In this document: piece by piece, positions 1 to 64,000 of the stretch
How the letters are laid out: each line of letters begins with the position of its first letter
Numbering within the stretch: position 1 is the first letter of the stretch
Source: Candidatus Acidiferrum sp.
Lineage (GTDB): Bacteria; Acidobacteriota; Terriglobia; Acidiferrales; UBA7541
Assembly (NCBI GenBank): GCA_035996445.1
Contig: DASYJM010000033.1
Coordinates: forward strand, 36,890 to 100,889
DNA length: 64,000 nucleotides
Reading direction: 5' to 3'
Made by a program: the position numbers and the translations under genes
Notes under the pieces: model-generated
The model's input: only the letters and a program-made list of their open reading frames with translations
Told to the model about the DNA's origin: nothing
Database searches by the model: none

Positions 1-1
1 A

Positions 2-1852
2 GTCGCGGCCAGCGGCGAAGCCGCAACTACCCTGGACGAAGAAACGCAAAAATTTATCACCCAGTCCCTCACCGATGTCGACCTGTTTGCCAGTTACGGC
101 CTCACCCAGAAAGCTATCGGATTACTCGAAGCTATTTTGCGGCGCGCACCCCGTCACACTCCGACACTTGAGAAACTTTTGGATTTTGTTCTCACTGCGG
201 CAGATGACCGGCGTACCGCGGAACTTGCTGCTCGCCTTGAAAAGCTTCATACCGAACGAGGGGATCAGCGCGGCGCCGAACGATTTGGTGAATTGCGCCG
301 CCGCTTCCAGCGCTCGGCGGGTATAACGGATGAAGAGCTGGCTGCCGCCTGCGAAGCCGCTTTAACAGAGCGCTCGCATGCCCCCGCCGAATCCACGGAC
401 ATCGAAAGCGATGAATTTCCCACGTTCGAAATCGCGCCCGAACCCACGGCTGTGGAAGATGACGCTGAGATTTTGGAATTTTCGTCTCCCGCTCCGGTGG
501 AGGCAGCATCCCAACATTCCGGCTCGGGTCCACACGATGTACAAGAAGTGGATTTGTCCGACGAATGGTTGTCGGTCCTAAAGGAAGCCGAACCCGGGCA
601 CCCTGGCGCGGGAAATGCCGGAGCCGATGCGGTTGCACATGCCAAGGAAGCTACAGAGCCCGAAACTGTCGGCCATAAAACGGGCGCCGGCGACAGTTCC
701 GCATCCCCCGCTGAATTTGAAATCACTGCCGAGCCAGTGACTGCTGAAGAACATGCGGATGCATCTTCGTTGCAAGGCCTTTTGGAATCCGGGCAGCCAT
801 TGCCATCCGTTCCTCCTCCGGACATGCCTGCGTATGCTGAATTCCAGGTCTCTCCGCAGGAAACCCCAGCCGAAACAAGCGAACCGGCAATCACTGCTCC
901 TCAGGAAACACAAATTTTCGCCGCGTCAGCAACTCCGGTCGAACAAATTCCGTTGCCGGAAGAAATCAGCGTCCCTGGGCCTGTGGCGCAGGAAGCCACG
1001 CCCCCCGCAAAAGAGAAAGTTCCGGAGTTGGCTGCAGTTGAACAGAGCCATGTACCTGCGAAAACGAGTGAGCCAGAACGAGAGTCTGAATTCGAACTGG
1101 AGCAGGATTACGACCTGATTCTGGAACCCGAAGAACTGGTGCCGGCCCACAGCCAAAAACCTCCCGATATTCCCATGGAGGTTCACGCGGCCGAGTCGGA
1201 TGCAGATCCCGAACACGCGCACGCCGGGCGAAATTCCGGTGGACCGCCTGCCGGCAGCGATTTTGCCTCTGATCACTTCCTTGCGGACCTCGCCAATGAG
1301 ATCGAAGATCTGGGCATGGGTGGCCTGACACCGTCTTACTCGAAGGCCGCAACAGAGGCGCCCATCAAGAACATCGACCAATCGAATCTCAGTGACTCCG
1401 GGCCTTTGAAAGAAGTCTTTGACGAGTTCCGCGCCGAGCTCGGCGAGATGGGCTCGGACGATGAGGATTTGGAAACACACTACAATCTGGGCACTGCTTT
1501 CCGCGAGATGGGTTTGCTTGAAGAAGCCATCAGTGAATTCCAAAAAGTGGCCAAGGCCAACGAGCGTGGCCGTCCTTTCCGCTACGCCATGCAGTGTTGC
1601 ACGCTCCTCGGTCTCGCGTTCATGGAGAAAGGCCAGCCGGGCATCGCGGCCATCTGGTATGAGCGTGCACTTGAGACTCCCGGCGTCGAACCGGAAAGCA
1701 TCCTCGCCTTGCGGTATGATTTGGGCATTGCCCAGGAATCGGCTGGCGAGCCCGAAGCGGCGCTAAAAAGTTTTTCCAAGGTCTATGCGATGAATATCGA
1801 CTATCGCGATGTGGCCGAACGCATTGCCGCTCTTCAGAAGCCCAGCCGCTGA
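2..1852 (+). CDS. TPR-containing protein with long acidic/Pro-rich linker (5'-partial)
   Basis: The frame of ORF 137..1852 is open back to base 2. It has an E/P/A-rich low-complexity middle and C-terminal TPR-like helices (ETHYNLGTAFREMGLLEEAISEF...LRYDLGIAQE). Confidence 0.8.
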   Translation, partial: VAASGEAATTLDEETQKFITQSLTDVDLFASYGLTQKAIGLLEAILRRAPRHTPTLEKLLDFVLTAADDRRTAELAARLEKLHTERGDQRGAERFGELRRRFQRSAGITDEELAAACEAALTERSHAPAESTDIESDEFPTFEIAPEPTAVEDDAEILEFSSPAPVEAASQHSGSGPHDVQEVDLSDEWLSVLKEAEPGHPGAGNAGADAVAHAKEATEPETVGHKTGAGDSSASPAEFEITAEPVTAEEHADASSLQGLLESGQPLPSVPPPDMPAYAEFQVSPQETPAETSEPAITAPQETQIFAASATPVEQIPLPEEISVPGPVAQEATPPAKEKVPELAAVEQSHVPAKTSEPERESEFELEQDYDLILEPEELVPAHSQKPPDIPMEVHAAESDADPEHAHAGRNSGGPPAGSDFASDHFLADLANEIEDLGMGGLTPSYSKAATEAPIKNIDQSNLSDSGPLKEVFDEFRAELGEMGSDDEDLETHYNLGTAFREMGLLEEAISEFQKVAKANERGRPFRYAMQCCTLLGLAFMEKGQPGIAAIWYERALETPGVEPESILALRYDLGIAQESAGEPEAALKSFSKVYAMNIDYRDVAERIAALQKPSR

Positions 1853-1888
1853 CGCCTGGATGTTCGATTAGGCGGAGACCCCTCAGTC

Positions 1889-2134
1889 ATGAATCGTGTG
1901 TTACGCGCGTTATTGATTATTTTATGTTTTGAGATGGGCGCTCTGCTGCTCTATCTTCCATGGACGAACTTCTGGGAACAAAACTATTTTCTAAGCCACT
2001 TTCCTTCGCTTCTGCCGGTGCTCTTGCATCCGTCCGTTCGCGGCTTCGTTAGCGGCATAGGGGTGCTGGATATTTTTTTGGCCTTTGGTCTGATCCGTCC
2101 GCGACCCGATACTCCCCGTGTCCCCTCCCAGTAA
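1889..2134 (+). CDS. small membrane protein, unknown function
   Basis: 81 aa with ATG start, two hydrophobic segments, lying in the same direction between the TPR gene and thiE. Confidence 0.65.
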   Translation: MNRVLRALLIILCFEMGALLLYLPWTNFWEQNYFLSHFPSLLPVLLHPSVRGFVSGIGVLDIFLAFGLIRPRPDTPRVPSQ

Positions 2135-2816
2135 ATTGCCGCGCACACCGATTCTTTGCTATGTCACCGATCGAAAGGGTCTGACTTCTGGTGATAACGA
2201 TCAGAAGCAGGCGCTACTCAAGCGCGTCGCTGCTGCTGCCGCCGCCGGCGTCGATTGGATTCAGATGCGGGAAAAGGATCTCTCAGGCAAGGAGCTTTCT
2301 TCTCTTACTTGTGACGCCGTTGCGCAAACGAAACAAATAAATGAGCGCAGCACCAAAGCTACGCGAATCCTTGTGAACGAACGTTTCGACGTGGCTTATT
2401 CTGAACGCGCTGGTGGAGTACATCTCGGCGAGCATTCTTTGCCTGTCGCCGATGTTTGCAAATGGCTCGCGGCAAAGCAGGACCTCGCCGAACGTAACAA
2501 ATTTCTAGTGGGAGTTTCTTGCCACTCGGTTCAGGCCGCGGCGACCGCGGCACGCAATGGCGCGGATTACATTTTCTTCGGCCCGGTCTTTGCAACGCCG
2601 TCTAAAGCACGGTTCGGGGCTCCACAAGGCCTGCAGCGACTTGCCGAAGCCTGTAGCGCCGTATCGATTCCGGTGCTGGCCATCGGCGGTGTTACTCTCA
2701 ATAACGCTTCCGATTGTTTCGCCGCGGGATCTGGAGGCATCGCCGCCATGCGGCTCTTTCAAGAGGCTGAAAATCTCGCAGCTCTCGTCACCCAGTTGCG
2801 TGCCAAGTCCGCCTAG
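2118..2816 (+). CDS. thiE: thiamine-phosphate synthase (ThiE/TenI family)
   Basis: Motifs VDWIQMREKDL, GGVHLG, GVSCHS, DYIFFGPVFATPSK and VLAIGGVT. Confidence 0.9.
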   Translation: MSPPSKLPRTPILCYVTDRKGLTSGDNDQKQALLKRVAAAAAAGVDWIQMREKDLSGKELSSLTCDAVAQTKQINERSTKATRILVNERFDVAYSERAGGVHLGEHSLPVADVCKWLAAKQDLAERNKFLVGVSCHSVQAAATAARNGADYIFFGPVFATPSKARFGAPQGLQRLAEACSAVSIPVLAIGGVTLNNASDCFAAGSGGIAAMRLFQEAENLAALVTQLRAKSA

Positions 2817-2827
2817 GACTTACAGCA

Positions 2828-3358
2828 CTACATCGGGATCACGTGTGGATCGTTAGTTGAAACTGTTTTGCCGTTTTTGTCCGTAGGTAGCACCTTATAA
2901 GAGTAGTCTTGATATTGAGTTGCATTAGCGCCAACGGTTTGAATATCGGTCACTTGCTTATGCCGTTTGTCATTACTTGTATCTGGCTTCGACGGAAATT
3001 TTGCCTGTCCCGATTCGAATAAACTGGTAGTCTTCGCAGCAGCTGTATCATCGAATTGCACTGTGAACTTCAAATTGTCTTCATACGTAAACCAAAGAAC
3101 CTTATCGCCCTTACAAAGAAAAATATACTGGTCTACCGGCGCTACGTTGCCGCTTTTGACCTCCACTTCCACCGTTTTATCCGGGTTGTGTGGGCATGCG
3201 ACATACTCCAGGTTGTAGGAAGTTTTCTTCCGGCCCGATTCGGTTTGTTTGTCTTTTTCGGATTCTGGTTTGTTCAAATCACAGCCGTAACTCATCATCG
3301 CCAAGGCCGCGAGGAATCCAATAAATGCAGCCATTCTCCAAACTCCCTTGCTGGTCAT
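2828..3358 (-). CDS. secreted/possible lipoprotein, beta-rich, C-terminal NDPHVIPM tail
   Basis: 176 aa. Hydrophobic N-terminus ending SYGC (imperfect lipobox). Its start overlaps the kinase stop by 4 nt (ATGA). Confidence 0.75.
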   Translation of the reverse strand: MTSKGVWRMAAFIGFLAALAMMSYGCDLNKPESEKDKQTESGRKKTSYNLEYVACPHNPDKTVEVEVKSGNVAPVDQYIFLCKGDKVLWFTYEDNLKFTVQFDDTAAAKTTSLFESGQAKFPSKPDTSNDKRHKQVTDIQTVGANATQYQDYSYKVLPTDKNGKTVSTNDPHVIPM

Positions 3359-6012
3359 GAAGTCTTTCCTTTCTTATGCTCTTGCGCAATCAGGGCCCTG
3401 AACCGTGGATCGTTCCCTAACACCAAAAAATTGGGGGTATCCCGCACACCTGCTGCCGGGTATCCCGCGGCGACTGCGCGTTCCAACTTTTCCAGCGATT
3501 TTTTCTGATCGCCGGCCTGCACGTAAACCATGGCGGCGTAGTACAACACTTCTGGATCGCCGGGCGCCAACTTTTCAGCCTCTCCAATCCGAAGCTGCGC
3601 TTTTTGCTTTTCGCCCAGCATGGCGTGGTATTCCGCCAGGTAGCTCAACATGTGCGCATCTCGCGGATTGACTCTACGCTGTTCCTCGCCGAGCTCTAGC
3701 GCCTTGCGGTAAGCGCCCCCAGCGCGGTCGCGCATTCCGGGCGCCCAATAGTACGCGTCGCCCAGGTTCCCCCAGATTTCGTAATTCTTGGCATCCAGAG
3801 TCGTGGCCTCTTCGAGCGAGCGTGCCGCATCCGTGTAACGCCGCGATTGAAAATAAGCGGTAGCCAGGTTCGACATTCCACTCCCGGTTTTGCGAATCTT
3901 CAACGATTGTTCTAATGGCTCAACGGCATCGCCGTAGCGCCCTTGCTGGATGCGCGTACTGCCCAGGTTTGCAAACCCAACGAAGCTGTCCGGAACCAGC
4001 GACGTGACTTGCGTATACATCTGCGCCGCTTCCTCCAGCCTTCCATTCCGCAAGTAAAAGGTGCCCAGCCGGTTGTATCCAGCCCAGTAATCCGGCCGCA
4101 ATGCGATTACCGCCTTGTAGGATTGCTCGGCTTCCTCTAAACGGTTGAGACTCTCATAGGCGCGCGCCAACCCAGTTTGCGCGGCGTCCAGCGTCGGTTC
4201 ACTTTTCGAAGCTTGCTGATATTCTCTGACAGCCGACTCGTATTTTCCGGTGCCCTGATATACCCGTCCGAGGCACGTATGCCCCTGCGTCAGGCTTGGA
4301 TCTTTCTCCAGCGCAACCTGACAGGCCTTGGTCGCCTCGGCTACTAAATGTTTCTCGTGGGTGTGCTCGAATTTTTGCCAGTATGCTTCGCCCAAACCTG
4401 CGTACGCGCCCGCGAAGCCGCTGTCTTTTTCAAGTGCGTGGCGAAATACGCTGATGGCGTTATCGATATTTTCTTCCTTGTCATAATTCTGCAAATAGCC
4501 CAGGCCACGCAAATAGAAATCGTAGGCAGCCGGTTCGGACGTGCCGCGAGCCGACAATGTTTTCTTTTCCTGAGGCTCTAACTCCAGTCTTAAAAGCTCC
4601 GTCACTCTCGCGGAAACCTGATCCTGCAGCGCAAAGGGATCGGACGCGGCTGCCGTAATGGTCCCGCCGCGAAGCTGTTCATGCGAACGTGCATCTACGA
4701 GGGAATAATTGACGCGCACTTGTCCGGCAGCCCGCTGGATATTCAACATTAATCCGTAATTCACCCCGAACTCTTGGCGCGCAGCTTCCAAGGTTTGCAC
4801 GTGATGCGCGCGCATTTCGCTCGTAGGAATCACGGCCAGGTGGTGGCGTTCGGATAATTCCGTCAAACCGGAAGTAAGGGTGTCCACCAGACCGCTGTTG
4901 AACGCTCCCGCACTCGCCTGGGAATTCGTATCATTCGTATCCGGCGTATTAGAGCAAATTACCGCGAGCTGCACCCGCCCTCCCGCAGCTTCGGTGGCGC
5001 TCTTCGTTACGTTTTGGGATCTTTTTGCCAGCCACAGTGCACCCGCTGTGACCAGCGCCAGCACAGCGGCAGCGGCCACCCAGCGGGTAAATCTAGATTT
5101 CTGGTTTTCACTGACGGAGGAGACGATACCCACCGAAGATGACGGTTCCAGTGCCTCCAGCGCGGCGCGCACTTCGCCTGCTCGTTGATATCTCCGCGAC
5201 GGCTCTTTCTCAAGACACCGGCGAATCACCGCCGCTAGCCCAGGAGGCACCGTTTCGGGCAGCGCCGGAATTGGCTCATTGATGATGCCGGTGCAAAGAC
5301 GATAAAGATTGTCCCCGGTGAATGGCTTTACTCCCGCAGCCATCTCATAGATGACGACTCCAAGCGCCCAGATATCGCTCCGGGCGGATGCGTCGCTGCC
5401 CTCGAGCTGTTCTGGCGACAAGTACGGCATCGTTCCCGCCAAGCCTACGGTTGTGGCCGTCGCCGCTTGCAACGACTTGCGAGTTACATCATTTGGATCC
5501 GTTCGCTTGGCAAGTCCGAAATCGAGAATTTTCGCGTCACCGTCCGGCGTAATTACAATATTCAACGGCTTCAGATCCCTGTGAATTACACCGCGCGCGT
5601 GTGCATGCTCCAAAGCTCCGGCGATTTGGCGTGCGTATCTCACTACGCTTGACGTAGACATCCGGCCGTCCCGAATCGCTTCGGACAGCGGCCGGCCCTC
5701 GACAAACTCCATGGCGATAAACATCTCGCCCTGTTCTTCGGCCACTTCGTAAATGGTGCAGATGTTTGGATGATTCAGAGCGGAGGCGGTACGAGCTTCT
5801 TCTCGAAAGCGCTGCATTTGTTTCGGATCACGAACAATTTGAGGTGGGAGAAATTTTAGGGCGACGGTGCGGCCCAGCGTAGTGTCTTCAGCCCGATACA
5901 CCACACCCATTCCGCCGCTGCCCAATGGCTCCAAAAGCCGGTAATGCGACACCAAGGCGCTCGGCACAGGCACCGCCACGGGAGGAAACCAACACGCTTG
6001 CATACTTCGCAT
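3355..6012 (-). CDS. Hanks-type Ser/Thr protein kinase with TM, TolB-N-like domain and TPR repeats
   Basis: Motifs LGSGGMGVVY, VALK, IHRDLKPLN, DFGLAK and GTMPYLSPEQ, then a TM segment (WVAAAAVLALV) and multiple TPRs. Exact start is uncertain. Confidence 0.93.
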   Translation of the reverse strand: MRSMQACWFPPVAVPVPSALVSHYRLLEPLGSGGMGVVYRAEDTTLGRTVALKFLPPQIVRDPKQMQRFREEARTASALNHPNICTIYEVAEEQGEMFIAMEFVEGRPLSEAIRDGRMSTSSVVRYARQIAGALEHAHARGVIHRDLKPLNIVITPDGDAKILDFGLAKRTDPNDVTRKSLQAATATTVGLAGTMPYLSPEQLEGSDASARSDIWALGVVIYEMAAGVKPFTGDNLYRLCTGIINEPIPALPETVPPGLAAVIRRCLEKEPSRRYQRAGEVRAALEALEPSSSVGIVSSVSENQKSRFTRWVAAAAVLALVTAGALWLAKRSQNVTKSATEAAGGRVQLAVICSNTPDTNDTNSQASAGAFNSGLVDTLTSGLTELSERHHLAVIPTSEMRAHHVQTLEAARQEFGVNYGLMLNIQRAAGQVRVNYSLVDARSHEQLRGGTITAAASDPFALQDQVSARVTELLRLELEPQEKKTLSARGTSEPAAYDFYLRGLGYLQNYDKEENIDNAISVFRHALEKDSGFAGAYAGLGEAYWQKFEHTHEKHLVAEATKACQVALEKDPSLTQGHTCLGRVYQGTGKYESAVREYQQASKSEPTLDAAQTGLARAYESLNRLEEAEQSYKAVIALRPDYWAGYNRLGTFYLRNGRLEEAAQMYTQVTSLVPDSFVGFANLGSTRIQQGRYGDAVEPLEQSLKIRKTGSGMSNLATAYFQSRRYTDAARSLEEATTLDAKNYEIWGNLGDAYYWAPGMRDRAGGAYRKALELGEEQRRVNPRDAHMLSYLAEYHAMLGEKQKAQLRIGEAEKLAPGDPEVLYYAAMVYVQAGDQKKSLEKLERAVAAGYPAAGVRDTPNFLVLGNDPRFRALIAQEHKKGKTS

Positions 6013-6171
6013 CGTGCCGTTTGAGAGATAATTACTGCGGGCATCTTAGGCCGCTGTTAACCCGCAAGTCAACGCGCAGTTCATTGCGCCTTAACGTCTG
6101 CGTTGGCGGATCAAGTATCTGCATGTCGATGGGATTCGGTACTGTCGAAAAGGCAGCAGATAAACCGCAAT

Positions 6172-7284
6172 TCAAGCGCTAAGCCAACGCCCTATCGGTT
6201 TCAACGATGCGGTGTGATCGCAGATCACTCGCAACGCCGCGGTAAGCGGAATTGCCAGCAACAATCCCATGCCGCCCCAGATCCATCCCCAAAACAGCAG
6301 CGCGATGGTGATGGACAATGCATTTAATCGCACCTTCTTGCCCACTAACGCCGGCGCCAACAAATTATTCGCAAGCATATGAATCGCCAGCAGCACACCC
6401 GCGATCAGCGCGTAGGACGCCGCAGAGTGAAGTTTCGCAAGCGCAATCAGGAATGGCGGCAACCACGACAGGACCGCTCCAAAATAGGGAACCATATTCA
6501 GCAGTCCCGAAACGATACCCGTCAATACCGGGTAGTCCAATCCCAGGGCCCAGAAAAACACGCTGCTCGCGGCCATCACGATTAGCGTCATCAGCGACAT
6601 GCCCACCAGGTAGTCGCGCAGCACGTCGCGCAAATCTTCCAAAGTCTCCTTCACCCCTGTTCTTCGCGATACCGGAAATAATTGCAGGGTGCTGTGCCAG
6701 ACCTCCTGTTTTTCAGACAGCATAAAAAATACCAGGAAGGGAACGAACGTGACTTCCAGCACTAGCCCGGACAATGATCCGATAATGTGCACCACTGCCG
6801 CGCGCAAAGCATTTTCTACGCCGACAACTGTTTTGGAGGGTCCTTTCTGCTGGGCGGGCTGGGAAGCCTGCGAAGAAGTTTCGCTCTCACTTACCTGCCC
6901 TTCGATACCATTTAGCTTTGTTTCTACGGAATTCACCGCTTTCCTGAGTGTCCCGCTATATTTGGGCCAATTCGCCGCAAAGTCTGATGTCCGCGAATAC
7001 AATCCGTATCCCACTGCTCCCAGGACTCCAATCAGGAACAACACGGTAATCATCGATGCCAGCGTGCGTGGCATGCGCATTCTTTCCAAAAACTCCACGA
7101 CCGGATCCAGAAAATACGCAACTAGAATGGAGAGCAGCAGCGTAATAACCACGCTCGCGGCGTAATAGAGAAAAGTCAGAACAAGCGCCACCGCCAGGAG
7201 TTTAAGGCTGACGTTAGAAATTAAAATTCGAGGCTTGGTGCCTGGACTAGGGTGAGTTTCCGCGGTGGATAGAAGCGGCTCCAT
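6172..7284 (-). CDS. AI-2E family (PerM-like) transporter
   Basis: Multi-TM protein with motifs AYFLDPVV, LNMVPYFGA, NNLLAPALVG and WGWIWGGMGLLLAIP. Start set to ATG 7284 rather than 7377. Confidence 0.88.
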   Translation of the reverse strand: MEPLLSTAETHPSPGTKPRILISNVSLKLLAVALVLTFLYYAASVVITLLLSILVAYFLDPVVEFLERMRMPRTLASMITVLFLIGVLGAVGYGLYSRTSDFAANWPKYSGTLRKAVNSVETKLNGIEGQVSESETSSQASQPAQQKGPSKTVVGVENALRAAVVHIIGSLSGLVLEVTFVPFLVFFMLSEKQEVWHSTLQLFPVSRRTGVKETLEDLRDVLRDYLVGMSLMTLIVMAASSVFFWALGLDYPVLTGIVSGLLNMVPYFGAVLSWLPPFLIALAKLHSAASYALIAGVLLAIHMLANNLLAPALVGKKVRLNALSITIALLFWGWIWGGMGLLLAIPLTAALRVICDHTASLKPIGRWLSA

Positions 7285-7510
7285 GCACGAAACGGTAACA
7301 TATCCCTCAAACCCTGGTTGCACAGATTGTGCGCTCAAATCACAATCCCACCTTGCTGGACCGCGCACAAAAACCAATCAATGGACAAAGGCGGATTCTT
7401 ATCCTGGCACCGTGATAACGGCGTGCTAAACTTTTTTGACCGGGTGTTCGGCCCACAGCATTCGGTAAGCCTTTTTGGGTCTCGTATTCCGCTATCGAGC
7501 AATTTCCCTA

Positions 7511-8860
7511 ATGCCTAAATCACTCTTTGGCACCGACGGTATTCGCGGCATTCCGGGCACCCCGCCGCTCGACGATGCCACCTTGTTTGCCACCGGGCAC
7601 GCTCTCGGCGCTGATTTGCATCACGAACATTCCGCCGCCCGCGTTCTTATCGGCATGGATACCCGCGAATCTGGGCCGCACATTGCCGCCGTTCTTGCCG
7701 CCGGCCTCTCCGAAGCGCGCGCTTCGGTGGCTTTCGCCGGCGTTATCACCACCCCAGGAGTCGCCTGCTTGGTCCGCCAGAATGATTTTGAAGCTGGAGT
7801 GGTAATCTCAGCCTCCCACAATCCCTTTCATGACAATGGCGTAAAACTTTTTTCTCACGCGGGGATGAAATTTCCCGACGCGACAGAAGAAGTGTTGGAA
7901 CTGGAAATAATCAAGCATCGCGATAAAAATAAATCCGCACACATCTCCGCGCCGGCGCTCGTCGCCGATCAGTCGTTGGACGCGGAATACCTTACCTATT
8001 TGCGAGAGCGGATCATACCGGGCGCGAAATTGAATGGATTTCGCATGGTGATGGATTGCGCCAACGGTGCAGCCTTTAAACTTGGTCCCGAACTATTTCG
8101 CTCTCTTGGCGCGGAGGTAATCTCCATCGGTGACTCCCCGGATGGCCGGAACATCAACGCTGGTTGCGGTTCGCTGCACCTCGAAGGGCTTCGTAAACGC
8201 GTTCTTGCGGAAGGAGCCACTCTTGGGGTGGCTTTCGATGGCGATGCCGACCGGGCGCTATTTGTTTCCGCCGGTGGGCAAATCGTCAATGGCGATGGGG
8301 TCATGCTGGCCGTTGCACGCTATCTTAAATCTCAAAATAAGCTCAAAGGCAACCGGGTCGTCGGAACCTCGATGTCTAATTTAGGCTTGGAACGTGTGTT
8401 GTACGCGGAAAGCATCGCTCTAGCGCGTACCGACGTAGGTGATCGCTACGTCCTCGAAGAAATGTTACGCAGCGGGAGCGTGCTGGGCGGCGAGCAGTCC
8501 GGCCACATCATCTTCCTGGGCGACAGCCCGGCCGGCGATGGTCTACTAACCGCCCTCAAGATTGCTTCACTGGTTTCCATGAATGGCGGTCTCGCGGACT
8601 TAACCAAGGGATTGAAGGACTATCCGCAGACCATCGTGAATGTGAAGGTTCGTTCCAAACCTCCGCTCGATTCGCTCCCAGAGGTTTCGCGGGCCCTGTC
8701 CGACGCCAACACGGCGCTGGGCCAAAGTGGACGCATAGTTCTTCGATACTCGGGTACGGAGCCTCTCGCACGGGTAATGGTAGAAGCCGAACACGATTCG
8801 GATGTGCAACGGTTCAGTCAATCGCTGGCAGATGCTGTCCGTGCCTCTATCGGCGCGTAA
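7511..8860 (+). CDS. glmM: phosphoglucosamine mutase
   Basis: Motifs FGTDGIRG, VISASHNP (phospho-Ser loop), AFDGDADR, GGEQSGH and RYSGTEP. Start at ATG 7511. Confidence 0.95.
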   Translation: MPKSLFGTDGIRGIPGTPPLDDATLFATGHALGADLHHEHSAARVLIGMDTRESGPHIAAVLAAGLSEARASVAFAGVITTPGVACLVRQNDFEAGVVISASHNPFHDNGVKLFSHAGMKFPDATEEVLELEIIKHRDKNKSAHISAPALVADQSLDAEYLTYLRERIIPGAKLNGFRMVMDCANGAAFKLGPELFRSLGAEVISIGDSPDGRNINAGCGSLHLEGLRKRVLAEGATLGVAFDGDADRALFVSAGGQIVNGDGVMLAVARYLKSQNKLKGNRVVGTSMSNLGLERVLYAESIALARTDVGDRYVLEEMLRSGSVLGGEQSGHIIFLGDSPAGDGLLTALKIASLVSMNGGLADLTKGLKDYPQTIVNVKVRSKPPLDSLPEVSRALSDANTALGQSGRIVLRYSGTEPLARVMVEAEHDSDVQRFSQSLADAVRASIGA

Positions 8861-9192
8861 GCAACTCCGTCCTCTCGCAATTGAGTAGTCTCACGTGGTC
8901 CACAACTGGCCATCTGCTGAGTATTGCGCACAGATTAGTAAACTGGATTTCGCGAAATACACGAGCGCGAAGAAGCACGGAAATAACGATATTGTGAGTT
9001 TTGTCGTGAAAAAATTCATCACTGATTAAGGGCTTTCAGGTTTGAGCTGTTCCCAAACACCATAGAAGCCACTCGAAATTCTGTGAGATTTTGTAGGTTC
9101 TCGGGTGTTGTCACCGCTCTTTACGAAGCGCTTACTGAGCTAACGACGGTGTTTTCAACGAGTTTGGATTCAAATTTTTGTCGAGTGTTCGC

Positions 9193-9208
9193 TGGCACAA
9201 CAGTTGCT
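9193..9208 (+). promoter_or_regulatory. sigma-54 (-24/-12) promoter
   Basis: TGGCACAACAGTTGCT fully matches TGGCAC-N5-TTGCW. An IHF-like ATTCAAATTTTTG lies at 9168-9180. Confidence 0.75.
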
Positions 9209-9218
9209 CTTCTCTTGG

Positions 9219-9326
9219 CAACTTTAAAAAGATTGGCTTCCCGGGGTGGCCGGACCCGAACCTCGACTCGGTTTCCGGTTTTGGGGCGTCAATTTAAGAA
9301 GGGGGCTTGCACCAGCCCCCTTTTTT
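9219..9326 (+). ncRNA. candidate ~108-nt small RNA
   Basis: Lies between the sigma-54 promoter and an intrinsic terminator. Contains no ATG. Long stem-loop 9232-9293. Confidence 0.6.
9296..9326 (+). terminator. intrinsic terminator
   Basis: GGGGGCT-tgcacc-AGCCCCC followed by T6. Confidence 0.85.
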
Positions 9327-9532
9327 CATTTCTGATCTATTCCGCGATTCAAGGTCTGTCGGCCCAAAACCCGGCAGGGTTTACTTTCCGTTTCTGAATG
9401 TGGGTCGTTTTAGCGACCGAGTCCAGACTTAATATCCCGAACCCAAATCTATGCAGAATTACACCACGTCGGAATGACGCAGAGGTTTGATGTGAACGTC
9501 CCAGATTGCTTGACGCCAGGGAAAGGTACCCG

Positions 9533-9568
9533 AAAAAGGTGAGCGGCCGGTGGGGGTTCCGGCCGCTC
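9533..9568 (-). terminator. intrinsic terminator-like hairpin (minus strand)
   Basis: Perfect 10-bp stem GAGCGGCCGG/CCGGCCGCTC with an 8-nt loop, followed on the minus strand by ACC-TTTTT. Confidence 0.65.
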
Positions 9569-9715
9569 GGGCGTGGGGATGGAGGGAAACGTAATCCGAA
9601 GCTGTTCTTAACTTCCCGTCGCTATGCTGCGCTCGCGAGCAGCATCACGGCACACAGGAGCAGCCTTAACTGCTCCGGAAGTCGCGATCAACTTCCGATC
9701 ACAGTTGCGATTGTG
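9533..9715 (-). ncRNA. candidate structured RNA (5' end undefined)
   Basis: Three consecutive 7-bp stems (9624-9697), a C-rich tract TCCCTCCATCCCCA and a terminal hairpin. No credible ORF. Confidence 0.35.
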
Positions 9716-10007
9716 CTCTCCCTCCGCGTATCGGTCGATAGTTCCGCCGGTCCATCTCACCCGGTACTTTCCGCGTCATGCTTCCGTACCGTTCCACAGG
9801 TACCTTGGTACTGTCGCCCTGCCAACTCGAGAACGGCAATCGCTCGATCGCCGGTTTTCCACGCTTGCCCCATCGATGTGTATGAACTGTGTCTTCAACT
9901 GGGGTCCAGCCCCAGATGCTTTCCCGACGAATTTACCGGGCTCCGAGAGTTTTGAATAGCTTCATCTGCTCGCCACTTCCCACTGCGATACGTTATTCTT
10001 CCATCCC

Positions 10008-11297
10008 ATGCATGACCTGAGTTATTTTCGTGAGCACCTCGATCTTTTCGCGGACATGGCTGCCAAACGCGGCGCCACTCTTGATTTGGACGCTTTTCGC
10101 GCTCTCGACAAAGAACGTCGCGAGCTCATCACAAAAAACGAGCAGCGCAAAGCGCAACGCAACAAAGCCAGCGAGGAAATCGCGCGCCTGAAAAAAGAAA
10201 AACAGCCTGCCGATGCCATCATTTCGGAGATGAAGCAGTTCTCTGAACTCATCAAGCAATGCGACGAGCGCATTACCCAGCTGGATGACGCGCAACGCGA
10301 GCTGTTGCTTACAATTCCTAATATCCCTCATTCCAGTGTGCCGGTAGGTTCGGGCGCCGCGGACAATGTAGAAGTCCGCCGCTGGGGGGCGCCGCCACAG
10401 TTTGACTTCACTCCGCGTCCCCACTGGGAAGTCGGCGAGCGCGCGGGGATTTTAGATCTGTCGGCCGCCGCCAAAATCACCGGAGCGCGTTTCGCCGTAT
10501 ATAAAAGCTGGGGAGCACGCCTGGAACGCGCACTCGCAAATTTTTTCCTGGATGTACACACCCGCGAACACGGTTACACGGAAATTCTGCCGCCCTTTCT
10601 AGTGAATAGCACTTCACTCATGGGTTCCGGCCAATTACCGAAATTCGCTGCCGATCTCTTCAAAGTAGAGGGGACGGATTTCTGGCTTACCCCTACGTCA
10701 GAAGTCGAGCTTCACAATCTCTATCGCGACGAAACGCTAACGGAAAGCCAGCTTCCTATCTCCCTCACCGCTTGGACCGCTTGTTTCCGCTCCGAAGCAG
10801 GCGCCGCAGGGAAAGACACGCGCGGCATTCTCCGCCAACATCAGTTCCAAAAAGTTGAGCTTTTCAAATTTACCCATCCGGAAAAAAGTTACGAGGAACA
10901 CGAGGCTTTGGTTCGCAATGCAGAATCAATCCTTCAAAAACTCGGCCTCCACTATCGAACGGTGCTCCTCTGCACTGGAGACCTGGGCTTTGCCTCTGCA
11001 AAAACCTATGACATAGAAGTCTGGCTACCCTCTGCAAACGAATTTCGCGAAATCTCCTCCTGCTCAAATTGCGAGGCATTTCAAGCGCGTCGCGCGGGCA
11101 TCCGTTTTAAGCCAGCAAGTGGCGGCAAAAGTGATTTTGTACATACTCTCAATGGCTCTGGACTCGCCGTCGGGCGCACCTGGATCGCCATTATCGAGAA
11201 CCATCAGCAGCAAGACGGCTCGGTCGTAATCCCTGAAGCATTGCGACCATACATGGGCATCGACCGAATTCCGGCACTCCAGACGCCTAAGCGTTAG
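10008..11297 (+). CDS. serS: seryl-tRNA synthetase
   Basis: N-terminal coiled coil, motifs [35 protein letters not shown] and HTLNGSGLA. Confidence 0.97.
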
Positions 11298-11428
11298 GGT
11301 ATTCCTCCGGAGGCTACTCTTGGCCCTAACTTCAAGAAAAGCCTTAACTTAATGCCTTTTTTCGGGCCATTTGGCTGATTGTGCTCTGAGGGCTGCCCTC
11401 GCAACTCACTGAAATTACACCTTTTCGT

Positions 11429-11458
11429 TTGACGCGCCCTTTTGACCTTGCATACACT
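11429..11458 (+). promoter_or_regulatory. sigma-70-type promoter candidate
   Basis: TTGACG-N18-TACACT upstream of the YHS gene. Confidence 0.45.
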
Positions 11459-11586
11459 CGGTTCACCGCGTCCTTTGGTGAGTTCCTGGCTATTGGCCGT
11501 CGTTGCCTTTCCGCCGACGCCGATTGGAATTCGCTCATCATCATTAGCTCGTAAATAGAAACAAGACGCGAATTGCAGAGTAAGCT

Positions 11587-11898
11587 ATGACCTTTTTCGC
11601 TCGATTGATCAGGATTTTGTTCTGGGTGGTAATTGTCTCGTGGGGTGTTCGCCTCGCCGGACGACTTATCTCTGGCTTGTTGCAACCCGGCCAGAGGCGT
11701 GAGCCATTAAAGCCCACCAGCGACTTGGATGCCGGACAAAACGCACGCTTACTGGTGCGCGATCCCGTCTGTGGTGTGCACCTCGCGGAGGTACTTGCCA
11801 TTCCTCTGCGTACAAATGGTGAGTTGCTGCATTTCTGTTCGTTAGCGTGCCGCGATGCCTATTTAAACTCATCGCAGAAGCTAGCGGCGAACGCATGA
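11587..11898 (+). CDS. YHS/TRASH-domain membrane protein
   Basis: N-terminal TM segment, then RDPVCG...HFCSLACRDAY. Confidence 0.85.
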   Translation: MTFFARLIRILFWVVIVSWGVRLAGRLISGLLQPGQRREPLKPTSDLDAGQNARLLVRDPVCGVHLAEVLAIPLRTNGELLHFCSLACRDAYLNSSQKLAANA

Positions 11899-11985
11899 CG
11901 CGGCTTGAACTAGCAATAGTTGTTGGCTATCCAACGTTTTGAATATTGCTCTAGACGAACCCACTTGAGGAAAGGACCCGAGCCG

Positions 11986-13308
11986 ATGGCCACGGTCGCA
12001 AAGCCTACAGCCCCGACGAGACAGATTGGCGCGCCTCCCATGGTGCCGCGCATCGCTCCGCGGGAGGATTTGAACCCCTTTCGCATTTCGCAGATTCAAT
12101 TTGATATGGCTGCGGAATTCCTAAAGCTTGATCCCGGCCTGCGCCAGATTCTCCGCACGCCCAAGCGCATTCTGGAAGTTTCCATTCCCACCAAAATGGA
12201 CAATGGGCAGGTGAAAGTTCTCACCGGCTATCGCGTCCAGCACAATGTGGCACGCGGACCGGCTAAAGGCGGTGTGCGTTTTCATCCCAACCTTACGCTG
12301 GACGAAATGAAAGCTCTGGCTGCCGGCATGACCTGGAAGACGGCAACCGTGAACGTGCCTTTTGGAGGCGCACAAGGTGGTGTGATTTGTGATTCGAAAC
12401 GCATGTCCAAAGGTGAGCTGGAGCGTGTAACGCGCCGTTATGCCAGCGAAATTCTGCCGCTCATCGGGCCGTATATGGATATCCCCGCGCCTGACGTGTA
12501 CACCGACGCGCAGACGATGGCTTGGATGATGGATACCTACGCAATGACCGTGGGCCATGCGGCGCACGGATCCGTTACTGGGAAACCGTCGTCCATCGGC
12601 GGTTCGAATGGCCGTGAAGAAGCCATGGCTCGCGGGCTAGTTGCCGTGGTCGAGGAAGCATGCAAGCTCAAAAAAATCGCACTGCGCGGAGCTACTGTAG
12701 CCATTCAAGGATTCGGTCATTCAGGAGCCACCGTAGCGCAGCTCTTTGCCGAGAAAAAAGCTAAAATCATCGCCCTCAGCGATACTCGCGGTGGCGTAAC
12801 CAATTCGCGTGGCATCGACCCCATCAAAGCCATGCGCTACAAAGAACGCAGCGGCACGGTAGTAGGCATGCCCGGCGCTTCGCGCACCACCAACGACGAA
12901 TTGCTCACCATGAAATGCGACATCCTGGTGCCGGCTGCTCTCGAAAACGTCATCACGCTGAACAACGCCGAGGCCATCAAAGCACGCATTATTGCCGAAG
13001 CCGCCAACGGACCGACCACTCCCCACGCCGATGAGATTCTCGCTCGCAAGGGAATTACGGTGCTTCCAGACATCCTCGCCAATGCCGGAGGCGTCACCGT
13101 CAGCTATTTTGAGTGGGTGCAAAACCAGCAAGGGCTGATCTGGGACGCTGAAGAAGTAAATGCCCGCCTGCAAAAAACGATCGTGCGCGCTTTTCATGAA
13201 ATGGTTGAAACCATGCGCAAGCATCACGTCCCGCCGCGCGCCGGCGCCATGATTCTCGCCGTCGGACGCGTTGCCGAAGCTACTCTCGTCCGCGGTTTGT
13301 TCCCGTAA
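11986..13308 (+). CDS. gdhA: Glu/Leu/Phe/Val dehydrogenase homologue with catalytic Lys->Gln
   Basis: Motifs RVQHNVARGPAKGGVRF, MTWK, DIPAPD, AEAANGP and VTVSYFEW. GGAKGG reads GGAQGG. Start at ATG 11986. Confidence 0.88.
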   Translation: MATVAKPTAPTRQIGAPPMVPRIAPREDLNPFRISQIQFDMAAEFLKLDPGLRQILRTPKRILEVSIPTKMDNGQVKVLTGYRVQHNVARGPAKGGVRFHPNLTLDEMKALAAGMTWKTATVNVPFGGAQGGVICDSKRMSKGELERVTRRYASEILPLIGPYMDIPAPDVYTDAQTMAWMMDTYAMTVGHAAHGSVTGKPSSIGGSNGREEAMARGLVAVVEEACKLKKIALRGATVAIQGFGHSGATVAQLFAEKKAKIIALSDTRGGVTNSRGIDPIKAMRYKERSGTVVGMPGASRTTNDELLTMKCDILVPAALENVITLNNAEAIKARIIAEAANGPTTPHADEILARKGITVLPDILANAGGVTVSYFEWVQNQQGLIWDAEEVNARLQKTIVRAFHEMVETMRKHHVPPRAGAMILAVGRVAEATLVRGLFP

Positions 13309-13601
13309 TACTGAATTATTTCTGAGTTCGGGTACCGCACCGCACGGTTGGAAGTCCTACGCTACGTTTTTTTCGAAAACTTTTTCTTGCGTCATACCCC
13401 TTGCACGCGTACATTCGCAATTGCCGGTGCGTTTTTGGTTGGTTCTCCAAAAGCGCCCGGCAATTTTCGCTTGGAGTGAACGCTTCAAGTGAAATAGTGG
13501 CGAAATGGTGGCACAGGTTTTTGACGTAAAACTCATCGCGCCCCATGAGACTGAGAATTGTGCGGCTTGCCGTAGGAGTCGCTGAGGATTAAGTACCAAA
13601 A

Positions 13602-14480
13602 ATGTCTAACCACATAAACGTGGCTCCAAATTTATTGCTCACCATCGCTGGATTCGATCCTTCGTGCGGCGCGGGCATCGCGGCCGACCTCAAAACTTTT
13701 GCTGCTCATGGTTGTTACGGCGTGGCGGCAATCACTTCACTGACGGTGCAGAGTACCGAAGGCGTGCAAGCGGTCCACAATACTCCCAGTGCTGAACTGC
13801 GAGAACAATTGGAAGTATTGGCTAAAGACTGCGACATCGCGGCGGTAAAGATCGGCATGCTTGGCAATCGCGGAAACGCCGTGGTTGTCGCTGAATTTCT
13901 GGATGCGCACAAATTCGCGCATGTCGTCCACGATCCAGTGATGAAATCTTCCAGCGGAGCGGAACTGCTCGATGCCGCCGGGCTCAAATATCTCACAACA
14001 GAGCTGCTGAAGCGTTCGACGGTCATCACTCCTAATGTGCCCGAGGCAGAAATTTTAACTGGGCTGGAAATCAAGGACGTTGCTGGCATGGAAGCCGCCG
14101 CCAGAAAGATTGTCGAGATGGGCGCGCACGCGGTAATCGTAAAAGGCGGTCACATGGAGCGCGCCGTCGACGTACTTTTTGACGGTGAACGAATCACTCA
14201 GCTGGGCGGCGACCGCGTAAAAGCGGACAACAATCACGGAACGGGTTGTACCTTCGCGTCAGCGATTGCCGCGCAGCTAGCCTCCGGCCGCGGATTGGCG
14301 GAAGCCGCTATGCTCGCCAAGGCCTACGTTACGAAAGCCATCGAAAAGGGCTACGCCATCGGCAAAGGCCGCATCCCGTTGGATCATTTCTACCGCCTGC
14401 GTACTGAACCGCCGGCGCGCGGTATCCATGAAGTTCCACAACACGGGATGCATCCCGCCGCCGAACCCACGGCCCATTAA
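13602..14480 (+). CDS. thiD: hydroxymethylpyrimidine/phosphomethylpyrimidine kinase
   Basis: Motifs LTIAGFDPSCGAGIAADLK, VKIGML, HDPVM, ITPN and HGTGCT. Confidence 0.94.
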   Translation: MSNHINVAPNLLLTIAGFDPSCGAGIAADLKTFAAHGCYGVAAITSLTVQSTEGVQAVHNTPSAELREQLEVLAKDCDIAAVKIGMLGNRGNAVVVAEFLDAHKFAHVVHDPVMKSSSGAELLDAAGLKYLTTELLKRSTVITPNVPEAEILTGLEIKDVAGMEAAARKIVEMGAHAVIVKGGHMERAVDVLFDGERITQLGGDRVKADNNHGTGCTFASAIAAQLASGRGLAEAAMLAKAYVTKAIEKGYAIGKGRIPLDHFYRLRTEPPARGIHEVPQHGMHPAAEPTAH

Positions 14481-14544
14481 TTCAAGGGGAAGTACCGGCG
14501 AATATGTTTCCGCGCACGAGTGATCGAAGTTCTGAAGTTGGTGG

Positions 14545-15816
14545 CTATCGTTTCCACACTACACGGCCCGCGACAATCGTAGCCATGGGTCCACCCTTGA
14601 AGCTCCGCCCGTCGAATGGCGAGTTCCGTGATTTGCTGGATGACTCCTTGACGTTATAAGTCCACTGATGGTCTGTGGAAAAAAGCGTCAGGTCTGCCAT
14701 CTCGCCAGCGACAATTTTTCGTTCCATGCCAAAAACTTTCGCCGGTCCCGTGGTGAACAATTCCACCATGCGCATCAGCGTGACCTTTCCGCTGTGCACG
14801 AGTTCCATCGCAAGCCCCACCGCCGTTTCAAATCCCAAAATGCCAAAAGGCGCGCGATCAAATTCCACATCCTTCAAAGCCGGCTCATGTGGCGCGTGAT
14901 CTGTTGCTATCGCATCCACGGTACCGTCCGCGAGTCCAGCCAGCAATGCGTCACGGTCTTGGCGCGCGGCTAATGGCGGATTCATTTTGAATCGCGAATC
15001 GTATTGCACATCCTCATCGATCAGTGTGAAGTGATGCGGCGTGACCTCGCAGCTGACCTTCAAGCCGCGCTTTTTCGCCGAGCGCACCAGCTCCAGTGAA
15101 CTCCGCGCTGAAAGATGCGCGATATGCAGCCGGGCTTCCGTTAATTCCGCCAGTTGAACGTCCCGCGCCACGCACACCGACTCAGCCGCGGCAGGCATTC
15201 CGCGTAAACCCAGTCGCGTGGAGGTAACTCCTTCGCGCATCACCGCACCATGCGCGAGAGAAACATCTTCGGCGTGCTCAATCACCGGCAGATCCAGCGA
15301 TCGGCAGTAGTCCATCACTTGCCGCGCCAGTTTTGCCGTAGCGATGGGCTTGCCATCATCGGACACCGCGACGATGCCAGCTTCCTTCATGGCTGCAATT
15401 TCCGCGATGTTTTCTCCTTTGCTGCCCACTGATGCCGCGCCGATCGGCCACACCCGCACGCTGCCGGTGGATCTCGCGCGATCCACAATAAATCGCGTAA
15501 CCGAGGCGTTGTCATTCACCGGTTTGGTGTTGGGCATGCAACACACGGCGGTAAAGCCACCTCGCGCCGCTGCTCGCGTGCCCGTCTCGATGCTTTCCGA
15601 AGACTCCTGGCCAGGTTCTCGCAAATGCACATGCATGTCGATAAAACCTGGCGCAATAATCAATCCGGCCGCATCGAAAATTTCGGCATCTCGTACATTG
15701 GTAATCTTTCCAGGCGCGCCAATCTGCGCGATTTTCTCACCGTCGAGAAGAAGGTCCTGCGCTGCATCCGTTTTCGTGGCTGGATCCAGCACCCTACCGT
15801 TCTTAATCAGCAGCAT
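14545..15816 (-). CDS. pyrC: dihydroorotase (type I)
   Basis: Motifs FIDMHVHLREPG, CCMPNT, EVTPHH, KMNPPL and ATDHAPH. Start at ATG 15816. Confidence 0.95.
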   Translation of the reverse strand: MLLIKNGRVLDPATKTDAAQDLLLDGEKIAQIGAPGKITNVRDAEIFDAAGLIIAPGFIDMHVHLREPGQESSESIETGTRAAARGGFTAVCCMPNTKPVNDNASVTRFIVDRARSTGSVRVWPIGAASVGSKGENIAEIAAMKEAGIVAVSDDGKPIATAKLARQVMDYCRSLDLPVIEHAEDVSLAHGAVMREGVTSTRLGLRGMPAAAESVCVARDVQLAELTEARLHIAHLSARSSLELVRSAKKRGLKVSCEVTPHHFTLIDEDVQYDSRFKMNPPLAARQDRDALLAGLADGTVDAIATDHAPHEPALKDVEFDRAPFGILGFETAVGLAMELVHSGKVTLMRMVELFTTGPAKVFGMERKIVAGEMADLTLFSTDHQWTYNVKESSSKSRNSPFDGRSFKGGPMATIVAGRVVWKR

Positions 15817-16825
15817 GCGTGGATTCCTTTTTTTCTGGCGAGGCGGCCGAGCCACCCAATGCTTCATCCGCGACGGGGTTTTCTCCGCCTTCCGTCGATC
15901 CGGAGATCAGCAAGAACAGCAGTGCCATGCGCACAGCGATACCGTTGGTGACCTGTTCGAGAACGCACGACTGCGGTCCATCCGCCACTTCCGGCGAAAT
16001 TTCCACTCCGCGATTCATGGGGCCTGGATGCAGAATAAGCGCATTTGGATTGGCTAGCCGCAACCGCTCGGCATTCAGTTGATACAGCAAAATATATTCT
16101 TCCGCGGAAAGTGTGGGCTCATACATTCGTTCGGTCTGCACCCGGAGCACCAGGATCACGTCCGCATCTTCAAGCCCTTCCTCGATTCGTGACACGCGAC
16201 GAATCACGGCTCCGGGAGGACCGATTTTTTCTAGCTCCTTCGGGACCCACATCGCCGGGCCGCACAGAGTGAACTGACAGCCGAATTTACCCAACAAATG
16301 AATATTTGAACGCGCCACCCGACTGTGTTGAATGTCGCCCAGAATGGTGACTTTCAAATTTTCGATCGAGCCGCGCCGGTCCCGAATGGTTAGCGCGTCC
16401 AACAATCCTTGCGACGGATGCTCGTGCGTGCCGTCGCCGGCGTTGATGACCGGTATATCAAGATTGCGCGCCACGAAATCTGCCGCGCCGGACGCCGCGT
16501 GGCGCATCACCAGACAATCCGGTTTCATGGCATTCAAGGTATAGACGGTGTCCAGAAGCGATTCGCCCTTTTTCAAGCTGGACGCTTCCGCTTGCAGGTT
16601 CATGGTGTCTGCGCCCAGCCGTGAAGCCGCAGTACTAAAGCTAATACGCGTACGCGTGGAATTTTCGAAGAACGCCAGCGTGACGGTTTTCCCGCGCAGG
16701 GTGGCTAGCTTTTTTAGGGGATGCCGCTGAATTTCCTGGAAGAGTTTGCTCTGGTCCAGCAGAAAAGTTAGTTCGTCCGCGCTGAGCGGTTCAAGGGCCA
16801 GCAGATCGCGAAAGCGGTAGGTCAC
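15803..16825 (-). CDS. pyrB: aspartate carbamoyltransferase catalytic subunit
   Basis: Motifs FFENSTRT, INAGDGTHEHPSQGLLD and HPGPMNRG. Start taken as GTG 16825. Confidence 0.95.
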   Translation of the reverse strand: MTYRFRDLLALEPLSADELTFLLDQSKLFQEIQRHPLKKLATLRGKTVTLAFFENSTRTRISFSTAASRLGADTMNLQAEASSLKKGESLLDTVYTLNAMKPDCLVMRHAASGAADFVARNLDIPVINAGDGTHEHPSQGLLDALTIRDRRGSIENLKVTILGDIQHSRVARSNIHLLGKFGCQFTLCGPAMWVPKELEKIGPPGAVIRRVSRIEEGLEDADVILVLRVQTERMYEPTLSAEEYILLYQLNAERLRLANPNALILHPGPMNRGVEISPEVADGPQSCVLEQVTNGIAVRMALLFLLISGSTEGGENPVADEALGGSAASPEKKESTHAAD

Positions 16826-16919
16826 ATCGTCACTTATGGAATTACCGGCAAATCTTGATACGGTCGAACAGCGGCGAAGCACTAGCGATTCAAATCAATT
16901 CGTCGTCATGAAAATACTT

Positions 16920-17471
16920 CTACGGCTCCACGCGATCGACCAGCACTACACGCTCTTCACTGTCGATCTCTCGTAGGCGTACTTCCACGATTTCTGTGTC
17001 ACTGGTTTGCACACCCCGGCCCACGTACTGCGCTTCGATGGGCATTTCACGATGGCCGCGATCAATCAGCACACACAAGGACACGCGCTTTGGCCGTCCC
17101 AGATCGAACAAGCCGTTCATCGCCGCGCGAATGGTCCGCCCGGTATATAAAACGTCGTCCACCAGCACAAGGTCCATGTTATCCACGCCAAAGGAAATAT
17201 CAGAAGATTGCAGGACCGCGTGCGAAGCCACTTTGGATAGATCGTCGCGGTACAAGGTAATGTCCAGCGTTCCCACCGGCACTTCCACACCATCGATGCC
17301 GCGCATGGCTTTTGCGATTCGCTGCGCCAGAGGCACGCCTCTGCGTCGCACTCCGATCAACGCCAGATGTTTCGTGCCACCGGATTTCTCCACAATTTCG
17401 TGTGCCAGCCGCTGAATAGTGCGATCGATTTCAGACGCCGACATGAGCTGAGACTTTTCTACGATGCGCAT
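16920..17471 (-). CDS. pyrR: PyrR regulator / uracil phosphoribosyltransferase
   Basis: Motifs RLAHEIVE, LDITLYRDD, LVDDVLYTGRTIRAA and DRGHRE. Start at ATG 17471. Confidence 0.95.
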   Translation of the reverse strand: MRIVEKSQLMSASEIDRTIQRLAHEIVEKSGGTKHLALIGVRRRGVPLAQRIAKAMRGIDGVEVPVGTLDITLYRDDLSKVASHAVLQSSDISFGVDNMDLVLVDDVLYTGRTIRAAMNGLFDLGRPKRVSLCVLIDRGHREMPIEAQYVGRGVQTSDTEIVEVRLREIDSEERVVLVDRVEP

Positions 17472-17482
17472 AAGTTCGCGTA

Positions 17483-17491
17483 ATCCTATCA
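17483..17491 (-). promoter_or_regulatory. extended -10 promoter candidate for pyrR-pyrB-pyrC
   Basis: Minus-strand TGa-TAGGAT, with TTGGCC 18 bp upstream. Confidence 0.45.
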
Positions 17492-17512
17492 TTGCTGCCG
17501 CAACTCGGCCAA

Positions 17513-17527
17513 TGCAACCGTTCCGTA
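17513..17527. repeat. left 15-bp target-site duplication
   Basis: TGCAACCGTTCCGTA, identical to 18938-18952. Confidence 0.95.
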
Positions 17528-18937
17528 TGTCGCTGCAAAATGAGAATGTCCGGTTTGAGCAAAGTAGAAATGTCCGCTTTCATAGGTGGCCGAGGGCGCT
17601 ATGGAGACGGAGCGAATTGCCTTGAGCCAACGAGAACGGGACCGGCTAGGTGTGCTACACGAGATAAGGCAGAAGCAGATCACCCAGAGGGAAGCGGCCC
17701 GCCGACTGAAGATCAGCGACCGGCACATCCGTCGATTGCTGGTTGGTCTGAGGAAGCTAGGTGACCGAGCAGTGCTCCATGGCTTACGCGGACGGCCCTC
17801 GAACCGCAGATTAGCAGCGCGCTTGGAGCTGAAGATTTTGCGCCGCGTGCGCCAACGCTACGCGGACTTTGGACCCACACTGGCCGCCGAGCACTTGGCT
17901 CAGGAGGGCTTGCCGGTGAGCCGCGAGACGCTGCGCAAGTGGATGGTGAAGGCCAGCTTATGGTGCCCCCGCGCGCAACGCATAAAGACCATCCATGTGT
18001 GGCGCGAGCGGCGCGCCAGTTTCGGAGAGTTGGTGATGCAAGATAGCTCTCCATTTCGTTGGTTGGAGGAGCGCGGGCCGGCTTGTCAGTTGATTGCGGT
18101 GATCGATGATGCCACCAGCCGTTTCTATGCGCGTTTCACAGAACACGACACCACGGAAGAGAATTTACGGACTTTCGGGGCCTGGTTGCAGCGCTACGGA
18201 CGCCCGGTAGCCCATTACACCGATAAGAACAGCATCTTTCGCAGGTCTGATGCCATGCTGCTGCGAGAACAGTTGCGGGGAGAAAAAGCCCGCTGGCATT
18301 TCGGACGAGCACTCCACGAGCTAGGGATCGAATGGATCGCGGCCCACAGTCCGCAGGCCAAAGGGCGCATTGAGCGACTGTTCGCAACGCTACAGGACCG
18401 CCTGGTAAAAGAAATGCGCCTGGCGGGGATCGACAGCCTAGCAGCCGCGAATCACTTTTTGGAGACGCGCTTTATTCCGCAGTGGGAAGGACGTTTCAGC
18501 GTAGTACCTCGCAACCCGCGCAATGCGCATCGACGGTTGGATCCACAACAGCGGCTGGAAGAAATCCTCAGCGTACGCGTGGGCCGCACGGTAGCCGACG
18601 ATCACACCGTCAGCTGGGATGGAAATCACTGGGGCGTGCCACGCGAAGAAGTTTGTACGGGTCTTCGCGGTGCGCAAGTGGAAATCGAGCGACGATTGGA
18701 TGGCTCGCATTGGATACGCTTCCGCGGCCGCTATCTCCGCCTGCGCCATTGCCCAGCACCCCTGCAACCTTCCGCAAGTCCTTGCGGCCTACGGCCTCCA
18801 GGACTCGCGGAACGACCGAGACTCAAAAACAAAATCAAACCCAAATACCATGTGCCTGCCCAGCACCCCTGGAGGAAACCGTGGAACCGGACATTTCTAT
18901 ATTGCGAAAAAGCGGACATTTCTACTTTGCGTTGACA
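17528..18937 (+). mobile_element. insertion sequence, IS1202/ISNCY-like, 1410 bp
   Basis: Ends 5'-TGT...ACA-3'. Imperfect inverted ends, each with two GCAAAGTAGAAATGTCCG-like units. Flanked by a perfect 15-bp direct repeat. Confidence 0.92.
17601..18935 (+). CDS. DDE transposase (ISNCY/IS1202-like)
   Basis: N-terminal HTH (ITQREAARRLKISDRHIRRL) and motifs LVMQDSS, IDDATS, YTDKNSIF and PQAKGRIER. Uninterrupted frame; the stop lies in the right end. Confidence 0.92.
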   Translation: METERIALSQRERDRLGVLHEIRQKQITQREAARRLKISDRHIRRLLVGLRKLGDRAVLHGLRGRPSNRRLAARLELKILRRVRQRYADFGPTLAAEHLAQEGLPVSRETLRKWMVKASLWCPRAQRIKTIHVWRERRASFGELVMQDSSPFRWLEERGPACQLIAVIDDATSRFYARFTEHDTTEENLRTFGAWLQRYGRPVAHYTDKNSIFRRSDAMLLREQLRGEKARWHFGRALHELGIEWIAAHSPQAKGRIERLFATLQDRLVKEMRLAGIDSLAAANHFLETRFIPQWEGRFSVVPRNPRNAHRRLDPQQRLEEILSVRVGRTVADDHTVSWDGNHWGVPREEVCTGLRGAQVEIERRLDGSHWIRFRGRYLRLRHCPAPLQPSASPCGLRPPGLAERPRLKNKIKPKYHVPAQHPWRKPWNRTFLYCEKADISTLR

Positions 18938-18952
18938 TGCAACCGTTCCGTA
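18938..18952. repeat. right 15-bp target-site duplication
   Basis: TGCAACCGTTCCGTA directly after ...GTTGACA. Confidence 0.95.
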
Positions 18953-18961
18953 ACATTTGGA

Positions 18962-18970
18962 TGATAGACT
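18962..18970 (+). promoter_or_regulatory. extended -10 promoter candidate for the phosphatase-pyrD arm
   Basis: TGa-TAGACT, followed by SD GGAGGA and ATG 18992. Confidence 0.45.
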
Positions 18971-18991
18971 GCCGAAGTTCTGCTGGAGGAA

Positions 18992-20857
18992 ATGGGCATG
19001 GCTGCTGGGGTCTCAGGTTTTTTCGATCGTGCACATAAATTCGATCGTGCACATAAAATTGTGGCGATTGTGTTGTCTGTGGTGCAGCTTGCGGCGCTGC
19101 CCATAGCAGCGGAAGAATTCCCGGCACAAACCGCCGCTCATAAAACCACCACGAAAGACTCGGTCCGTGATTCCAGTAAGCCAAAACTGGTGGTCATTCT
19201 GGTAGTCGACCAGATGCGCGGCGATTACATCGATAAATTTCAACAGCAGTGGACGGGCGGTTTGAAACGCCTCGTCAACGAAGGAGCCTGGTTCCGCGAA
19301 GCTGCCTACCCTTACGGGGCTACGGAAACCTGCGTAGGCCACTCCACTATTTCCACCGGGGCATTTCCCGCAAGCCACGGCATGGTTGCCAATGAATGGT
19401 GGGATCGCAAACAGGGGAAGGAGGTTACTTGCACCGCAGACGCCTCGGTAAAAAATATTCCCTACGACCCGACTGCTCCCGCTGCAAGCAATGCGGCGGG
19501 CAGCGCACCAAGTTCAACTATAAATGCCGCGGGAGATAGCGCCGCTAACATGATGATTCCCGCGTTTGCAGAAGAGTTGAAGTTCCAGTCCGGGGCCGGA
19601 ACACGTGTGGTCGCCTTGTCCCTCAAAGCGCGCGCCGCTATCACTCTGGCCGGACATCAAGCCGATGGTGTTACGTGGTGGGATGGAGCAACCGGATTGT
19701 GGCAAACTTCGTCGGCCTATCCACAAGCGCCCTTCATCGCTGAATTTGTGAAACGGCATCCCGTGACGGGCGACTATGGCAAAACATGGGCGCCTCTGCT
19801 ACCTGAATCAGCGTACTTATACGATAAAACCGCGTTCAATGCCGGACCGCCTCCCAATTACGGCGCCACATTTCCTCATTCTTTGCGCGGAGGGCCGGAC
19901 GTCGCGTTTTATTCACAGTGGGCCACAAGTCCATACGCCGAAACCTATCTCGCTCACATGGCCGAAGATGCCGTGGACAAACTTCAGCTTGGCCGGGGTC
20001 CTGGCATTGATTTTCTTTCCGTGAGTTTTTCGTCCGTAGACTACGTCGGACACGCTTTTGGTCCGCGCAGCTGGGAAGTACAGGACGAACTGGCTCGCCT
20101 GGATCGCGATCTAGCGGAATTCTTCACGCATCTTGATAAAACCGTTGGGCGAGGCAAATATGTCGTGGCCTTCAGTTCCGACCACGGCGTGGCGCCGGTT
20201 CCAGAAGATTTGCGCAAGACCGGCATAGATGCAGGCCGCCTCAATCTCGCGGACGTAAAAAATCGCATCGAGCAGGTGCTTGAACCATTTCATTTTGCGA
20301 AGCCTTCAGTATCTGCAATTGACGGTGCTGATGTGTACTTCACTCCCGGCACTTACGCCAAGCTGAAAAGTGATCCGCACGCGTTGCAAGCGGTGATCGA
20401 CGCCATTCAAGAAACTCCCGGGGTCGCTCGCGCATATCAAGCTGAGGAATTGGATGATCGGCCGGCCACGCGCAATCCGATTCGCGCTGCCGAAGCGGCT
20501 GGCTTTTTTAAGTCCCGCAGCGGTGACTTGCTTATCATTCCCAAGCCATACTGGATCTGGGATAACTCAGTGCCAGGCAAACCAAGACGCAGTGGCGGCA
20601 CTTCGCACGGCACACCGTATTTCTACGACCAACGTGTTCCAGTGATTCTCATGGGCTCGGGAATTCGTGGTGGAAAATATTACGAACCGGCTACGCCCGC
20701 GGACATTGCGCCAACGCTTGCAACTCTTTGTGGCATCACTTTGGCTACGCATGACGGCCGGACGTTGGTCGAAGCGCTTGATGGTTCACAGTCCGGGCAA
20801 GCGCCGTCATCTTCGCGGACACCAGCAACAAGCAATTCCCACATAGCGGATCGCTAA
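18992..20857 (+). CDS. secreted alkaline phosphatase / nucleotide pyrophosphatase superfamily protein (PafA-like)
   Basis: Signal peptide, then motifs VVILVVDQMR, ETCVGHSTISTG, SSVDYVGHAFGP, SSDHG and HGTPY. Confidence 0.9.
   Translation: MGMAAGVSGFFDRAHKFDRAHKIVAIVLSVVQLAALPIAAEEFPAQTAAHKTTTKDSVRDSSKPKLVVILVVDQMRGDYIDKFQQQWTGGLKRLVNEGAWFREAAYPYGATETCVGHSTISTGAFPASHGMVANEWWDRKQGKEVTCTADASVKNIPYDPTAPAASNAAGSAPSSTINAAGDSAANMMIPAFAEELKFQSGAGTRVVALSLKARAAITLAGHQADGVTWWDGATGLWQTSSAYPQAPFIAEFVKRHPVTGDYGKTWAPLLPESAYLYDKTAFNAGPPPNYGATFPHSLRGGPDVAFYSQWATSPYAETYLAHMAEDAVDKLQLGRGPGIDFLSVSFSSVDYVGHAFGPRSWEVQDELARLDRDLAEFFTHLDKTVGRGKYVVAFSSDHGVAPVPEDLRKTGIDAGRLNLADVKNRIEQVLEPFHFAKPSVSAIDGADVYFTPGTYAKLKSDPHALQAVIDAIQETPGVARAYQAEELDDRPATRNPIRAAEAAGFFKSRSGDLLIIPKPYWIWDNSVPGKPRRSGGTSHGTPYFYDQRVPVILMGSGIRGGKYYEPATPADIAPTLATLCGITLATHDGRTLVEALDGSQSGQAPSSSRTPATSNSHIADR
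19022..19057 (+). repeat. perfect 18-bp tandem duplication
   Basis: TTCGATCGTGCACATAAA x2, encoding FDRAHK-FDRAHK. Confidence 0.95.
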
Positions 20858-20937
20858 AATACCTCTGACGAACAGGTGGTTTTTCGGGACGGAATTCGCG
20901 GCGCCTGGCTCGCACTTCGTGCTATGCTGCGCCCGAT

Positions 20938-21876
20938 GTGACCTCCGCTGGCCCTGTCGATCTCACCGTTAACATCGGCGCTTTGCGCCTCAGAAATCCC
21001 ATTATTGCCGCGAGCGGGACGTTCGGTTACGGCCTCGAATTTGCCCATCTTATCGATCTAAACACAATCGGCGGTTTTGTTACTAAAGGTTTATCTCTCA
21101 ATCCTATGCAGGGTTCCCCGGCTCCTCGAGTTTGTCACACTCCTTCCGGAATGTTGAACGCTGTAGGGCTTCAAAATGTCGGTGTCAAAGCCTTCGTGAC
21201 GGAAAAACTTCCGATACTAAGAAAATACGATACCCCCGTATTAGTTAACATCTTCGGGTATTCACTTGAGGACTACGCGGAGGTCATCCGCATACTGGAC
21301 GATGCCCCGGGCATAGCGGGATATGAGCTGAATATTTCCTGCCCCAATGTGAAGCAGGGCGGCATCCAATTCGGTAGCGATCCTGCCATGGTTTCTCAGG
21401 TGGTTAGCGTCGCCAAGCGATCAGCGGTCAGCCGTCCCCTGTGGGTGAAGCTATCGCCTCTCGTTACAGACATTGGGGTTATTGCCAAGGCGGCGGAGGA
21501 AGCGGGCGCGGACGGGTTGACGGTGGCCAACACCTACCCCGCCATGTCGATTGACGTCCAAGCCCGTAGGTCCAGGTTAGGATGCGCTACTGGGGGCCTT
21601 TCTGGCCCGGCCATCCGGCCGATAACGTTGCGGCTGGTCTGGCAGGCGTGCAAGGCGGTGCGGATCCCGATTATAGGCCTCGGGGGCATCGAGACGGTCG
21701 ACGACGTGCTTGAGTACTTATCCGTGGGGGCTGCAGCCGTTCAGGTTGGCACAGCGAGTTTCGTGAACCCGGGTGCAATAGGAGGCCTAGCGGCTCAGTT
21801 AGAGGAGCGGGTTACAGGTTATAAGTTGCAGAACATAAAAGACTTAACTGAAGTTTTGGTACCTAAGTTGGATTGA
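20938..21876 (+). CDS. pyrD: dihydroorotate dehydrogenase, family 1
   Basis: Motifs AASGTFG, MLNAVGLQN, ELNISCPN, VKLSP and GGLSGPAI. Confidence 0.94.
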   Translation: MTSAGPVDLTVNIGALRLRNPIIAASGTFGYGLEFAHLIDLNTIGGFVTKGLSLNPMQGSPAPRVCHTPSGMLNAVGLQNVGVKAFVTEKLPILRKYDTPVLVNIFGYSLEDYAEVIRILDDAPGIAGYELNISCPNVKQGGIQFGSDPAMVSQVVSVAKRSAVSRPLWVKLSPLVTDIGVIAKAAEEAGADGLTVANTYPAMSIDVQARRSRLGCATGGLSGPAIRPITLRLVWQACKAVRIPIIGLGGIETVDDVLEYLSVGAAAVQVGTASFVNPGAIGGLAAQLEERVTGYKLQNIKDLTEVLVPKLD

Positions 21877-21932
21877 CCAACCGGCCGGGGGCTGGTACAC
21901 TTTTCAGTATGATGATGCGAAAAAGACACAAT

Positions 21933-22358
21933 ATGCGACGTTCCGTTCACATCCTCTATGCCTTCTTCCTATGGATACCGGTTATGTTCCTAGCCGCCCA
22001 ATCTATCGACGCGCCTTTGGTAGCGAGGTCAAATGAGCCTGTTAAGCCCCTCAAGACTTGGGTAGGGAACGCCAGCTGGTACGGGAACGATTTTGACGGT
22101 AAGAAGACGGCTAATGGCGAAGAGTTCGATTCTGAGGCCCTGACCGCAGCGCACCCGAACCTGCCGTTTGGATCTATCGTGCGCGTGGTAAACACTCGGA
22201 ACGGAAAGTTTGAAGTAGTACGAATCAATGACCGCGGCCCTTATCAAGAGGGACGCGAAATTGATGTATCCTATCGCGTGGCTAGAAAGATTGGCCTGAC
22301 CCATGCGGGAGTTATCAAGGTCAGACTCGAATTGATGCAGCTGCCTCAGCGGCCTTAA
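21933..22358 (+). CDS. rlpA: RlpA-family septal ring lytic transglycosylase (DPBB domain)
   Basis: Motifs ASWYG, TANGE, TAAHPNLPFG and VRINDRGP. Start taken as ATG 21933. Confidence 0.9.
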   Translation: MRRSVHILYAFFLWIPVMFLAAQSIDAPLVARSNEPVKPLKTWVGNASWYGNDFDGKKTANGEEFDSEALTAAHPNLPFGSIVRVVNTRNGKFEVVRINDRGPYQEGREIDVSYRVARKIGLTHAGVIKVRLELMQLPQRP

Positions 22359-22386
22359 CGAACCTCAGAAGGCCGGGTTCACAAAC

Positions 22387-23145
22387 GTGACCTTGACCTT
22401 TGACGCTCATCCACGAAGCAACCTGATCGTAGCCCTCGATTTTGATTCATTATCAACTGCGATAAAGTTCGCGAAGAACATTGCCCCCCTTGTGGGCATG
22501 TTCAAAATCGGCACCCAGCTTTTCACGGCAGCCGGACCGGCGGCTGTTAAAGAGATCGCCGCGCTGGATGTCGGAATTTTCCTGGATCTGAAATTCCACG
22601 ATATACCCAACACTGTTGCAGGCGCGGTGCTGTCCGCCGCTTCGTTACCAGGAGTTGAGTTGCTCAATGTTCATGCGCTGGGCGGCACCGCCATGCTTCA
22701 GGCAGGTGTTCAAGCCATCAGCGCAGGAGTGGCCATGGGCGCGAATCGCGCCAGGCTGCTTGCTGTGACGATTTTGACCAGCATGGATGACAAGTCTTTG
22801 GTGGAAGTCGGCCTCGCCGGCCCGGCGGCAGACCGAGTTACCAAGCTGGCTGTCATGTCGCAAAAAGCGGGTGTGGATGGCGTGGTCGCTTCCGTCCAGG
22901 AAGCCGTGGCGATTCGCGAAGCGTGCGGGCGTGATTTTCTTATCGTGACTCCGGGCGTGCGCCCCAAAGACGAAACTTCTTCAGCGCAGCGCGATGATCA
23001 ATCTCGCACCGCGACTCCCGCGGAAGCGATTCGTGCCGGTGCGGATTTCATCGTGGTGGGCCGCCCAATTCTAGCGGCCCGCGATCCTCGCGCAGCCATA
23101 CAAACCATCGTCGAAGAAATTGCTGCCGCAAAGCAATTTTCGTAA
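22387..23145 (+). CDS. pyrF: orotidine-5'-phosphate decarboxylase
   Basis: Motifs LIVALD, FLDLKFHDIPNT, VTILTS and VTPGVR. Confidence 0.96.
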   Translation: MTLTFDAHPRSNLIVALDFDSLSTAIKFAKNIAPLVGMFKIGTQLFTAAGPAAVKEIAALDVGIFLDLKFHDIPNTVAGAVLSAASLPGVELLNVHALGGTAMLQAGVQAISAGVAMGANRARLLAVTILTSMDDKSLVEVGLAGPAADRVTKLAVMSQKAGVDGVVASVQEAVAIREACGRDFLIVTPGVRPKDETSSAQRDDQSRTATPAEAIRAGADFIVVGRPILAARDPRAAIQTIVEEIAAAKQFS

Positions 23146-23250
23146 TTCTCTCAACTGAATTCCTCGCGCTCGCAATTTCGCGGCGCCTTTCCTTGACCAC
23201 GATGCAAGCCGCCGATAAGCTTGAGTTTCTCCTTCCCGGTGAAAGGTTCA

Positions 23251-25224
23251 ATGGACCAGATTCACGTTACATTACCCGACGGCAAAGTTCAGGAAGTGCC
23301 CAAAGGCACTACTCCGCTGGAAATTGCTCGCAAAATATCTCCGCGGCTCGCTGATGCCGCCCTGGTCGCCCGCATCTCTGCTGGTAATGGCATACCCGAT
23401 TCCAACGCTTCAGACCAAAGCGAATTGATCGATCTGCGGCGTCCCCTCGACTACGACGTGAAGCTTCAAATCCTCACGGAAAAAGATGCCGACGCGTTGT
23501 ACGTCTTCCGTCATTCCGCGGCTCATCTGCTTGCCGCTGCAGTTACTGAACTATTCCCCGACGTCAAACTTGGTATCGGTCCGCCCATCGACACAGGCTT
23601 TTTCTACGAATTCCTTCGCGAAGAACCATTCACTCCGGAGGATCTCGTCAAGATTGAAGCCAAGATGCGCGAGCTTGCCGCACAAGACTTGCCCAACGAA
23701 CGCAAACTTCTTTCCAAGCCCGAAGCCCTGGAGCTGTACAAAAAAACCAATCAGACCTTTAAGTGCGAACTCGTGGAAGAAAAAGCGACTGAGCCTATGG
23801 TTTCCTTTTACACCACCGGGAAATTTATCGATTTTTGCCGCGGCCCCCATATTCCTTCCACCAAGCGCATCACGGCGTTCAAATTGATGAGCGTTGCCGG
23901 CGCCTATTGGAAAGGCCAGGAAGCGAATCCGCAGTTACAACGCATTTACGCCGCGGCTTTTTATACTCAGAAAGAACTCGACGAATATTTGCATCGCCTA
24001 GAAGAAGCCAAGCGCCGTGACCATCGCAAGCTGGGAGTCGAGCTCGATCTTTTCAGTATTCAGGAAGAAGCCGGCCCGGGACTTATCTTTTGGCATCCCA
24101 AGGGCGGGCTGATCCGCAAAATTATGGAAGACTGGCTGCGCGACGAACTGTTGCGGCGCGGCTATGATCTGGTCGTCACGCCACATATCATGAAGCTCGA
24201 TTTGTGGAAGACCAGCGGCCACACCGGCTTCTACCGCGAAAACATGTTTGGGCCGGTGGAAGTCGAAAAAACCGACTATCAATTGAAGCCCATGAATTGC
24301 CCGGGGCACATCCTCATCTATAAAGCCAAGATGAAGAGTTATCGCGATCTACCTGTTCGTCTCGCGGAGCTTGGCACGGTTTACCGCTACGAGCGCAGCG
24401 GCGTCCTGCATGGCTTGTTGCGCGTCCGGGGTTTTACGCAGGACGACGCGCACATTTTCTGCATGCCCGCGCAAATTGAAAGCGAAGTCGAGGCCTGCAT
24501 GGATTTCGCCTTGGCGGTAATGAAAACTTTTGGCTTCGACAAATTTGAGGTGGAACTCAGTGACTGGGACGCGTCCCACCCGGAGAATTACGCCGGGAAG
24601 GCTGAAGACTGGCAGCGTGCCACTTCCGCGCTCGCGGACACCATGACGCGCATGAATATTCCTTTTAAGAAAATCGAAGGCGAAGCCGCTTTCTACGGCC
24701 CCAAGATTGACGTCAAGTTAATCGATGCAATCGGCCGCTCCTGGCAACTCACCACGGTGCAGTTCGATTTCAATTTGCCCGCTCGCTTCGGGCTCCAATA
24801 CATCGGCGAGGATGGCGCCAAGCACGAGCCGCTGATGGTTCACCGCGCCTTGCTCGGCTCCGTCGAGCGCTTCTTCGGCATCTTGATTGAGCACTATGCC
24901 GGCGCTTTCCCACTCTGGCTGGCTCCCGTGCAAGTCGAAGTCTGTCCGGTCAGCGAAAAGGTTGCCGACTACGCGCGCCACGTTACGGACACCCTGAAGC
25001 GGCACGGCTTCCGGGTGCATCTCGATGATCGAAATGAAAAACTACCCGCTAAAATTCGCGATGCCCAACTGCAGAAAATCCCTTACATGCTCGTACTCGG
25101 CCCCAAGGAATCTGAAGCTGGTACGGTCTCTGTGCGCCATCGTACCAAGGGGGATCTTGGTCCGAAACCACTTCCCGAAGTCATCGAGTCGCTGAAAAGC
25201 GAAGTGGAATCCCAATCTCAATAG
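23251..25224 (+). CDS. thrS: threonyl-tRNA synthetase
   Basis: TGS domain and motifs RHSAAH, FCRGPH, KPMNCPGH, LLRVRGFTQDDAH and MVHRA. Confidence 0.97.
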   Translation: MDQIHVTLPDGKVQEVPKGTTPLEIARKISPRLADAALVARISAGNGIPDSNASDQSELIDLRRPLDYDVKLQILTEKDADALYVFRHSAAHLLAAAVTELFPDVKLGIGPPIDTGFFYEFLREEPFTPEDLVKIEAKMRELAAQDLPNERKLLSKPEALELYKKTNQTFKCELVEEKATEPMVSFYTTGKFIDFCRGPHIPSTKRITAFKLMSVAGAYWKGQEANPQLQRIYAAAFYTQKELDEYLHRLEEAKRRDHRKLGVELDLFSIQEEAGPGLIFWHPKGGLIRKIMEDWLRDELLRRGYDLVVTPHIMKLDLWKTSGHTGFYRENMFGPVEVEKTDYQLKPMNCPGHILIYKAKMKSYRDLPVRLAELGTVYRYERSGVLHGLLRVRGFTQDDAHIFCMPAQIESEVEACMDFALAVMKTFGFDKFEVELSDWDASHPENYAGKAEDWQRATSALADTMTRMNIPFKKIEGEAAFYGPKIDVKLIDAIGRSWQLTTVQFDFNLPARFGLQYIGEDGAKHEPLMVHRALLGSVERFFGILIEHYAGAFPLWLAPVQVEVCPVSEKVADYARHVTDTLKRHGFRVHLDDRNEKLPAKIRDAQLQKIPYMLVLGPKESEAGTVSVRHRTKGDLGPKPLPEVIESLKSEVESQSQ

Positions 25225-25263
25225 CGTCCGCCAGTTTGGCGAACTTCCGGGCTTGGAGTCCGC

Positions 25264-25977
25264 ATGTCGCAAAAAATTCCGCGCCGCATCTTTCTCGCTC
25301 TAGCCGGAGGCGCCCTCGGCTTCCCAAAACTCCCGTTGGGAGAGGTTGATCCGCCTACCGTGCTTGATCATATTCTTCTCGGCTGCAACGATCTCGACCG
25401 TGGCATCGCCTTCGTCGAGGAGCACACGGGTGTCCGCGCGGCCTTCGGTGGTGTTCATCCTGGCCGCGGGACCCGAAATGCGCTTCTCTCTCTTGGTGAA
25501 AGGCACTATCTCGAAATCATCGCGCCTGACCCACAGCAAGCCGGAGCGCCAGACACGCGCAATTTGCGGAAATTGGCCGAGCCGCGACTCCTAGGCTGGG
25601 CCGCGCATCCGGGCGACATCAGCCAATTTGCTGCTCACCTCCGCAGTGCTGGCATGGACTTCGAGGGCCCCACTCCCGGTTCCCGAAAGCGCCCCGATGG
25701 TCGCCTGCTTCAATGGAAAACCCTGAATCTGAAAAACGACGAGCAGGGCGTGCTGCCCTTTTTCATCGAATGGAGCGTCGGCACCATTCATCCCTCCGCA
25801 GACGCGCCCTTCGGTTGCAAAATCGAGCGCTTTACGATTTCCAGTCCTAATGAGGTTGCGCTGCACGGTCTCTGCTCTCTGCTTAGTCTTGATGTTCACG
25901 CGGAGCACGCTGAAAAGCCACGACTGTACGCCCGCATCTCCGGACCCAATGACCACATGATGCAACTCAAGTCTTGA
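25264..25977 (+). CDS. VOC/glyoxalase-like protein with twin-arginine-like N-terminus
   Basis: Motifs LDHILLGC, GGVHPGRGTRN, YLEIIAPD and PFFIEW. N-terminus PRRIFLAL. Confidence 0.85.
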   Translation: MSQKIPRRIFLALAGGALGFPKLPLGEVDPPTVLDHILLGCNDLDRGIAFVEEHTGVRAAFGGVHPGRGTRNALLSLGERHYLEIIAPDPQQAGAPDTRNLRKLAEPRLLGWAAHPGDISQFAAHLRSAGMDFEGPTPGSRKRPDGRLLQWKTLNLKNDEQGVLPFFIEWSVGTIHPSADAPFGCKIERFTISSPNEVALHGLCSLLSLDVHAEHAEKPRLYARISGPNDHMMQLKS

Positions 25978-26044
25978 TCAATCCCCGCCATTGGCCGCTA
26001 GCTGATGACCCTGCTTTCCGTCTTGTCCCACTACCGTAACCGCA

Positions 26045-26053
26045 TGCTATACT
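26045..26053 (+). promoter_or_regulatory. extended -10 promoter for infC-rpmI-rplT
   Basis: TGc-TATACT immediately before a long hairpin at 26057-26098. Confidence 0.55.
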
Positions 26054-26160
26054 TTGAAACCCATCCCATAGCGGTTTTGTACTGTGGGTAGCGGGTTTAA
26101 TTTTCGGCGTTGCGGGCTTCGGATGTACTCCGCAAGGGCCTTGTGGCATTAGGGGGAAAT

Positions 26161-26745
26161 ATCGCAGAACGTACTTTCCGGCAGAGCGACCGCATTCGCG
26201 TTAACGAACGTATTCGGGCGCGCGAAATCCGGGTGATTGATGAAGAAGGCGGCCAGCTCGGCGTCATGCAGCCTTTCGAAGCTATAAAAATGGCTAAGGA
26301 AAAGGGCTTGGACCTGGTGGAAATCTCTCCCACCGCGGACCCGCCGGTTTGCAAGATCACCGATTATGGCAAGTATCTGTACCAGGCCAACAAGAAAGCG
26401 CACGAACAGCGTAAGAGCAGTCGCGGCTCGCAACTTAAAGAGGTAAAGTTTCGTCCCGCTACCGCCGAACACGATTATCAGGTTCGCAAGAATCAGATCA
26501 TTCGGTTTCTCGGAGAAGGCCACAAAGTTCGTGCCATGATTTTTCATCGCGGCCGCGAAATGGCTCACCAGGAAGTCGGTCGCGCCAAGATGACCCGCTT
26601 GCTGGGCGAAATTGGCGAGAACGGCCAAGTGGAAACCATGCCGCGCATGGAAGGAAATGTTTTGGTGGCGTTGTTGGCGCCTAAAAAAGGCGTTCCGGCG
26701 AGCAAGCCCGCGGGTCAGCAGGCCAACGCCCAGCAGTCGCAGTAG
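26161..26745 (+). CDS. infC: translation initiation factor IF-3 (probable ATC start)
   Basis: Motifs RVNERIRAREIRVID, LDLVEISP, DYGKYLY and KEVKFRP. A purine-rich AGGGGGAA precedes ATC 26161 and there is no in-frame ATG before the conserved region. Confidence 0.93.
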   Translation: MAERTFRQSDRIRVNERIRAREIRVIDEEGGQLGVMQPFEAIKMAKEKGLDLVEISPTADPPVCKITDYGKYLYQANKKAHEQRKSSRGSQLKEVKFRPATAEHDYQVRKNQIIRFLGEGHKVRAMIFHRGREMAHQEVGRAKMTRLLGEIGENGQVETMPRMEGNVLVALLAPKKGVPASKPAGQQANAQQSQ

Positions 26746-26799
26746 CGCACGTCACAGCGCCAAAATAATGAACGAAGTTATTGCGAGAGGATTTTAGAG

Positions 26800-27021
26800 A
26801 TGCCAAGGAATCGTTCCAAGCCCAAAATGAAGTTGAAAACTCACCGGGGCGCTAAGAAACGCTTCAAGGTCACCGCCACGGGCAAGATTCTTCGCATGCA
26901 TTCTGGCAAGCGCCATTTGCTCGGTACCAAGAAACCCGGCCGCATGCGCAAGTTGAAGAAGCTCACGTTGGTGAGCCCCGCCGACAACAGAAATGTGAAG
27001 CTCTTGCTTCCGTACGCTTAG
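26800..27021 (+). CDS. rpmI: 50S ribosomal protein L35
   Basis: KLKTHRGAKKRFKVTATGK. Confidence 0.95.
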   Translation: MPRNRSKPKMKLKTHRGAKKRFKVTATGKILRMHSGKRHLLGTKKPGRMRKLKKLTLVSPADNRNVKLLLPYA

Positions 27022-27306
27022 AGTGAAGCTCGGCCAAAGACTTTCAGCCTCAATTTATCGAAGCTGATGCAGTAGCAACAAAAAGTCGGGCGCAAGCCCG
27101 CGCCGTTCCGCTGAAAAGCAAAATGGCATCGCGCCAGGCAGCGCTTCACGGGTGCCTGCCGGCCGATAACGAGCCGCATCCATTGTTCGCCTCGCGGTGA
27201 ACACACGCGGTTCCGCAGTTCTACCGGAGACAAACCCGTTGCCGTACGCGTGTTCCTACGTGTCTGCGCAGCCCGTTGTCTCCCATTTCATTAAGGAGAA
27301 ACCCAG
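27022..27306 (+). promoter_or_regulatory. structured 285-nt rpmI-rplT spacer, candidate L20 autoregulatory leader
   Basis: Several hairpins, plus an 8-bp stem GGAGACAA/TTGTCTCC closing just before the SD AAGGAG. Confidence 0.45.
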
Positions 27307-27690
27307 ATGGCACGCGTAAAACGCGGCACTAAACGCCGTGCGCGGCGTAAGAAATATCTCAAGCGCACGAAAGGTTTTTTTCTCACCAAGAGCAAGCTGT
27401 ACCAATCCGCGCAGGAAGCCGCGAATCGCGCCGATCGCTATGCATTCCGCGATCGCCGCGTGAAAAAACGGCAGTATCGACGATTGTGGATCCAGCGCAT
27501 CGGCGCCGCAGCGCGCTTGAACGGCATCACCTATGGGCAGCTTATCCATGGACTGAAAGCCGCCGGAGTGGATCTCGATCGCAAAATCCTGGCGGACATC
27601 GCCGTAAAAGATGCGGCCGCGTTCAAGTTGCTGGCTGAGCAGGCGAGAGCAGCCGCGCCACCCCAGAAGAAAAAGAAAACCGCCGCCTAA
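27307..27690 (+). CDS. rplT: 50S ribosomal protein L20
   Basis: [27 protein letters not shown] and DRKILAD. Confidence 0.97.
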
Positions 27691-27822
27691 CGTTTTTCTG
27701 CGCGCTGGCTATGTCGTCGGTTTCGTTCGGGCGCTAACGTTAGCACTCGAAGGGTGCCCCAGATTCGCAGTTGGTGTATGAAGCTGGGTGTTGGGGTTTC
27801 CGGCCTCAACTTGAGATCATTC

Positions 27823-28968
27823 ATGAATGCTGCCGAAAACATCACCGCGAAAAAACTCGCTGATCTCGGCGTTGCCGAACCGGATCAGCTTGCGCCTCTC
27901 TTCGCGCAAGCACGTTCGCGATTCGACGACGAATCGGCTCGCGTTCACGACGAAGAATCGTGGAAACTTTTCCGTGATGCCTGGTTAGGACGCAAGTCCG
28001 GCGTGCTCACACAAATCACCGACAACTGGCTGAAACCGGCTGGCCCTGCTCTGAAGCCCGCCGTAGGCGCGGCATTAAATCAATTGCGTGCGCACGTCGA
28101 ACCAAAAATTGAAGCGTTACACTCTTCAATCGATTCGGGTGGCGACGCATCCGCCAGCCCACGCGATCGTGCGGATCTTTCGCTTCCCGGAGTCGTTCGC
28201 GCTGTTGGCTCGCGCCATTTAATTCGCCAGGTCTTCCAGGAAATTGAAGACATTTTCTTTTCCATCGGGTTTTCCGTCGCCGAAGGCCCGGAAATCGAAA
28301 CGCCTTACTACAATTTCGAAGCGCTCAACATTCCAGAATTCCATCCGGTACGCGATGATATGGACACGTTCTATATCGACGTTCCGTCCTCCGCCGGGAA
28401 GCAATCCGCGCAAAGCCTGCTCTTGCGCACGCACACTTCTCCAGTGCAAATCCGCACTATGGAAAAAACCAAGCCTCCCGTGCGCGTAATCGTACCTGGT
28501 AAGGTTTATCGCCGGGACAATCCCGACGCCACTCATTCTTTCATGTTCCATCAGATCGAAGGCCTGGCCGTTGATTCCGACATTACTTTCTGCGATTTCA
28601 CCGGCACCATCGAATATTTCGTGAAGCAGTTCTTCGGTCCAGGGGTAAAAACGCGTTTCCGGCCCAGCTATTTTCCATTTACCGAACCGTCCGTGGAATT
28701 CGACGCTTCCTGCATCTTCTGCAATGGCACCGGCTCGAATTCCTCCGGCGCGACATGCTCGAAGTGCAAAGGCTCAGGCTGGATAGAACTCTTTGGCGCC
28801 GGCATGGTGGACCCCGCCGTCTATGGCTTTGTGAATTACGATGCTAAAAAAGTCAGCGGCTTTGCATTCGGCATCGGCATCGATAGGCTGGCCATGTTGA
28901 AGTACGGCATTGACGACATTCAGGTATTTTTTCAGAACGATGTGCGCTTCTTGCGACAATTTCCGTGA
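27823..28968 (+). CDS. pheS: phenylalanyl-tRNA synthetase alpha subunit
   Basis: Motifs LLLRTHTSPVQIR, HSFMFHQIEGL, FRPSYFPFTEP and GFAFGIGIDR. Start at ATG 27823. Confidence 0.97.
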   Translation: MNAAENITAKKLADLGVAEPDQLAPLFAQARSRFDDESARVHDEESWKLFRDAWLGRKSGVLTQITDNWLKPAGPALKPAVGAALNQLRAHVEPKIEALHSSIDSGGDASASPRDRADLSLPGVVRAVGSRHLIRQVFQEIEDIFFSIGFSVAEGPEIETPYYNFEALNIPEFHPVRDDMDTFYIDVPSSAGKQSAQSLLLRTHTSPVQIRTMEKTKPPVRVIVPGKVYRRDNPDATHSFMFHQIEGLAVDSDITFCDFTGTIEYFVKQFFGPGVKTRFRPSYFPFTEPSVEFDASCIFCNGTGSNSSGATCSKCKGSGWIELFGAGMVDPAVYGFVNYDAKKVSGFAFGIGIDRLAMLKYGIDDIQVFFQNDVRFLRQFP

Positions 28969-29771
28969 GTGAGGCTTCTCGCGCTGTGACGTTTGCTAAC
29001 GCTAAAAATCGCTTTTCAAATCGCGCAGCCGATTACTTGCGTTATCGTCCCCATTATCCCGAGGGTGTGCTCGAATTCCTTAGGTCGCAAAGTTATCTAT
29101 CTCCAGCGCACACCATCGCCGACATCGCTTCCGGCACGGGGTTTCTGTCCGAGCTGTTTTTAAAAAATGGTAATCAAGTTTTAGGCGTGGAGCCCAACCA
29201 GGAAATGCGACAGGCCGGCGAAGAATACCTTGCTGGCTATCCGGGCTTTACCAGCGTTAACGGGTCAGCAGAAGCCACCACGCTGCCGAATTCTTGCGCT
29301 GACTTCGTCACCGTAGGGCAAGCCTTTCATTGGTTCAAGCCGGAGCCGACCTATCGTGAATTTGCGCGCATCCTGCGCCCCCATGGATGGGTCGCCATTG
29401 TGTGGAACGACCGCACGCTCTCAGCAACGGGCTTTGCGGTGGGTTATGAAGAACTTCTGGTACGTTTTGGCACGGATTACTCTCGAGTAAGAGATTCTTA
29501 TCCTCAACCGAAAGACCTTCGCGCGTTTTTCGGCCACGAAAATTTCTTGACGCACGAGCTCCCCAATTTTCAGCAACTTGATCTCCAATCATTGCGTGGC
29601 CGTCTGCGCAGCAGTTCTTTCGTTCCGTCGGAGGGCCAGCCGAATTTCACGGAAATGATGGCCGCGCTCGATACCCTCTACGCCGCTCACCAGCACGATG
29701 GCCGTGTTGTCATGGAATTTTCTACCTGGGTACACGTGGGCCAATTGACCCCCGGAAGCAGCCGGTCATGA
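28965..29771 (+). CDS. class I SAM-dependent methyltransferase
   Basis: Motifs YRPHYP, IADIASGTG, GVEP and FVTVGQAFHWF. Overlaps both pheS and pheT by 4 nt. Confidence 0.88.
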   Translation: MSEASRAVTFANAKNRFSNRAADYLRYRPHYPEGVLEFLRSQSYLSPAHTIADIASGTGFLSELFLKNGNQVLGVEPNQEMRQAGEEYLAGYPGFTSVNGSAEATTLPNSCADFVTVGQAFHWFKPEPTYREFARILRPHGWVAIVWNDRTLSATGFAVGYEELLVRFGTDYSRVRDSYPQPKDLRAFFGHENFLTHELPNFQQLDLQSLRGRLRSSSFVPSEGQPNFTEMMAALDTLYAAHQHDGRVVMEFSTWVHVGQLTPGSSRS

Positions 29772-31879
29772 AGGTGCTGTACAGCTGGCTGCACGATTTC
29801 GTGGCCGCTAGTGCGTCACCAGAGGAATTAGCTTCGCGCCTCGCGCTCTCTGGAACCAACATCGGCGGAATTGAGAATGGTGCTCAGGGCGCCGTGCTCG
29901 ACGCCGAAGTCACTTCGAATCGCCCGGATTGCTTGAGCCATTACGGCATCGCGCGCGAAGTCGGCGCAATTTACAAACTGCCGCTCAAGCAGGTTTTGCC
30001 GAAGCCATCCGAATCCTCTGCTAAAACCGCAGAAGCGATAAAAGTAGAAATCCGCTCGCCGGAGTTATGCGGACGCTTCACCGCGCGCCTAATCCGCGGC
30101 GTGAAAATTCAGCCTTCTCCAGCGTGGCTTAAAAACAGGCTCGAAGCTTGCGGCCTTGCCAGCATCAACAACATCGTCGACGTTTCCAACTACGTCATGT
30201 TGGAGCTTGGCCATCCGCTTCATACTTTCGACTACGACAAAATACGCGACCACTCTATCGTCGTGCGCGGCGTGAATCCGCGCTCCTCCAGCGCACCTAA
30301 TGCCGCTGGCGAAAAAATTAAAACTCTTGATGGCGTCGAGCGCCAACTCGATTCCGCCACCTGTGTGATCTGCGACGGCGACGGCTCGCGCATCGTGGGT
30401 ATTGGCGGCATCATGGGCGGCGCGGAAACCGAAATTTCCTTTTCCACCAAGAATGTATTGATTGAGTGCGCCTGGTTCGATCCCATCGCCATTCGCCGCG
30501 CCACTCGTTCACTCAAACTCCACACCGAAGCTTCGACTCGTTTCGGGCGCGGCGCCGATCCAGAAATGGCCGAGCTGGCTTCGCGCCGATGCGCCGAATT
30601 GATTTTGCAACTGGCGGGCGGCGAATTACTTGGCGGAGTCGTGGATGTGTATCCCGGAAAGCGTCCGCCCAAAAAGCTCCAGGTCACCCGCGCCGAACTT
30701 CTTCGTGTGATGGGCGCCGACGTTCCCGACAAGGAAACCGAATCCATCCTGGGTGCCTTGGGCTTCGCTCCTGTGCGCGTTGATCAAAATCGCGGCACCG
30801 CCGGCTCTATCCTGGCCACCTGGGAATGTACGCAACCTTCCTGGCGCGCCGACGTTTCACGCGAGATTGATCTAATCGAGGAAATTGTCCGCGTCTACGG
30901 GCTCGATAAATTTCCGCCGCGCTTGCCTGCGTCGCGACAAGGTGCGGCGCGCTTGCTGCATTACGAAGCTGAAATGCGTTTGCGCGAACGGCTGATCGGC
31001 CTGGGCTACTGCGAAATTGTTACCATCCCGCACGTCGCCGAAGAACGCGACGCGCTGTTCCGGCCCGCTGATGTCAGTCCCGCGCGCCTCGCCAATCCAC
31101 TCTCCGAGGAAGCTGGCGTCTTGCGATCCACCGGTACCGTCGCCATGGCCGGTGCGCTCGAATGGAATTTGAATCATGGCCAGCGCAACGTGCGCCTGTT
31201 CGAAATCGGCCATCACTATCGCTTAAACGGCAGTAAGCCCGTTGAGACTCGTGTGCTCACACTCGGCGCAACAGGCGCCGCTCGCGACAAAAACCTGTAT
31301 GAACCCGCTCGCGATTATTCTTTCGCCGATTTAAAGGGCGACCTCGATAATATTGGCGCGGTGGCCGGCGGCTTGCGCTGGGAAGAAAACGCCACAGAAT
31401 TTTTGAATCCCGCGCGTCGTGGGGCGCTTTTCCTGAAGGCTGAATCGCTCGGCGTTGCCGGCCAACTTTCCCGCCGCGTTGCCGAACGCCTCAAATTTCG
31501 CCAGGACGTTTTCCTCGCGGAAATAAATCTCGGCCCATTCTATTGCTCCTTTTACGGAGTCAAAAATTCGCGCCGGTATCAGCCGATCCCGCGTTTTCCC
31601 GCTGTCGAGCGCGATTTCTCCCTGCTGTTTTCTGACCGCACGCACTTCTCCGATGTGGTCAAAGCCATTTCGTCGCTGAATATTCCAGAAATCGCTTCCA
31701 TCGAGGCCGCCGATTTATTCCGCGGCAAAAATGTCCCCGCGGGGAAATATTCACTTTTGGTTAGAATTGCGCTGCAACCCCGCTCTGCAACTCTGACAGA
31801 CCCGCAAATCAATGAAATTTCCGCACGTATCGTCGCCGCGCTGGAAAAAGAACTCGGCGCCCAGTTGCGCACCGCCTAA
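29768..31879 (+). CDS. pheT: phenylalanyl-tRNA synthetase beta subunit (short, no B2 domain)
   Basis: Motifs EVTSNRPDCLS, NNIVDVSNY, GIMGG, PSWRADV and FPAVERDFS. 703 aa. Confidence 0.95.
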   Translation: MKVLYSWLHDFVAASASPEELASRLALSGTNIGGIENGAQGAVLDAEVTSNRPDCLSHYGIAREVGAIYKLPLKQVLPKPSESSAKTAEAIKVEIRSPELCGRFTARLIRGVKIQPSPAWLKNRLEACGLASINNIVDVSNYVMLELGHPLHTFDYDKIRDHSIVVRGVNPRSSSAPNAAGEKIKTLDGVERQLDSATCVICDGDGSRIVGIGGIMGGAETEISFSTKNVLIECAWFDPIAIRRATRSLKLHTEASTRFGRGADPEMAELASRRCAELILQLAGGELLGGVVDVYPGKRPPKKLQVTRAELLRVMGADVPDKETESILGALGFAPVRVDQNRGTAGSILATWECTQPSWRADVSREIDLIEEIVRVYGLDKFPPRLPASRQGAARLLHYEAEMRLRERLIGLGYCEIVTIPHVAEERDALFRPADVSPARLANPLSEEAGVLRSTGTVAMAGALEWNLNHGQRNVRLFEIGHHYRLNGSKPVETRVLTLGATGAARDKNLYEPARDYSFADLKGDLDNIGAVAGGLRWEENATEFLNPARRGALFLKAESLGVAGQLSRRVAERLKFRQDVFLAEINLGPFYCSFYGVKNSRRYQPIPRFPAVERDFSLLFSDRTHFSDVVKAISSLNIPEIASIEAADLFRGKNVPAGKYSLLVRIALQPRSATLTDPQINEISARIVAALEKELGAQLRTA

Positions 31880-31994
31880 GCCTTGATTGTTGTGAACATC
31901 GTTCCTGCGCCAATCACTTTTTCAACAACCGCCTGCACCACACAGCCAATGACTGTGCTATCTTGGCCCCAGTCACTCTATAGAAACGAGTTTC

Positions 31995-32285
31995 ATGCGC
32001 GTGCCTGTTAAAGCAGAAATTTTCGGCCAGACCTATACGATTAGCGGCGAACTGGATGAGGACTACGTCCTGAAATTGGCCCGCTTCGTGGACGAAAAAA
32101 TGCGCGCCGTAGCGAATGCCACCGCGACAGTAGACACGCAAAAAGTGGCCGTACTCGCGGCCCTGGCCATCGCCGATGAATTGCACAGCGCGCAGCGCGA
32201 TCTAGGTTACCGGGAAGGCGTGTTGCGCGAACAAGCGGAGCGCTGCCTGGTGCTTGTCGAGCGCGCCCTGAAACAATCGGCCTAG
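31995..32285 (+). CDS. zapA: cell division protein ZapA
   Basis: EIFGQTYTI...FVDEKMR...KVAVLAALAIADEL, followed by a coiled coil. Confidence 0.9.
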   Translation: MRVPVKAEIFGQTYTISGELDEDYVLKLARFVDEKMRAVANATATVDTQKVAVLAALAIADELHSAQRDLGYREGVLREQAERCLVLVERALKQSA

Positions 32286-32305
32286 TAGATCCCCACCTTC
32301 ACGCT

Positions 32306-33277
32306 TCACTGTGACCAGGAAGTCGGCGTACGATCCCAGCGGTGTGTGCGCAGTTCGGCGTGCAGCTCTCCCGGCAACGGCCCGCGGGCGCTTGCGCCCA
32401 AATTGGTCTCCACGTGATAGCGTTTACGCATCCCGGGAATGATGGTGCTCACGTCCGGATTATTCAAAATAAACCGCAGCGCCATTTCTGGCATGGCCAT
32501 GTCGTCACACAGCAAGGGTTTTAGTGCGTCGGCATGCTCCACGCTGCTCTTCAGGTTTTCAGCCACGAAATAAGTATTGCGCCAATCGCCCTTGGGCCAT
32601 TTGCTTTCCCGTGTAAGGGTGCCTGTAAGCGTGCCTTCGTCGAACGGCACGCGCGCAATCACCGCCACATTTTTCTCGCGACACGCCGGAAATAATTCAT
32701 CTTCCGGGTTCTGATCGAAAATATTGTAGATAACCTGCACCGCATCGATCAGCCCCGAGTTCACGGCGCGAACACCATTCCAGGGTTCCCAGCGATTGAT
32801 GCTGATCCCCACCGCGCGCACTTCGTTGCCGGTGCGCAGCTTTTCAATGGCTTTCAACAATCGATCGTCGTCCAGCCAGTGATCTTCCCAGGTGTGAAAC
32901 TGAATTAGATCCAGCTTACTGACGCCAATATTTTCGAGACTTTTGTTTACATACTCTTCGATGTAGTCCGGCGGATAGGATTCGTCCACAGAAAATCCCC
33001 GCTGGCTCGGCCATCGACGATTCTTGGGCGGAATCTTCGTTGCCGCGTAAAGCGCCTTCAGCGGATTGGCGTGAATAATTTTGCCCAGCAAGGTCTCGCT
33101 ATGGCCATCACCATAGGCCCACGCGGTATCAAAAAAATTGCATCCCAAATCCACCGCGTGTTGCAGCGCGTCCAGCGACTCCTGATCCTCCGATCCGGTC
33201 CACCCCGCCATGCCCCACATTCCGTAGCCGATCTCGCTGACATTCCAACCCGTGCGTCCAAATCGCCGGAAGTTCAT
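32306..33277 (-). CDS. aldo/keto reductase
   Basis: Motifs VSEIGYG, NFFDTAWAYG, YAATK, LDLIQFH and IIPGM. Confidence 0.92.
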   Translation of the reverse strand: MNFRRFGRTGWNVSEIGYGMWGMAGWTGSEDQESLDALQHAVDLGCNFFDTAWAYGDGHSETLLGKIIHANPLKALYAATKIPPKNRRWPSQRGFSVDESYPPDYIEEYVNKSLENIGVSKLDLIQFHTWEDHWLDDDRLLKAIEKLRTGNEVRAVGISINRWEPWNGVRAVNSGLIDAVQVIYNIFDQNPEDELFPACREKNVAVIARVPFDEGTLTGTLTRESKWPKGDWRNTYFVAENLKSSVEHADALKPLLCDDMAMPEMALRFILNNPDVSTIIPGMRKRYHVETNLGASARGPLPGELHAELRTHRWDRTPTSWSQ

Positions 33278-33406
33278 CAAAGTCCTTTCCACCCGAGGCC
33301 GGTTCCATTATAGCTATCAAGCCTTTCCATCTCCCAAGCGTTGTGAATTTCTTTGATTCTGGCTCTGTGCGCGTGCAGAATCTCATGAATTGAGACGGGA
33401 GTATTA

Positions 33407-34906
33407 ATGACTAAAACAAATCTGCGGCTAGCGATTTCTTTCTTAGCGGTGGTCACCGCCATCATTGCCGTTCACGCGCTAACTGCTGGATCTAAGGAGA
33501 CCTCCGGCGGGCCTCAAGTTTCCGCGTCCGGTTACGACTTGGTCATCGCTAACGGCCGCGTGATGGACCCCGAGACCGGCCTCGATGCGGTGCGCAACGT
33601 GGGCATCACCGCCGGAAAAATTCGCGCGGTCTCCGTTGAAGCGCTAAATGGAAAGACTGTTCTCGACGCGAAGGGCCTGGTGGTGGCGCCAGGCTTCATC
33701 GATCTTCACGAGCATGCCCAGGAACCGCACAACTATAAGTTTCAGGCTCACGATGGCGTAACCACTTCTCTCGAACTCGAGGTCGGAACCGACGACGTAG
33801 ATGCCTGGTACGCCCAGCGCGAAGGCAAAACGCTCATCAACTTTGGCGTAAGCGTAGGCCACATTCCGGTACGCATGAAAGTGATGCATGACCCAGGAAA
33901 CTTTCTCCCCACCGGCGATGCCGCCCATCGCGAAGCCACTCCGAAAGAGTTGCAAGAAATAAAAACTCAAGTTCATCGCGGCCTGCAACGCGGTGCTCTG
34001 GCCGTAGGCATGGGCATCAATTACACCGCGGCCGCATCGCACGATGAAATCGTGGACGTGTTCCGCGTAGCAGCAGGGGAAAACGCCACTGTGCACGTGC
34101 ATCTTCGTCACGCAGGGTTAAAAGAACCCACGACCGGATTAGTCGGCATCGAGGAAGTTATCGCCGCTGCTGCTTCCACCGGCGCCCCTCTTCACGTCGT
34201 GCACATCACCAGCATGGGACTGGCAAATACGCCGCAACTGATTGCCATGGTCAAAGGCGCGCAAAGTCGCGGTCTCGACGTCACCACAGAGTGCTATCCC
34301 TACACCGCCGGCAGCACGAATCTTGATTCCGCCATCTTCGATCCCGGCTGGCAAGAGCGCCAGGGCATCACCTTCAAAGATCTTCAGTGGAGTAAAACCG
34401 GTGAGCGCCTCACCGCCGAAACATTCGAAAAATATCGCAAAGAAGGGGGCCTGGTAGTCATCTTTTCGATTCCTGAGAAAGCGGTGCGCACCGCTATCGC
34501 CGATCCCATCGTGATGATCGCCAGTGATGGCGTTCCGGTCACCGGCCCAAAGGTTCATCCCCGAGGTCAAGGCACGTTCTCTCGCGTTTTGGGCCACTAC
34601 GTCCGCGAAGAGAAAGCTGTAGACCTCATGACGGCCCTGCGTAAAATGACCCTTATGCCCGCGCAACGCCTGCAAAACCGGGCCCCCATGTTCCAAAATA
34701 AGGGCCGCATCAGTGAAGGCGCGGATGCAGATATCACAGTTTTCGATCCCCAGCGCATCATCGACAACGCCACCTTCGAAGATCCGCTCCAATACTCCAG
34801 CGGAATCCAGTTCGTCGTGGTGAACGGCGTTCCCGTCGTTTCAAACGGTGAACTGGTCGAAGGAGTCTTTCCAGGGCGCCCCGCCCGCGCACCAAATTCT
34901 AAGTAA
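33407..34906 (+). CDS. secreted amidohydrolase, N-acyl-D-amino-acid deacylase family
   Basis: Signal peptide and motifs VAPGFIDLHEH, ECYPY, IASDG and RKMTLMPA. Confidence 0.85.
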   Translation: MTKTNLRLAISFLAVVTAIIAVHALTAGSKETSGGPQVSASGYDLVIANGRVMDPETGLDAVRNVGITAGKIRAVSVEALNGKTVLDAKGLVVAPGFIDLHEHAQEPHNYKFQAHDGVTTSLELEVGTDDVDAWYAQREGKTLINFGVSVGHIPVRMKVMHDPGNFLPTGDAAHREATPKELQEIKTQVHRGLQRGALAVGMGINYTAAASHDEIVDVFRVAAGENATVHVHLRHAGLKEPTTGLVGIEEVIAAAASTGAPLHVVHITSMGLANTPQLIAMVKGAQSRGLDVTTECYPYTAGSTNLDSAIFDPGWQERQGITFKDLQWSKTGERLTAETFEKYRKEGGLVVIFSIPEKAVRTAIADPIVMIASDGVPVTGPKVHPRGQGTFSRVLGHYVREEKAVDLMTALRKMTLMPAQRLQNRAPMFQNKGRISEGADADITVFDPQRIIDNATFEDPLQYSSGIQFVVVNGVPVVSNGELVEGVFPGRPARAPNSK

Positions 34907-34995
34907 CAGAACGCCAGCGTTTTCGTCATGTACTTGTCGGTCGCAATCGCACCGGAGTATGCTTCCTGCGCTTCGACCAAGTGAAAGGGGAATAA

Positions 34996-35583
34996 ATGAA
35001 CTGCCTACGATTAGCTCTACTGCTCTCGATTGCGCTATCAATGGGAATCACGAGCAAGGCTCAGAAAGATGAAACCAAGCCGTTGGCCACTACCAACGCC
35101 CCTCAGGCCAGCACCACCCCGGTCGCCAATCCGGTAAGCACTTTCGTCAAACAGCAATTGGCGCGGTACAACAAAAATATGGTCGCCGCTGCCGAAGCCA
35201 TGCCGGCAGAAAAATACAGCTTTAAACCCACTGCGGAGATGAACAGCTTCGCCCATCTCACCATTCACATCGCGGAAGGTAACAATACGCTCTGTTCAAA
35301 AATTTCCGGTACTCCGGCTCCGTCAGAAAAACCTACGGATGAGGATCCCAAAGACAAACTCGTAGCTGGGCTCAAATCTTCTTTTGATTTCTGCACCACC
35401 GCGCTCGCCAACGTAGACGATTCCAAGCTGAGTGAACCTGTAGTGCTCTTCGGCAGTTTTTCTTCTTCGCGTGCCGGCGCACTCATAGCGCTGAGTATGG
35501 GCTTCGCCGATCACTACGGTGCCCAAGCCATTTACCTGCGCTTGAATGGAATCCTTCCGCCCACGGCCCAACCGAAGAAGTAA
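34996..35583 (+). CDS. secreted DinB-family protein
   Basis: Signal peptide and motifs AAEAMPAEKYSFKPT, HLTIHIA and DHYG. Confidence 0.85.
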   Translation: MNCLRLALLLSIALSMGITSKAQKDETKPLATTNAPQASTTPVANPVSTFVKQQLARYNKNMVAAAEAMPAEKYSFKPTAEMNSFAHLTIHIAEGNNTLCSKISGTPAPSEKPTDEDPKDKLVAGLKSSFDFCTTALANVDDSKLSEPVVLFGSFSSSRAGALIALSMGFADHYGAQAIYLRLNGILPPTAQPKK

Positions 35584-35594
35584 ATTTCTGTAAT

Positions 35595-35643
35595 AAAAAA
35601 TGGACCCCAACACGCCGACGTGGCGTCCCCGGGGTCCTTTTTT
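35595..35643. terminator. bidirectional intrinsic terminator
   Basis: A6-GGACCCC...GGGGTCC-T6 between the convergent dinB and TonB receptor genes. Confidence 0.8.
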
Positions 35644-35658
35644 CGGGTTAAGCAGCGC

Positions 35659-38298
35659 TTAAAAGTGGAAGCCGAGCTCCACGGTTTCGCTGCGCGGCGT
35701 CACAAAGTGTGTGCCGCTGAACGTTGAAAGGAAGTTATAAAGCGCAGTCTTATTTGTGAGGTTGACGACGGTGAAGCGTAGACTCCACTTGTAACGGTCA
35801 CCGCGAAACAGATTGTCGTCGCCGACGCTGACGTCAAACAGGTGCCGGGGCTTGACGCGATCGGGATTGTGGTCGTTGTTTTCCTGGCTCGGGAAGGTGT
35901 CATACCCACCTTGCGGCAGGTTTATGAGTTTCGATGTAACTCGCCCCTCACTTCCGTCGGAATTTATGCAGTCGGTTAGGGGACTGCTGAATGTCGCAAA
36001 AACTCCATTACATGCTAAGCCAATGGTCACCTGCTGGTTGGGAGTCAGAGCGAGTGCTGCACCGGCATCCGGCACGCCACTCACAACCAGTCCACTGTCG
36101 TAACGCCAGTTGAACGCAATCCACGGCAGGGTCTTCCAGGGTTGATATTGCAGATGCGTTGTTTGTTGGAAGGCTTGGTCGTGGTCAATTCGAAACGGAT
36201 CCCCGCCAGTTACAGTAGCTCCCAAACCTCCGACTAGTGGTGGAAAGAAGCGGGCGTTGACGTGGCCGAGAACGGCAAAAGCGGTAAACCCGTGAAAGTT
36301 AGGTACGCTTACGCGGATGGATGCGCCGTCGAGTTTCGAGTTATGCCAAGCAATCGGGAAGGTGATTGGTGTGCCCCCAAAGATGCTAAAATCATAGCCG
36401 TTGCGCGTGTATTTCCACATGTAGTCGGCATCCACAACCAGATATTTTCCGAAGGCCTGCTCAAAGCCCGCATTGAACTGGTTTCGCTGGCCCGGACGAA
36501 TGGGTGCAAAAGGCTGCGTGCCTCCCAGATTAAAGACATCATTAATCACCGGGATCGTGGACCCCTCGCTCGCGAGTACCAGGTTCTCGTTGAAAGGCGT
36601 TTCCTGAATACGCGCGTACGAAGCCCGAAGAACGGTGTTCGTCTTCTTGACATTGTAGGCGACGCCCACGCGGGGCTCCGGCTGCGTGTCGTGAACGATT
36701 CCGCGGTACAAGTCCGCTCGAAATCCTACGTTGAAGGCCCAGTTGCCCTTGTTGATCGTGTCTTGAATATAGAAGGCAATCTCCTTGATGTCTGTGCGGC
36801 CTCGGAAGGGAAACAGGCCAACACCCGCGTGCGGATGCGAGAGATCAAAGGGAAACAGATCCGTGCAGGGTGCGTCGATGGGTTGATTCGTTACCGTGTC
36901 GAAGCACGGAGCGCCAGCCACATCTGTCAGGGACGGAAGGAACGTAGGATCGGTGATCCCGAAGTTGAAATTCTCCCTCAGGAAAGTATGCTGAAACGTA
37001 ACGCCAGCCTTGATGTTATTGATCCCCTTCACGTAGGAGATGTCTGACCGTAAGCCGGCATTGGTGAGCGTTCTGTTTTGATTGACGGTGGCTGGGAGAT
37101 CCGCGAAAACGTTGGTGCTCGGGAAATAGTCGTACCCGTCATGACGGACGAAAGCTCCCAAGGTAAACAGTGTGGTGGTGCTAATCAAGTGTGTCCATAC
37201 CGGGGCGACATTGTAGGTGTTGATTAACGAACGCTGGTCGACCGGACCTACCAGCGCTCCGGTGGGGTCGGTAACTCCAACGTTGAGATTATCTAGGCTG
37301 TTCGGTGTCTGAAACCACGAACGCGTATATCCGGCATTGACGTGGATCGTGTCCGCACTGCTAATGTTATAGTCCACTCGATCAAACAGATTCTCCTGGT
37401 TGCCTTTATCATGGATGGCCTGAAATTCCGGAGGATCCAGGAACCGGCCCGTCCTCAGTCCGTTTGCTGCGACAAAGTTGCCCCATTTCTTGCCCCCGAA
37501 CGCGACATCGAACCCGATGTTCCCGGTGCCAAACGATCCATACGACGCCCTGACACTTCCCACCGGAGTTGTTTGTCCCAAACCTGAACGGGTGGTCACT
37601 TTGATGATCAAGCTCGTTTTGTCACCGAATTCCGCCGGCGGCGCGCCGGAAATTACTTCCAGCGATTGGATGGACTCCACTGGAATCTGGTTGGAAAAGA
37701 CCTTGCTCTGTTGATCGGTAATAGGTTGCCCGTCTACAGAAAACGAATTCTCCGCATGATCCCCGAGCCCATGAAATAAGCCGTTCGAGTCCGCCACTAC
37801 GCCTGGCGTAGCCAGCGTTACCAACGAACTAACCGAGGAAGATGGACTTTCAAGCGGAAGCTTGTCGAACAGCCCGCGGTCGACGTCGGTGTGGAAGCTG
37901 GGATCGTTCTCCACCAAGTCCCCACCCGTGGCCTCGACGGTAACCGTCGTCGCCGATGAACCCATCTTCAATCCAAACTGCACGTTTACGGGAACGGCCG
38001 AACGTACGTCTACATCTTGGGTGTATGGTTCGAATCCTGGCGCATTTACGACCGCGTGATAGGTGTTAAATGGCACGTTCGTGAACCGAAAAGTCCCATC
38101 ACTTTGTGTGGTGGTCGTGCGTTGAAAGCCGCTCACGCCATAAGAAATTTCCACCGTTGCATTGGCAACCGCCGCCCCCGATGGATCTTTTACTACTCCT
38201 TCCACGGAGCCGGCATTACCCAACTGCGCGAAACTGGGAAGCGCGCTAAATAAGAAGCCAAGGCTCAAAACGAAAAATGCAAACTTTCTAAAATTCAT
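35659..38298 (-). CDS. TonB-dependent receptor with N-terminal carboxypeptidase-regulatory-like domain
   Basis: Signal peptide, GSVEGVVKDPSGAAV, plug motif HGLGDHAENSFSVDGQPITD, and a beta-barrel ending in F. SD GAGGAG. Confidence 0.92.
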   Translation of the reverse strand: MNFRKFAFFVLSLGFLFSALPSFAQLGNAGSVEGVVKDPSGAAVANATVEISYGVSGFQRTTTTQSDGTFRFTNVPFNTYHAVVNAPGFEPYTQDVDVRSAVPVNVQFGLKMGSSATTVTVEATGGDLVENDPSFHTDVDRGLFDKLPLESPSSSVSSLVTLATPGVVADSNGLFHGLGDHAENSFSVDGQPITDQQSKVFSNQIPVESIQSLEVISGAPPAEFGDKTSLIIKVTTRSGLGQTTPVGSVRASYGSFGTGNIGFDVAFGGKKWGNFVAANGLRTGRFLDPPEFQAIHDKGNQENLFDRVDYNISSADTIHVNAGYTRSWFQTPNSLDNLNVGVTDPTGALVGPVDQRSLINTYNVAPVWTHLISTTTLFTLGAFVRHDGYDYFPSTNVFADLPATVNQNRTLTNAGLRSDISYVKGINNIKAGVTFQHTFLRENFNFGITDPTFLPSLTDVAGAPCFDTVTNQPIDAPCTDLFPFDLSHPHAGVGLFPFRGRTDIKEIAFYIQDTINKGNWAFNVGFRADLYRGIVHDTQPEPRVGVAYNVKKTNTVLRASYARIQETPFNENLVLASEGSTIPVINDVFNLGGTQPFAPIRPGQRNQFNAGFEQAFGKYLVVDADYMWKYTRNGYDFSIFGGTPITFPIAWHNSKLDGASIRVSVPNFHGFTAFAVLGHVNARFFPPLVGGLGATVTGGDPFRIDHDQAFQQTTHLQYQPWKTLPWIAFNWRYDSGLVVSGVPDAGAALALTPNQQVTIGLACNGVFATFSSPLTDCINSDGSEGRVTSKLINLPQGGYDTFPSQENNDHNPDRVKPRHLFDVSVGDDNLFRGDRYKWSLRFTVVNLTNKTALYNFLSTFSGTHFVTPRSETVELGFHF

Positions 38299-38420
38299 TT
38301 GAATTCTCCTCGGCCCTCAGGCGGGCCATCTCTGTATGTGTAGATGACGGGAATAACGCGGTGGCCATCAAATTTTATGGCTAGCGTTAGTCGAGAAACT
38401 AATTGGAGTGAATAGCGTGC

Positions 38421-38714
38421 TTAAGCGATTGGAGGTGCGCGGGAGGGAGAATCGTGACTGAAGAGATCTTTATTAAACTGTACGGCGATTTCGTGGACAC
38501 AACCGGTCGTTAAAAGAGGCGCGGCCAACAATAACGCACTGACGCCCCGCGCTGCGCCCAAGTGCGCGGCGTGGCAAACCCGGCAGGCGGCCTCGTTTTG
38601 CCCGTTTTCGTGGTCGTGAATTACGACCTGTATCAGGAACACGACGATGCAGCAGGCAGTCGCAAGCGCCAAAGTTCGGGCGAAATAATTTACGGATTTT
38701 GAGGTGTGCCGCAT
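38421..38714 (-). CDS. DUF2946-like leader protein (TM, HDHE, CRVCH, C-terminal RAPP)
   Basis: 97 aa from ATG 38714. Ends ...SHDSPSRAPPIA. Lies 122 nt upstream of the TonB receptor. Confidence 0.8.
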   Translation of the reverse strand: MRHTSKSVNYFARTLALATACCIVVFLIQVVIHDHENGQNEAACRVCHAAHLGAARGVSALLLAAPLLTTGCVHEIAVQFNKDLFSHDSPSRAPPIA

Positions 38715-38756
38715 GCTTTTAAACTTCAATACTTATTGTACTCGCAATATTCGCGA

Positions 38757-39623
38757 CTAAAGTTCGGGTCGCGACGAAGTTGCTCCTTCAAGGTACCGGG
38801 GGTTGCGCCCATGGTGCAGAATCAGGTGTAAGAAAAACATGAGTATCAAAACTCCACCAAAGGTCACCACAATTGTAGCGCCTGTCGGGGTATCAATCTT
38901 AACACTCAAGATGACCCCTAACGCCGATACTAGTGTACCCATTGTCCACCCTATGGCCAGCCGCGGTCCAATGCGGTCAGCAAAAAGCATCGCTCCCACG
39001 CTGGGAACGATCAGGTAACAAAACACTAGCAGAACACCCGCAATGGCGACCGAGGAAGTAACCACAAATCCGAACGAAGCATAAAAAAGAAAATCCCAGA
39101 ACCTCACGTTGAAGTTAAGTTTTTCGGCGTTATCGTGATGCATGGAAATTTGCAAAAACTTTTTGCGGAAAATGTAGTGAAATATTCCGACCGCACCGTA
39201 CAAAATTGCCGTCTTGCGAACTTCCGCCCAAGACACCGCCAGTATGTTTCCCACCAGCATGTCCTTCAAATGCTCAGTTTCGCCGGTAGCTTTGCTCATC
39301 AGCAGGATTGCCGTAGCCGAGGCCACCGCGTAGGCGATACCGATGAACGCTTCCTGGGGAATATGTCCACGCCTGGTCCTCGCCATTGCAAAAATGGCCG
39401 CGCCCAAAAACGTGAAACCCAGGCTGATCCAATAAGACCCGCGTCCATGCGGATCCATTCCCACCACAATTGCCACGGTCGCTCCCAGCGCTGCGATTTG
39501 GGCTAGCGCGAGGTCCACGAAGATAACTCCCCGTTCCACCACATGTACCCCAAGGTACGCGTGGATGCCGGTCAGAATCAGGCTCGCCACGAACGGCGCG
39601 AGCAAAAACGGAAGAATCTCCAT
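38757..39623 (-). CDS. metal ABC transporter permease (ZnuB/MntB, ABC-3 family)
   Basis: Motifs GVHVVERGVIFVDLALAQ, LVGNILAV and VFCYLIVP. About 8-9 TM segments. Confidence 0.9.
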   Translation of the reverse strand: MEILPFLLAPFVASLILTGIHAYLGVHVVERGVIFVDLALAQIAALGATVAIVVGMDPHGRGSYWISLGFTFLGAAIFAMARTRRGHIPQEAFIGIAYAVASATAILLMSKATGETEHLKDMLVGNILAVSWAEVRKTAILYGAVGIFHYIFRKKFLQISMHHDNAEKLNFNVRFWDFLFYASFGFVVTSSVAIAGVLLVFCYLIVPSVGAMLFADRIGPRLAIGWTMGTLVSALGVILSVKIDTPTGATIVVTFGGVLILMFFLHLILHHGRNPRYLEGATSSRPEL

Positions 39624-39641
39624 CGAATTGGGCTCCTGGTG

Positions 39642-40625
39642 CTAGTGGGTGGTGTCGAACGCTTGTTTTAATTTGGCGATATCGTAGTCAAACAATTTGA
39701 AGTAATCGGTAACTTCCTTTTCGCCGCCGACCGACGGCAGCAACACGACTACTTGCCCGCCGGTCTCCCGGGCCACGGAATTGGGAGTTTTCAAATCGAA
39801 GTACGGTTCCACTACGATCACTTTCACGTTGTCCCGCCTCATTTGTCCAATCAAGTCCACGGTGTGCTGCGGGGTAGGCGGAATGCCCGGGCGCGGTTCC
39901 ACGTAGCCCACGACGTTCAGTTGAAAATGTTCGGCAAAATTCGGCCATGAGCGGTGATAGGTCACAATCTTCCGTCCGGCGTACGGTTTCATCTCGGCTT
40001 TCCATTTCTCATCGGCCTGCTTCAACCGCTGTTCGAAATCGCTATACCGTTGCGCAAAATAAGCCGAATCATTCGGACGCATTTCACTCAGCTTGTCCGC
40101 GATGCCCTTTGCGACGCGCAATCCATTCTCGGGATCGAGCCAGTAGTGCGGGTTACCTTGCGGATGCACATCGCCTTCGGCTCTGGTCACCTGCCCAGTC
40201 GGAATCTCCAGAATCTTCGCAAAGCGCGAAGCGTCCAGATAACCTGGCGCGGATACTTGAATATTCGGATTGCTGGATTGCGTGATTAGCGGCGGCAACC
40301 ATCCAATCTCCAACTCAAGTCCCACTACGATCAGCAAATCTGCCTTGCGCAGCTTCAGCAGGAAGCTGGGCTTGGCCTCCACAAAGTGCGGGTCCTGATA
40401 TCCCTTGGCGATGGATTCAACATCCACTTTGTCGCCGCCCACTTCCTGTGCCAGTGAGGCCAGGTCGGTGGTCGCCGTGATGATTTTCAGCTTGTTCTCC
40501 GCACGCCCTGCCGGACTTCCCGCCAATGCACACACCAATACGATTGCCATCGCCACGGCGGTGCTTTTCGTGAAGTAATTCGTGACGTAAAATATCATTC
40601 TCTCGATCAGCCGTACCTGTGACAT
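39642..40625 (-). CDS. metal ABC substrate-binding protein (ZnuA/TroA, cluster A-I)
   Basis: Motifs QDPHF, GNPHYWLDP and TYHRSW. SD AAGGAGA precedes ATG 40625. Confidence 0.92.
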   Translation of the reverse strand: MSQVRLIERMIFYVTNYFTKSTAVAMAIVLVCALAGSPAGRAENKLKIITATTDLASLAQEVGGDKVDVESIAKGYQDPHFVEAKPSFLLKLRKADLLIVVGLELEIGWLPPLITQSSNPNIQVSAPGYLDASRFAKILEIPTGQVTRAEGDVHPQGNPHYWLDPENGLRVAKGIADKLSEMRPNDSAYFAQRYSDFEQRLKQADEKWKAEMKPYAGRKIVTYHRSWPNFAEHFQLNVVGYVEPRPGIPPTPQHTVDLIGQMRRDNVKVIVVEPYFDLKTPNSVARETGGQVVVLLPSVGGEKEVTDYFKLFDYDIAKLKQAFDTTH

Positions 40626-40645
40626 GCCAGTCTCCTTGTTCACCA

Positions 40646-42043
40646 TCAAAAGGGGTGAGCGCCATGCGCGCCCATCACGAATAAAAACTGGAACAATAGC
40701 TCGTTGGCATTGTCAAAACTTGCGTTGGGAGCCGTCGCCAGGTGGCCGTACCTATATTGTCCCCGTATTTGGCTGAACTCGCTTGGCCAATAGGTAACAA
40801 TCGCCGACAGGCCCGTATCAATCAGATTCGCATTGCGTGCATGTGCGCTGCGGTCGAACCGGCCCCCAACCGTCCAGCGCCGGTTCACGCGGTACTCCGC
40901 GGAGGAGTACGTTCCGAAAGCGTGCACTGATTGGGAAAGGTCCAACGGCGAAATCTGGTCGCGCAAACTGTAAAACAATTCTGTGCGGAATATAAATGAC
41001 TTGTAAATCGCGCGGCGCAGCGGCTTCCACCGCAGCGTAGCGTCGGCTCCATACAGGCTGGTGATGAAAGGCGAGCCGACGTCATTGTGGCCTCGCGCGT
41101 ACGAAACGCCCAAATCCAGGTTGGTGGATTCACTTAAGTCCTTGTAGCCCCGAAGGTGTCCCACCACGCTAACGTCTTGCCGCTCGTTAGCGGTGAAAAC
41201 ATCCCCGGAATCGCCGCGAAATACTTGTCCGGTGGCTTCTAGGAACCAACCCTTTGGCGCCGGCAAGATGCGCGACAACGAAAATCCGGCGTCGTCAATG
41301 CCATCTTCGCCGCCAAGCAGATTATTCGTCGCCAATGGCCGGTCTATGAACGGCAACGCGTGGTTGTGAATGGTATTGATCTTGCCGAAAGCGGCTCGCA
41401 TTTTTCCGACCTTCAAGAGCAGCCCGGCGGGCAACGACGTAAACGTCACATACCCTTCTTCCACGTTCACCCCTTGCTCGCCAAACGAGATAAATACGTC
41501 CGCGCGCGCATAGGGATCGATAATCGCTTGTACCCCCAACTCCGACTCATGCAACTCCAGTGACGGAGACGGAGTCACGTCGTTGTGACCGACTGCGCCG
41601 ATAAAGTCGCCGATCAAGCTGATGTCGGGATTTAGCAACCTGGCATTCCCGCTGGCGCCGCCAAAAGTCTGGGTCTGCGTTGACTGTAGCGCTTGAGCTT
41701 GGGGAGTAGGTGCAGCCAGAGCCGCGGCAGGCATCGTGGCAACGTTCGTTACGCTTGACGACTCCGCGATTACTGGCCGGGGAGCTGGTGCAGATGCAGA
41801 TGTCAGCACCAGTCGCGCTGCTGCCTCTTCACTAGGGGCCTTCGCGTCCGCCAGGACCTTCAGTTGATCGCGCAGCAGGGCCACTTGCTCGGCCAGCATG
41901 CTCACCTGTTGTTCTAGCGTTTGTATGCGCGCCTCAGAATTGGCAGTGGACTTTTCGCCTGAAGAGCCGTTTGTTGGGACTCCCTGGGCCTTGGCGCAAA
42001 CAGCTACAAATAGCAGAGCGCATAACACGGAGGTCTTTTTCAT
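40646..42043 (-). CDS. outer-membrane beta-barrel with N-terminal coiled coil (metal-uptake associated)
   Basis: Signal peptide, heptad segment, NPDISLIGDF, IHNHALPF and C-terminal GAHGAHPF. SD GGGAGA precedes ATG 42043. Confidence 0.82.
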   Translation of the reverse strand: MKKTSVLCALLFVAVCAKAQGVPTNGSSGEKSTANSEARIQTLEQQVSMLAEQVALLRDQLKVLADAKAPSEEAAARLVLTSASAPAPRPVIAESSSVTNVATMPAAALAAPTPQAQALQSTQTQTFGGASGNARLLNPDISLIGDFIGAVGHNDVTPSPSLELHESELGVQAIIDPYARADVFISFGEQGVNVEEGYVTFTSLPAGLLLKVGKMRAAFGKINTIHNHALPFIDRPLATNNLLGGEDGIDDAGFSLSRILPAPKGWFLEATGQVFRGDSGDVFTANERQDVSVVGHLRGYKDLSESTNLDLGVSYARGHNDVGSPFITSLYGADATLRWKPLRRAIYKSFIFRTELFYSLRDQISPLDLSQSVHAFGTYSSAEYRVNRRWTVGGRFDRSAHARNANLIDTGLSAIVTYWPSEFSQIRGQYRYGHLATAPNASFDNANELLFQFLFVMGAHGAHPF

Positions 42044-42100
42044 AAACACTTCTCCCAAATGCAAAAATTTTCCTACGTCACCAGGAGATACTAGAGGGGG

Positions 42101-42385
42101 CTAGCAAAAACTAACAGCAGGGGGTGCGCGCGGTGAAACGGCGTGGGGAATATCTGGGGATGTTGCCGCCGGAACCGGAAAGGTCTCCAGCTGATTGATG
42201 ACCGTCGTGAAAGCGAGACTGGGGGAGCTTGGCGTGACGACTGATCCGGCCGCCGAGCAGAGCGGGCAAACGTGAGAGTCCGAAGGTGCCGCGCTTAGGT
42301 CTCCACAATAGTGAAACTGCGCCCCCAGAAATATGACTGCCAGGAGCAAAGTTAGAATGTGAATTTTCCGGACATCCCCAGACAT
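42101..42385 (-). CDS. DUF2946-like leader protein (TM, CPLC, C-terminal RAPP)
   Basis: 94 aa from ATG 42385. Ends ...AVSPRAPPAVSFC. Lies 57 nt upstream of the barrel gene. Confidence 0.8.
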   Translation of the reverse strand: MSGDVRKIHILTLLLAVIFLGAQFHYCGDLSAAPSDSHVCPLCSAAGSVVTPSSPSLAFTTVINQLETFPVPAATSPDIPHAVSPRAPPAVSFC

Positions 42386-42401
42386 GTGCTTTGTAAGACG
42401 G

Positions 42402-42430
42402 AGCTTAGGCCGGAATGGTTGCGGGGTCAA
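42402..42430 (-). promoter_or_regulatory. sigma-70-type promoter of the metal-uptake operon
   Basis: Minus-strand TTGACC-N17-TAAGCT. Confidence 0.6.
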
Positions 42431-42465
42431 GCAGCGAAACAATAGGATTGCCAAGCTCTAAATAG

Positions 42466-44076
42466 CTATTTCATAGCTTCCAGATTGACTTTAACTTCTT
42501 TTAACTCAGGCCGGTCGGCTCCAGCGTCCACTATTTTCAGCAGTTGCATGTAGTAATCTCGTGCAGAGCGGATGTCGCCCGCCGCCTGGCTTGCTTGCGC
42601 GGCGCCCAGCAAAGCGTCAAACCGGTTGGGCGCCTCGGCCAAAACCACCTTATAAGCCACCATCGCATCGTGCGGCTTCTTTAACTCCATCATTAAATCC
42701 CCTAACATCTCGCGAGCCGGCATGGTGGTAGACTCGAGGCCTTTGGCATCTTCTCGGTCAGCCGCGGATCGTAGTAAATCTATGGCTTTAGCGGAATTTC
42801 CCTCAGCATACGCCAGCCAGGCCTCCGCTTCGCGCAGGTCGGTAGCTTTCTCCGTGGAAACATCATAGCCCGTAGCTTTACTCTCTCCTTCGCGGTACAA
42901 CACGGCTTCCGCCAATTTGCTTACATCATCTTTGGCTGTCGCCACATCACCGCTTCGTGCCGCTCCTATCGCCTTCGCCCAGTAAATGATGTCCCGGGAG
43001 TTTCTTCGCTCCGGAACCGACAGTGCCGCAGCCTCCTTCCATCGGTGCAGCTCGATCGCATTACGCGCGTCCACCGTGGCCCGGTGATCGGCTTTTTCTC
43101 CCTCGCCAGAACCGGGCACGGTCATCTCTTCCGCCGACAACGCGCGCGCCTGGGCTTCCTGTCCACTTTGCAAATAAGCGTAATCCAGGAAGTCCATGGC
43201 ATGGGTTTGGTAATGTGCCTCGGCTTGATGCATTTCCGAAGCATGCGCTGCTGCCGCTGTGGCCGCTATGTTCGATGCAATCGATTCCTGCCACAACCCC
43301 AGCCTCGTAAAAATGTGCGACGGCATATGCAGAGCGTGCGAGGAATCCGGCGCGATCTTCGCGTAAGCGCGCGCCGCGGCAAGCCCTTCACTCGCAAACT
43401 GCGGTTTGTCCGTGGCGTGAATCAGGTAATGCGCTACACCAGGATTGCCGGGATGCTTCTGGAAGAGCGGTTCTAGTATCGCCATCGCTTTTTTGCGATT
43501 GGCCGTGTCATCGACGTCTTCATCCGCCAAAGCCACCAGCGACAAGGCATAAAACGCGCTGGCCTCCACGTCGCCCGGCGCGCCCGAATGTAATTGCGCT
43601 AAGGCTTCCGAGTACGCGGTAGTCCGCTGCACGTGAGAAAGCTTCTCGTCGTTCTGATAAAACGCGGCGGCCGCGGCAATATATCCGCGTTCACGCGGGG
43701 TGGGGGCGCTGAGTTTCTGCGCCTTTTCCACGCTCTCTAAACCTTCTTTAAGCGTTCGCTTCCCTGGAAAATCCCACAACTGGTGATAAAGCGCCATGGC
43801 CGCGCCCCAGTGTGCTATCGCACAATGCGTGTCCAGGTCCGCGCCCGCCTTGAACGCACTCTCCGATTCCCGATACTGAAACGAATGCAACAGCGCCAGC
43901 CCCTTCAGTAACGCCGGTTGCGCTTCCGCTTTGCAGCTATTGGGGAAATCCACGTGGCCAAGTTGCTCGGAAGTTGTTTCAGGAGAGTGCTTCGCGGTGG
44001 CGAAAAAGTAACTTAAGGGCAGTCCTAGACACAGTGACGTCGCAAGGAAAAGGTTGATCACGATGCTCATGCGCAT
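42466..44076 (-). CDS. secreted TPR/helical-repeat protein, unknown function
   Basis: Signal peptide, TPR-like helices and His motifs HYLIHA, SHALHMPSHIF and HYQTHAMD. Confidence 0.85.
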   Translation of the reverse strand: MRMSIVINLFLATSLCLGLPLSYFFATAKHSPETTSEQLGHVDFPNSCKAEAQPALLKGLALLHSFQYRESESAFKAGADLDTHCAIAHWGAAMALYHQLWDFPGKRTLKEGLESVEKAQKLSAPTPRERGYIAAAAAFYQNDEKLSHVQRTTAYSEALAQLHSGAPGDVEASAFYALSLVALADEDVDDTANRKKAMAILEPLFQKHPGNPGVAHYLIHATDKPQFASEGLAAARAYAKIAPDSSHALHMPSHIFTRLGLWQESIASNIAATAAAAHASEMHQAEAHYQTHAMDFLDYAYLQSGQEAQARALSAEEMTVPGSGEGEKADHRATVDARNAIELHRWKEAAALSVPERRNSRDIIYWAKAIGAARSGDVATAKDDVSKLAEAVLYREGESKATGYDVSTEKATDLREAEAWLAYAEGNSAKAIDLLRSAADREDAKGLESTTMPAREMLGDLMMELKKPHDAMVAYKVVLAEAPNRFDALLGAAQASQAAGDIRSARDYYMQLLKIVDAGADRPELKEVKVNLEAMK

Positions 44077-44262
44077 CCCTCCGTAGCCGTTACACGTCCG
44101 AGTCCGCTTCCGCGACGAGGCAGCATTCTGCTAACTGCGCACCGATTTTAGCAGCTCCTAGGGCCCGAGCCGGTTTGTCTCGGTTGTTTCGCCTTCCCCG
44201 GGGTACGCCACTCTGATAGGTGCTCGCATATAGATGAACGGTTCACTCGTCGGTCGAGGTGT

Positions 44263-44340
44263 GCGGCTGAAATGATCACAGAAAATGCAATGCTCAGAAC
44301 AGCCACCCTTGCAAAAACCGCAAGGATGGGTCACCCAACG
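44263..44340. repeat. ~80-bp repeat with REP-like palindrome, copy 1
   Basis: GCGGCTGAAATGATCACAGAAAA...CCCTTGCAAAAACCGCAAGGATGGGTCACCC, similar to 45667-45748. Confidence 0.85.
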
Positions 44341-44688
44341 TCAGAGGCCCAACTTCCTTGAAACGGACTCCGCCCAGCCTTCGACCTTCCCATGGCCATC
44401 CTGTTAGAATACTTACTGGAGCGGTTCTTCGAAGCAGGTGAGGGAGCGAAAGCTGTTTGAACCAATGACGAATCTCTGAGGCGCTGCGGACAGACAGCCT
44501 GTGTGCACGGCCTGTCCCGCTGGCTGGTCAACGCGTCAATCGCAAGACGACCCGCGAGCGGGGCAGGAAAGCCTAACGGTTGGCTCGTGGTGCCCACCTA
44601 ATTCAGAGGTTCACGGCCTAGCTCCCCACGGCCTAGCAGTCCGCTCTATTTTTTTGCCCGCGTGATTGTCCGGCTCCCAAAACCAATG

Positions 44689-45606
44689 CTAGAGAAACTT
44701 CACTAGCGCCTCGGTGGTTTCCTTGGGCCGCTCTTCCAGGATCCAATGGCCGGTCTCCGGCAGTACGATCACCGTTACCTTCGTAGCCACCAACTTCATC
44801 TGCTGCCCCAATTCTTTTCCCAGCGACTTTTCCCCGCCGATGGACAGCACCGGCATGGTCAGCTTGGTGCGCGACAAGTCCGCGAAATCTTTGGCCGTCT
44901 GCGGCCACGACACAAAATATTGCCACGCCGCCCTCATACGTCCCGGCCGAGAATATGCGGCGATGTACGCCTTCCGGTCGGCCTCCGGGAGCGAACGGTT
45001 TTTATCGGCGGCTAGATCGTCCCAAAAAAAAGAAAAGTAGATTTGTTCGCGCCCGGCGACCAGCGCTTCCGGCTTCGGCCCATTGAATCGAAAATGCCAG
45101 ATCGACGGGTTGTTATAAATCGGTTCCCAGCCTTCGACGCCCGGCAAAAATGCATCCATTACCGCAAGTTTCTCCACTTCCGCTGGGAATTGCGCGGCAT
45201 ATGCGTAAGCCACCATCAGCCCGATGTCATGTCCCACGAGGCGGGCTTCTTCGATACCTAGCGAGCGCACCAGCGAGTGAATGCTGATCGCCGCATCCTT
45301 CATGTTGATCCCGTTTGCAGGGATTGAGGAGTCACCAATTCCTGGCAAGTCCGGCGCGATTACCGTGAACTTCTCACCGAGTACCGGCAATATCGGCGTC
45401 CACATCCTCGACGTCTCGGCAAAACCATGCAGCAAGACTACTGCTGGACCATGGCCACCCATGGTGTAGTGCAATTTCAGTCCGTCAACGTCCGCATCCT
45501 TTGATGCGAAGCCCGGTGGCAGCCTGTCTTGCCTTTGCGCGCGCGCCGGAAATGAAGCGACGAGTAGGGTGAACAAGAAAGTTCCTACAGCGAATTTGAA
45601 CCTCAT
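44689..45606 (-). CDS. secreted alpha/beta hydrolase (epoxide hydrolase/dehalogenase-like)
   Basis: Signal peptide and motifs VLLHGF, APDLPG, VGHDIG (Asp nucleophile) and GHW. Confidence 0.9.
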   Translation of the reverse strand: MRFKFAVGTFLFTLLVASFPARAQRQDRLPPGFASKDADVDGLKLHYTMGGHGPAVVLLHGFAETSRMWTPILPVLGEKFTVIAPDLPGIGDSSIPANGINMKDAAISIHSLVRSLGIEEARLVGHDIGLMVAYAYAAQFPAEVEKLAVMDAFLPGVEGWEPIYNNPSIWHFRFNGPKPEALVAGREQIYFSFFWDDLAADKNRSLPEADRKAYIAAYSRPGRMRAAWQYFVSWPQTAKDFADLSRTKLTMPVLSIGGEKSLGKELGQQMKLVATKVTVIVLPETGHWILEERPKETTEALVKFL

Positions 45607-45666
45607 AGGTCTCCTTAGGGTCAGCAGACGGGTGCTGCAGAATATAACAGCGGCCGGCCGAGATGC

Positions 45667-45748
45667 GCGGCTGAAATAATCACAGAAAAATGTGAATGCT
45701 CAGAAAAGCCCCACCTTTGCAAAAACCGCAAGGATGAGCCACCCGACG
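45667..45748. repeat. ~80-bp repeat with REP-like palindrome, copy 2
   Basis: Same orientation as 44263-44340; shares TTGCAAAAACCGCAAGGATG. Confidence 0.85.
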
Positions 45749-45814
45749 GATTCGCCGGTCCGGCCGTGACGTCGTTGATGCGTACGTGGATGTGTACTAC
45801 GATTTGGTCCCTAT

Positions 45815-46942
45815 ATGATGAAAGCCGTGCAATCAGCCCCACAAATCGCCAGCTCTCCGCTTCGTGAAGCTCTGCCGAACTCCGAAGCTGGCTTCCTGTG
45901 GGATTTCTGGTATCCGGCGCTTCGCAGCTCGGAGATAAAGGGTCAAAAACTCTCGACCGCCATGCTTTTGGAAGTGCCTTTAGTGCTGGGGCGCACTTCG
46001 GACGGAAGGGCATTCGCGATGCGGGATGCTTGTCCGCATCGAGGAATCCCATTGTCGTATGGGAGATTTGACGGGCAGGCGGTGGAATGCAGCTACCACG
46101 GTTGGAAATTTGACGCGTGCAGCGCGCGATGCCTGGAAATTCCGTCCCTTGCAAGCCAGGATAAATTGCGCGTCGACCGGATTTTCGCGGGGCATTATCC
46201 ATGCGCCGAACAAGATGGATACGTCTGGGTATATATGACCACGCCGGGCTCGCGGACCCCGGAAAATGTGCCGGAGGCCCCACGGCTACCGGTCTTCAGC
46301 GAGAAATACAAGATCACCAGGCTGTCTTGCGAACTTCCCTCGCACGTGGATCAGGGAATTATCGGCTTGATGGATCCAGCGCATGGGCCGTTCGTGCACC
46401 AATCGTGGTACTGGCGAAGCCGGCGAAGCATCCATGAAAAAGAAAAGCGCTTCGAGCCCATTCCCAATGGTTTTCGTATGAGCAGGCACGAGCCGTCGTC
46501 CAACAGCGCGCCGTATAAATTGTTGCGATATTTTTCAGGCGAAGCCACGACGACGATGATTGATTTTGTCTTACCCAACATGCGCCTGGAAGAAATTCGC
46601 AGCGGCCACTTATGGTTTTCGAGCCGCGCCACGGTGACCCCGGTGCGACAAGATCTATGCCGCATCGATTTTGTGGCCGCGTGGAATCTGGCTCGGTGGA
46701 TGCCATTCGTCGTGCCGGTTTTTCGCGCCTTTGCTAAAAAGTTCTTGCGGCAGGATCAGGAAACGATGATTAAGCAGGCGGAAGGCTTGAAACACAATCC
46801 TCACTTAATGCTGATAGATGACGCCGACCGCCCGGCGAAATGGTATTTCGCGCTCAAAGCTAATTTGCTCGATTCTCGCAGCACCGGCACGCCCATGGTT
46901 CATCCCATGCCGGGCCCGGTAACGCTTCATTGGCGTAGTTAA
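45815..46942 (+). CDS. Rieske non-heme iron oxygenase alpha subunit
   Basis: Rieske motif CPHRG...CSYHGW and mononuclear Fe motif DPAHGPFVH. Confidence 0.92.
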   Translation: MMKAVQSAPQIASSPLREALPNSEAGFLWDFWYPALRSSEIKGQKLSTAMLLEVPLVLGRTSDGRAFAMRDACPHRGIPLSYGRFDGQAVECSYHGWKFDACSARCLEIPSLASQDKLRVDRIFAGHYPCAEQDGYVWVYMTTPGSRTPENVPEAPRLPVFSEKYKITRLSCELPSHVDQGIIGLMDPAHGPFVHQSWYWRSRRSIHEKEKRFEPIPNGFRMSRHEPSSNSAPYKLLRYFSGEATTTMIDFVLPNMRLEEIRSGHLWFSSRATVTPVRQDLCRIDFVAAWNLARWMPFVVPVFRAFAKKFLRQDQETMIKQAEGLKHNPHLMLIDDADRPAKWYFALKANLLDSRSTGTPMVHPMPGPVTLHWRS

Positions 46943-46946
46943 CAAA

Positions 46947-48572
46947 TCAAATGGGGCGAGCGATGTTCGGAAAGTCCAGCCAGACTTTTATTCCGCAAAA
47001 ATGCGCGCCCTCCGTGCAGATGGGCGTAGTCACTCCCGCACGAACATAACAAGGCGGCCCAACGTAGCGTGCTAACTCCGGATGTACTTCACGCAATTGA
47101 TCAAGCTCGTCCATGGAACACTGATAAATCTCTTCCTGGGCATTAAAACAGGTTCGCATCGTCCATTTATGCAGCAGATGCAGCAGCGATCCGGTTTCGA
47201 CCACACGAATCGATTTTGCATTGGGCAAGAGATATAGCGCGAGCTCCAGAGGAACGCCGCGATCGATCAATTGATTCTTGGCTTGCCAGGCGTCCTGCAT
47301 CGCCCGTTCGTAAACCTCGCGTGCTTGTGGATTCTGCGCCAGCAATTTTGGCGTGATGAAATCGGGTTCTCGCGTGTCGGTAAGAGTGAGCAGCGGCCGC
47401 GAGCCGGGAACCATTCTGTGGCGTTGATCCTGACTGTCGGCGGTATGGCTGATTTTCTTGGCAAATGTGTAGTTGATGTGCTGCAACGCACGCATCATGG
47501 GCGCGTGAACGCCAACATTTAATGTTTCGAGGCGGTAGAGATTCCTAGCCGGGTTGAGCAGACGATCGATAGCCTCTGCGTCGGAACATTGCGCTTCAGT
47601 AAGCCCTACTACCGCGCGATACGCTTGCGCAATCACTCTTGGCGCATTGGCGGAATAATCAATCAGCTTGGAAGTTTTGCCGTGAAGATTAAAATCAAAT
47701 TCACGTTCGAAGTCGCCGTCTGCGCCCGCGGTTCGATTACTTGAGGGCGATGTGCCATTGGCGCCGCTATTCTGGCGGTCACTCCATTCCGGAACTTCTT
47801 CAATCGCTTCCGTACCGAAGCGATCGAAGAATTGGGCGTCCACTTCTCGTACATGAGCGACCATGGCGCCGATTATCGCGCGCGCTTCATTGGGCGTATC
47901 GCATGCCGTACTCATCCGCCACAGGCGATGAAGAACGATACCGGATATGGTGTGCACCATGGTGGTAAAGGCCGCCACCGGGAGCACATAACGCGCAATT
48001 TCTATGGCGCGTTTTTCAGCGGACCGCTCGATTTTCTGAGCACGCTTGGGATGGGACATCGGTCCGATGTGCCAGATGCCAGACAAAATTGTGCGGGCAT
48101 TTCCGACCAGCAGCGCCGACAATTCGCGATAGTAATCCCAGGCCCGCGCGATGGCTTGCTCGTAGATCTCCTTGCTGCCTTCGTCAAAAAATAGCGATAA
48201 CGGCGGGACGTAGGCGTGCGCACGATCCAGGCGGACATAGCGCTGGCTTTGCTGCTCAGAGTTGTAAAAAGGGTGGGCGTGAAGAAACGACCACACAAAC
48301 TGGCGGCTGACATTTTCGAGTCCAAATTCAAAATGGGCGTGCTGGTAGACGGTGTGATGGCCGCTGTAAAAGGTGCCTGTGCCGATATTGAGGCGTTGCT
48401 TGTCGGTGATTTCTTCGGGGCCAATTAATTTTGATGCGTAGCAGGTTCGCGCCGCAGCAATGGCGGAATCGTAGGGATGCGCAAAGGAATTTCGCAGGGT
48501 TACGCGCGGCGGCGCGGTCTCTACCAGTTCCCCTGAACGCGCCCCTTCGAACATGCGAGATTGATCGGCCAC
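46947..48572 (-). CDS. thyX: FAD-dependent thymidylate synthase, tandem two-domain form
   Basis: 541 aa with two ThyX-like halves: VSRQ...SEQQSQRY in the first, and QRHR plus LLPNA...MRTCFNAQEEI in the second. Confidence 0.88.
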   Translation of the reverse strand: MADQSRMFEGARSGELVETAPPRVTLRNSFAHPYDSAIAAARTCYASKLIGPEEITDKQRLNIGTGTFYSGHHTVYQHAHFEFGLENVSRQFVWSFLHAHPFYNSEQQSQRYVRLDRAHAYVPPLSLFFDEGSKEIYEQAIARAWDYYRELSALLVGNARTILSGIWHIGPMSHPKRAQKIERSAEKRAIEIARYVLPVAAFTTMVHTISGIVLHRLWRMSTACDTPNEARAIIGAMVAHVREVDAQFFDRFGTEAIEEVPEWSDRQNSGANGTSPSSNRTAGADGDFEREFDFNLHGKTSKLIDYSANAPRVIAQAYRAVVGLTEAQCSDAEAIDRLLNPARNLYRLETLNVGVHAPMMRALQHINYTFAKKISHTADSQDQRHRMVPGSRPLLTLTDTREPDFITPKLLAQNPQAREVYERAMQDAWQAKNQLIDRGVPLELALYLLPNAKSIRVVETGSLLHLLHKWTMRTCFNAQEEIYQCSMDELDQLREVHPELARYVGPPCYVRAGVTTPICTEGAHFCGIKVWLDFPNIARPI

Positions 48573-48673
48573 GATGGAACGTTATTCTACACGGACGGCT
48601 GAGAGCACACGAGCACACTTAACGCGTCATCAAAGCGCGTCATGATAATGTTTGTGGAATAAAGAAGCGGCGG

Positions 48674-48907
48674 TTACTTCTTCGCGGCTCCGGCCTTGGC
48701 AGCAGCGTCGGCATACTTCTTCGTGAATCGCTCGACGCGGCCGGCAGTGTCGATAAGCTTTTGTTTGCCAGTGAAAAAGGGATGGCAACTTGAGCAAATT
48801 TCCACTCTCAGGGTGTCGCCTTTTATGGTCGAACGCGTCGGGAAAGTGTGCCCGCACGCGCAGTGCACGGTAACGGCGTGATAGTCGGGATGAATACCGG
48901 GTTTCAT
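48674..48907 (-). CDS. rpmE: 50S ribosomal protein L31 (Zn-ribbon form)
   Basis: [23 protein letters not shown] and GRVERF. Confidence 0.97.
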
Positions 48908-49048
48908 GGGTCTCCAATCCATCGCGTCCGGTCTGCACGGCACTGTCGAATCCTGCCGCGTCGCTAGGTCGCGAGGCAATAGTGATTATACGCGAGGTGT
49001 CAAAGGTTTGCTAATTGAGGGGAGCTGACAGATTTCGCGAGCGCCGGT

Positions 49049-50338
49049 TTAGTTGACGAACGTGCAACCGACGCGGAAGCCCAGATTGGTGCGCAGTGTC
49101 CAGACGGGCTTGAGGTTGACGCGCACTGGGGGAAGAATCGGCACGTGCAGAACGGCGAGAATATTTTCTGTCAAGCCCTCAGCAGAATCGAGTTCGAGAG
49201 CTACGCCACCAAAGCCGAGATCCAACACCTTAGCGCGACGGGAGCCTTGTTCTCCGAGCACCGCGTAGGCATTTGTGCCGGTCATGGAGACGCGTTCCGC
49301 CTTACGCGGCGTCGTAAAAGCGCGCGGGGGTCTGCCGACGGAAGATAATTTTGAGCTTTCAGGCTGACCCTGCGAAGTTACCGGGGGCGCTGCTTCCTCT
49401 TGTTTTTCCGGCGTACGCTTAGACTCAATGGAAATCGGAGGTGCGGGAGGGGACGCTGGGCGCTCCGCGGCGGGAGGGGTTACCGGCGCTTGCGTTGGTG
49501 CCGCCTCCGCGGGTCGCGGCGTGGGGGTCTCAGCTGTTCTGCCGCGGTGAGCATGCTTGCGTTGATACAAGCGCTCATCAGCAATGCGTACGAGGCCTTC
49601 GGTATTGTCGGCATCCTGAGGGAAATTCGCAACGCCATAATCCATTCCTACGGTGACATTGAGTTGCAGCGATTTTAGGGTGTCCGCAAATACCGTCTCA
49701 ACACGGCGGCTGAGCGCCAGCGCTTGCGCCGCATCTGTTTGCGGAAGGATCAGTGCGAATTCATCACCGCCGATTCGAAAGGCGAAGTCCGAAGTGCGCA
49801 ACGCTTTCTTTAACGTAGCAGCAGCCAGTCGAAGAACTTCATCGCCTCGCGGGTGGCCATGCTTATCGTTTACTTCCTTGAAACGATGCATGTCCATCAT
49901 GACTAAGCTGAGCGGCTGGTTATAGCGTTTTGCGCGGTTTAATTCTCGTTCAATAAACTCATTGAAGACACGGCGATTGTAGAGTTCCGTCAGCGAATCC
50001 GTAACCGCATTCAAGTTTAATTTTTTTAATTCGTCGTATTCGATGAGCACTGGAACGCGCAGCAGTCCGGCGGTGGAGAGCACATCCATAAGCGCGGTTT
50101 TTAACGAAACGGTGCGGTGGAGCGCTTCGCTCAATTGGCGCCTGCGCGTAATCATCTCTTCCCATATTTGCAGGCACTGGCTCTCGCGGAGGTCGAGATG
50201 CGTGACCGCGCGTAGATAGCGTTGGAGGAATTGTCCGCGAGCAGGCTGGTCTAGGGTCTCGAGCGTATCGGTAAGCAGCTCGAGATAGGAATCTTCTAAA
50301 GACGAACGAGGAGGCGCTGGGACGCCGGGGCTGGGCAT
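49049..50338 (-). CDS. diguanylate cyclase with C-terminal PilZ-like domain
   Basis: Motifs DSLTELYNRR, DMHRFKEVND, I-site RTSD and GGDEF, then a Pro-rich linker, RKAER and DLGFGG. Confidence 0.92.
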   Translation of the reverse strand: MPSPGVPAPPRSSLEDSYLELLTDTLETLDQPARGQFLQRYLRAVTHLDLRESQCLQIWEEMITRRRQLSEALHRTVSLKTALMDVLSTAGLLRVPVLIEYDELKKLNLNAVTDSLTELYNRRVFNEFIERELNRAKRYNQPLSLVMMDMHRFKEVNDKHGHPRGDEVLRLAAATLKKALRTSDFAFRIGGDEFALILPQTDAAQALALSRRVETVFADTLKSLQLNVTVGMDYGVANFPQDADNTEGLVRIADERLYQRKHAHRGRTAETPTPRPAEAAPTQAPVTPPAAERPASPPAPPISIESKRTPEKQEEAAPPVTSQGQPESSKLSSVGRPPRAFTTPRKAERVSMTGTNAYAVLGEQGSRRAKVLDLGFGGVALELDSAEGLTENILAVLHVPILPPVRVNLKPVWTLRTNLGFRVGCTFVN

Positions 50339-50590
50339 ATCGGGTCTAACCTAACCTTTGCCTGTCCCCGCGGGGGTGGGGTGAATCACTGAGGCTGCCC
50401 TTTAAGGGAGCATGCCGAAGTCCATTTGAAGTGGGACTACATCGCGACGCCCGTGCGAGAGAATCAGGAAAGCGTTGCGCTATGCTATTACAAAAGAGCG
50501 GCATACGGCAACTGCAGGTAAAACGTACAAAATGGATATCAGATTAAGACTGTTGCGCGGGACTTAGAATAGGCAGAAAAGTGTACAAAT

Positions 50591-50941
50591 TTACTCAATT
50601 GCCCTGAGGAATTCCAATCCGAACAAACGCATTTCCCCTCTGCTTTCTTGCCGGAGTACGCGGGCGACCATCGGCGGTGTTTCGTTGGGTACGATCCCCG
50701 AAGAGGCCGGCGAAGGAGCGGGAATGGTCAGGTGAACGAGTTGATCCTTGCGGAGCTGATATGCCGAGGTAATGCACGCTCCGGTTGCACTTATGTTTAA
50801 AGTCTTGGTTAGTTCAATAAATTCCGCCCCCGAAGAATCTGTTGCGCGCAAAAATACGGGGACCTGCAGCCGAAGACGAGTTGACCGCCGCGTCGAAGAT
50901 GAGTCCAAGCCTTGGTTTTCCTTGATCAGGTCGAATTCCAC
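50591..50941 (-). CDS. single-domain PilZ protein
   Basis: RRSTR (RxxxR) and NISATG (D/NxSxxG). Confidence 0.85.
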   Translation of the reverse strand: MEFDLIKENQGLDSSSTRRSTRLRLQVPVFLRATDSSGAEFIELTKTLNISATGACITSAYQLRKDQLVHLTIPAPSPASSGIVPNETPPMVARVLRQESRGEMRLFGLEFLRAIE

Positions 50942-50979
50942 TTTCTCTCTCTTAGTACTAGGGACCTAGTACGGATATA

Positions 50980-50995
50980 AGCATCTTTAGTGCCA
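50980..50995 (-). promoter_or_regulatory. sigma-54 (-24/-12) promoter
   Basis: Minus-strand TGGCACTAAAGATGCT with correct GG-N10-GC spacing, about 40 nt upstream of the PilZ start. Confidence 0.65.
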
Positions 50996-51227
50996 CACAA
51001 TCAGGCAGCCACCTATCGCAAGTCATTCATATTAATAGAATTAATATGACTATACCAGACCTGGCCGGAGTCAGGGGGAGTAGTCTTCTCGGGATATCCA
51101 GTTGGTTTCCGATAATGTGCAAATGGAACGCTTTTACCATTGACAGCCCGTAACCCCTTTGCGAGTATGAGCCAGCCAACATAGGAAAATTTTTGCCACT
51201 TAGCGACGCTCGACGGATGGGACTGAA

Positions 51228-52499
51228 ATGTCTGTAGATACAGGTACTTCTTCCATGGCGAATGGCCGCTTGGCCCCCAAGCGACGGCCAATGTCCCCCG
51301 AGCGCTCTTCTGACACACTGCCGGTCAGCCTGGTTCATGGACTTTTGGACGCAGTAAATAGTTCACTCCTGGTAGCGGATCGTGACGGGCGAGTGCTATT
51401 GCTAAACCAGCGAGCGCGTCAATATCTGCTCTCCAAGGGCTTGGATCATCAGGAGGCCCTGCATCTTTTTAAGGATATTTTGAAGATTGGGTCGGGACAT
51501 ATCTTTAAATTGATTGAAAGCGGGGAGCATCGAATGGAGCTCGATGTCGAGCTCGGAGATGTAAAGTCCCGAGCGCTGGTCAAGTGGATGCCTGATCCGG
51601 ATTGGCTTGTGGTGCAGCTGGAAATTCCGACCAAGGAACAAAACGCCGCGGCGTCGGAAGCCGCGACCCAACTTACCGTACAAGAATTGTTGCAGGAACG
51701 CGAAATCACCTACCGCAATTTGCTCGCAGCGTACCTGAAACTTCAAGAAGTGAACCGTCAGAAGACCGTGTTCCTGGCCTCCGCCGCGCACGAACTCAAA
51801 ACGCCCCTGGCGGTGATTAAGGGTTATTACGATTTATTGCTGACCGGTTCGTTGGGGCGGCTGACCGACAAACAGCAGGATATTCTCGAAGAGTCGAAAG
51901 ACAGCTGCGAACGGCTGGTGCGCCTGGTGTCGATGTTCCTTAACTATTCCGCATTGGAGAGCGGAAAATTGGTTTTGCAACTTCGCGAGAACGATTTGCG
52001 CGATTGCCTAGATGAATTAGCAAAGCGTTGGGCGGAAGCATTTCAGCGCAAAGGCGTGAAACTGGATTCGAGTTTCGACCCCTCGATTCCCACTTTTCGA
52101 TTTGATTACCAGAAGGTGCAACAAGCCGCCGCAAACCTGCTGGACAATTCCCTCAAACACACGCCTTCGGGCGGAAGCGTCACGCTCCACGCGGGACCTC
52201 ATTTTTGGGAGCGCCGCGTGGCTGGCGTAGCGCCTACTCAGGAACGCCGCCGTTTCCGGCTTCCTCGCCCCAACAGCGTGGAAGTCAGCGTAACCGATAG
52301 CGGCCCAGGTATCGCTGCGGAGCATCACCAGGAAATTTTTGAGGATTTCGTGAGAGTGGATCGCAACACCTCCGGCATGGGCTTGGGCTTGGCCATCGCC
52401 AAGCGGCTTATTCAGGCGCATCGCGGCAAAATCTGGGTCGAAAGCGAACATCAAAAAGGCAGCACTTTCACATTTTTGTTACCGATGGACCCAAGCTAG
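51228..52499 (+). CDS. cytoplasmic sensor histidine kinase (PAS-like, HisKA, HATPase)
   Basis: Motifs AAHELKTPL, NLLDNSLK, VTDSGPGI and GMGLGLAI. No TM segment. Confidence 0.93.
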   Translation: MSVDTGTSSMANGRLAPKRRPMSPERSSDTLPVSLVHGLLDAVNSSLLVADRDGRVLLLNQRARQYLLSKGLDHQEALHLFKDILKIGSGHIFKLIESGEHRMELDVELGDVKSRALVKWMPDPDWLVVQLEIPTKEQNAAASEAATQLTVQELLQEREITYRNLLAAYLKLQEVNRQKTVFLASAAHELKTPLAVIKGYYDLLLTGSLGRLTDKQQDILEESKDSCERLVRLVSMFLNYSALESGKLVLQLRENDLRDCLDELAKRWAEAFQRKGVKLDSSFDPSIPTFRFDYQKVQQAAANLLDNSLKHTPSGGSVTLHAGPHFWERRVAGVAPTQERRRFRLPRPNSVEVSVTDSGPGIAAEHHQEIFEDFVRVDRNTSGMGLGLAIAKRLIQAHRGKIWVESEHQKGSTFTFLLPMDPS

Positions 52500-52530
52500 G
52501 TAAAAAGGTTTCCGCATCAGAAAGGCAAAT

Positions 52531-54012
52531 ATGTCCGCAAAAGAAGTTAAAGAAAAAATTCTCGTCATCGATGACGAGCCCAGTATTCGAAAGTACCTGC
52601 AGACCCTTCTGGAAGTGGACGGCTTTGAGGTGGAAGCGGTCAGCTCCGGAAGAGAGGGCCTCGAAAAAATTACCGCTGGAGAGAGACCCGACTTCATCAT
52701 TCTCGACGTGCTGATGCCGGAACTTAGTGGTATTGAGACGCTCAAAGAACTGATGCAAATCGACCGCAGCTTGAACGTGATCATGCTGTCGTGCTCGAAC
52801 GAAGTTGGCACGGTGGTCGAGGCCATACGCATCGGAGCGCACGACTACCTGACCAAGCCTTTTGAAAAGACCGAGCTGGATGCAGCGATGCTGAAGTCGC
52901 GCCAGAAAAAACAACTGGTGACGGAAAATCTGGCGCTTCGCGATTACTGCGAACAAATCACCGAAGACATCAGTTTCCTGGCGGCCAGCCCGCAAATGGT
53001 GCGCATTCGTCAACAGATACTGCAGATCGCTCCCGTGGACGTGCCGGTTTTCATTTGCGGGGAAAGCGGAGTCGGCAAAGAAGTAGTGGCGCGTATGATT
53101 CATTTGCGGTCGAAGCGGCGCAGCCAACCTTTTATAAAAGTGAATTGCGCTGCCTTGCCCGGAGAACTGCTGGAATCGGAATTATTCGGTTTCGAGCAGG
53201 GGGCGTTTACAGGCGCGGTGCGGGCCAAGCCCGGCAAATTCGAAATGGCCAATAAAGGAACTATTTTCCTCGACGAAATCGCGGAGATGACCACGCATTT
53301 GCAGGCCAAACTTCTGCATGTCCTGCAAGACCATCAATACTCTCGGCTCGGCGGCCGTCATCTCGTCGAGACCGATGTACGCGTCTTGGCCGCCACTAAC
53401 GTCGACGTTCAGGAAGCAATGAAAACTGGACGGTTCCGGGAAGATCTTTACTACCGCTTGAACGTGCTATCGATAAATGTGCCGCCGCTGCGCGAGCGCA
53501 CTTCGGAAATTCCATTGTTGTTCCGTCATTTTCTTCAGAAGTATAGCGAGAAGTTCGGCAAGACGCCGCAAGGTCCCTCCAAGTATCTGTTGGATGCCGC
53601 GGTGAATTATCCGTGGCCAGGCAATTTGCGCGAACTGGAGAACTTTGTGAAGCGCTACGTCATCCTAGAGGATGACGAGGGTAGCTTGCGCGAACTGATA
53701 GAAATGTCTTCCGCGAGACAGCGTACTTCTCCGCGTGCGGAGCCTGTCGTGCATCGTGAGCCGCAAGGATTAAAGGCTCTTGTGCGTGGCCTGAAGGACG
53801 AAGCGGAGATGGAAGCGATTGCCGATGCGCTAGAGAAAACTCGGTGGTGCCGCAAGGATGCCGCGAAAATGTTAGGCATCAGTTACAAGGCGCTGCTGTA
53901 CAAAATGCGTCAGTTTAATCTGGACACACCGCGGACGAGGCGGGCCAGTGTGCCTGCGGCGGCAGCGGCTGAAGAACCTACGACCGTCGGAATAGGGGGC
54001 CGGAACGAGTAG
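52531..54012 (+). CDS. sigma-54-dependent response regulator (NtrC family)
   Basis: Receiver domain (VIDDE, ILDVLMP), GESGVGKE, GAFTGA, WPGNLREL and Fis-type HTH. Confidence 0.95.
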   Translation: MSAKEVKEKILVIDDEPSIRKYLQTLLEVDGFEVEAVSSGREGLEKITAGERPDFIILDVLMPELSGIETLKELMQIDRSLNVIMLSCSNEVGTVVEAIRIGAHDYLTKPFEKTELDAAMLKSRQKKQLVTENLALRDYCEQITEDISFLAASPQMVRIRQQILQIAPVDVPVFICGESGVGKEVVARMIHLRSKRRSQPFIKVNCAALPGELLESELFGFEQGAFTGAVRAKPGKFEMANKGTIFLDEIAEMTTHLQAKLLHVLQDHQYSRLGGRHLVETDVRVLAATNVDVQEAMKTGRFREDLYYRLNVLSINVPPLRERTSEIPLLFRHFLQKYSEKFGKTPQGPSKYLLDAAVNYPWPGNLRELENFVKRYVILEDDEGSLRELIEMSSARQRTSPRAEPVVHREPQGLKALVRGLKDEAEMEAIADALEKTRWCRKDAAKMLGISYKALLYKMRQFNLDTPRTRRASVPAAAAAEEPTTVGIGGRNE

Positions 54013-54167
54013 GCTCGCCTCCCAGTACGGGCCGTTTATCTTTAGAACAACCATGCCGGCTGTTTGCGGTTACAGCGTGGCAGCTTCGCGCTATTTACAG
54101 TAAGGTCACTCCTAGGGGAGGCGCGAACCACGTCACATTGCCGCCGCGTTTACTGAGGATGCAAGGA

Positions 54168-54521
54168 ATGTCGGAACGCCGCAATGCCCGGAGATACGAT
54201 CTGTCGTTGCCAGTTATGATTCGCATTCCCTCCGAGGCCACTGACCTACGAATGGGTGGCTTGCAGAAGGGCGAGACGCTCGATATTTCCACGCGGGGGA
54301 TGTACTTCGTAATAGAGCAGGATCTGCAAGCGGGCTCAGAACTCGATATTACCCTAACGCTGCCCGCTGAAATCACCCATGGCTCGGAAGTATTTGTGAA
54401 AGCGGCGGGTAAAGTCGTACGTGTTGACCCTCGCTCAGAAGCACGGAATATGCGGCTCGGCGTGGCCGCCGTAATTGAACGCTACGATATTGTTCGTGGC
54501 GAAAACGCCCCTACCAATTAA
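54168..54521 (+). CDS. single-domain PilZ protein
   Basis: ERRNARR and DISTRG. SD AAGGA precedes ATG 54168. Confidence 0.88.
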   Translation: MSERRNARRYDLSLPVMIRIPSEATDLRMGGLQKGETLDISTRGMYFVIEQDLQAGSELDITLTLPAEITHGSEVFVKAAGKVVRVDPRSEARNMRLGVAAVIERYDIVRGENAPTN

Positions 54522-54526
54522 ATTAG

Positions 54527-55741
54527 TTAAGGACAGCCTTGCCGAGTGATCTGCGAGAGCTTAGTGATGGCCTCGCTATTGCCCTTTTTCGCAGCGGCTC
54601 TCAGTAGCACGCGGGCCTGATCGCAGTTCTTCGTCACTCCGCCGCCAATTAAGTACAGTTTTGCCAAAGTTACTTCGGCCGACGTATTTCCTTTGCCCAC
54701 CTCTTGCCAAAGTGCACGGACCTCTTCAGCAGGGCTCAGGTTGCGCGTATTCCTGGGGACGCTATCTTCAGCGGAAGGCCCCGGTCGTTCATCCTTAAAC
54801 GTGGGGTCCGCTTTTGTTGGAGGCGAAACAACTTTTTCGCGATCTTCTTGTGACCGGACGGCTTCCGGTTTGTCAGCACTATTCGTCGTCGCCGACGATT
54901 GTGATGCAGGGTGATCTTCCTTGCTGGGATTTGCTGGTGCCGGTGCCGGTGCCGGCTGCTGGACTTCTTCTGCGGGCTTGGATGTATCGGGAACCTGCGC
55001 TTGGGAAGTTTCCGAAGGTGCAGATATAGTCTGCCCCAGGGAAATCAGGGAGCGGCCAATCGTTTCGCGAAAACTGTATAGCAGGATAGCCAGCAACAGG
55101 AGGCATGCCACCACCGCCGCTACAACGACGCCATTGCCTCGAGTGCGCGTGTCTGCCGCTAGACCGTCAGGATAATTCCATTCACTCGTGATCCATGTGG
55201 ACCTCGGCAACGCCGCGGCGTTAAGTTCACCGGTGGAACCCTGAGCGCCCTGACTTTGCGGCGCTCCATCGTCGAACGATTGGCCAAAATTCATCCCAAA
55301 CTCACGCCTAGGTTGTGTCTGTGCCATCGGTTCGGAGGCCCAACTTTTAGTCGATTCCGCCCTAAAATCGTGATCGAGCTCCAAGGGATTATCACTTCGC
55401 GCTTCAGCCGAGGAGGCCATGCTGGGCGCACTTAGTTCCGCTAGCCATCTTCTAAGCGCATGGAGAAATTGTGTCGATACATCGGTGAACTGCAAACCTG
55501 CCACTTTGCCGTCATCCTTTGTCCATTTAATCTCACCATACCCTTCTAATTTCTCGGTGCCATGAATGACAAAGGAAAACGGAATTCGCCCGGTGGGCCG
55601 AACGGAAGTTACCGCCCGAAACGCAAATCCTTCTTCGGAGACCGTTAGCATCATGCCGCCATTCCGGGACTCCAGCTCGACATAAACCAACTGATCGAGC
55701 TTTATACTTGAAAATTCGGAATGCACAGATTTATCCATCAT
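54527..55741 (-). CDS. PilZ-like domain, TM segment and C-terminal SEL1-like repeat protein
   Basis: N-terminal beta domain with TVSEEG, TM VVVAAVVACLLLLAILLY, and AEVTLAKLYLIGGGVTKNCDQARVLLRAAA. Confidence 0.75.
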   Translation of the reverse strand: MMDKSVHSEFSSIKLDQLVYVELESRNGGMMLTVSEEGFAFRAVTSVRPTGRIPFSFVIHGTEKLEGYGEIKWTKDDGKVAGLQFTDVSTQFLHALRRWLAELSAPSMASSAEARSDNPLELDHDFRAESTKSWASEPMAQTQPRREFGMNFGQSFDDGAPQSQGAQGSTGELNAAALPRSTWITSEWNYPDGLAADTRTRGNGVVVAAVVACLLLLAILLYSFRETIGRSLISLGQTISAPSETSQAQVPDTSKPAEEVQQPAPAPAPANPSKEDHPASQSSATTNSADKPEAVRSQEDREKVVSPPTKADPTFKDERPGPSAEDSVPRNTRNLSPAEEVRALWQEVGKGNTSAEVTLAKLYLIGGGVTKNCDQARVLLRAAAKKGNSEAITKLSQITRQGCP

Positions 55742-56114
55742 TGCTCTACCGCCCGCCTATGAGCTTCAGGACCTCTATGCCAGGGGAGCAAAATAAGGGG
55801 TGCTCTCGATTCGCTCTTTAGGGCAATTAACGGAAGACTTGACTGCAAGCCAAGGAGAGCGATCGACCGGCCCGGGCAGGGTTTACAGTGTGCCATATCT
55901 CACTCCGCGAAGTGTAGCTCGGATTCAGGGACGTCCACAGGGGCTAATTACGGTGGAAAACTGTTCTTTTATGGAGCGAAGATTTTCCTTTTCATGCGCT
56001 GGCCAGAGCCAGGAGCTAATTACCGGTACCAATGCTTTATTCTGAGTTGTAAGCTATGCCACAATTTATCAATGACTTACGAATTGGCCCTGCCTTTCCA
56101 AAGTTGTCCTAACG

Positions 56115-57215
56115 TTGGCGAATTGGATGCACTCTTCATGGCACCAGCCCATGGTCACCGCATCCACAACACGAGCTAATGACCCAAACTCGACCAACGC
56201 TCCTCCTCCGGACTACGTGCTTTTTGGGCGATCTGCGGCTATGAACGAAGTTCGACTTCGGGCCGAGAAGATATGTAGGACCAATATACCGGTTCTTCTT
56301 TGTGGGGCAGGGGGCACGGGGAAAGAGGCGATGGCCCAGTGGATTCACGCTCGATCCGCCTTTGGCCAAGGTCAGTTCATAAAGGTAAACTGCGCCGCGA
56401 TACCTGGCAATCTGCTGGAGAGTGAGCTCTTTGGCTATGAAAAAGGGGCATTTACTGGGGCACACGTTTCAAAGCCGGGCCGCGTGGAGCTGGCACACAA
56501 TGGCACGCTGTTTCTGGACGAGATCGCCGATCTGGAAATGGGACTGCAAAGCAAGATGCTGCACTTCCTGCAAGACGGCTGTTTTGCGCGTATCGGAGAT
56601 CGGACGGAACGAGCCGTGAACGTACGCGTAATTTGCGCTACTAATAAGGATCTAGAACAAGAAATTGCCTCCGGAAACTTTCGCTCAGACCTGTTTTACA
56701 GAATTAATGTAGTTCGCTTTCGTTTACCCAAGCTCTGTGAACGCAAAGAAGACATTCCCGTGTTGGCGGAATATTTCCGCAGCCTGCATGAAAAGCATTT
56801 CGCGATTCAGTCGAAACCGCTTAGCCCTGGAATAATCGAGTATTTGCAGAATGCCGATTGGCCCGGAAATGTGCGCGAGCTCTCCAACGGTATGGCTCGC
56901 CATGTCTTGATCGGGCCGGAGGCCTCCCTGGGCCAAACGGTCGCAGCCGAGCGGGGGTCCATCAAATCGCAAATCAAAGGGGCGGTCGGGGCCGTGCCTC
57001 TGAAACGCATCGCCAAGGCCGCAATACAGGAACTTGAGCGTAACGTAATTCTCGATTCCCTGCGCGCTCACCAGTGGAACAGGCGCAAAACCGCCGCCGC
57101 ACTTCAAATCAGCTATCGCGCACTAATCTATAAGATTCGAGATGCCGGATTGACTTCCCGGCGTCCGGCGCGGCCCTCGGATCGCCCCGAACAAAACCCT
57201 TTCGCAAAGTTGTAA
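56115..57215 (+). CDS. sigma-54 enhancer-binding protein lacking an N-terminal sensory domain
   Basis: GAGGTGKE, GAFTGA, LFLDEI, WPGNVREL and HTH. Start uncertain (TTG 56115 or ATG 56151). Confidence 0.92.
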   Translation: MANWMHSSWHQPMVTASTTRANDPNSTNAPPPDYVLFGRSAAMNEVRLRAEKICRTNIPVLLCGAGGTGKEAMAQWIHARSAFGQGQFIKVNCAAIPGNLLESELFGYEKGAFTGAHVSKPGRVELAHNGTLFLDEIADLEMGLQSKMLHFLQDGCFARIGDRTERAVNVRVICATNKDLEQEIASGNFRSDLFYRINVVRFRLPKLCERKEDIPVLAEYFRSLHEKHFAIQSKPLSPGIIEYLQNADWPGNVRELSNGMARHVLIGPEASLGQTVAAERGSIKSQIKGAVGAVPLKRIAKAAIQELERNVILDSLRAHQWNRRKTAAALQISYRALIYKIRDAGLTSRRPARPSDRPEQNPFAKL

Positions 57216-57422
57216 GCCTCTGTACCACTAGCCGCACTAAAATTCCTTCAACAATTAGCTGTAAACAATTAGTTAATACTTACTGCTAGTAACAAGTAGT
57301 AAAGACGGGGCAGCGCTTTTGTCCCTCGGGGCAGGTACTACCTGCACCAAATTGGGACGACCCGCCAGTAGTTCCAAACCACGTCCAAATCTAGTCTTCC
57401 CTTGGTGCAGCTCGGGGGAGAA

Positions 57423-59381
57423 ATGGCTAAGTGCTACAAGGGCTCTAGGCTACTAGGGCGGGGAAGTTTGGCAACATCCAGGTTCGCGGGAGCGCTGATT
57501 TTATGGAGCGCGGTCCTCACGGTTTTCTTATGGACCAGCGGTTGTACGGGAATGGTCAACGGCCAAAATCATGCGCAATCGGCTATCCAGGTAATACCTG
57601 GAACGGTGGATTTTGGAAGCGTTGGGCTAGGCAAGCAGGTTTCACACGCCGTTTCGGTCGTGAACAACAGCAAGTCAATTGTAACGCTGACGAAAGCGAA
57701 CATTTCCAGATCCGAGTTTTCCATTTCGGGACTGAAATTTCCACTTTTCCTAAATCCTGGGCAAAGGTCCAATTTCACTGTTTGGTATAAAGGAGGCCGA
57801 GCGGGCAAAGCAGCGGGTACGTTGAGTTTCAACGGGGAACCTGGCGCTCCGAATCCTGTGATCCTGACCGGGTCGACCGGGAACTCCGGGCAGCAATTGA
57901 CCGTTTCGCCGGCCAGTCACAACTTCGGAAACGTTACCGTGAACACCGTCGCAAATGCCGCCGTAAGCCTCACAAACTCCGGCGCGGCAAATCTCACCAT
58001 CTCGCGCATAGTGGTCTCAGGAACCGGCTTTGCAGCAAACTCCATCAAGACGCCAACGACAGTTCCGGCGGGTGGCAATGTGGTTCTTGATGTCGCCTTC
58101 TCACCAAAAACGACTGGAAACTTCTACGGCGCCGTGACCGTTTCAAGCGACGATCCTGATTCTCCAACAGAAACCATAGCCCTGGACGGGACGGCGACGA
58201 CTCAGACGATTGGAAAGCTGATTGCCACACCCGCGGCCCTCAATTTCAACAATGTAAAGCAAGGCAGTACGGCCTCGGCGGTGACCACCTTGAAAAACGT
58301 CGGGACTGCCAATGTGACCCTTTCGCAGATCAACATCAGCGGGTCGGGATTTTCTACCTCAGGTATTGCTACTCCGGTGCTGGTCGTGCCCGGCGAAAGC
58401 CTGACTTTGACAGTGAAATATAGCGCCGCATCGAACAGAACCAGCAGCGGCAATATTTCCTTAGTTAGTGCCCAAGGCGGCGTTACCAGCGTCAGCGTTT
58501 CTGGAACGGTGGCGCAGTCATCGCTCAACCTCTCGCCGGCAAATATCAACTTTGGCAACGCTGTGACCGGTGTGACTAATTCGCAAACGGTTCAGATTGG
58601 CAATCCTGGCACTGTGCCCGTGACGATCACGGCAGCGAATCTTTCAGGCGCTGGCTTCAGCACTTCCGGATTAACTTTTCCTCTGACATTGAGTGCAGGC
58701 AAAACGTCGACCTTCAACGTGCAATTCGGTCCTAAATCCGCAGGAGCTTCGAGCGGAAGCCTGTCCCTTGTGAGCGACGCGTCCAATTCCCCCGCTGTCG
58801 TTGCATTGAGCGGCGCGGGCGTGGCTGCGGGATTGAGCCTGACTGTAAATCCTCTCAACGTAAATTTCGGAAACGTCAACGTCGGAAGCACCGCTTCCCG
58901 CAGCGTGACGCTAACCAATACGGGCAACTCGAATGTGATGATTTCCCGCACAGCTTTAACGGGAACAAATTTATCGTTGTCAGGTGGATCGGCGGTAACC
59001 TTGTCGCCGTCGCAGAGTATTACCTTAACGGTGCAGTATTCGCCCACGTCTGCCGCGTCTACAGCGGGCAGCCTCGCCATCGTGAGCAACGCTAATGGGG
59101 CGCCCTCAGCCATCCCGATTTCGGGCAACGGCGTTACCCAAGCTCAGCGCACCGTACTACTTTCCTGGAATGGCAGCACTTCCGCGGCCGGATATAACGT
59201 CTACCGGAGTGCCACGAGCGGTTCTGGATATGCGCGAGTGAACTCCGGTCTGGACGGCTCGTTGACCTACACCGACGCTAGCGTTCAGAGCGGCCAGACG
59301 TATTTCTATGTGACGACAGCGGTTGACGCTTCAGGGCAAGAGAGTGCGTACTCTAGCGAGGTGTCCGCACTTATTCCATGA
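57423..59381 (+). CDS. secreted multi-Ig (ASH/choice-of-anchor-D-like) protein with C-terminal FN3-like domain
   Basis: Five ~100-aa repeats beginning xxP-x-x-x-(D/N)FGxV, then LSWN...GYNVYRS...YFYVTTAVD. N-terminal hydrophobic stretch ending SGC. Start could be 57402. Confidence 0.85.
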   Translation: MAKCYKGSRLLGRGSLATSRFAGALILWSAVLTVFLWTSGCTGMVNGQNHAQSAIQVIPGTVDFGSVGLGKQVSHAVSVVNNSKSIVTLTKANISRSEFSISGLKFPLFLNPGQRSNFTVWYKGGRAGKAAGTLSFNGEPGAPNPVILTGSTGNSGQQLTVSPASHNFGNVTVNTVANAAVSLTNSGAANLTISRIVVSGTGFAANSIKTPTTVPAGGNVVLDVAFSPKTTGNFYGAVTVSSDDPDSPTETIALDGTATTQTIGKLIATPAALNFNNVKQGSTASAVTTLKNVGTANVTLSQINISGSGFSTSGIATPVLVVPGESLTLTVKYSAASNRTSSGNISLVSAQGGVTSVSVSGTVAQSSLNLSPANINFGNAVTGVTNSQTVQIGNPGTVPVTITAANLSGAGFSTSGLTFPLTLSAGKTSTFNVQFGPKSAGASSGSLSLVSDASNSPAVVALSGAGVAAGLSLTVNPLNVNFGNVNVGSTASRSVTLTNTGNSNVMISRTALTGTNLSLSGGSAVTLSPSQSITLTVQYSPTSAASTAGSLAIVSNANGAPSAIPISGNGVTQAQRTVLLSWNGSTSAAGYNVYRSATSGSGYARVNSGLDGSLTYTDASVQSGQTYFYVTTAVDASGQESAYSSEVSALIP

Positions 59382-59445
59382 TTCTGTTGAGTCCCGATCA
59401 GGCTGGGGCAGCCCCTAAGTGATCACGGCTTCCTAGCTAAGTGGG

Positions 59446-60297
59446 TTAAGTTAATTTGCCCATCTTCCGCAATTCAGCCAGATAAGGCGGAAGCGCCTCA
59501 CGCCAGTGACGCACGGTAATTCCGAGCGCATGCAGGGCGGTGGGTGACAACACCGAATATGCCGGCCTTTTCGCAGCACGCGCTGCTTGCACAGTATCTA
59601 TGGGTTTCACAGGATTGTTTTTGCCGGCCTGCCGCAGAATTTCCTGTGCAAATTCGAACCAGGAACATGTGCCTGAGTTTGTGACGCTTACAAAACCTCG
59701 CGCGTCAGCATGAATCAAACCATGGATGGCCGCGGCCAGATCGCGGGTGTACGTAGGAGAGCCGACCTGATCTGAGACCACCGACAATTCAGGGCGGGTT
59801 TCAGCGGCTCGCAGTATCTTTTCAGGGAAACTCGATCCCGACGCGCCAAACAGCCAGGATGTGCGTACAATGCACCAATCTCGCAGGCTAGCTTGTATCG
59901 CCTGCTCCCCGCGAGCCTTGGATTCGCCGTATACATTGATAGGGGCTATCGGATCTGACGGTTCGTAGGGACGGGCCCCTTGGCCATCAAAAACATAGTC
60001 GGTACTTATGTATAGCACCTTCGCGCCATACTTCTCCGCCACTACAGCCACATTTTCCGTGCCTTTGCCATTGACCGCGAAAGCGCCCTCAGGATCCCGC
60101 TCACTGCCGTCCACGTCAGTGTAAGCCGCGGTAAGCAAGATCCATTCCGGACGGGTAGCAGTGACCAAGCGTTCCACTTGTTCGTAACTTCGAATATCGG
60201 CATCGCGCGCAGTGGCCGGTATCAGCTCATCATCCTTCCATTCCTGGACGATGTCTTTTCCCAGCATTCCATTGGCACCAATGAGAAGTACGCGCAT
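59446..60297 (-). CDS. rfbD: dTDP-4-dehydrorhamnose reductase
   Basis: Motifs GANGMLG, AAYTDVD, STDYVFDG, YGESK and DQVGSPT. Confidence 0.95.
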   Translation of the reverse strand: MRVLLIGANGMLGKDIVQEWKDDELIPATARDADIRSYEQVERLVTATRPEWILLTAAYTDVDGSERDPEGAFAVNGKGTENVAVVAEKYGAKVLYISTDYVFDGQGARPYEPSDPIAPINVYGESKARGEQAIQASLRDWCIVRTSWLFGASGSSFPEKILRAAETRPELSVVSDQVGSPTYTRDLAAAIHGLIHADARGFVSVTNSGTCSWFEFAQEILRQAGKNNPVKPIDTVQAARAAKRPAYSVLSPTALHALGITVRHWREALPPYLAELRKMGKLT

Positions 60298-60300
60298 CTG

Positions 60301-60912
60301 CTACTTGAATTGCGTTTCCCAGTCGTAGCCGATATTCGGGTCGTTGTACGCCAGGCGCAGTTCATCCGCTGGATTGTAGTGACGGTCTGTAAAGTACAGC
60401 AGGTTGATAGCTTCAATTCCAAGCGCCTTGTAGCCATGGCCAACGCCTGGGGGAATCAGAATTTCCCAGGGACGAAACCGGCCGACATATAGCGTATTGA
60501 TCAAGCCAAAAGTCTTTGAATGGCGGCGCAGATCGCAAAGAAAAACCTGGAGCATGCCGGAAACCGGAGCCCAAAGATCCGTTTGCTCCGAATGGTAGTG
60601 AATGGCTTTGATAGTTCCGGGATAGGTAAGCGTAAATGAGACTTGAATATTTCGTGTACCGTCGGGCACCATCCCGGAAGCAAGTCCCTTTCCGAGGCGG
60701 GCAAGTTCAGTGAAGAAACCGCGATCATCCGGGTAAATTTGCAACGGCTCGACACGGACACCTTCGATGAGATCGGGCGAATCCGTTTTGGCAATTATTT
60801 TGCCCAAGGTTTTTTCCGTTCGCGCGCGGATAGCCAACTCGATGCCATTCTTGCTTCCAAGCGGAACAATGTTTTCTGCTGCTTGCTGATTCGTCGATAC
60901 ATCTACTGGCAT
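60301..60912 (-). CDS. rfbC: dTDP-4-dehydrorhamnose 3,5-epimerase family cupin
   Basis: Motifs DDRGFFTEL, KAIHYH, DLRRHSKTFG, IPPGVGHGY and YDW. Adjacent to rfbD. Confidence 0.85.
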   Translation of the reverse strand: MPVDVSTNQQAAENIVPLGSKNGIELAIRARTEKTLGKIIAKTDSPDLIEGVRVEPLQIYPDDRGFFTELARLGKGLASGMVPDGTRNIQVSFTLTYPGTIKAIHYHSEQTDLWAPVSGMLQVFLCDLRRHSKTFGLINTLYVGRFRPWEILIPPGVGHGYKALGIEAINLLYFTDRHYNPADELRLAYNDPNIGYDWETQFK

Positions 60913-60963
60913 AATGGCATCTCCTGATCGACTCTAATGTTTGGTTTACGCCACTGAATCGGG

Positions 60964-63255
60964 CTAGCCACCTGAAGTTTGTTCCAGCGCGCGTCGCGAT
61001 TCGTCGGCCATGGGAGAACCGGGCTTCAAACTAATCACTTTTTCGAATTGTGCACGGGCACGAGCGTTGTCATTTAATTTTTGATACGTCACGCCCAAAT
61101 GATAGTGGTAGGCGGGATTGTCCGACACTTTCTTTACCGCTTCTTCCAACAGGGGCTGGGCCACCGAGTACGCGCCGTTATGATAATACGCCCAGCCGAG
61201 AGTGTCGGCGGTATTGGGCGAATTCGGCAGTCCTCGCCGGGCAGCTTGCGCCAGAGTCAGCGCTAGATTAACGCTGCCATTATGCTCTAGCAGGATGTAA
61301 GCGAGATTGTTGGCGGCCTGCGGATTATCGGGCTGCATCGACAGCGCCTTTTGGTAGTTGCCTTGCGCCTTTTGCCAGTTACCGGCGCTTTCATATAATC
61401 CGCCGAGTGCCACCTGGAGGGCAGCGCTGTTCGGTGCAATTTCGACAGCGCGCTGGTAAGTGGAGATAGCCTCCTCACGCGCCCCTCGACCGGCTTGTAA
61501 CTGCGCGAGCAACACCAAGGCGTTCACATTTTGTTGGTCAATTTGCAGGGCTCGCTCGATTGACTTTTCCGCTTCAGTGGGCTGCTTATTCTGAAGCAAC
61601 GCTTGAGCCTGAAGCACGAATAGTTGCGCGCTAGTGGGGTTTTGTTCGATGCTAGTTTTGAGCAATTGCAAAGCGTCGTCTGCTTTGTTCCGCCGAAAAT
61701 CCACATCCACCAAACCTTGGATAGCCTCTACCGAAGTGGGTTCGTGGCTCAATGCCTGGCGAAAAAATGTTTCGGCTTCATTTAGACGCTTCTGGATCAC
61801 GCGCAGCTGCCCAAGCTTTACGTAGCCCAGCCCCTTGTCCGGTGCAATGGCAACCAACTGATTGAGGTCCGCTTCCGCGCTCGCAGCATCATTCTGATTC
61901 ATGAGCGAGGTAGCATCGAATAAATATCCTTCCGCCGCACGTGGGGCGATTTTTTTCAACTCCAACGCGATGTTGTGTAACCCTGTCCAGTCCGCTCGCT
62001 GCACGGCGATTTCACCAAGCGCGCGCCAGGCTTCATAAAGTGAAGGACTAAGGCGCACGGCCTGACGTAATTCGGTCTCCGCCTCCTGTGACTTTCCTTT
62101 TTGTCGCAGCGCGAGCCCCATTTGGTAATGCGCGAAAGGGTTATCCGAAGAGGCGTGCAATGCTTTCTGCAACGTTTGAATACTGTCGTCCACTTTCCCC
62201 TGTTGCAGTTGAATCTCGCCTCTGAGCGCCAATCCTTCAATATCCTGCGGCGAGCTTTTCAAAAGATCATCAGTGAGGGACGCGGCCTCATCGATGCGAT
62301 GGTTTAGCACTAGCAACTGAATGTAGGTCTTGCGTACTTGGCGGTCCTTGGGGTGCTGTGAGGCGAGTGCGGAGAATTCAGTGAGGGCTTTGGTATTTTC
62401 TCCGCGTCCTAAATAATAATCGCCGAGCATGCGGTAAGCGGCGGGATCGTCCTTCAATTGTTCTTTGGTTTCAACCAGGATTTTTTCAGCGAGCGCGTCC
62501 TGGCCCTGGTTCATATACACACTGGCCAATGCAGCGCGTGGCATCGGATTGTTTGGAGCGCGCGTTATAGCTGCCTGAAATTCCTCGGCTGCCGGTGTCC
62601 AGCGGCGTTGCTGTTCATAAAAACTTCCCAGCGTCATCATCGCGGTGATGCCGGTAGAGTCCAGAGCGGTGGCCTTTTTGAGCGTCGCTTCAGCTCGTGT
62701 TGCGTCTCCGGTCCTAGCCTGCAGAACGCCCAGGTGTATGAATACCGAAGGCTGTTCGGGCGCCATCACCGTGGCCTCTTGCGCTTCTCGGAGTGCGGTT
62801 TTCGAATCTCCCAGAGCGGCATCAGCGGAGGACAGGACTATCTGTGCGTCAGCGTTCTTGGGATTACTCTGGAGGATCGCTAAAGCGCGATCTTTAGCAT
62901 CTTGCACCTTCCCTCCGCCCAAAGATAACTTCGCCAGCTCCAGTTGAGCCTTCCAATTTTGCGGGTCCAGTTCGACAGTGCGAGCGAATTCGCGAAAGGC
63001 CGAGGCGAAACTGCCCAGCTTCATTTGAGATTGGGCCATCTTGAAGTGCGCTTGCGCGTAGTTCGAGTCCACTTGCAGGGCTTGGCCATAATAAATGATG
63101 GCCTCAGGGTATTTGCCCTCATTAAATTCGCGGTCCCCGCGTTCCATGGCTTTTTGAATACGCGTGACAGGGTCCCGATGGCACGACCACATTAAAGACG
63201 AAGCAGGAAGGAACAGCGCAAACAGGAGTGTCAAACGTCGCAGATTAAAGGTCAT
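60964..63255 (-). CDS. long TPR lipoprotein (PrsT-like, EPS/PEP-CTERM associated)
   Basis: Signal ending WSC, continuous TPRs, C-terminal NNLAY...DTLGWAYY motif. Confidence 0.85.
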   Translation of the reverse strand: MTFNLRRLTLLFALFLPASSLMWSCHRDPVTRIQKAMERGDREFNEGKYPEAIIYYGQALQVDSNYAQAHFKMAQSQMKLGSFASAFREFARTVELDPQNWKAQLELAKLSLGGGKVQDAKDRALAILQSNPKNADAQIVLSSADAALGDSKTALREAQEATVMAPEQPSVFIHLGVLQARTGDATRAEATLKKATALDSTGITAMMTLGSFYEQQRRWTPAAEEFQAAITRAPNNPMPRAALASVYMNQGQDALAEKILVETKEQLKDDPAAYRMLGDYYLGRGENTKALTEFSALASQHPKDRQVRKTYIQLLVLNHRIDEAASLTDDLLKSSPQDIEGLALRGEIQLQQGKVDDSIQTLQKALHASSDNPFAHYQMGLALRQKGKSQEAETELRQAVRLSPSLYEAWRALGEIAVQRADWTGLHNIALELKKIAPRAAEGYLFDATSLMNQNDAASAEADLNQLVAIAPDKGLGYVKLGQLRVIQKRLNEAETFFRQALSHEPTSVEAIQGLVDVDFRRNKADDALQLLKTSIEQNPTSAQLFVLQAQALLQNKQPTEAEKSIERALQIDQQNVNALVLLAQLQAGRGAREEAISTYQRAVEIAPNSAALQVALGGLYESAGNWQKAQGNYQKALSMQPDNPQAANNLAYILLEHNGSVNLALTLAQAARRGLPNSPNTADTLGWAYYHNGAYSVAQPLLEEAVKKVSDNPAYHYHLGVTYQKLNDNARARAQFEKVISLKPGSPMADESRRALEQTSGG

Positions 63256-63652
63256 ATTGTTCTAAGCGGTTCCCACCGCCCTACCAGCAATTTATCCTCC
63301 TCGAATACCAAATAGAAGGGTAACTTCAGAATACGGTCCAGGGTTAGTCATTAAGCCCTTTAGACCAGCGGGGGCCGGGACAAAGCAGCCACAATATGGC
63401 ACAACAGTTCCACTCTCTGCGGCTGTCTATCTAGCAGGCCAAATGCGCTCCTAAGAATATAATCTCGGCCAGCTTAAGCCTATGATATAATTGGTCTTAG
63501 CAACAAATGAACGGTCCGTATCTGGGAGCCCGGGACGACCGGGTTGGCATGATGGGTGCATCGTATAGAGCGACAACACACCACGGGTCCTACAGTGTAT
63601 TATAGGCTTCCCCGTAATTTGAGCGCTCAGGAAGAAATCTAAAGAGGTAGAC

Positions 63653-64000
63653 ATGGCTCCAAATCGCGAGCTGAATGCGACAGACGCAAAACGAGTTTTG
63701 AGGCGTTACTGGTGGATACTGCCCATCAGCACCGTCCTGTTGACCACCGTGGCTTGGGTTGCCGCCAACGTGCTGCCCAAGCGTTATAGCTCGCAGACCA
63801 CGGTGCTAGTGGAGCAGCCATCCGTGTCTTCGAAATATGTCGATCCGGTCGTTTCTGATGACTTGAATCACCGGCTGGCGACCATGCAGGAACAGATTTT
63901 GAGCCGGTCACGTCTGCAGCCGATTATCGAAAAGGTGGGCCTTTATCCCGAAGACCAGGGTCGGGCGCCCATCGATGACCAGGTGGAAAGATTGCGCAGC
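63653..64000 (+). CDS. polysaccharide chain-length determinant / co-polymerase (Wzz/GumC family), 3'-partial
   Basis: Not in the ORF track. Translated by hand: MAPNRELNATDAKRVLRRYWWILPISTVLLTTVAWVAANVLPKRYSSQTTVLVE...QILSRSRLQPIIEK. SD GAGG. Confidence 0.85.
   Translation, partial: MAPNRELNATDAKRVLRRYWWILPISTVLLTTVAWVAANVLPKRYSSQTTVLVEQPSVSSKYVDPVVSDDLNHRLATMQEQILSRSRLQPIIEKVGLYPEDQGRAPIDDQVERLRS

What the first reader, a model, noticed from the sequence alone, without database searches (positions are those of the whole stretch)
9168..9326. Complete sigma-54 transcription unit with no ORF: candidate novel small RNA downstream of glmM
Seen: a consensus TGGCACAACAGTTGCT (9193-9208) with an IHF-like site (9168-9180) and about 300 bp of non-coding upstream DNA. 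It is followed by ~108 nt without ATG that folds into one long stem-loop (9232-9242 with 9283-9293, inner 9250-9278) and ends in a GC hairpin plus T6. Known: sigma-54 sRNAs exist (enterobacterial GlmY in amino-sugar control, Myxococcus Pxr). Inference: an unannotated sRNA, possibly controlled by the enhancer-binding proteins at 52-57 kb. The position next to glmM may be coincidental.
Basis: partly seen in the sequence, partly recalled or inferred. Interest (0 to 1): 0.75.

Follow-up and report, generated by a model that had tools for sequence, protein, structure and literature searches.

The report
Sigma-54-driven small RNA after glmM
A roughly 105-base non-coding RNA gene with its own sigma-54 promoter and terminator sits just after glmM, is conserved across an uncultured order of soil Acidobacteria and is abundant in a soil metatranscriptome; it is a new family of a known kind of regulator, and its targets are unknown.

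Summary

- **Promoter:** TGGCACAACAGTTGCT (9193-9208) is the only exact sigma-54 consensus in the window.
- **Structure:** It is followed by a hairpin and an intrinsic terminator (9219-9326).
- **Conservation:** The unit recurs in about 140 loci of Acidoferrales-type MAGs and soil metagenomes. The -24/-12 box is kept in 101 of 104 sequences picked only by the RNA. Two helices covary, and the core UCCCGGGGUGG is invariant even in divergent members.
- **Not coding:** ORF 9083-9397 is open in only 2 of 112 homologues.
- **Expression:** In a soil metatranscriptome the RNA is 10-20 times deeper than its flanks, and depth falls to zero after the terminator. DNA runs cover the region evenly.
- **Database:** No Rfam family matches.

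- The proposed IHF site (9168-9180) is not conserved. Other upstream boxes at fixed distances are.
- Linkage to glmM is conserved, not coincidental.
- Nothing links the window's activator genes at 52-57 kb to this RNA.

The RNA is usually paired with a convergent small hydrophobic-peptide gene (9531-9830, minus strand). Targets and mechanism remain inferred. It is a new member of a known kind.

The parts
8982..8993 (.). Palindromic box AATAACGATATT (AATAACG[A/T]TATT), 210-243 nt upstream of the -24 box in relatives. Candidate regulator-binding site.
   Evidence: k-mer position analysis and alignment of 121 unique upstream regions; found upstream of the RNA in 55 loci. Function is inferred.
9050..9065 (.). 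Upstream box A, TTCCCAAACACCATAG (consensus CTCCCAAAGAATGKAG), at a fixed -143 from the -24 box. Candidate enhancer (activator-binding) site.
   Evidence: Present at a fixed distance in about 80-90 of 121 unique sequences, including divergent members. No conserved hairpin. Function is inferred.
9078..9097 (.). Upstream box B, ATTCTGTGAGATTTTGTAGG (consensus TCTGTGRGATTTTGTAG), at a fixed -115 to -96. It ends in GTAG like box A, about 32 nt (three helical turns) away. Candidate enhancer site.
   Evidence: Found in 124 loci, always upstream of the RNA, with 0 other sites in about 1.5 Mb of loci.
9139..9159 (.). Conserved GCTAAC-N7-GTTTTCAA box, 54-34 nt upstream of the -24 box, where a DNA-bending protein site would be expected.
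   Evidence: Column identity 0.8-0.9 in 104 sequences; TA(A/T) kept in divergent members. A role in DNA bending is inferred.
9193..9208 (+). Sigma-54 promoter: -24 TGGCAC and -12 TTGCT.
   Evidence: Only exact consensus match in the window. TGGCA[CAT]-N5-[TG]TGC is present 40-42 nt upstream of GGCTTCCC in 101 of 104 sequences selected only by the RNA pattern, and in all divergent homologues.
9219..9326 (+). The small RNA (about 105-108 nt). The start near 9219 is predicted from the -12 GC at 9206-9207. The end is the T run at 9321-9326.
   Evidence: cmsearch 122.8 bits. Metatranscriptome depth is 161-288 against 13 upstream and 0 downstream, while DNA runs are flat. One 99-nt RNA contig spans 9229-9325. 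The 5' end is not mapped.
9233..9292 (+). Main hairpin: outer stem 9233-9237/9288-9292, CCC:GGG clamp 9240-9242/9284-9286, middle stem 9251-9253/9275-9277, apical stem 9256-9259/9268-9271.
   Evidence: RNAalifold and pair counts: 98.8% of cells paired, 84 double-change cells against 24 in shuffles, and slid controls collapse. Helices 2 and 3 covary. Divergent members have the same architecture.
9239..9249 (+). Invariant core UCCCGGGGUGG. CCC is paired and GGGGUGG lies in a weakly paired internal loop. This is the only RNA segment kept across the whole order.
   Evidence: Invariant in the 12 genome loci found independently of the pattern and in the divergent homologues. Unpaired probability is 0.0 for CCC and 0.6-0.84 for GGU.
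9260..9267 (+). Apical loop ACCUCGAC, containing the anti-Shine-Dalgarno-like CCUC. It is fully exposed. It is invariant in the close family but different in divergent members.
   Evidence: unpaired probability 0.9-1.0. A seed role is inferred.
9298..9326 (+). Intrinsic terminator: GAAGGGGGCT / AGCCCCCTTT plus a T run.
   Evidence: Terminator scan. The stem is invariant. RNA depth falls to 0 after about 9340. There is no other + strand terminator between the glmM stop and this one.
9531..9830 (-). Convergent partner ('element 2'), a small hydrophobic-peptide gene. Parts: terminator 9568..9541, C-rich 3' UTR 9586..9569 (CCCUCCAUCCCCACGCCC), ORF remnant 9663..9622 (truncated here, with no canonical start), and conserved upstream boxes at 9691-9702 and 9734-9741.
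   Evidence: Found 55-430 nt downstream of the RNA in 100 of 133 loci. Peptides such as MIVGILILCVVLLLASAVERPTPPEQ show synonymous changes between loci. It is transcribed in X24. No known family matches. It is absent from divergent lineages.
7511..8860 (+). glmM (phosphoglucosamine mutase-type PGM/PMM protein), the conserved upstream neighbour. Its transcripts appear to run on to the small RNA's terminator.
   Evidence: Pfam; synteny. RNA contigs span 8725-9013 and 8984-9233 at about 10x, while 9380-9519 has 0.

Best explanation
This is a genuine, independently transcribed small regulatory RNA gene. RNA polymerase carrying sigma-54 binds the -24/-12 box at 9193-9208. An enhancer-binding protein, probably bound at the conserved upstream boxes (9050-9097, perhaps 8982-9993... 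see parts: 8982-8993) with a bend at 9139-9159, opens the promoter. Transcription starts near 9219 and stops at the terminator at 9298-9326. The product is a 105-108-nt RNA: a short A/U-rich 5' tail, one long interrupted hairpin, an A/U-rich linker and a terminator with a U tail. The same terminator also ends glmM read-through transcripts, so the RNA sits in the glmM 3' region but has its own, much stronger, conditional promoter. Shown here: the sequence features, their conservation, the covariation, the absence of coding potential, RNA abundance bounded by the terminator, and synteny with glmM. Inferred: the RNA acts in trans as a riboregulator. It would use the exposed apical loop ACCUCGAC (anti-Shine-Dalgarno-like, close family only), the order-wide invariant G-rich internal loop GGGGUGG held by the CCC:GGG clamp, or both. 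It would pair with mRNAs or dock a protein. Its regulon would concern the cell envelope or amino sugars, given its persistent linkage to glmM and to an ECF sigma / anti-sigma (DUF4349) pair. My probabilities: about 0.85-0.9 that this is a real sigma-54 small RNA gene, about 0.45 that it works by base-pairing, and about 0.25-0.3 that it serves envelope or amino-sugar control.
For: Promoter: unique exact consensus; kept in 101 of 104 sequences chosen by the RNA pattern alone, at a fixed 40-42 nt distance; kept in 12 divergent homologues in which most of the RNA sequence has changed. Upstream boxes at fixed distances, with box B in 124 loci and nowhere else. Structure: 6 pairs show double changes, 84 double-change cells against 24 +/- 3.4 in shuffles (0 of 500), paired cells 98.8% against 38-66% when slid; divergent members have the same fold. 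Non-coding: the window ORF is open in 2 of 112 homologues, and the core-to-terminator length mod 3 splits 40/36/24. Expression: metatranscriptome X24 depth is 161-288 over the RNA against 13 upstream and 0-1 at 9380-9519. DNA runs X1, X3 and X5 are flat, with only 1.4-3.5x inflation over the conserved RNA. RNA contigs of homologues occur in three further metatranscriptomes. Synteny: glmM lies upstream on the same strand in 76 loci; the nearest upstream gene is glmM (37), DUF4349/anti-sigma (33) or ECF sigma (1) in 71 of 71 informative loci; the RNA follows glmM in a rearranged lineage. No Rfam match.
Against: No strand-specific or 5'-end data exist: all RNA runs are assembler contigs without direction, and contig depth is a poor measure. 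The start at 9219 is therefore predicted, not seen. Contig breaks at 9226-9229 coincide with the variable/conserved boundary and say nothing about the 5' end. Dependence on rpoN and on an activator is untested, and the activator is unidentified. No target was found: there is no pairing signal with the glmM start region (z = 0.16), no recurrent complementary site within +/-5 kb, and no enrichment of loop complements at gene starts in the window. The apical loop is not conserved in divergent members, and the invariant core is partly paired. A protein-binding role is therefore as compatible with the data as base-pairing. The pattern used for the metagenome scan forces invariance of the core and loop in L081-L200. 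Only the 12 + 12 genome loci test those segments independently.
Confidence: 0.72

Rival explanations
1. It is a protein-binding RNA (decoy, sponge or scaffold, as GlmY is for RapZ or CrcZ for Hfq) rather than a base-pairing regulator. The invariant UCCCGGGGUGG internal loop with its CCC:GGG clamp would be a protein-docking site. The promoter and gene boundaries are the same as in the best explanation.
For: The only segment conserved across the whole order is a partly paired internal loop held by a clamp, not a free 5' seed. No mRNA target was found.
Against: There is one copy of the motif per RNA, whereas known sponges carry several. No candidate partner protein is linked to it. Only +/-5 kb per genome could be searched for targets, so failing to find one is weak evidence.
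Confidence: 0.15
2. It is only the structured 3' end of the glmM (or anti-sigma) mRNA. The abundant fragment would come from processing and protection by the terminator hairpin, and the TGGCA..TGC box would not be an active promoter.
For: There is no terminator between the glmM stop and 9296. Low-level RNA contigs run from glmM into the RNA. 3'-UTR-derived small RNAs are common (established knowledge).
Against: The GG and GC dinucleotides and their spacing are kept in 101 of 104 sequences while the bases between them vary, which is the signature of a sigma-54 box and not of an RNA helix. A set of boxes sits at fixed distances upstream. RNA depth jumps 10-20 fold at the box. The unit stays intact when the upstream gene differs.
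Confidence: 0.06
3. It is the RNA partner of the convergent small hydrophobic-peptide gene (9531-9830, minus strand): a type I toxin-antitoxin-like or two-RNA module in which the small RNA controls the peptide mRNA, or its C-rich 3' UTR.
For: The two are neighbours in 100 of 133 loci in a fixed convergent arrangement. The peptide is short and hydrophobic. GGGGUGG could pair with CCAUCCCC in the partner's 3' UTR, with one bulge (read from the sequence).
Against: The transcripts do not overlap: terminators face each other 55-430 nt apart, and 1.4-3.2 kb apart in some loci. The partner is absent from the divergent lineages and from the sub-lineage with an activator gene upstream of glmM, all of which keep the RNA and its core. 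In this window the peptide ORF is truncated yet the RNA is intact. Duplex prediction gave no specific, conserved site.
Confidence: 0.05
4. It is a small protein-coding gene (ORF 9083-9397 or another frame), or a riboswitch/attenuator for a downstream gene.
For: A 104-aa ORF spans it in this window. Hairpin plus terminator resembles an attenuator.
Against: The ORF is open in 2 of 112 homologues and frame-breaking indels are common. There is no ATG inside the RNA. The next gene downstream is convergent, so there is nothing to attenuate. No riboswitch family matches.
Confidence: 0.02

Closest known systems
GlmY / GlmZ of Enterobacterales (Rfam RF00128, RF00083)
   Same: A small RNA transcribed from a sigma-54 promoter with upstream activator sites and a bend site, ending in an intrinsic terminator, and genomically tied to amino-sugar metabolism (here glmM; there control of glmS). 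In one sub-lineage an activator gene lies next to it, as glrK-glrR lies next to glmY.
   Different: No sequence or structure match. It has one long hairpin plus terminator in about 105 nt, not three stem-loops in 150-200 nt. There is no TGTC-N10-GACA (GlrR-type) site upstream. It is a single gene, not a decoy/effector pair. Its target is unknown and glmS could not be examined. The phylum is different.
Pxr of Myxococcus and Qrr1-5 of Vibrio
   Same: RNAs of about 100 nt whose transcription depends on sigma-54 and an NtrC-type activator, each with a terminator. They are clade-restricted regulators switched on by a signalling pathway (my own knowledge of these families).
   Different: No Rfam hit to either family. 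The fold is different. There is no adjacent two-component system in most loci. The biology (development, quorum sensing) has no visible counterpart here.
3'-region small RNAs with their own promoter (DapZ, MicL type)
   Same: The RNA lies in the 3' region of a protein gene on the same strand, shares that gene's terminator, and has an internal promoter read by an alternative sigma factor (sigma-E for MicL, sigma-54 here).
   Different: The promoter lies in a 330-nt non-coding spacer, not inside the coding sequence. It comes with a full enhancer-like upstream region. The unit stays intact when other genes are inserted between it and glmM.
CrcZ / NrsZ of Pseudomonas
   Same: Sigma-54-dependent small RNAs activated by CbrB or NtrC (my own knowledge).
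   Different: CrcZ works through repeated A-rich Hfq/Crc-binding motifs. There are no repeated motifs here, and no similarity was found.

Membership tests
Sigma-54-dependent promoter | GG at -24 and GC at -12, 10 bases apart, within TGGCAC-N5-TTGCW | tested here: met
   Exact match at 9193-9208; 0.09 expected. Conserved in 101 of 104 sequences chosen by the RNA alone and in divergent homologues.
Sigma-54-dependent promoter | Upstream activator-binding sites about 100-200 nt upstream, with room for DNA looping | tested here: inconclusive
   Conserved boxes lie at fixed distances (-143, -115, -54/-41, and about -210 to -243) and are specific to this promoter. That an activator binds them is not shown.
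Sigma-54-dependent promoter | Transcription requires rpoN and an ATP-hydrolysing enhancer-binding protein | not testable with these tools
   Activator genes exist in the window, and a conserved 312-aa sensor-less one exists in the clade. None can be assigned to this promoter.
Trans-acting small RNA with intrinsic terminator (Hfq-type architecture) | Independent transcript of 50-300 nt with a G+C-rich terminator hairpin, a U tail and a preceding A/U-rich stretch | tested here: met
   Terminator 9298-9326 with T6, preceded by AAUUUAAGAA. RNA abundance is bounded at about 9330.
Trans-acting small RNA with intrinsic terminator (Hfq-type architecture) | A conserved accessible seed that pairs with target mRNAs | tested here: inconclusive
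   Candidates are the apical loop ACCUCGAC (unpaired 0.9-1.0, close family only) and GGGGUGG (order-wide, unpaired 0.2-0.84). No target was found in the DNA at hand.
GlmY / GlmZ | Match to the Rfam covariance models RF00128 / RF00083 | tested here: not met
   No hit at gathering score in the window, and none at E<=10 in 8800-10100.
GlmY / GlmZ | GlrR-type TGTC-N10-GACA sites upstream | tested here: not met
   No match with <=1 mismatch between 8860 and 9193.
GlmY / GlmZ | Pairing with the glmS leader, or binding to RapZ | not testable with these tools
   glmS is absent from the window and from all Acidobacterial loci held.
Pxr, Qrr and any other described RNA family | Match to an Rfam 15 model | tested here: not met
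   0 gathering-level matches in 64 kb. Only chance-level hits (E 0.6-4) in the region.
Type I toxin-antitoxin pair (with the convergent peptide gene) | The antitoxin RNA overlaps the toxin mRNA or has extended complementarity to it | tested here: not met
   The transcripts are separated by facing terminators and a variable 55-430 nt spacer. No specific conserved duplex was found. The partner is missing in lineages that keep the RNA.
Small protein gene | Reading frame conserved among homologues | tested here: not met
   Open in 2 of 112; all three length classes mod 3 occur.

The most novel reading that the evidence does not exclude
The RNA could be an independently evolved functional counterpart of enterobacterial GlmY/GlmZ: a sigma-54-controlled riboregulator physically locked to glmM across a whole order of Acidobacteria. 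It would tune amino-sugar or cell-envelope precursor supply, for instance glmS, glmU or murein genes. It might be driven by the clade's conserved sensor-less activator encoded in the obgE-nadD-rsfS-(activator)-rlmH operon, which would tie envelope synthesis to growth and ribosome status. My evidence does not exclude this. Conserved synteny, travel with glmM on rearrangement, and frequent insertion of an ECF sigma / anti-sigma envelope-signalling pair at the same spot are what suggest it.
Probability: 0.2. Interest if true: 0.7.

Novelty: new member of a known kind. Interest (0 to 1): 0.55.

Why it matters
Acidobacteria of this order are abundant in soils but uncultured, and almost nothing is known about their RNA regulators. 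Rfam has no match for this one. This is a compact, well-delimited, highly conserved and demonstrably transcribed small RNA. It has a complete sigma-54 control region: a promoter, promoter-specific upstream boxes and a terminator. That gives three things:
- a ready covariance model for annotating MAGs;
- a testable promoter/enhancer pair for identifying the cognate activator and its signal;
- a possible case of convergent evolution with GlmY/GlmZ.

If it proves to be only a clade-specific riboregulator, it remains a useful addition to the short list of sigma-54-dependent small RNAs outside Proteobacteria.

Tried and rejected
- **Rfam:** Searched at gathering score (whole window) and at E<=10 (8800-10100). 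Only chance hits appeared: ctRNA_pGA1, which is really the minus-strand terminator at 9541-9568, and U8, snoR144 and sX14.
- **Full-length duplex prediction** between the RNA and the convergent peptide mRNA gave long, meaningless duplexes at different places in each locus. Rejected as uninformative.
- **Complement of the invariant core** (8-mers of GGCCACCCCGGGAAGCC) within +/-5 kb in 138 loci: no recurrent site. One 10-of-11 match lies inside glmM at 7749-7759, but it is coding sequence and was not pursued.
- **Pairing with the glmM start region** in 54 loci: no better than shuffles (mean z = 0.16).
- **Complements of the apical loop** near gene starts in the window: 138 six-mers against 156 expected, and nothing convincing.
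- **glmS:** A probe written from memory found it only in Firmicutes-type loci, so the glmS-leader test could not be run.
- **Upstream boxes A/B as an RNA hairpin or terminator:** the arms are not compensated (for example GTGGGA to GTGAGA with no partner change) and the minimum-energy folds differ between loci. I therefore read them as DNA sites.
- **The activator next to glmM in five loci as the obvious cognate regulator:** its orthologues normally sit in a ribosome-related operon without glmM, so the adjacency may be a by-product of rearrangement. It remains only a candidate.
- **Contig starts at 9226-9229 as a transcription start:** rejected. Unitigs break where strain-variable sequence meets conserved sequence.
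- **The metatranscriptome peak as an artefact of many strains collapsing on conserved sequence:** checked with DNA runs. That inflation is only 1.4-3.5 fold, and DNA covers the spacer where RNA is zero.
Full report
**What is in the sequence**

- The window carries TGGCACAACAGTTGCT at 9193-9208. It is the only exact match to the sigma-54 consensus TGGCAC-N5-TTGCW on either strand of the 64 kb, where shuffles give 0.09.
- Counting 12 bases from the C of the -12 GC (9207) puts the predicted start at about 9219.
- From 9219 to 9326 there is no ATG. The RNA folds at -49 kcal/mol (z = -3.3) into a long interrupted hairpin followed by a G+C-rich hairpin and a T run. The consensus scan calls the latter a terminator at 9296-9325.
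- glmM (four PGM/PMM domains) ends at 8860 and serS begins at 10008. The unit therefore sits in a 1.15-kb spacer.

**Who has it**

- A scan of one genome per species with the GlmM protein showed that the window belongs to the uncultured Acidobacterial order labelled Candidatus Acidiferrales / Acidoferrum. The best GlmM identity is 78-79%.
- BLAST of the spacer against these loci found just two conserved islands: 9190-9333 and 9533-9662. Twelve genomes carry them, and the rest of the spacer is not conserved.
- A covariance model built from 98 unique RNAs then found twelve much more divergent copies. All lie on the same strand, 180-2000 nt after glmM, in genomes whose GlmM is only 60-67% identical (E from 6e-7 to 0.2).
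- Other Acidobacterial orders in the set gave nothing.
- There is one copy per locus and one in the window.

**The promoter is conserved as a promoter**

- Take the 104 unique sequences selected only by the RNA pattern. Of these, 101 carry TGGCA[C/A/T]-N5-[T/G]TGC at 40-42 nt upstream of GGCTTCCC.
- The bases between the two elements vary freely.
- The divergent homologues keep TGGCA and TGC even though most of the RNA sequence differs.
- Further upstream there are boxes at fixed distances from the -24 element:
  - CTCCCAAAGAATGKAG at -143 (window 9050-9065);
  - TCTGTGRGATTTTGTAG at -115 to -96 (9078-9097);
  - GCTAAC...GTTTCAA at -54 to -34 (9139-9159);
  - a palindrome AATAACG(A/T)TATT at about -210 to -243 (8982-8993).
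- Box B occurs in 124 loci and nowhere else in about 1.5 Mb of collected DNA.
- Boxes A and B both end in GTAG about three helical turns apart. Their changes are not compensated and their predicted folds differ between loci. I read them as protein-binding DNA, most simply the enhancer, although binding is not shown.

**The RNA is structured and non-coding**

- RNAalifold on the 98 sequences gives four helices.
- Pair counting shows 98.8% of cells paired, against 38-66% when partners are slid.
- Six pairs have changes on both sides. There are 84 double-change cells against 24 +/- 3.4 in shuffles (0 of 500).
- The covariation lies in the middle and apical stems. For example, pair 40/51 is GC in 53 sequences, CG in 36, UA in 6 and UG in 3.
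- The outer stem and the terminator vary on one side only or not at all, so they are neither supported nor contradicted by covariation.
- The divergent homologues replace the outer stem wholesale (AUUGGC/GUCAAU becomes CUCU/AGAG) but fold into the same architecture.
- Across the whole order the only invariant RNA segment is UCCCGGGGUGG (9239-9249). Its CCC pairs with a downstream GGG, and GGGGUGG sits in a weakly paired internal loop with unpaired probability up to 0.84.
- The apical loop ACCUCGAC (9260-9267) is fully exposed and invariant in the close family, but different elsewhere.
The core-to-terminator distance falls in all three classes mod 3 (40/36/24). It is not a gene.

**It is transcribed**

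- Public soil metatranscriptomes hold the sequence. Only assembler contigs are available, so there is no strand information and depth is crude.
- A DNA control makes the pattern interpretable. Three DNA runs cover 8330-10429 evenly, including the spacer at 9380-9519. They show only a 1.4-3.5-fold rise over the RNA, which is the effect of several strains collapsing on conserved sequence.
- In metatranscriptome X24:
  - depth is 13-24 over the glmM 3' end and 11-47 over the upstream spacer;
  - depth is 161 and 288 over the two bins that hold the RNA;
  - depth is 0 and 1.1 over 9380-9519;
  - depth rises again over the convergent element and serS.
- A 99-nt contig of depth 115 spans 9229-9325.
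- The zero after the terminator shows that the run is not DNA-dominated and that transcripts end where the terminator predicts.
- Low-depth RNA contigs that join glmM to the RNA (8725-9013 and 8984-9233), together with the absence of any other + strand terminator after glmM, suggest that glmM transcripts also end at this terminator.
- Contig starts at 9189-9200 and 9226-9229 coincide with boundaries between variable and conserved sequence. They do not map the 5' end.
- Three further metatranscriptomes contain homologous contigs.

**Genomic company**

- glmM lies upstream on the same strand in 76 loci and serS lies downstream in 44.
- In all 71 loci with more than 2.5 kb of upstream DNA, the nearest upstream gene is one of three kinds: glmM (37), a DUF4349 protein or zf-HC2 anti-sigma-DUF4349 fusion (33), or its ECF sigma factor (1). 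The last two kinds are inserted between glmM and the RNA.
- In one sub-lineage glmM has moved behind an obgE-nadD-rsfS-(activator) operon, and the RNA moved with it. serS and the convergent element did not.
- Linkage to glmM is therefore conserved, not coincidental. Whether it is functional is unknown.
- The activator in that sub-lineage is a 312-aa AAA+ plus HTH_8 protein with no sensor domain. It is very well conserved: 120 clusters at 80-94% identity.
- Elsewhere this activator sits in the same ribosome-related operon, followed by rlmH and not glmM. It is a candidate activator and no more.
- It is only 37-41% identical to the two activators in the window at 52531-54012 and 56115-57215. Those belong to a cluster with a histidine kinase, PilZ, GGDEF and polysaccharide genes.

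**The second conserved island**

- In 100 of 133 loci the RNA is followed, 55-430 nt downstream, by a convergent unit on the minus strand.
- That unit comprises conserved upstream boxes, a small ORF for a hydrophobic peptide, a C-rich 3' UTR (CCCUCCAUCCCCACGCCC) and a strong terminator (window 9568..9541).
- Typical peptides are MIVGILILCVVLLLASAVERPTPPEQ and MVIGCLLLCVVLLLASAAGQPAPRPVRDEEAN. Third-codon-position changes between loci are synonymous.
- In this window and its nearest relatives the ORF has lost its canonical start and its tail.
- The unit is transcribed, matches no protein family, and is absent from the divergent lineages and from the sub-lineage with the activator gene beside glmM.
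- It is a frequent neighbour of the RNA but not an obligatory partner.

**How it most likely works**

- Shown: a conserved sigma-54 box with promoter-specific upstream boxes; a covarying hairpin; a terminator; no coding potential; RNA abundance bounded by the terminator; synteny with glmM.
- Inferred: an activator bound upstream switches on a roughly 105-nt RNA that acts in trans.
- Two sites are candidates for function. One is the exposed, anti-Shine-Dalgarno-like apical loop, found in the close family only. The other is the order-wide invariant G-rich internal loop.
- I could not find a target in the DNA available, and glmS was not within reach. A protein-docking role for the invariant loop is a serious rival.
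- An envelope or amino-sugar role is suggested only by the genomic company the RNA keeps.

**Comparison with known systems**

- The RNA works like the known sigma-54 small RNAs: GlmY/GlmZ, Qrr, Pxr, CrcZ and NrsZ. It also resembles 3'-region small RNAs that have their own alternative-sigma promoter (MicL, DapZ).
- It is not a member of any of these families. No Rfam model matches, there are no GlrR-type sites, and the fold and size differ.
- Full-text searches found no description of such an RNA in Acidobacteria.
- I class it as a new member of a known kind.

**Verdict**

- Interest is moderate. This is a clean, well-supported new RNA family with a complete sigma-54 control region in an abundant, uncultured soil lineage. 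The kind is known, however, and the function is still open.

Noticed in passing
window 9531-9830 (minus strand); e.g. L001:8052-8368, L112, L166: A conserved small gene lies convergent to the RNA. It encodes a 24-35-aa hydrophobic peptide (M[IV][IV]x[CI]LLLCVVLLLASA[AV]E[RQ]P...), followed by a C-rich 3' UTR with a CCUCC motif and a strong terminator. It matches no known family. In this window the ORF lacks a canonical start and ends right after ...LLASAA.
   Followed up: partly
window 9745-9830 (minus-strand upstream region of the peptide gene): Four copies of a GTAC-centred motif (AGTACC, GGTACC, GGTACG, AGTACC) are clustered upstream of the peptide gene. Relatives keep CAGTAC and GGTAC boxes there. 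This may be a regulator-binding array.
   Followed up: no
L001:5169-7471, L003:5365-8519, L016:5995-7248, L020:5835-7136: In about half of the loci an ECF sigma factor, a zf-HC2 anti-sigma factor fused to DUF4349, and sometimes a second DUF4349 protein are inserted between glmM and the small RNA. They are on the same strand, so the RNA then lies in the 3' region of the anti-sigma gene.
   Followed up: partly
L201:6001-6939, L202:6001-6939, L203:6001-6936 (proteins P0001-P0120): A very conserved 311-313-aa sigma-54 activator with no sensor domain is encoded inside the rplU-rpmA-obgE-nadD-rsfS-(activator)-rlmH operon of this clade. That is an unusual home for an enhancer-binding protein. In one sub-lineage glmM and the small RNA follow it directly.
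   Followed up: partly
window 50995-50980 (minus strand) and 63545-63561 (plus strand): There are two further sigma-54-like boxes. TGGCACTAAAGATGCT lies about 40 nt upstream of a PilZ gene (50941-50591). TGGCATGATGGGTGCAT lies about 90 nt upstream of a chain-length-determinant-like gene starting at 63653. Both are beside the histidine kinase / activator / PilZ / GGDEF cluster at 49-57 kb. TGGCACAACAGTTCCA at 63397 shares 13 bases with the small-RNA promoter but lacks the GC.
   Followed up: no
window 9940-10150: The serS leader and first codons have very high metatranscriptome depth (335-365 against 11-19 in DNA runs). That is higher than the small RNA and much higher than the rest of serS (16-30). 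It could be a stable 5' fragment or an attenuated leader.
   Followed up: no
window 7424-7432: TGCTAAACT lies upstream of glmM and is conserved in relatives (GTGCTAAAC). It looks like an extended -10 element of the housekeeping promoter of glmM.
   Followed up: no
window 7749-7759: CCACCCCAGGA inside glmM is complementary to 10 of the 11 bases of the invariant core UCCCGGGGUGG. It lies about 240 nt into the coding sequence, in a conserved peptide motif. It is probably chance.
   Followed up: no
window 1-64000: No Rfam family reaches its gathering score anywhere in the 64 kb, although the window holds thrS-infC-rplT-pheST, pyr genes, serS and thiamine genes.
   Followed up: no

What the first reader, a model, noticed from the sequence alone, without database searches (positions are those of the whole stretch)
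11986..13308. Glutamate dehydrogenase homologue missing its Schiff-base lysine: probable pseudoenzyme or regulatory subunit
Seen: codon 12373-12375 is CAA, giving VPFGGAQGG instead of GGAKGG. The dinucleotide loop reads GFGHSG (usually GFGNVG) and GREEAMARG replaces the usual ATG-x-G. The two substrate lysines (GPAK, MTWK) and PAPD are retained and the frame is intact. Known: Thermus thermophilus uses a catalytically inactive GdhA as an allosteric subunit of GdhB. Inference: a ligand-sensing GDH-like subunit whose catalytic partner is not in this window.
Basis: partly seen in the sequence, partly recalled or inferred. Interest (0 to 1): 0.6.

Follow-up and report, generated by a model that had tools for sequence, protein, structure and literature searches.

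The report
Glutamate dehydrogenase copy without catalytic lysine
A soil acidobacterium keeps, under strong selection, a second glutamate dehydrogenase gene whose key catalytic lysine has become glutamine; close relatives lost the same lysine at least eight separate times, so this copy most likely works as a ligand-binding helper and not as an enzyme.

Summary
Codon 12373-12375 (CAA) puts Gln at the catalytic lysine of a full-length, intact glutamate dehydrogenase (GDH). Thr214→Met and Asn245→His also remove the two residues that hold the nicotinamide amide.

It is not a sequencing error. Gln is fixed in a monophyletic clade of 86 distinct sequences and 15 species, written as both CAA and CAG. 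dN/dS within the clade is about 0.03.

The orthologue keeps Lys in 131 other species of the genus and in other genera of the family, so the loss is recent. Lys was lost at least 8 independent times in this orthologue (to Gln, Met, Thr, Ser, Asn), mostly after the Asn had already changed. The genome's second, canonical GDH (contig C227) kept Lys in all 120 of its closest homologues.

Measured against that canonical copy, the Gln form evolves about 3-4 times faster. The newly variable sites lie in active-site loops, while the ADP-ribose, 2-oxoglutarate and oligomer-related residues stay invariant.

Best reading: a non-catalytic, ligand-binding GDH-fold subunit or sensor that arose independently of Thermus GdhA. 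Its partner is unproven and unlinked.

The scan has noted lysine-less GDH copies before on other DNA. This is a new member of a known kind, and it is unusual in showing the transition step by step.

The parts
11986..13308 (+). CDS of the lysine-less GDH paralogue ('GDH-1', Gln type), 440 aa. An alternative start at 12040 gives the 422-aa form seen in some database entries.
   Evidence: Open frame. PF02812 + PF00208. E=3.6e-145 to T. maritima GDH. Conserved synteny SerRS - small ORF - GDH - ThiD - pyrC/pyrB/pyrR in relatives.
12373..12375 (+). Codon CAA = Gln130, at the position of the catalytic (water-activating) Lys
   Evidence: Gln in 86/86 clade sequences. Codons CAG 17 / CAA 7 among clade DNA sequences.
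12625..12627 (+). Codon ATG = Met214, replacing the Thr of GR-x-EAT that lines the nicotinamide pocket (AtGDH1 Thr185)
   Evidence: Role of the residue from PMC7326016.
12718..12723 (+). Codons CAT TCA = His245-Ser246 in GFGHSG. His replaces the Asn that H-bonds the nicotinamide amide (AtGDH1 Asn216).
   Evidence: His in 86/86 with CAT/CAC turnover, Ser written with 4 codons. PMC7326016.
12394..12396 (+). Codon TCG = Ser137. This position is Pro in all 248 Lys-type orthologues; in the Gln clade it is Pro, Ser or Ala.
12265..12267 (+). Lys94 (GPAKGG), a substrate-carboxylate lysine. Retained here, but replaced by Thr/Ile in 16 of 86 Gln-clade sequences.
12337..12339 (+). Lys118 (MTWK), the second substrate lysine, invariant
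12493..12495 (+). Asp170 (PAPD), the general-base Asp, invariant in all 351 sequences
11587..11898 (+). Conserved upstream neighbour: a 103-aa membrane-anchored TRASH/YHS-like Cys protein. Whether it belongs functionally to the GDH gene is unknown.
   Evidence: YHS E=0.013, below cut-off; motif present in 108 of 143 loci of at least 3 kb

Best explanation
The gene encodes a GDH-fold protein that no longer carries out, or barely carries out, the dehydrogenase reaction. It is nevertheless kept by selection as a ligand-binding, probably hexamer-forming, non-catalytic protein: a pseudoenzyme.

Shown:
- The water-activating Lys (130) and the two residues that orient the nicotinamide amide (Thr214, Asn245) are replaced by Gln, Met and His.
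- These replacements are themselves conserved.
- The residues that bind the ADP-ribose part of NAD(P), the substrate alpha-carboxylate Lys118, the general-base Asp170 and the C-terminal/allosteric-site residues are invariant.
- The gene is under strong purifying selection in at least 15 species.
- A catalytically intact GDH paralogue is encoded elsewhere in the genome.

Inferred:
- The protein senses a dinucleotide and/or 2-oxoglutarate/glutamate-type ligand and passes that signal to a partner.
- The partner is most simply the canonical GDH, through mixed hexamers as in Thermus GdhA/GdhB. I rate this sub-claim at only about 0.25-0.3.

Evolutionary path, inferred from the tree: an active orthologue first changed the nicotinamide-binding Asn. 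This made the catalytic Lys dispensable. Lys was then lost (here to Gln, with Ala246 to Ser), followed by Thr214 to Met, and in a subclade the substrate Lys94.
For: - Residue identities and alignment.
- Roles of the three replaced residues: PMC7326016. Lys102 primes the water; Asn216 and Thr185 form the nicotinamide site. The spacings K102-D142, T185-N216 and N216-N312-N337 match 130-170, 214-245 and 245-341-366 here.
- The homologous Lys-to-Gln/Ala/Arg mutants of leucine dehydrogenase keep about 1.5% activity (PMC12018205; PMC6033044).
- Fixation: Gln in 86/86 sequences of a clade with support 0.999, in 15 of 151 species orthologues read in the genus.
- Selection: pairwise dN/dS 0.026 (273 pairs) in the Gln clade and 0.015 in the Met clade. 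Synonymous codon turnover at Gln130, His245 and Ser246.
- Binding residues: R98, H100, Q241, G242/244/247, D266, A317/318, N341, N366, K118, D170, T173, R151, D183, R436, F439 and P440 are all 86/86 in the clade. S265 and L319 are 84/86.
- Catalysis is dispensable in this orthologue: 8 independent Lys losses, against Lys 120/120 in the canonical paralogue at the same divergence.
- The Lys-loss rate is about 27 times higher once Asn245 is replaced.
- Relaxation is local. The GDH-1/canonical amino-acid distance ratio is 2.0 in Gln-type species pairs and 0.75 in Lys-type pairs. The 10 sites that became variable are mostly in active-site loops (94, 101, 103, 137, 140, 162, 168, 252, 253).
- No new Lys or Arg appears among the 10 clade-defining substitutions.
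- A canonical GDH with all motifs lies at G000:C227. It was found in 16 of 20 lysine-less species.
- Precedents: Thermus GdhA (PMC9570180) and the Thermus alanine-dehydrogenase-like protein, which lost its catalytic Lys but senses NAD(H) (bioRxiv 10.1101/2025.10.31.685773).
Against: - No activity, binding or expression data exist.
- A Lys-to-Gln mutant of a related enzyme is not fully dead (about 1.5%), so 'inactive' is an inference.
- His245 is invariant and arose before the Lys loss, so it could in principle act as a substitute base.
- The partner is unproven. The two GDH genes are never adjacent: 78 kb apart in G302, 150 kb in G222, 162 kb in G190, 451 kb in G177.
- One 97%-complete Gln-type genome (G131) shows no canonical GDH.
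- Absolute dN/dS is no higher than in Lys-type orthologues (0.026 vs 0.032). With saturated dS (about 1.5) this comparison is weak.
- The relative-rate result rests on non-independent species pairs.
Confidence: 0.45

Rival explanations
1. It is a non-catalytic GDH-fold protein, but it does not work through the canonical GDH. It forms its own hexamer and regulates or scaffolds something else, for example glutamate synthase or a transcription factor, as Bacillus GudB/RocG do. This second job may already have existed in the active ancestor and is what selection now preserves.
For: - The two GDH genes are unlinked.
- G131 (97% complete) has the Gln form but no canonical GDH in its assembly.
- Lys-type orthologues are under equally strong constraint, and in Lys-type species GDH-1 is more conserved than the canonical enzyme (ratio 0.75). 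That fits a role beyond catalysis.
- GOGAT and two glutamine synthetases are present in the genome.
- A GudB-GltAB complex is reported in bioRxiv 10.1101/2021.04.12.439528 (listed, not read in detail).
Against: - No candidate partner is visible in the conserved neighbourhood (SerRS, small TRASH-like ORF, ThiD, pyr genes).
- The G131 absence is unresolved, because the flanks of the canonical gene are also missing from that assembly.
Confidence: 0.2
2. It is still an enzyme, either a slow GDH or one with changed chemistry or substrate. His245 (or solvent) takes over the base role of the lost Lys, and the pocket has been re-shaped by Gln130, Met214, Ser246 and Gly114.
For: - His245 arose before the Lys loss and is 86/86 conserved, with Gln130 and Ser246 also held by selection.
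- Asp170, Lys118 and the dinucleotide fold are intact.
- The Lys-to-Gln mutant of leucine dehydrogenase keeps measurable activity.
- dN/dS is very low.
Against: - Five of the eight Lys losses occurred without His at 245. These are the Met clade with Asn, the Thr and Asn lineages with Ser, and two singletons, so His is not needed for Lys to become dispensable.
- Both nicotinamide-amide contacts are lost together with the Lys (PMC7326016).
- The substrate Lys94 and pocket Ala168 decay further inside the clade, and active-site loops are where constraint relaxed.
- No relocated Lys or Arg is seen.
Confidence: 0.2
3. It is a redundant gene on its way to becoming a pseudogene. The second GDH makes it dispensable, and the Lys loss is the first step of decay.
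For: - Some species of the genus lack this orthologue altogether (e.g. G151, G213, G178).
- Amino-acid change is about 3-4 times faster relative to the canonical paralogue after Lys loss.
Against: - The frame is intact in all 86 clade sequences and 15 species.
- dN/dS is 0.026 with synonymous divergence at saturation.
- 297 of 416 columns were invariant in the first set of 73 clade sequences.
- The replacement residues are themselves conserved through synonymous changes.
Confidence: 0.03
4. It is a sequencing or assembly error at one base (AAA read as CAA).
For: None found.
Against: - The identical protein occurs on 8 contigs from NCBI, JGI, ENA and Logan.
- Gln is present in 15 species genomes and 86 distinct sequences, with both Gln codons.
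- The change co-occurs with nine other clade-defining substitutions.
Confidence: 0

Closest known systems
Thermus thermophilus GdhA, the catalytically inactive regulatory subunit of the GdhA4-GdhB2 heterohexameric GDH (PDB 3AOE; Tomita et al. 2010, 2011, as cited in PMC9570180)
   Same: - A full-length GDH paralogue without (useful) catalysis, kept beside a catalytic paralogue in the same genome.
- The residues that PMC9570180 names for the leucine site (Arg, Asp, and the C-terminal Arg-x-x-aromatic-Pro) have counterparts here (R151, D183, R436, F439, P440), all invariant.
   Different: - Not an orthologue: the window protein scores 412 bits to GdhB (3aoe_A) and 310 bits to GdhA (3aoe_E).
- It arose recently inside one genus from an active orthologue.
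- Its gene is not next to the catalytic paralogue's gene. Operon linkage of Thermus gdhA-gdhB is my recollection of Tomita 2010, which I could not read.
- Hetero-oligomer formation and leucine activation are untested.
- I could not retrieve the GdhA sequence, so I do not know which residues make GdhA inactive.
Canonical short hexameric GDH (Thermotoga maritima 1b26/2tmg, Arabidopsis GDH1 6yeh, and the genome's own second GDH at G000:C227)
   Same: - Same two-domain architecture and length.
- E=3.6e-145 to 1b26 and 48% identity to the genome's canonical paralogue.
- Asp170, Lys118, the GxGxxG motif, the ribose- and adenine-binding residues and the C-terminal helix are all present.
   Different: - Catalytic Lys to Gln.
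- Nicotinamide contacts Asn to His and Thr to Met.
- Trp114 to Gly next to MTWK, and Pro137 to Ser.
- The canonical paralogue keeps all of these in 119-120 of its 120 closest homologues.
Thermus thermophilus ADLP, an alanine-dehydrogenase-like pseudoenzyme that lost its catalytic Lys, still binds NAD(H) and regulates a CoA transferase (bioRxiv 10.1101/2025.10.31.685773)
   Same: An amino-acid dehydrogenase homologue with the catalytic Lys replaced and the dinucleotide-binding site retained. It is a model for an NAD(H)-sensing regulatory pseudoenzyme.
   Different: A different protein family (alanine dehydrogenase, not ELFV). Its partner is an unrelated enzyme. No partner is known here.
Lysine-less GDH/LeuDH paralogues noted earlier by this scan in Anaerolineae, Chloroflexota, Asgard archaea, WOR-3, Bacteroidales and others (unchecked AI notes)
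   Same: A full-length ELFV dehydrogenase homologue with the catalytic Lys replaced (one Asgard case also Lys to Gln), under selection. Recurrent independent losses were reported for some of them.
   Different: - Most of those sit in operons with a normal GDH and/or ATP-grasp or dikinase-like partners and are old, clade-wide losses.
- This one has no such neighbours. It is young, with Lys-bearing orthologues at up to about 90% identity.
- It shows the order of the steps.

Membership tests
ELFV (Glu/Leu/Phe/Val) dehydrogenase superfamily, short hexameric GDH | N-terminal dimerisation/substrate domain plus C-terminal NAD(P) domain (PF02812 + PF00208) over the curated cut-offs | tested here: met
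   188.2 and 255.8 bits against cut-offs of 25.3 and 23.4. Best NCBIfam matches are GDH models, but below their equivalog cut-offs.
ELFV (Glu/Leu/Phe/Val) dehydrogenase superfamily, short hexameric GDH | Catalytic Lys in the GG-[SAG]-K-GG loop (activates water on the iminium intermediate) | tested here: not met
   Gln130, codon CAA at 12373-12375. Role of the residue from PMC7326016 and PMC6033044.
ELFV (Glu/Leu/Phe/Val) dehydrogenase superfamily, short hexameric GDH | General-base Asp and the two substrate-carboxylate lysines | tested here: met
   Asp170, Lys94 and Lys118 are present in the window protein. Lys94 is lost in 16 of 86 clade members.
ELFV (Glu/Leu/Phe/Val) dehydrogenase superfamily, short hexameric GDH | Dinucleotide fold (GxGxxG) with the acidic residue after beta-2 and the ribose/adenine contacts | tested here: met
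   G242, G244, G247, D266, Q241, A317/318, N341 and N366 are invariant; S265 and L319 are 84/86.
ELFV (Glu/Leu/Phe/Val) dehydrogenase superfamily, short hexameric GDH | Nicotinamide-amide contacts (Asn of GxGN, Thr of GR-x-EAT) | tested here: not met
   His245 and Met214. Roles from PMC7326016.
ELFV (Glu/Leu/Phe/Val) dehydrogenase superfamily, short hexameric GDH | [quoted passage not shown] | not testable with these tools
   Needs an enzyme assay.
Thermus GdhA-type regulatory (inactive) GDH subunit | A catalytically competent GDH paralogue in the same genome | tested here: met
   G000:C227:15099-16370 (-), 423 aa, with GGAKGG, GRREATGRG and GFGNVG. Found in 16 of 20 lysine-less species.
Thermus GdhA-type regulatory (inactive) GDH subunit | Forms a hetero-oligomer with the catalytic paralogue and changes its kinetics (leucine activation) | not tested
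   Complex prediction was not run, because two GDH homologues would pass by likeness to solved hexamers. Needs co-purification.
Thermus GdhA-type regulatory (inactive) GDH subunit | Gene adjacent to, or in an operon with, the catalytic paralogue | tested here: not met
   Different contigs in G000. 78, 150, 162 and 451 kb apart in G302, G222, G190 and G177.
Thermus GdhA-type regulatory (inactive) GDH subunit | Orthology to GdhA | tested here: not met
   Higher score to GdhB (412.4 bits) than to GdhA (310.4 bits). Its own orthologues in 131 species of the genus are Lys-type GDHs.
Thermus GdhA-type regulatory (inactive) GDH subunit | Leucine allosteric-site residues at the subunit interface | tested here: inconclusive
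   R151, D183, R436, F439 and P440 are invariant. They were mapped only by position offset from the residue numbers in PMC9570180. They are equally present in the active paralogues.

The most novel reading that the evidence does not exclude
The remodelled pocket (Gln130, His245, Met214, Ser/Cys246, Gly114, each held by selection) is a newly shaped site and not a ruin. It binds a different ligand or supports different chemistry. The repeated 'nicotinamide-Asn first, catalytic Lys second' order seen in parallel lineages is a general, reproducible route by which an enzyme turns into a sensor. Because Lys-type and Gln-type orthologues differ by only about 10%, every step could be rebuilt and measured.
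Probability: 0.2. Interest if true: 0.65.

Novelty: new member of a known kind. Interest (0 to 1): 0.45.

Why it matters
Inactive enzyme copies that regulate their active relatives are known for GDH from one organism, Thermus. How such pseudoenzymes arise is mostly inferred from old, fully diverged examples.

Here the change is caught inside one very species-rich genus of soil Acidobacteriota:
- Active and lysine-less orthologues differ by only about 10% in sequence.
- The same lysine was lost at least eight times.
- The order of the steps is visible.
- A paralogue in the same genomes serves as an internal control.

That makes it a practical system for testing what selection preserves once catalysis is gone.

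It also matters for annotation. Every public record calls these proteins 'glutamate dehydrogenase (NAD(P)+)'. Metabolic reconstructions of these abundant soil bacteria therefore credit them with an enzyme activity this copy probably lacks.

Tried and rejected
- **Sequencing error:** rejected.
- **Pseudogene in decay:** rejected on dN/dS and intact frames.
- **Relocated catalytic Lys:** I looked for a gained Lys or Arg among the clade-defining substitutions and found none.
- **His245 as a necessary replacement base:** weakened, because five of eight Lys losses happened without His.
- **Orthology to Thermus GdhA:** rejected. Both paralogues of this genome resemble GdhB more.
- **State of the catalytic residues in Thermus GdhA:** not obtained. 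PMC3199488 and PMC6597394 are not held, and chain 3aoe_E never ranked among the alignments shown.
- **Complex prediction:** deliberately not run.
- **Structure prediction and fold search:** not run. The fold is not in question at E=1e-145.
- **Absence of the canonical GDH in G131, G203, G221, G287:** followed up. In G203 the contig ends at the flank. In G131 gene and flanks are both missing. So absence is unproven.
- **Promoter/terminator scan:** no more sites than in shuffles.
- **Absolute dN/dS comparison of Gln-type and Lys-type** (0.026 vs 0.032): judged unreliable because dS is saturated. Replaced by the paralogue-normalised comparison.
- **A metal-site reading of the His/Met/Gln/Cys pocket, prompted by the TRASH-like neighbour:** pure speculation. 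The neighbour is equally present beside Lys-type genes.
Full report
**1. What is in the sequence**

Window 11986-13308 (+) is an uninterrupted 440-codon frame. An in-frame ATG at 12040 gives the 422-aa form found in some database entries. The protein has both GDH Pfam domains and matches solved short hexameric GDHs along its whole length, best Thermotoga maritima 1b26 at E=3.6e-145.

In that alignment the catalytic loop PFGGGKGG of the enzyme reads PFGGAQGG here. Codon 12373-12375 is CAA.
- GFGHSG in place of GFGNVG.
- GREEAMARG in place of GREEATGRG.
- GPAK, MTWK and PAPD retained.

Two corrections apply. First, this Lys is not a Schiff-base former in the accepted mechanism. It primes the water that attacks the iminium intermediate, while the Asp of PAPD is the general base (PMC7326016; the same role is described for Lys80 of leucine dehydrogenase in PMC6033044). 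Second, the Gly-to-Ala in EATARG is shared by all Lys-bearing orthologues and is not part of the loss.

**2. What the three replaced residues do**

The Arabidopsis GDH1 structure paper states three things: Lys102 primes the water; the nicotinamide site is made by Asn312, Asn337, Thr185 and Asn216; and Asn216 fixes the orientation of the nicotinamide amide.

The spacings between these residues match the window protein:
- K102-D142 = 40, matching 130-170.
- T185-N216 = 31, matching 214-245.
- N216-N312-N337 = 96 and 25, matching 245-341-366.

So Gln130, Met214 and His245 replace exactly the water-activating Lys and the two amide contacts.

In contrast, the following residues are conserved in all 86 clade sequences: those the paper lists for adenine, pyrophosphate and ribose binding, plus Asp170, Lys118, Arg98 and His100. 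Ser265 and Leu319 are the exceptions, at 84 of 86.

For the homologous Lys of leucine dehydrogenase, Ala/Gln/Arg mutants keep about 1.5% of wild-type deamination activity (PMC12018205). Lys-to-Gln alone therefore cripples the enzyme but need not abolish activity. Here it is combined with loss of both nicotinamide contacts.

**3. Not an error, not a dying gene**

The exact protein occurs on 8 contigs from four independent sources, and its 90% cluster has 206 members. Among the 120 closest database proteins, every sequence at least 91% identical has the Gln/Met/His-Ser set.

I then read 151 species-level orthologues of the genus, out of 200 species sampled. The genus is labelled Candidatus Acidoferrum or Acidobacteriaceae in public records. 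The state at position 130 was:

| Residue | Species | Handles |
|---|---|---|
| Gln | 15 | G000, G147, G221, G266, G223, G152, G131, G203, G136, G287, G302, G191, G184, G313, G190 |
| Met | 4 | G234, G163, G146, G285 |
| Asn | 1 | G264 |
| Lys | 131 | |

G184 is an unpublished genome. The count is 14 Gln species without it, and no other claim depends on it.

Pairwise dN/dS (Nei-Gojobori):

| Comparison | dN/dS | Pairs |
|---|---|---|
| Gln clade | 0.026 | 273 (24 DNA sequences, dS about 1.5) |
| Met clade | 0.015 | 10 |
| Lys-type, similar protein divergence | 0.032 | 1380 |

(an earlier, smaller run is.)

The new residues are themselves maintained through synonymous change: Gln130 as CAG 17 / CAA 7, His245 as CAT 16 / CAC 8, and Ser246 in four codons.

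**4. The loss is recent, recurrent and ordered**

Across the family nearly every genome has two GDH paralogues: the orthologue of the window gene (66-88% identity) and a canonical one (47-50% identity) (121 genomes, 29 genera). All 29 orthologues read from other species keep Lys, Thr and Asn.

On a tree of 351 distinct orthologue sequences rooted with the canonical paralogue, parsimony needs 8 independent Lys losses:
- Gln (86 leaves, support 0.999)
- Met (6 leaves)
- Thr (3 leaves)
- Thr (2 leaves)
- Ser (2 leaves)
- Three singletons (Thr, Asn, Asn)

A matched control gives no losses at all. The 120 closest homologues of the canonical paralogue, at the same 86-98% identity, have Lys in 120/120, Asn in 119/120 and Thr in 119/120.

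Position 245 changed only twice. Asn-to-His defines a 92-leaf clade that contains the Gln, Ser and one Thr loss plus two Lys-retaining sequences. Asn-to-Ser defines a 7-leaf clade that contains a Thr and an Asn loss plus three Lys-retaining sequences.

Per unit branch length, Lys loss is about 27 times more frequent once Asn245 is replaced: 5 events in 0.42 substitutions per site, against 3 events in 6.9. The rough binomial p is 3e-5. This figure ignores tree uncertainty.

Within the window's lineage the order is:
1. N245H.
2. K130Q together with A246S.
3. T214M.
4. In one subclade, K94T/I and A168S.

**5. What changed in the selective regime**

I used the canonical paralogue of the same genomes as a clock, in 56 species with both genes.

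| Species pairs | GDH-1 / canonical amino-acid distance | Pairs where GDH-1 is faster |
|---|---|---|
| Lys-type | 0.75 (0.49 in the matched divergence range) | 14% of 820 |
| Gln-type | 2.04 | 87% of 45 |
| Met-type | 1.04 | 6 pairs in total |

The pairs are not independent, so this is a trend, not a test.

Ten sites are at least 97% conserved in Lys-type orthologues but at most 90% conserved in the Gln clade: 94, 101, 103, 137, 140, 162, 168, 196, 252 and 253. Almost all lie in the substrate loop, the catalytic loop, the PAPD loop or the helix after GxGxxG.

The ten clade-defining substitutions are V108M, W114G, K130Q, x211E, T214M, Y220A, N245H, A246S, A250V and I301T. None of them adds a Lys or Arg.

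So constraint relaxed by a factor of about 3-4, and it relaxed locally around the catalytic centre. The rest of the protein, including the dinucleotide site, stays tightly held.

**6. Surroundings and partner**

The neighbourhood is conserved in Lys-type and lysine-less species alike: seryl-tRNA synthetase, a 103-aa membrane-anchored TRASH/YHS-like ORF, the GDH gene, ThiD, then pyrC-pyrB-pyrR on the other strand. It gives no hint of a dedicated partner.

The genome holds a canonical GDH at C227:15099-16370 (-) with all motifs intact, and also GOGAT and two glutamine synthetases.

The canonical GDH was found in 181 of 201 genus genomes and 99 of 101 high-quality ones. Among the 20 lysine-less species it was found in 16. 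The four without it are G131 (97% complete), G203 (83%), G221 (78%) and G287 (63%). In G203 the contig ends at the flank of the gene. In G131 the gene and its flanks are both missing from the assembly. So true absence is not established.

Where both genes lie on one contig they are 78-451 kb apart.

Both paralogues resemble Thermus GdhB more than GdhA, so this pseudoenzyme arose independently of GdhA.

**7. Interpretation**

The most economical reading has two parts.

First, catalysis by this paralogue became dispensable in this genus, because the canonical GDH and GS-GOGAT cover the chemistry. A change of the nicotinamide-holding Asn then disabled the reaction, and the catalytic Lys followed repeatedly.

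Second, selection continues to preserve the fold, the dinucleotide and 2-oxo-acid binding residues and the C-terminal interface residues. That points to a ligand-binding, non-catalytic role.

Whether that role is exerted in mixed hexamers with the canonical GDH (as Thermus GdhA does; PMC9570180; bioRxiv 10.1101/2025.10.31.685773) or on another partner is open. Residual or altered catalysis, with the invariant His245 as a possible base, cannot be excluded from sequence alone.

**8. Comparison with what is known, and novelty**

Inactive GDH paralogues are a known kind (Thermus GdhA). This scan has already noted more than a dozen lysine-less GDH or LeuDH copies in other phyla. Those are unchecked notes and are used here only to judge novelty.

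This case is a new, independently evolved member. Its particular value is resolution: active and inactive orthologues about 10% apart, at least eight parallel losses, a visible order of steps and an internal control paralogue. All public records annotate the Gln-type proteins as glutamate dehydrogenase (NAD(P)+), which is probably wrong as a statement of activity.

**9. Limits**

- There are no biochemical, structural, interaction or expression data.
- Synonymous sites are saturated, so absolute dN/dS values are approximate.
- Deep nodes inside the His245 clade have weak support (0.36-0.69).
- The three singleton losses rest on one sequence each.
- Residue roles were transferred from AtGDH1 by motif and spacing, not by a structure of this protein.

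Noticed in passing
window 11587-11898 (+): A 103-aa ORF with an N-terminal transmembrane helix and a C-x21-C-x3-C TRASH/YHS-like motif (Pfam YHS E=0.013, below cut-off). It sits 88 nt upstream of the GDH gene. The motif is present in 108 of 143 related loci of at least 3 kb, beside Lys-type and lysine-less genes alike. Earlier scan notes mention small Cys-rich proteins heading GDH operons in other phyla; whether this is related is unknown.
   Followed up: partly
window 11921-11936 (+): A short hairpin (6-bp stem, 4-nt loop) followed by a T-run lies between the small ORF and the GDH start. It could be a weak terminator or attenuator. The scan found no more such sites than in shuffled sequence.
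   Followed up: no
G197 (C61:74065-75384 and C46:6246-7565): One genus member carries two copies of the GDH-1 orthologue, and no canonical GDH was found in it (94% complete, 5% contamination). This may be a real duplication or a mixed bin.
   Followed up: no
genus genomes G151, G213, G178 and others: Several species show only the canonical GDH (best match to the window protein about 1e-125), i.e. the GDH-1 orthologue was not found although the genomes are 91-96% complete. GDH-1 seems dispensable in part of the genus.
   Followed up: no
L068, L092, L216-L218, L221 (Met-type orthologues): The Lys-to-Met lineage also replaced the Arg of the GR-x-EA motif by Ser and Thr214 by Ala, while keeping Asn245. 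This is a different route to a disabled active site, with dN/dS 0.015.
   Followed up: partly
window 13602-16882: Downstream lie ThiD (phosphomethylpyrimidine kinase, + strand) and, on the - strand, dihydroorotase and aspartate carbamoyltransferase. Their longest open frames as listed overlap by 65 nt (15803-15867). They are followed in relatives by a PyrR-like phosphoribosyltransferase. This is ordinary housekeeping context.
   Followed up: no
public records of P0002-P0061 and others: All Gln-type proteins that carry a name are annotated 'glutamate dehydrogenase (NAD(P)+)' or 'Glu/Leu/Phe/Val dehydrogenase'. No record flags the missing catalytic lysine.
   Followed up: yes

Follow-up and report, generated by a model that had tools for sequence, protein, structure and literature searches.

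The locus described here belongs to a soil member of the Acidobacteriota and was analysed within a 64-kb stretch of DNA, which is called the window throughout. From a TPR-like protein to a TonB-type receptor, all the genes listed are encoded on the minus strand:

44076-42466, minus strand: TPR-like protein
42386..42431, minus strand: conserved promoter-like block 5' of leader A
42385-42101, minus strand: leader A, 94 aa from ATG
42043-40646, minus strand: barrel-like protein, 465 aa
40649-39642, minus strand: ZnuA-type binding protein (PF01297, E 1.3e-57)
39623-38757, minus strand: ABC-3 permease (PF00950, E 6e-32)
38715..38800, minus strand: conserved block 5' of leader B
38714-38421, minus strand: leader B, 97 aa from ATG
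38299..38420, minus strand: leader B-receptor spacer, 122 nt
38298-35659, minus strand: TonB-type receptor (PF13620 and Plug)

The initial annotation had drawn attention to two dissimilar ORFs of about 95 amino acids that share one architecture, i.e., a hydrophobic N-terminal helix, a His/CxxC cluster and a RAPP motif near the stop codon. It placed one of them before a barrel-SBP-permease block and the other before the TonB receptor. This description is borne out, down to the RAPP codons at 42130-42119 in leader A and 38441-38430 in leader B, which agree exactly. The two peptides are indeed dissimilar: hhalign aligns them colinearly with a probability of 1.8% and an E-value of 0.027, and likeness beyond the shared layout is not detectable. 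Nor did we see a Zur/Fur palindrome at the locus, in line with the earlier inspection. Among the stop-to-stop ORFs of the 64-kb window that are 50 aa or longer, only A and B carry R[AG]PP no more than 8 residues from the stop. The chance expectation for such ORFs is 0.83 per window of this size; the count by itself is not significant, and the significance therefore rests on conservation.

Both peptides start with basic residues, followed by 14-19 hydrophobic ones. Leader A reads MSGDVRKIHILTLLLAVIFLGAQFHYC..SHVCPLC and, 42 aa further on, ends with SPRAPP, AVSFC and the stop codon; H25, C27, H38, C40, P41 and C43 are fixed (FHxC..HxCPxC). Leader B reads ..TLALATACCIVVFLIQVVIHDH..CRVCHAAH, and 44 aa separate CRVC from the terminal DSPSRAPP, IA and stop. 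Its fixed residues are H35, C44, C47 and H51, with H33 and H48 nearly so (HxH..CRVCHAAH). AlphaFold models its N-terminal transmembrane helix as residues 5-38, with a pLDDT of at least 90 over approximately residues 11-30. From CxxC to RAPP, conservation is poor and the confidence of the model is low.

In the family of leader A, RAPP is found in 80 of 83 homologue clusters, the spacing from CxxC to RAPP is 42 in all 80 of these, and 78 of them have a tail of exactly two residues after RAPP. The tail of five residues seen here, as opposed to two in the relatives, arose because a T was shifted within a run of T. In the family of leader B, RAPP occurs in 76 of 80 clusters, with a spacing of 44 in 75/76 and a two-residue tail in 74/76. 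A wider profile search through 1.84 billion proteins yielded 117 clusters, and the spacing of 44 recurred in 84/99. The initial annotation had named the loss of RAPP or CxxC from orthologues as an argument against its reading; both are retained. Pooled over the two families, RAPP is present in 156 of 163 clusters and the two-residue tail in 152 of 156, while the CxxC cysteines (CPLC in A, CRVC in B) are invariant in the alignments. Each position of RAPP holds a single amino acid written in 3-4 codon types. This synonymous variation, together with pN/pS values of 0.41 for leader A and 0.31 for leader B, indicates selection on the peptide and not on the RNA. The data support the reading of both ORFs as genuine leader peptides: they are conserved, look translated and show the layout that defines the DUF2946 class.

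Leader peptides of this class are already known; what is new is the lineage, Acidobacteriota, together with the uptake cargo. DUF2946 (PF11162) is defined by CXXC, by RAPP three residues from the end and by a spacing of 45 residues that is conserved within 1-2; more than 95% of its members carry an export signal, and they come first in operons with TonB receptors (PMC9426467, PMC12992588). For CruR, arrest was demonstrated by toeprinting (PMC12992588). The HMM search against DUF2946 that had been suggested gave a mixed answer. DUF2946 is the sole Pfam family that is consistently matched by both leader families (27/30 and 25/31 members at E ≤ 1), and the alignment runs from CxxC through the final profile position. 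The peptides of the window, however, score 13.4 bits (leader A) and 13.0 bits (leader B), which is well below the Pfam gathering score of 23.7 bits. The best relatives of leader B come to 23.8 (P0077), 23.3 and 23.1 bits, so that one of them reaches the gathering score. The spacing of 44 in leader B falls inside the published 45 ± 2, whereas that of 42 in leader A is one residue outside. Judged by their sequences, leaders A and B are twilight-zone relatives of DUF2946 that fall short of formal membership.

The block upstream of leader A, CTTGACCCCGCAACCATTCCGGCCTAAGCTCCGTCTTAC..., contains TTGACC (42430-42425) and, separated from it by 17 nt, TAAGCT (42407-42402), from whose end 16 nt remain to the ATG; a Shine-Dalgarno sequence ahead of the leader is not found in it. 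The block is near-invariant in 66 of 70 unique loci, regardless of the upstream gene or the downstream cassette, and leader A is the first gene behind it in every locus. It can be read as a promoter of the sigma-70 type or of the ECF type (AAC..N17..CGTCT), and the transcription start is a putative one. The block before leader B, ..GAAGGAGCAACTTCGTCGCGACCCGAACTTTAGTCGCGAATATTGCGAGTACAATAAGTATTGAAGTTTAAAAGC, has a -10-like TACAAT (38740-38735) and overlaps the final ~40 nt of the permease ORF. It is homologous to its counterpart in loci without the uptake cassette, where leader B is the first gene, and is presumably a promoter, too. The promoter-like blocks before both leaders had not been described in the initial annotation.

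Behind leader A, a gap of 57 nt leads to the barrel gene with its Shine-Dalgarno sequence GGGAGAAG. The 465-aa product is probably a porin-like barrel of the outer membrane: it is secreted and has a coiled coil at its N-terminus, and its C-terminal region, which ends in ..HPF, is rich in beta structure. No Pfam family matches it, the siderophore porin family of LbtU is hit weakly (E 0.0011), and its relatives, at least 7994, are all without a name. AlphaFold proposes a helix (32-68) and about 13 strands, with low model confidence (pLDDT 42.7). The start of the ZnuA-type gene overlaps the barrel gene's stop (ATGA). Its product is a binding protein of cluster A-I with AztC, of the zinc type, as best NCBIfam match. 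Its ligands were placed by alignment to PsaA and the metal-ligand numbering of the latter: DPH, NPH, YHRS, where His replaces Glu205, and EPYFD, which provides the Asp. The predicted set, His/His/His/Asp, is of the zinc type and not of the manganese type (two His, Glu, Asp).

ZnuABC, AztABCD and TroABCD share with this cassette the ZnuA-fold binding protein, the His/His/His/Asp ligands and the ABC-3 permease. The cassette differs from them by its porin-like outer-membrane protein in first place and by apparent leader-peptide control in lieu of a visible Zur box. It further lacks an ABC ATPase gene, which was found neither in the cassette itself nor in any of ~30 related cassettes nor among the other window ORFs scanned; a cluster A-I importer would combine binding protein, permease and ATPase. 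The cassette behind an A-type leader is also swappable: either barrel, ZnuA and ABC-3 permease or a CzcCBA efflux system is found there, and CzcA of the latter carries DFGIIIDGTIVMVEN, the HME signature for divalent cations. Judged by the cargo, the candidate ligand of leader A is a divalent metal of the zinc group. The receptor behind leader B has an N-terminal CarboxypepD_reg domain (PF13620, 3.4e-18) and a Plug match of 25.6 bits against a cut-off of 23.9. A TonB-dependent receptor would join a Plug domain to a barrel of 22 strands. No barrel-domain model matches the window receptor, while its relatives do carry OMP_b-brl_4 matches; YncD/PqqU are the nearest solved structures (E 0.002).

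The spacer between leader B and the receptor measures 116-146 nt in 45 relatives. In the window it contains a hairpin, AACGCUAGCCAU..AUGGCCACCGCGUU, followed by a C-rich, G-poor stretch, then a GGCCC-N6-GGGCC hairpin and after it the Shine-Dalgarno sequence GAGGAGAA. In most relatives a small GC hairpin adjoins the receptor's Shine-Dalgarno sequence, although the stem sequences vary. This ribosome-binding site is predicted to be mostly paired, and 58% of the pairing involves codons just 5' of RAPP; a modelled stalled ribosome on leader B raises its unpaired probability from 0.15 to 0.24, which is a weak unmasking. At leader A the same modelling did not reveal consistent unmasking, the pairing partners being diffuse, and an RBS-sequestering structure is not supported there. 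RNAalifold found no well-supported consensus structure, the alignment for leader B shows no clean covariation, and the leader B-receptor spacer matches no known RNA family. An intrinsic terminator was not found either.

The closest known parallel is CruR (Bp2923) of Bordetella pertussis, a small peptide that is likewise exported and in which CXXC stands at a fixed distance from a RAPP close to the stop (PMC9426467). Like leader B, it is encoded immediately ahead of a TonB-dependent receptor; the spacer is 162 nt instead of 116-146 nt, and both leader RNAs are rich in C towards their 3' end (C 0.34 and G 0.21 in the last 100 nt of leader B). Spacer length and base composition at leader B would be compatible with a rut site and Rho-dependent termination, the read-out of CruR. 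With a receptor for metal uptake downstream of CruR and a putative one downstream of leader B, a logic by which metal releases the arrest and turns the genes off fits both. CruR is, however, a proteobacterial peptide of 145 aa, compared to 94-97 aa for the acidobacterial leaders, and has a tail of 3 and a spacing of 45 instead of a tail of 2 (or 5) and a spacing of 44 or 42. The leaders have extra conserved histidines (HxH..CxxCHxxH), and the receptor behind leader B is fused to CarboxypepD_reg and lacks the PepSY_TM partner. CutF of Rhodobacter capsulatus resembles the leaders in that the nascent peptide is targeted to the membrane and carries a Cys/His site for metal and, at its C-terminus, a proline motif for stalling (PMC9973294), and it acts in cis on the next gene (PMC9973294; bioRxiv 10.1101/2025.02.05.636593). 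The genes found most frequently behind those for CutF-like proteins are RND efflux genes (OEP, CzcB/CusB, ACR_tran), followed by TonB-like ones (PMC9973294), which are the contexts of the A-type and the B-type leader, respectively. The stem-loop that shields the RBS in the CutF system until a stalled ribosome opens it may have a counterpart at leader B. CutF differs in that it controls a multicopper oxidase, in that metal induces stalling and thereby turns the genes on, and in its motif, which is proline-rich but not strictly RAPP and for which EF-P matters. ApdA, ApdP and SecM, finally, are small membrane-targeted peptides with R-A-P-P near the C-terminus upstream of a regulated gene, yet they monitor Sec/YidC machinery that is encoded downstream, and translocation force releases their arrest (PMC7897499, PMC10951233). 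A Sec/YidC monitoring substrate of the SecM, ApdA or ApdP kind was considered for the window and rejected, since a porin-like barrel, ZnuA, ABC-3 and a TonB receptor lie downstream. The metal-transport cargo and the His/Cys cluster at fixed distance instead indicate an arrest that is modulated by a ligand.

Most likely, each small ORF is a cis-acting, metal-sensing leader of the DUF2946 (CruR/CutF) class, in which arrest is predicted from the motif. We put the probability of this reading at about 0.7. Translation of the leader would start promoter-proximally and without a Shine-Dalgarno sequence, and its N-terminal hydrophobic helix would engage the membrane. During arrest, the His/CxxC cluster would be held 42-44 residues back, just outside the exit tunnel, where metal occupancy could alter the duration of the arrest. 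The arrested ribosome would keep the downstream genes on, either because it prevents Rho from loading onto the C-rich 3' leader RNA, as with CruR, or because it frees the Shine-Dalgarno sequence of the next gene, as with CutF and SecM. For a receptor and an uptake cassette, the logic of CruR would be the most economical: metal binds, the arrest is released and the genes are turned off.

Alternatively, the small ORFs might encode stable, trans-acting, membrane-anchored metal-binding proteins that sense metal, serve as chaperones or join the transporters as accessory subunits, much as has been proposed for CzcI, and RAPP would then be a structural or slow-translating tail only. The confident transmembrane helix, the conserved His/Cys ligands and a pN/pS below 1 along the full peptide would suit such proteins, and CutF-like proteins without a proline motif, such as CzcI, are thought to be regulators (PMC9973294). 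We consider this improbable, however. Proteomes strongly avoid RAPP, arrest peptides excepted (PMC12992588); the distances from RAPP to the stop (2) and to CxxC (42/44) are fixed in ~95% of the members, which fits tunnel geometry better than a folded domain; and the weak conservation and low model confidence of the region between CxxC and RAPP argue in the same direction. CruR and CutF, moreover, act in cis only and are undetectable as proteins (PMC9426467, PMC9973294). Leaders that use their CxxC to monitor membrane insertion, secretion or periplasmic thiol oxidation (Sec/YidC/Dsb), and so couple envelope status to transporter synthesis, would be in keeping with the classical RAPP arrest peptides, which monitor Sec/YidC, with RAPP uORFs ahead of DsbA and thioredoxin genes (PMC12992588), and with a membrane-targeting helix plus conserved cysteines. 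Yet the downstream genes are all of metal-transport types (ZnuA, ABC-3, CzcCBA, TonB receptor), with no Sec/YidC/Dsb among them, invariant histidines stand beside the cysteines, and the nearest characterised relatives respond to copper. This makes such a role highly improbable.

How the two leaders relate to each other was addressed by comparing ~137 related loci. The initial annotation had proposed a tandem cascade that gates import twice, and a single operon with two sequential checkpoints, transcribed from before leader A through to the receptor, would correspond to it, leader B being the internal gate for another metal or threshold. The order A-barrel-ZnuA-permease-B-receptor is indeed shared by at least 16 related loci of several species, the permease stop and leader B are only 42 nt apart with no terminator-like site in between, and the ligand motifs of the two leaders differ. 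In addition, soil metatranscriptome contigs cover the region from the end of the permease gene through leader B and the spacer into the start of the receptor gene, one contig linking the permease 3' end with leader B; they attest to transcription only. We nevertheless regard this arrangement as unlikely. Leader B and its receptor occur without the cassette at the same genomic site in at least 28 loci, and leader A cassettes are also found where leader B is missing, or beside a divergently oriented receptor with a leader of its own. Every orthologous receptor examined carries a leader, those in divergent orientation (41/41) one of a third subfamily. The upstream block that leader B has in loci without the cassette is also retained in the window, where part of it lies within the permease ORF. 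Each leader has its own conserved promoter-like block. Read-through would add to the local control by each leader and not replace it. By comparison of the loci, the window is two independent modules juxtaposed, which can be separated or otherwise combined, and not the stages of a cascade. Leader B and the receptor are probably the ancestral residents of the site, upstream of which leader A, its promoter and the barrel-ZnuA-permease genes were inserted as a cassette.

The earlier assignment to an import pathway with His ligands stands as far as the ligands are concerned, which are of the His type (zinc/TroA/AztC-like), but A-type leaders are commoner before CzcCBA-type efflux (50 loci) than before the uptake-like cassette (29). 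Both kinds of cassette are preceded by leaders that can be as much as 90% identical and in some loci share the spacer as well; a single metal-off logic fails to fit both. A tentative idea, to which we give low odds, is that the A-type leader, together with its near-invariant promoter and at some loci an unchanged spacer, serves Acidobacteriota as a portable sensor of zinc-group divalent metals that is placed before either uptake-like or CzcCBA efflux cassettes. If it were true, the sign of an arrest-peptide switch might be set outside the peptide and the spacer. Or else the ATPase-less trio of barrel, ZnuA and ABC-3 permease, being no conventional importer, would be induced under the same condition as efflux and would represent a new trans-envelope metal-handling system.

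The two small CxxC and RAPP ORFs of the window, leader A (94 aa) and leader B (97 aa), are best treated as divergent relatives that would work like the DUF2946/CruR family (PF11162), not as formal members of the Pfam family. Both start with basic residues, continue with a hydrophobic stretch and then display a His/Cys motif, FHYC..SHVCPLC in leader A and HDH..CRVCHAAH in leader B. Near the stop codon they carry RAPP, followed by 5 residues in leader A and by 2 in leader B; the RAPP codons lie where the initial annotation had placed them, at 42130-42119 and 38441-38430, respectively. Its description of two dissimilar ORFs with one architecture was also apt: the layout is shared, yet the two families align colinearly without significant similarity (hhalign probability 1.8%). 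No other ORF of the window has such a RAPP ending, although two cases against a random expectation of 0.83 are by themselves not significant.

The locus genes all lie on the minus strand in the ORF listing of the window. They are surrounded by housekeeping genes, which indicates that the locus is chromosomal and on no obvious mobile element.

Features of the locus and its surroundings
42466-44076, minus strand: secreted TPR-like protein, 536 aa, without strong family match
42385-42101, minus strand: leader A, 94 aa counted from ATG
42043-40646, minus strand: barrel-like protein, 465 aa
40649-39642, minus strand: ZnuA-family binding protein (PF01297, E 1.3e-57)
39623-38757, minus strand: ABC-3 permease (E 6e-32)
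38714-38421, minus strand: leader B, 97 aa
38298-35659, minus strand: TonB-type receptor (CarboxypepD_reg and Plug)
20938-21876: dihydroorotate dehydrogenase
22387-23145: OMP decarboxylase
23221-25224: threonyl-tRNA synthetase
26110-26745: IF-3
27754-28968: phenylalanyl-tRNA synthetase alpha
29768-31879: probably phenylalanyl-tRNA synthetase beta, by synteny with the related locus L001

The stop codon of the barrel gene and the start of the binding protein gene overlap in an ATGA (40646-40649), which suggests translational coupling of the two; in some relatives ~20-100 nt lie between them. Sequence searches of solved structures identified neither the barrel protein nor the substrate of the receptor, and the AlphaFold model of the barrel protein has a pLDDT of 42.7, too low for fold comparison. 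Rfam revealed no riboswitch or other known RNA within the locus. Between the TPR gene and an alpha/beta-hydrolase gene, the plus strand (44421-44645) matches the 6S RNA model (RF00013) over its full length, at a sub-threshold 35.8 bits versus a gathering score of 46.4 (E 1.9e-4).

The anatomy of the leaders is rigidly conserved in the ~80 homologue clusters per leader that were collected from public metagenomes and MAGs. RAPP is present in 76/80 clusters of family B and 80/83 of family A, the tail behind it is exactly 2 residues long in 74/76 and 78/80, and the distance from CxxC to RAPP is 44 in 75/76 and 42 in 80/80, respectively. The RAPP and CxxC motifs first noticed in the window are conserved among its homologues. 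H35, C44, C47 and H51 are invariant in family B; H25, C27, H38, C40 and C43 in family A. At each of R, A, P and P a single amino acid is specified by 3-4 different codons, which points to selection on the peptide. Chance ORFs are ruled out by this conservation together with pN/pS values of 0.31 (B) and 0.41 (A). The 5-residue tail of leader A, AVSFC (42101-42118), is an oddity of the window: a T has shifted within a T run, the usual TAG is lost, and the GTT-TAG of relatives reads GTT-AGT-TTT-TGC-TAG. It recurs in L007, a contig from a soil metagenome whose sequence is the same as the window's, so the long tail is no error peculiar to this copy.

The suspected kinship with DUF2946 held for the families, but not as formal membership of the window leaders, which score only 13 bits against a gathering score of 23.7. 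Their match spans CxxC to the last profile position. DUF2946 is the sole family matched consistently (27/30 B members, 25/31 A members), and 23.8 bits is the highest score of a B relative. In a search of 1.84 billion representative proteins, the family B profile retrieved only 117 clusters, all with one plan: a transmembrane segment, HxH, ~8 residues, CxxC, 44 residues, RAPP and a short tail. DUF2946/CruR is defined in the literature by the following features: CXXC, RAPP 3 residues from the end and a spacing of 45 residues conserved within 1-2, an export signal in >95% of members, and a position first in the operon, which often contains a TonB receptor (PMC9426467). For CruR, RAPP-dependent arrest has been demonstrated via toeprinting (PMC12992588). 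Homology and anatomy lend good support to this assignment and to the mechanism proposed in general terms below.

During arrest, the His/CxxC cluster would be 44-47 residues back, just out of the exit tunnel, which would explain the rigid CxxC-RAPP spacing; the transmembrane helix, 60-80 residues back, could already be inserted into the membrane. Metal bound to the cluster would alter the conformation of the chain or the force that acts on it and, in consequence, the duration of the arrest, and arrest would keep downstream expression on. How the arrest is read out can be envisaged in two ways, of which a Rho-type mechanism appears somewhat more likely than unmasking of a Shine-Dalgarno sequence. 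Like the rut region of cruR, the last 100 nt of the leader B ORF are C-rich and G-poor (0.34 vs 0.21). The leader B-receptor spacer measures 116-146 nt; the receptor Shine-Dalgarno has a predicted unpaired probability of 0.15, hence is mostly paired in the model, 58% of this predicted pairing being with the UCUCCUUCC codons immediately 5' of RAPP, within the footprint of a stalled ribosome. If this footprint is modelled as unpaired, however, accessibility rises only to 0.24, and for leader A no gain is seen; a CutF-type read-out is therefore not claimed. Nor do the UCUCCUUCC codons appear to be kept as an anti-Shine-Dalgarno: they vary synonymously while the amino acids are fixed, so that selection acts mainly on the peptide. 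The alignment of leader B spacers yielded no clean covariation, RNAalifold on 45 leader-B and 13 leader-A spacers almost no supported consensus structure (these alignments mix clades, with shifted registers), and the window-type leader A spacers (57-72 nt) no supported structure; single-sequence folds of the window spacers are no stabler than shuffles (z +0.17, -1.38). In front of both the receptor gene and the OEP gene, the Shine-Dalgarno is adjoined by a small GC hairpin, whose stem occurs in several different sequences.

Relatives of leader A occur in species-representative genomes at 141 sites, almost all in MAGs of Acidobacteriota (Candidatus Acidoferrum/Acidiferrales, "gp2", Terriglobia). 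About 137 fetched loci, classified by blastx with the window proteins and a Czc cassette as references, reveal a recombination hot spot that is flanked by the TPR gene on one side and a DinB-family gene on the other. The window order (A, barrel, ZnuA, permease, B, receptor) occurs in 16 loci, leader B with the receptor alone in 28. In 4 loci leader A heads an efflux cassette, OEP-CzcB-CzcA, that is followed by leader B, 3 of them reaching the receptor. In 33 others the A-OEP-CzcB-CzcA unit adjoins a divergently oriented receptor, as does A-barrel-ZnuA-permease in 6. The divergent receptors have a leader of their own in 41/41 cases, so that the receptor is always paired with a leader. This third subfamily (..LLYFAAGGSLLHQHTxGPExACHICQSLH.., 44 aa, ..LHRA[S/G]RAPPSA*, with an HxH..CHIC core), which blastx with leader B as query misses, was located in L004 and L063-L137, on the minus strand upstream of the divergent receptor genes. 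Whatever their architecture, most related loci have the TPR-like gene directly ahead of the leader(s); its product may belong to the system, or the gene may merely mark the hot spot.

Leader A always stands at the head of a cassette, and leader A-cassette and leader-receptor pairs occur independently. A-type leaders that share up to 90% identity in their last 80 residues precede either the uptake-like or the efflux cassette (e.g., L084 vs L125). In L088, L093 and L130 the spacer ahead of the barrel gene is of the OEP type and retains remnants of the OEP start, and L129 has the order leader-OEP-barrel-ZnuA-ABC3-receptor. These loci show cassettes being swapped behind one regulatory module.

Each leader also has its own upstream block. 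That of leader A, CTTGACCCCGCAACCATTCCnGCCTAAGCTyCGTCTTA (window 42386-42431, minus strand), is near-invariant in 66/70 unique loci, whatever gene lies upstream or cassette downstream, which is far above the conservation of an ordinary promoter. Its TAAGCT ends at a fixed distance of 16 nt ahead of the ATG, no Shine-Dalgarno sequence precedes leader A, and the 5'UTR is therefore probably very short. The block can be read as a sigma-70 type or an ECF type promoter (AAC..N17..CGTCT) and may include an operator. The block of leader B is a different one, containing a direct repeat (TTGCGA-ATA-TTGCGA) as well as a -10-like TACAAT; it spans the 42-nt gap and reaches ~40 nt back into the end of the permease ORF (38715-38800, minus strand), and it aligns with the region upstream of leader B in cassette-free loci. 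Former intergenic DNA at the junction where the cassette was inserted thus appears to supply the codons for the C-terminal tail of the permease. The window is best read as a promoter-leader A-cassette unit inserted upstream of a resident promoter-leader B-receptor unit. The initial annotation had envisaged a tandem cascade gating one import pathway twice; the independence of the modules across ~137 loci and their separate blocks speak for insertion and against a cascade designed in two steps. Transcription may run on from the first unit into the second, as an RNA contig spans their junction and no terminator was detected; the metatranscriptome consists of assembled contigs only, which show transcription and cannot show attenuation. 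A promoter and terminator scan of the locus gave nothing above shuffled expectation. Within the permease ORF is the strongest terminator-like hairpin (38989-39011, minus strand), which has a 10-bp stem and, after it, GCTTTTTGCT. Contig depth in metatranscriptome run X22, a poor measure of expression, peaks over 38700-39282.

The cargo hints at the metal. Aligned to the manganese-binding PsaA, the window binding protein keeps both histidines and the aspartate, and His replaces Glu205 of PsaA, giving the His/His/His/Asp set of the zinc-preferring TroA/AztC/ZnuA type; AztC is its best NCBIfam match. CzcA of the alternative cassette carries DFGIIIDGTIVMVEN in TM4, the heavy-metal RND signature for divalent cations. 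Both features make a link of leader A to zinc-group divalent metals more likely than one to copper(I). Uptake and efflux of one metal should, of course, respond oppositely, and near-identical A leaders before both are a misfit. No ABC ATPase gene was seen in ~30 barrel-ZnuA-permease cassettes, nor among the other window ORFs scanned. This leaves room for a reading that we consider unlikely: leader A might be a portable zinc-group sensor, in which case either the sign of the switch would be set outside peptide and spacer, or the ATPase-less trio would be a new trans-envelope metal-handling system, and no conventional importer, that is induced when efflux is.

Related arrangements are on record. 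uORFs that end in RAPP and precede TonB receptors reportedly occur universally across Gram-negative bacteria (PMC12992588). CutF-like genes situated ahead of RND efflux and TonB-like genes have been catalogued, mainly in Pseudomonadota and Bacteroidota (PMC9973294), and in Caulobacter DUF2946 genes are annotated upstream of czrCBA (PMC4176598). The searchable literature contained no report of zinc-linked or Acidobacteriota CruR-like leaders or their subfamilies, no ZnuA/ABC-3 uptake cassette as their cargo, and no mention of the near-invariant promoter block or of cassette exchange behind one leader.

Gene regulation by metal-sensing arrest peptides, which dispenses with a protein regulator, has been recognised recently; to our knowledge, copper is the sole metal and two Proteobacteria are the sole organisms for which it has been characterised so far. 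No new principle is established here, and the exceptional look of the locus came from the two-step cascade, which is not supported. The class is extended in three respects. It now includes soil Acidobacteriota, where the families have diverged beyond the reach of the Pfam model; its cargo comes to include zinc-type cassettes, one for uptake (ZnuA-type) and one for efflux (Czc-type); and whole transporter cassettes are swapped behind one leader. If confirmed, this mode of control would account for the lack of Zur/Fur-type operators at such loci, and would make them a naturally occurring set for testing how arrest at RAPP becomes longer or shorter when the nascent chain binds its ligand, and what determines the sign of the output.
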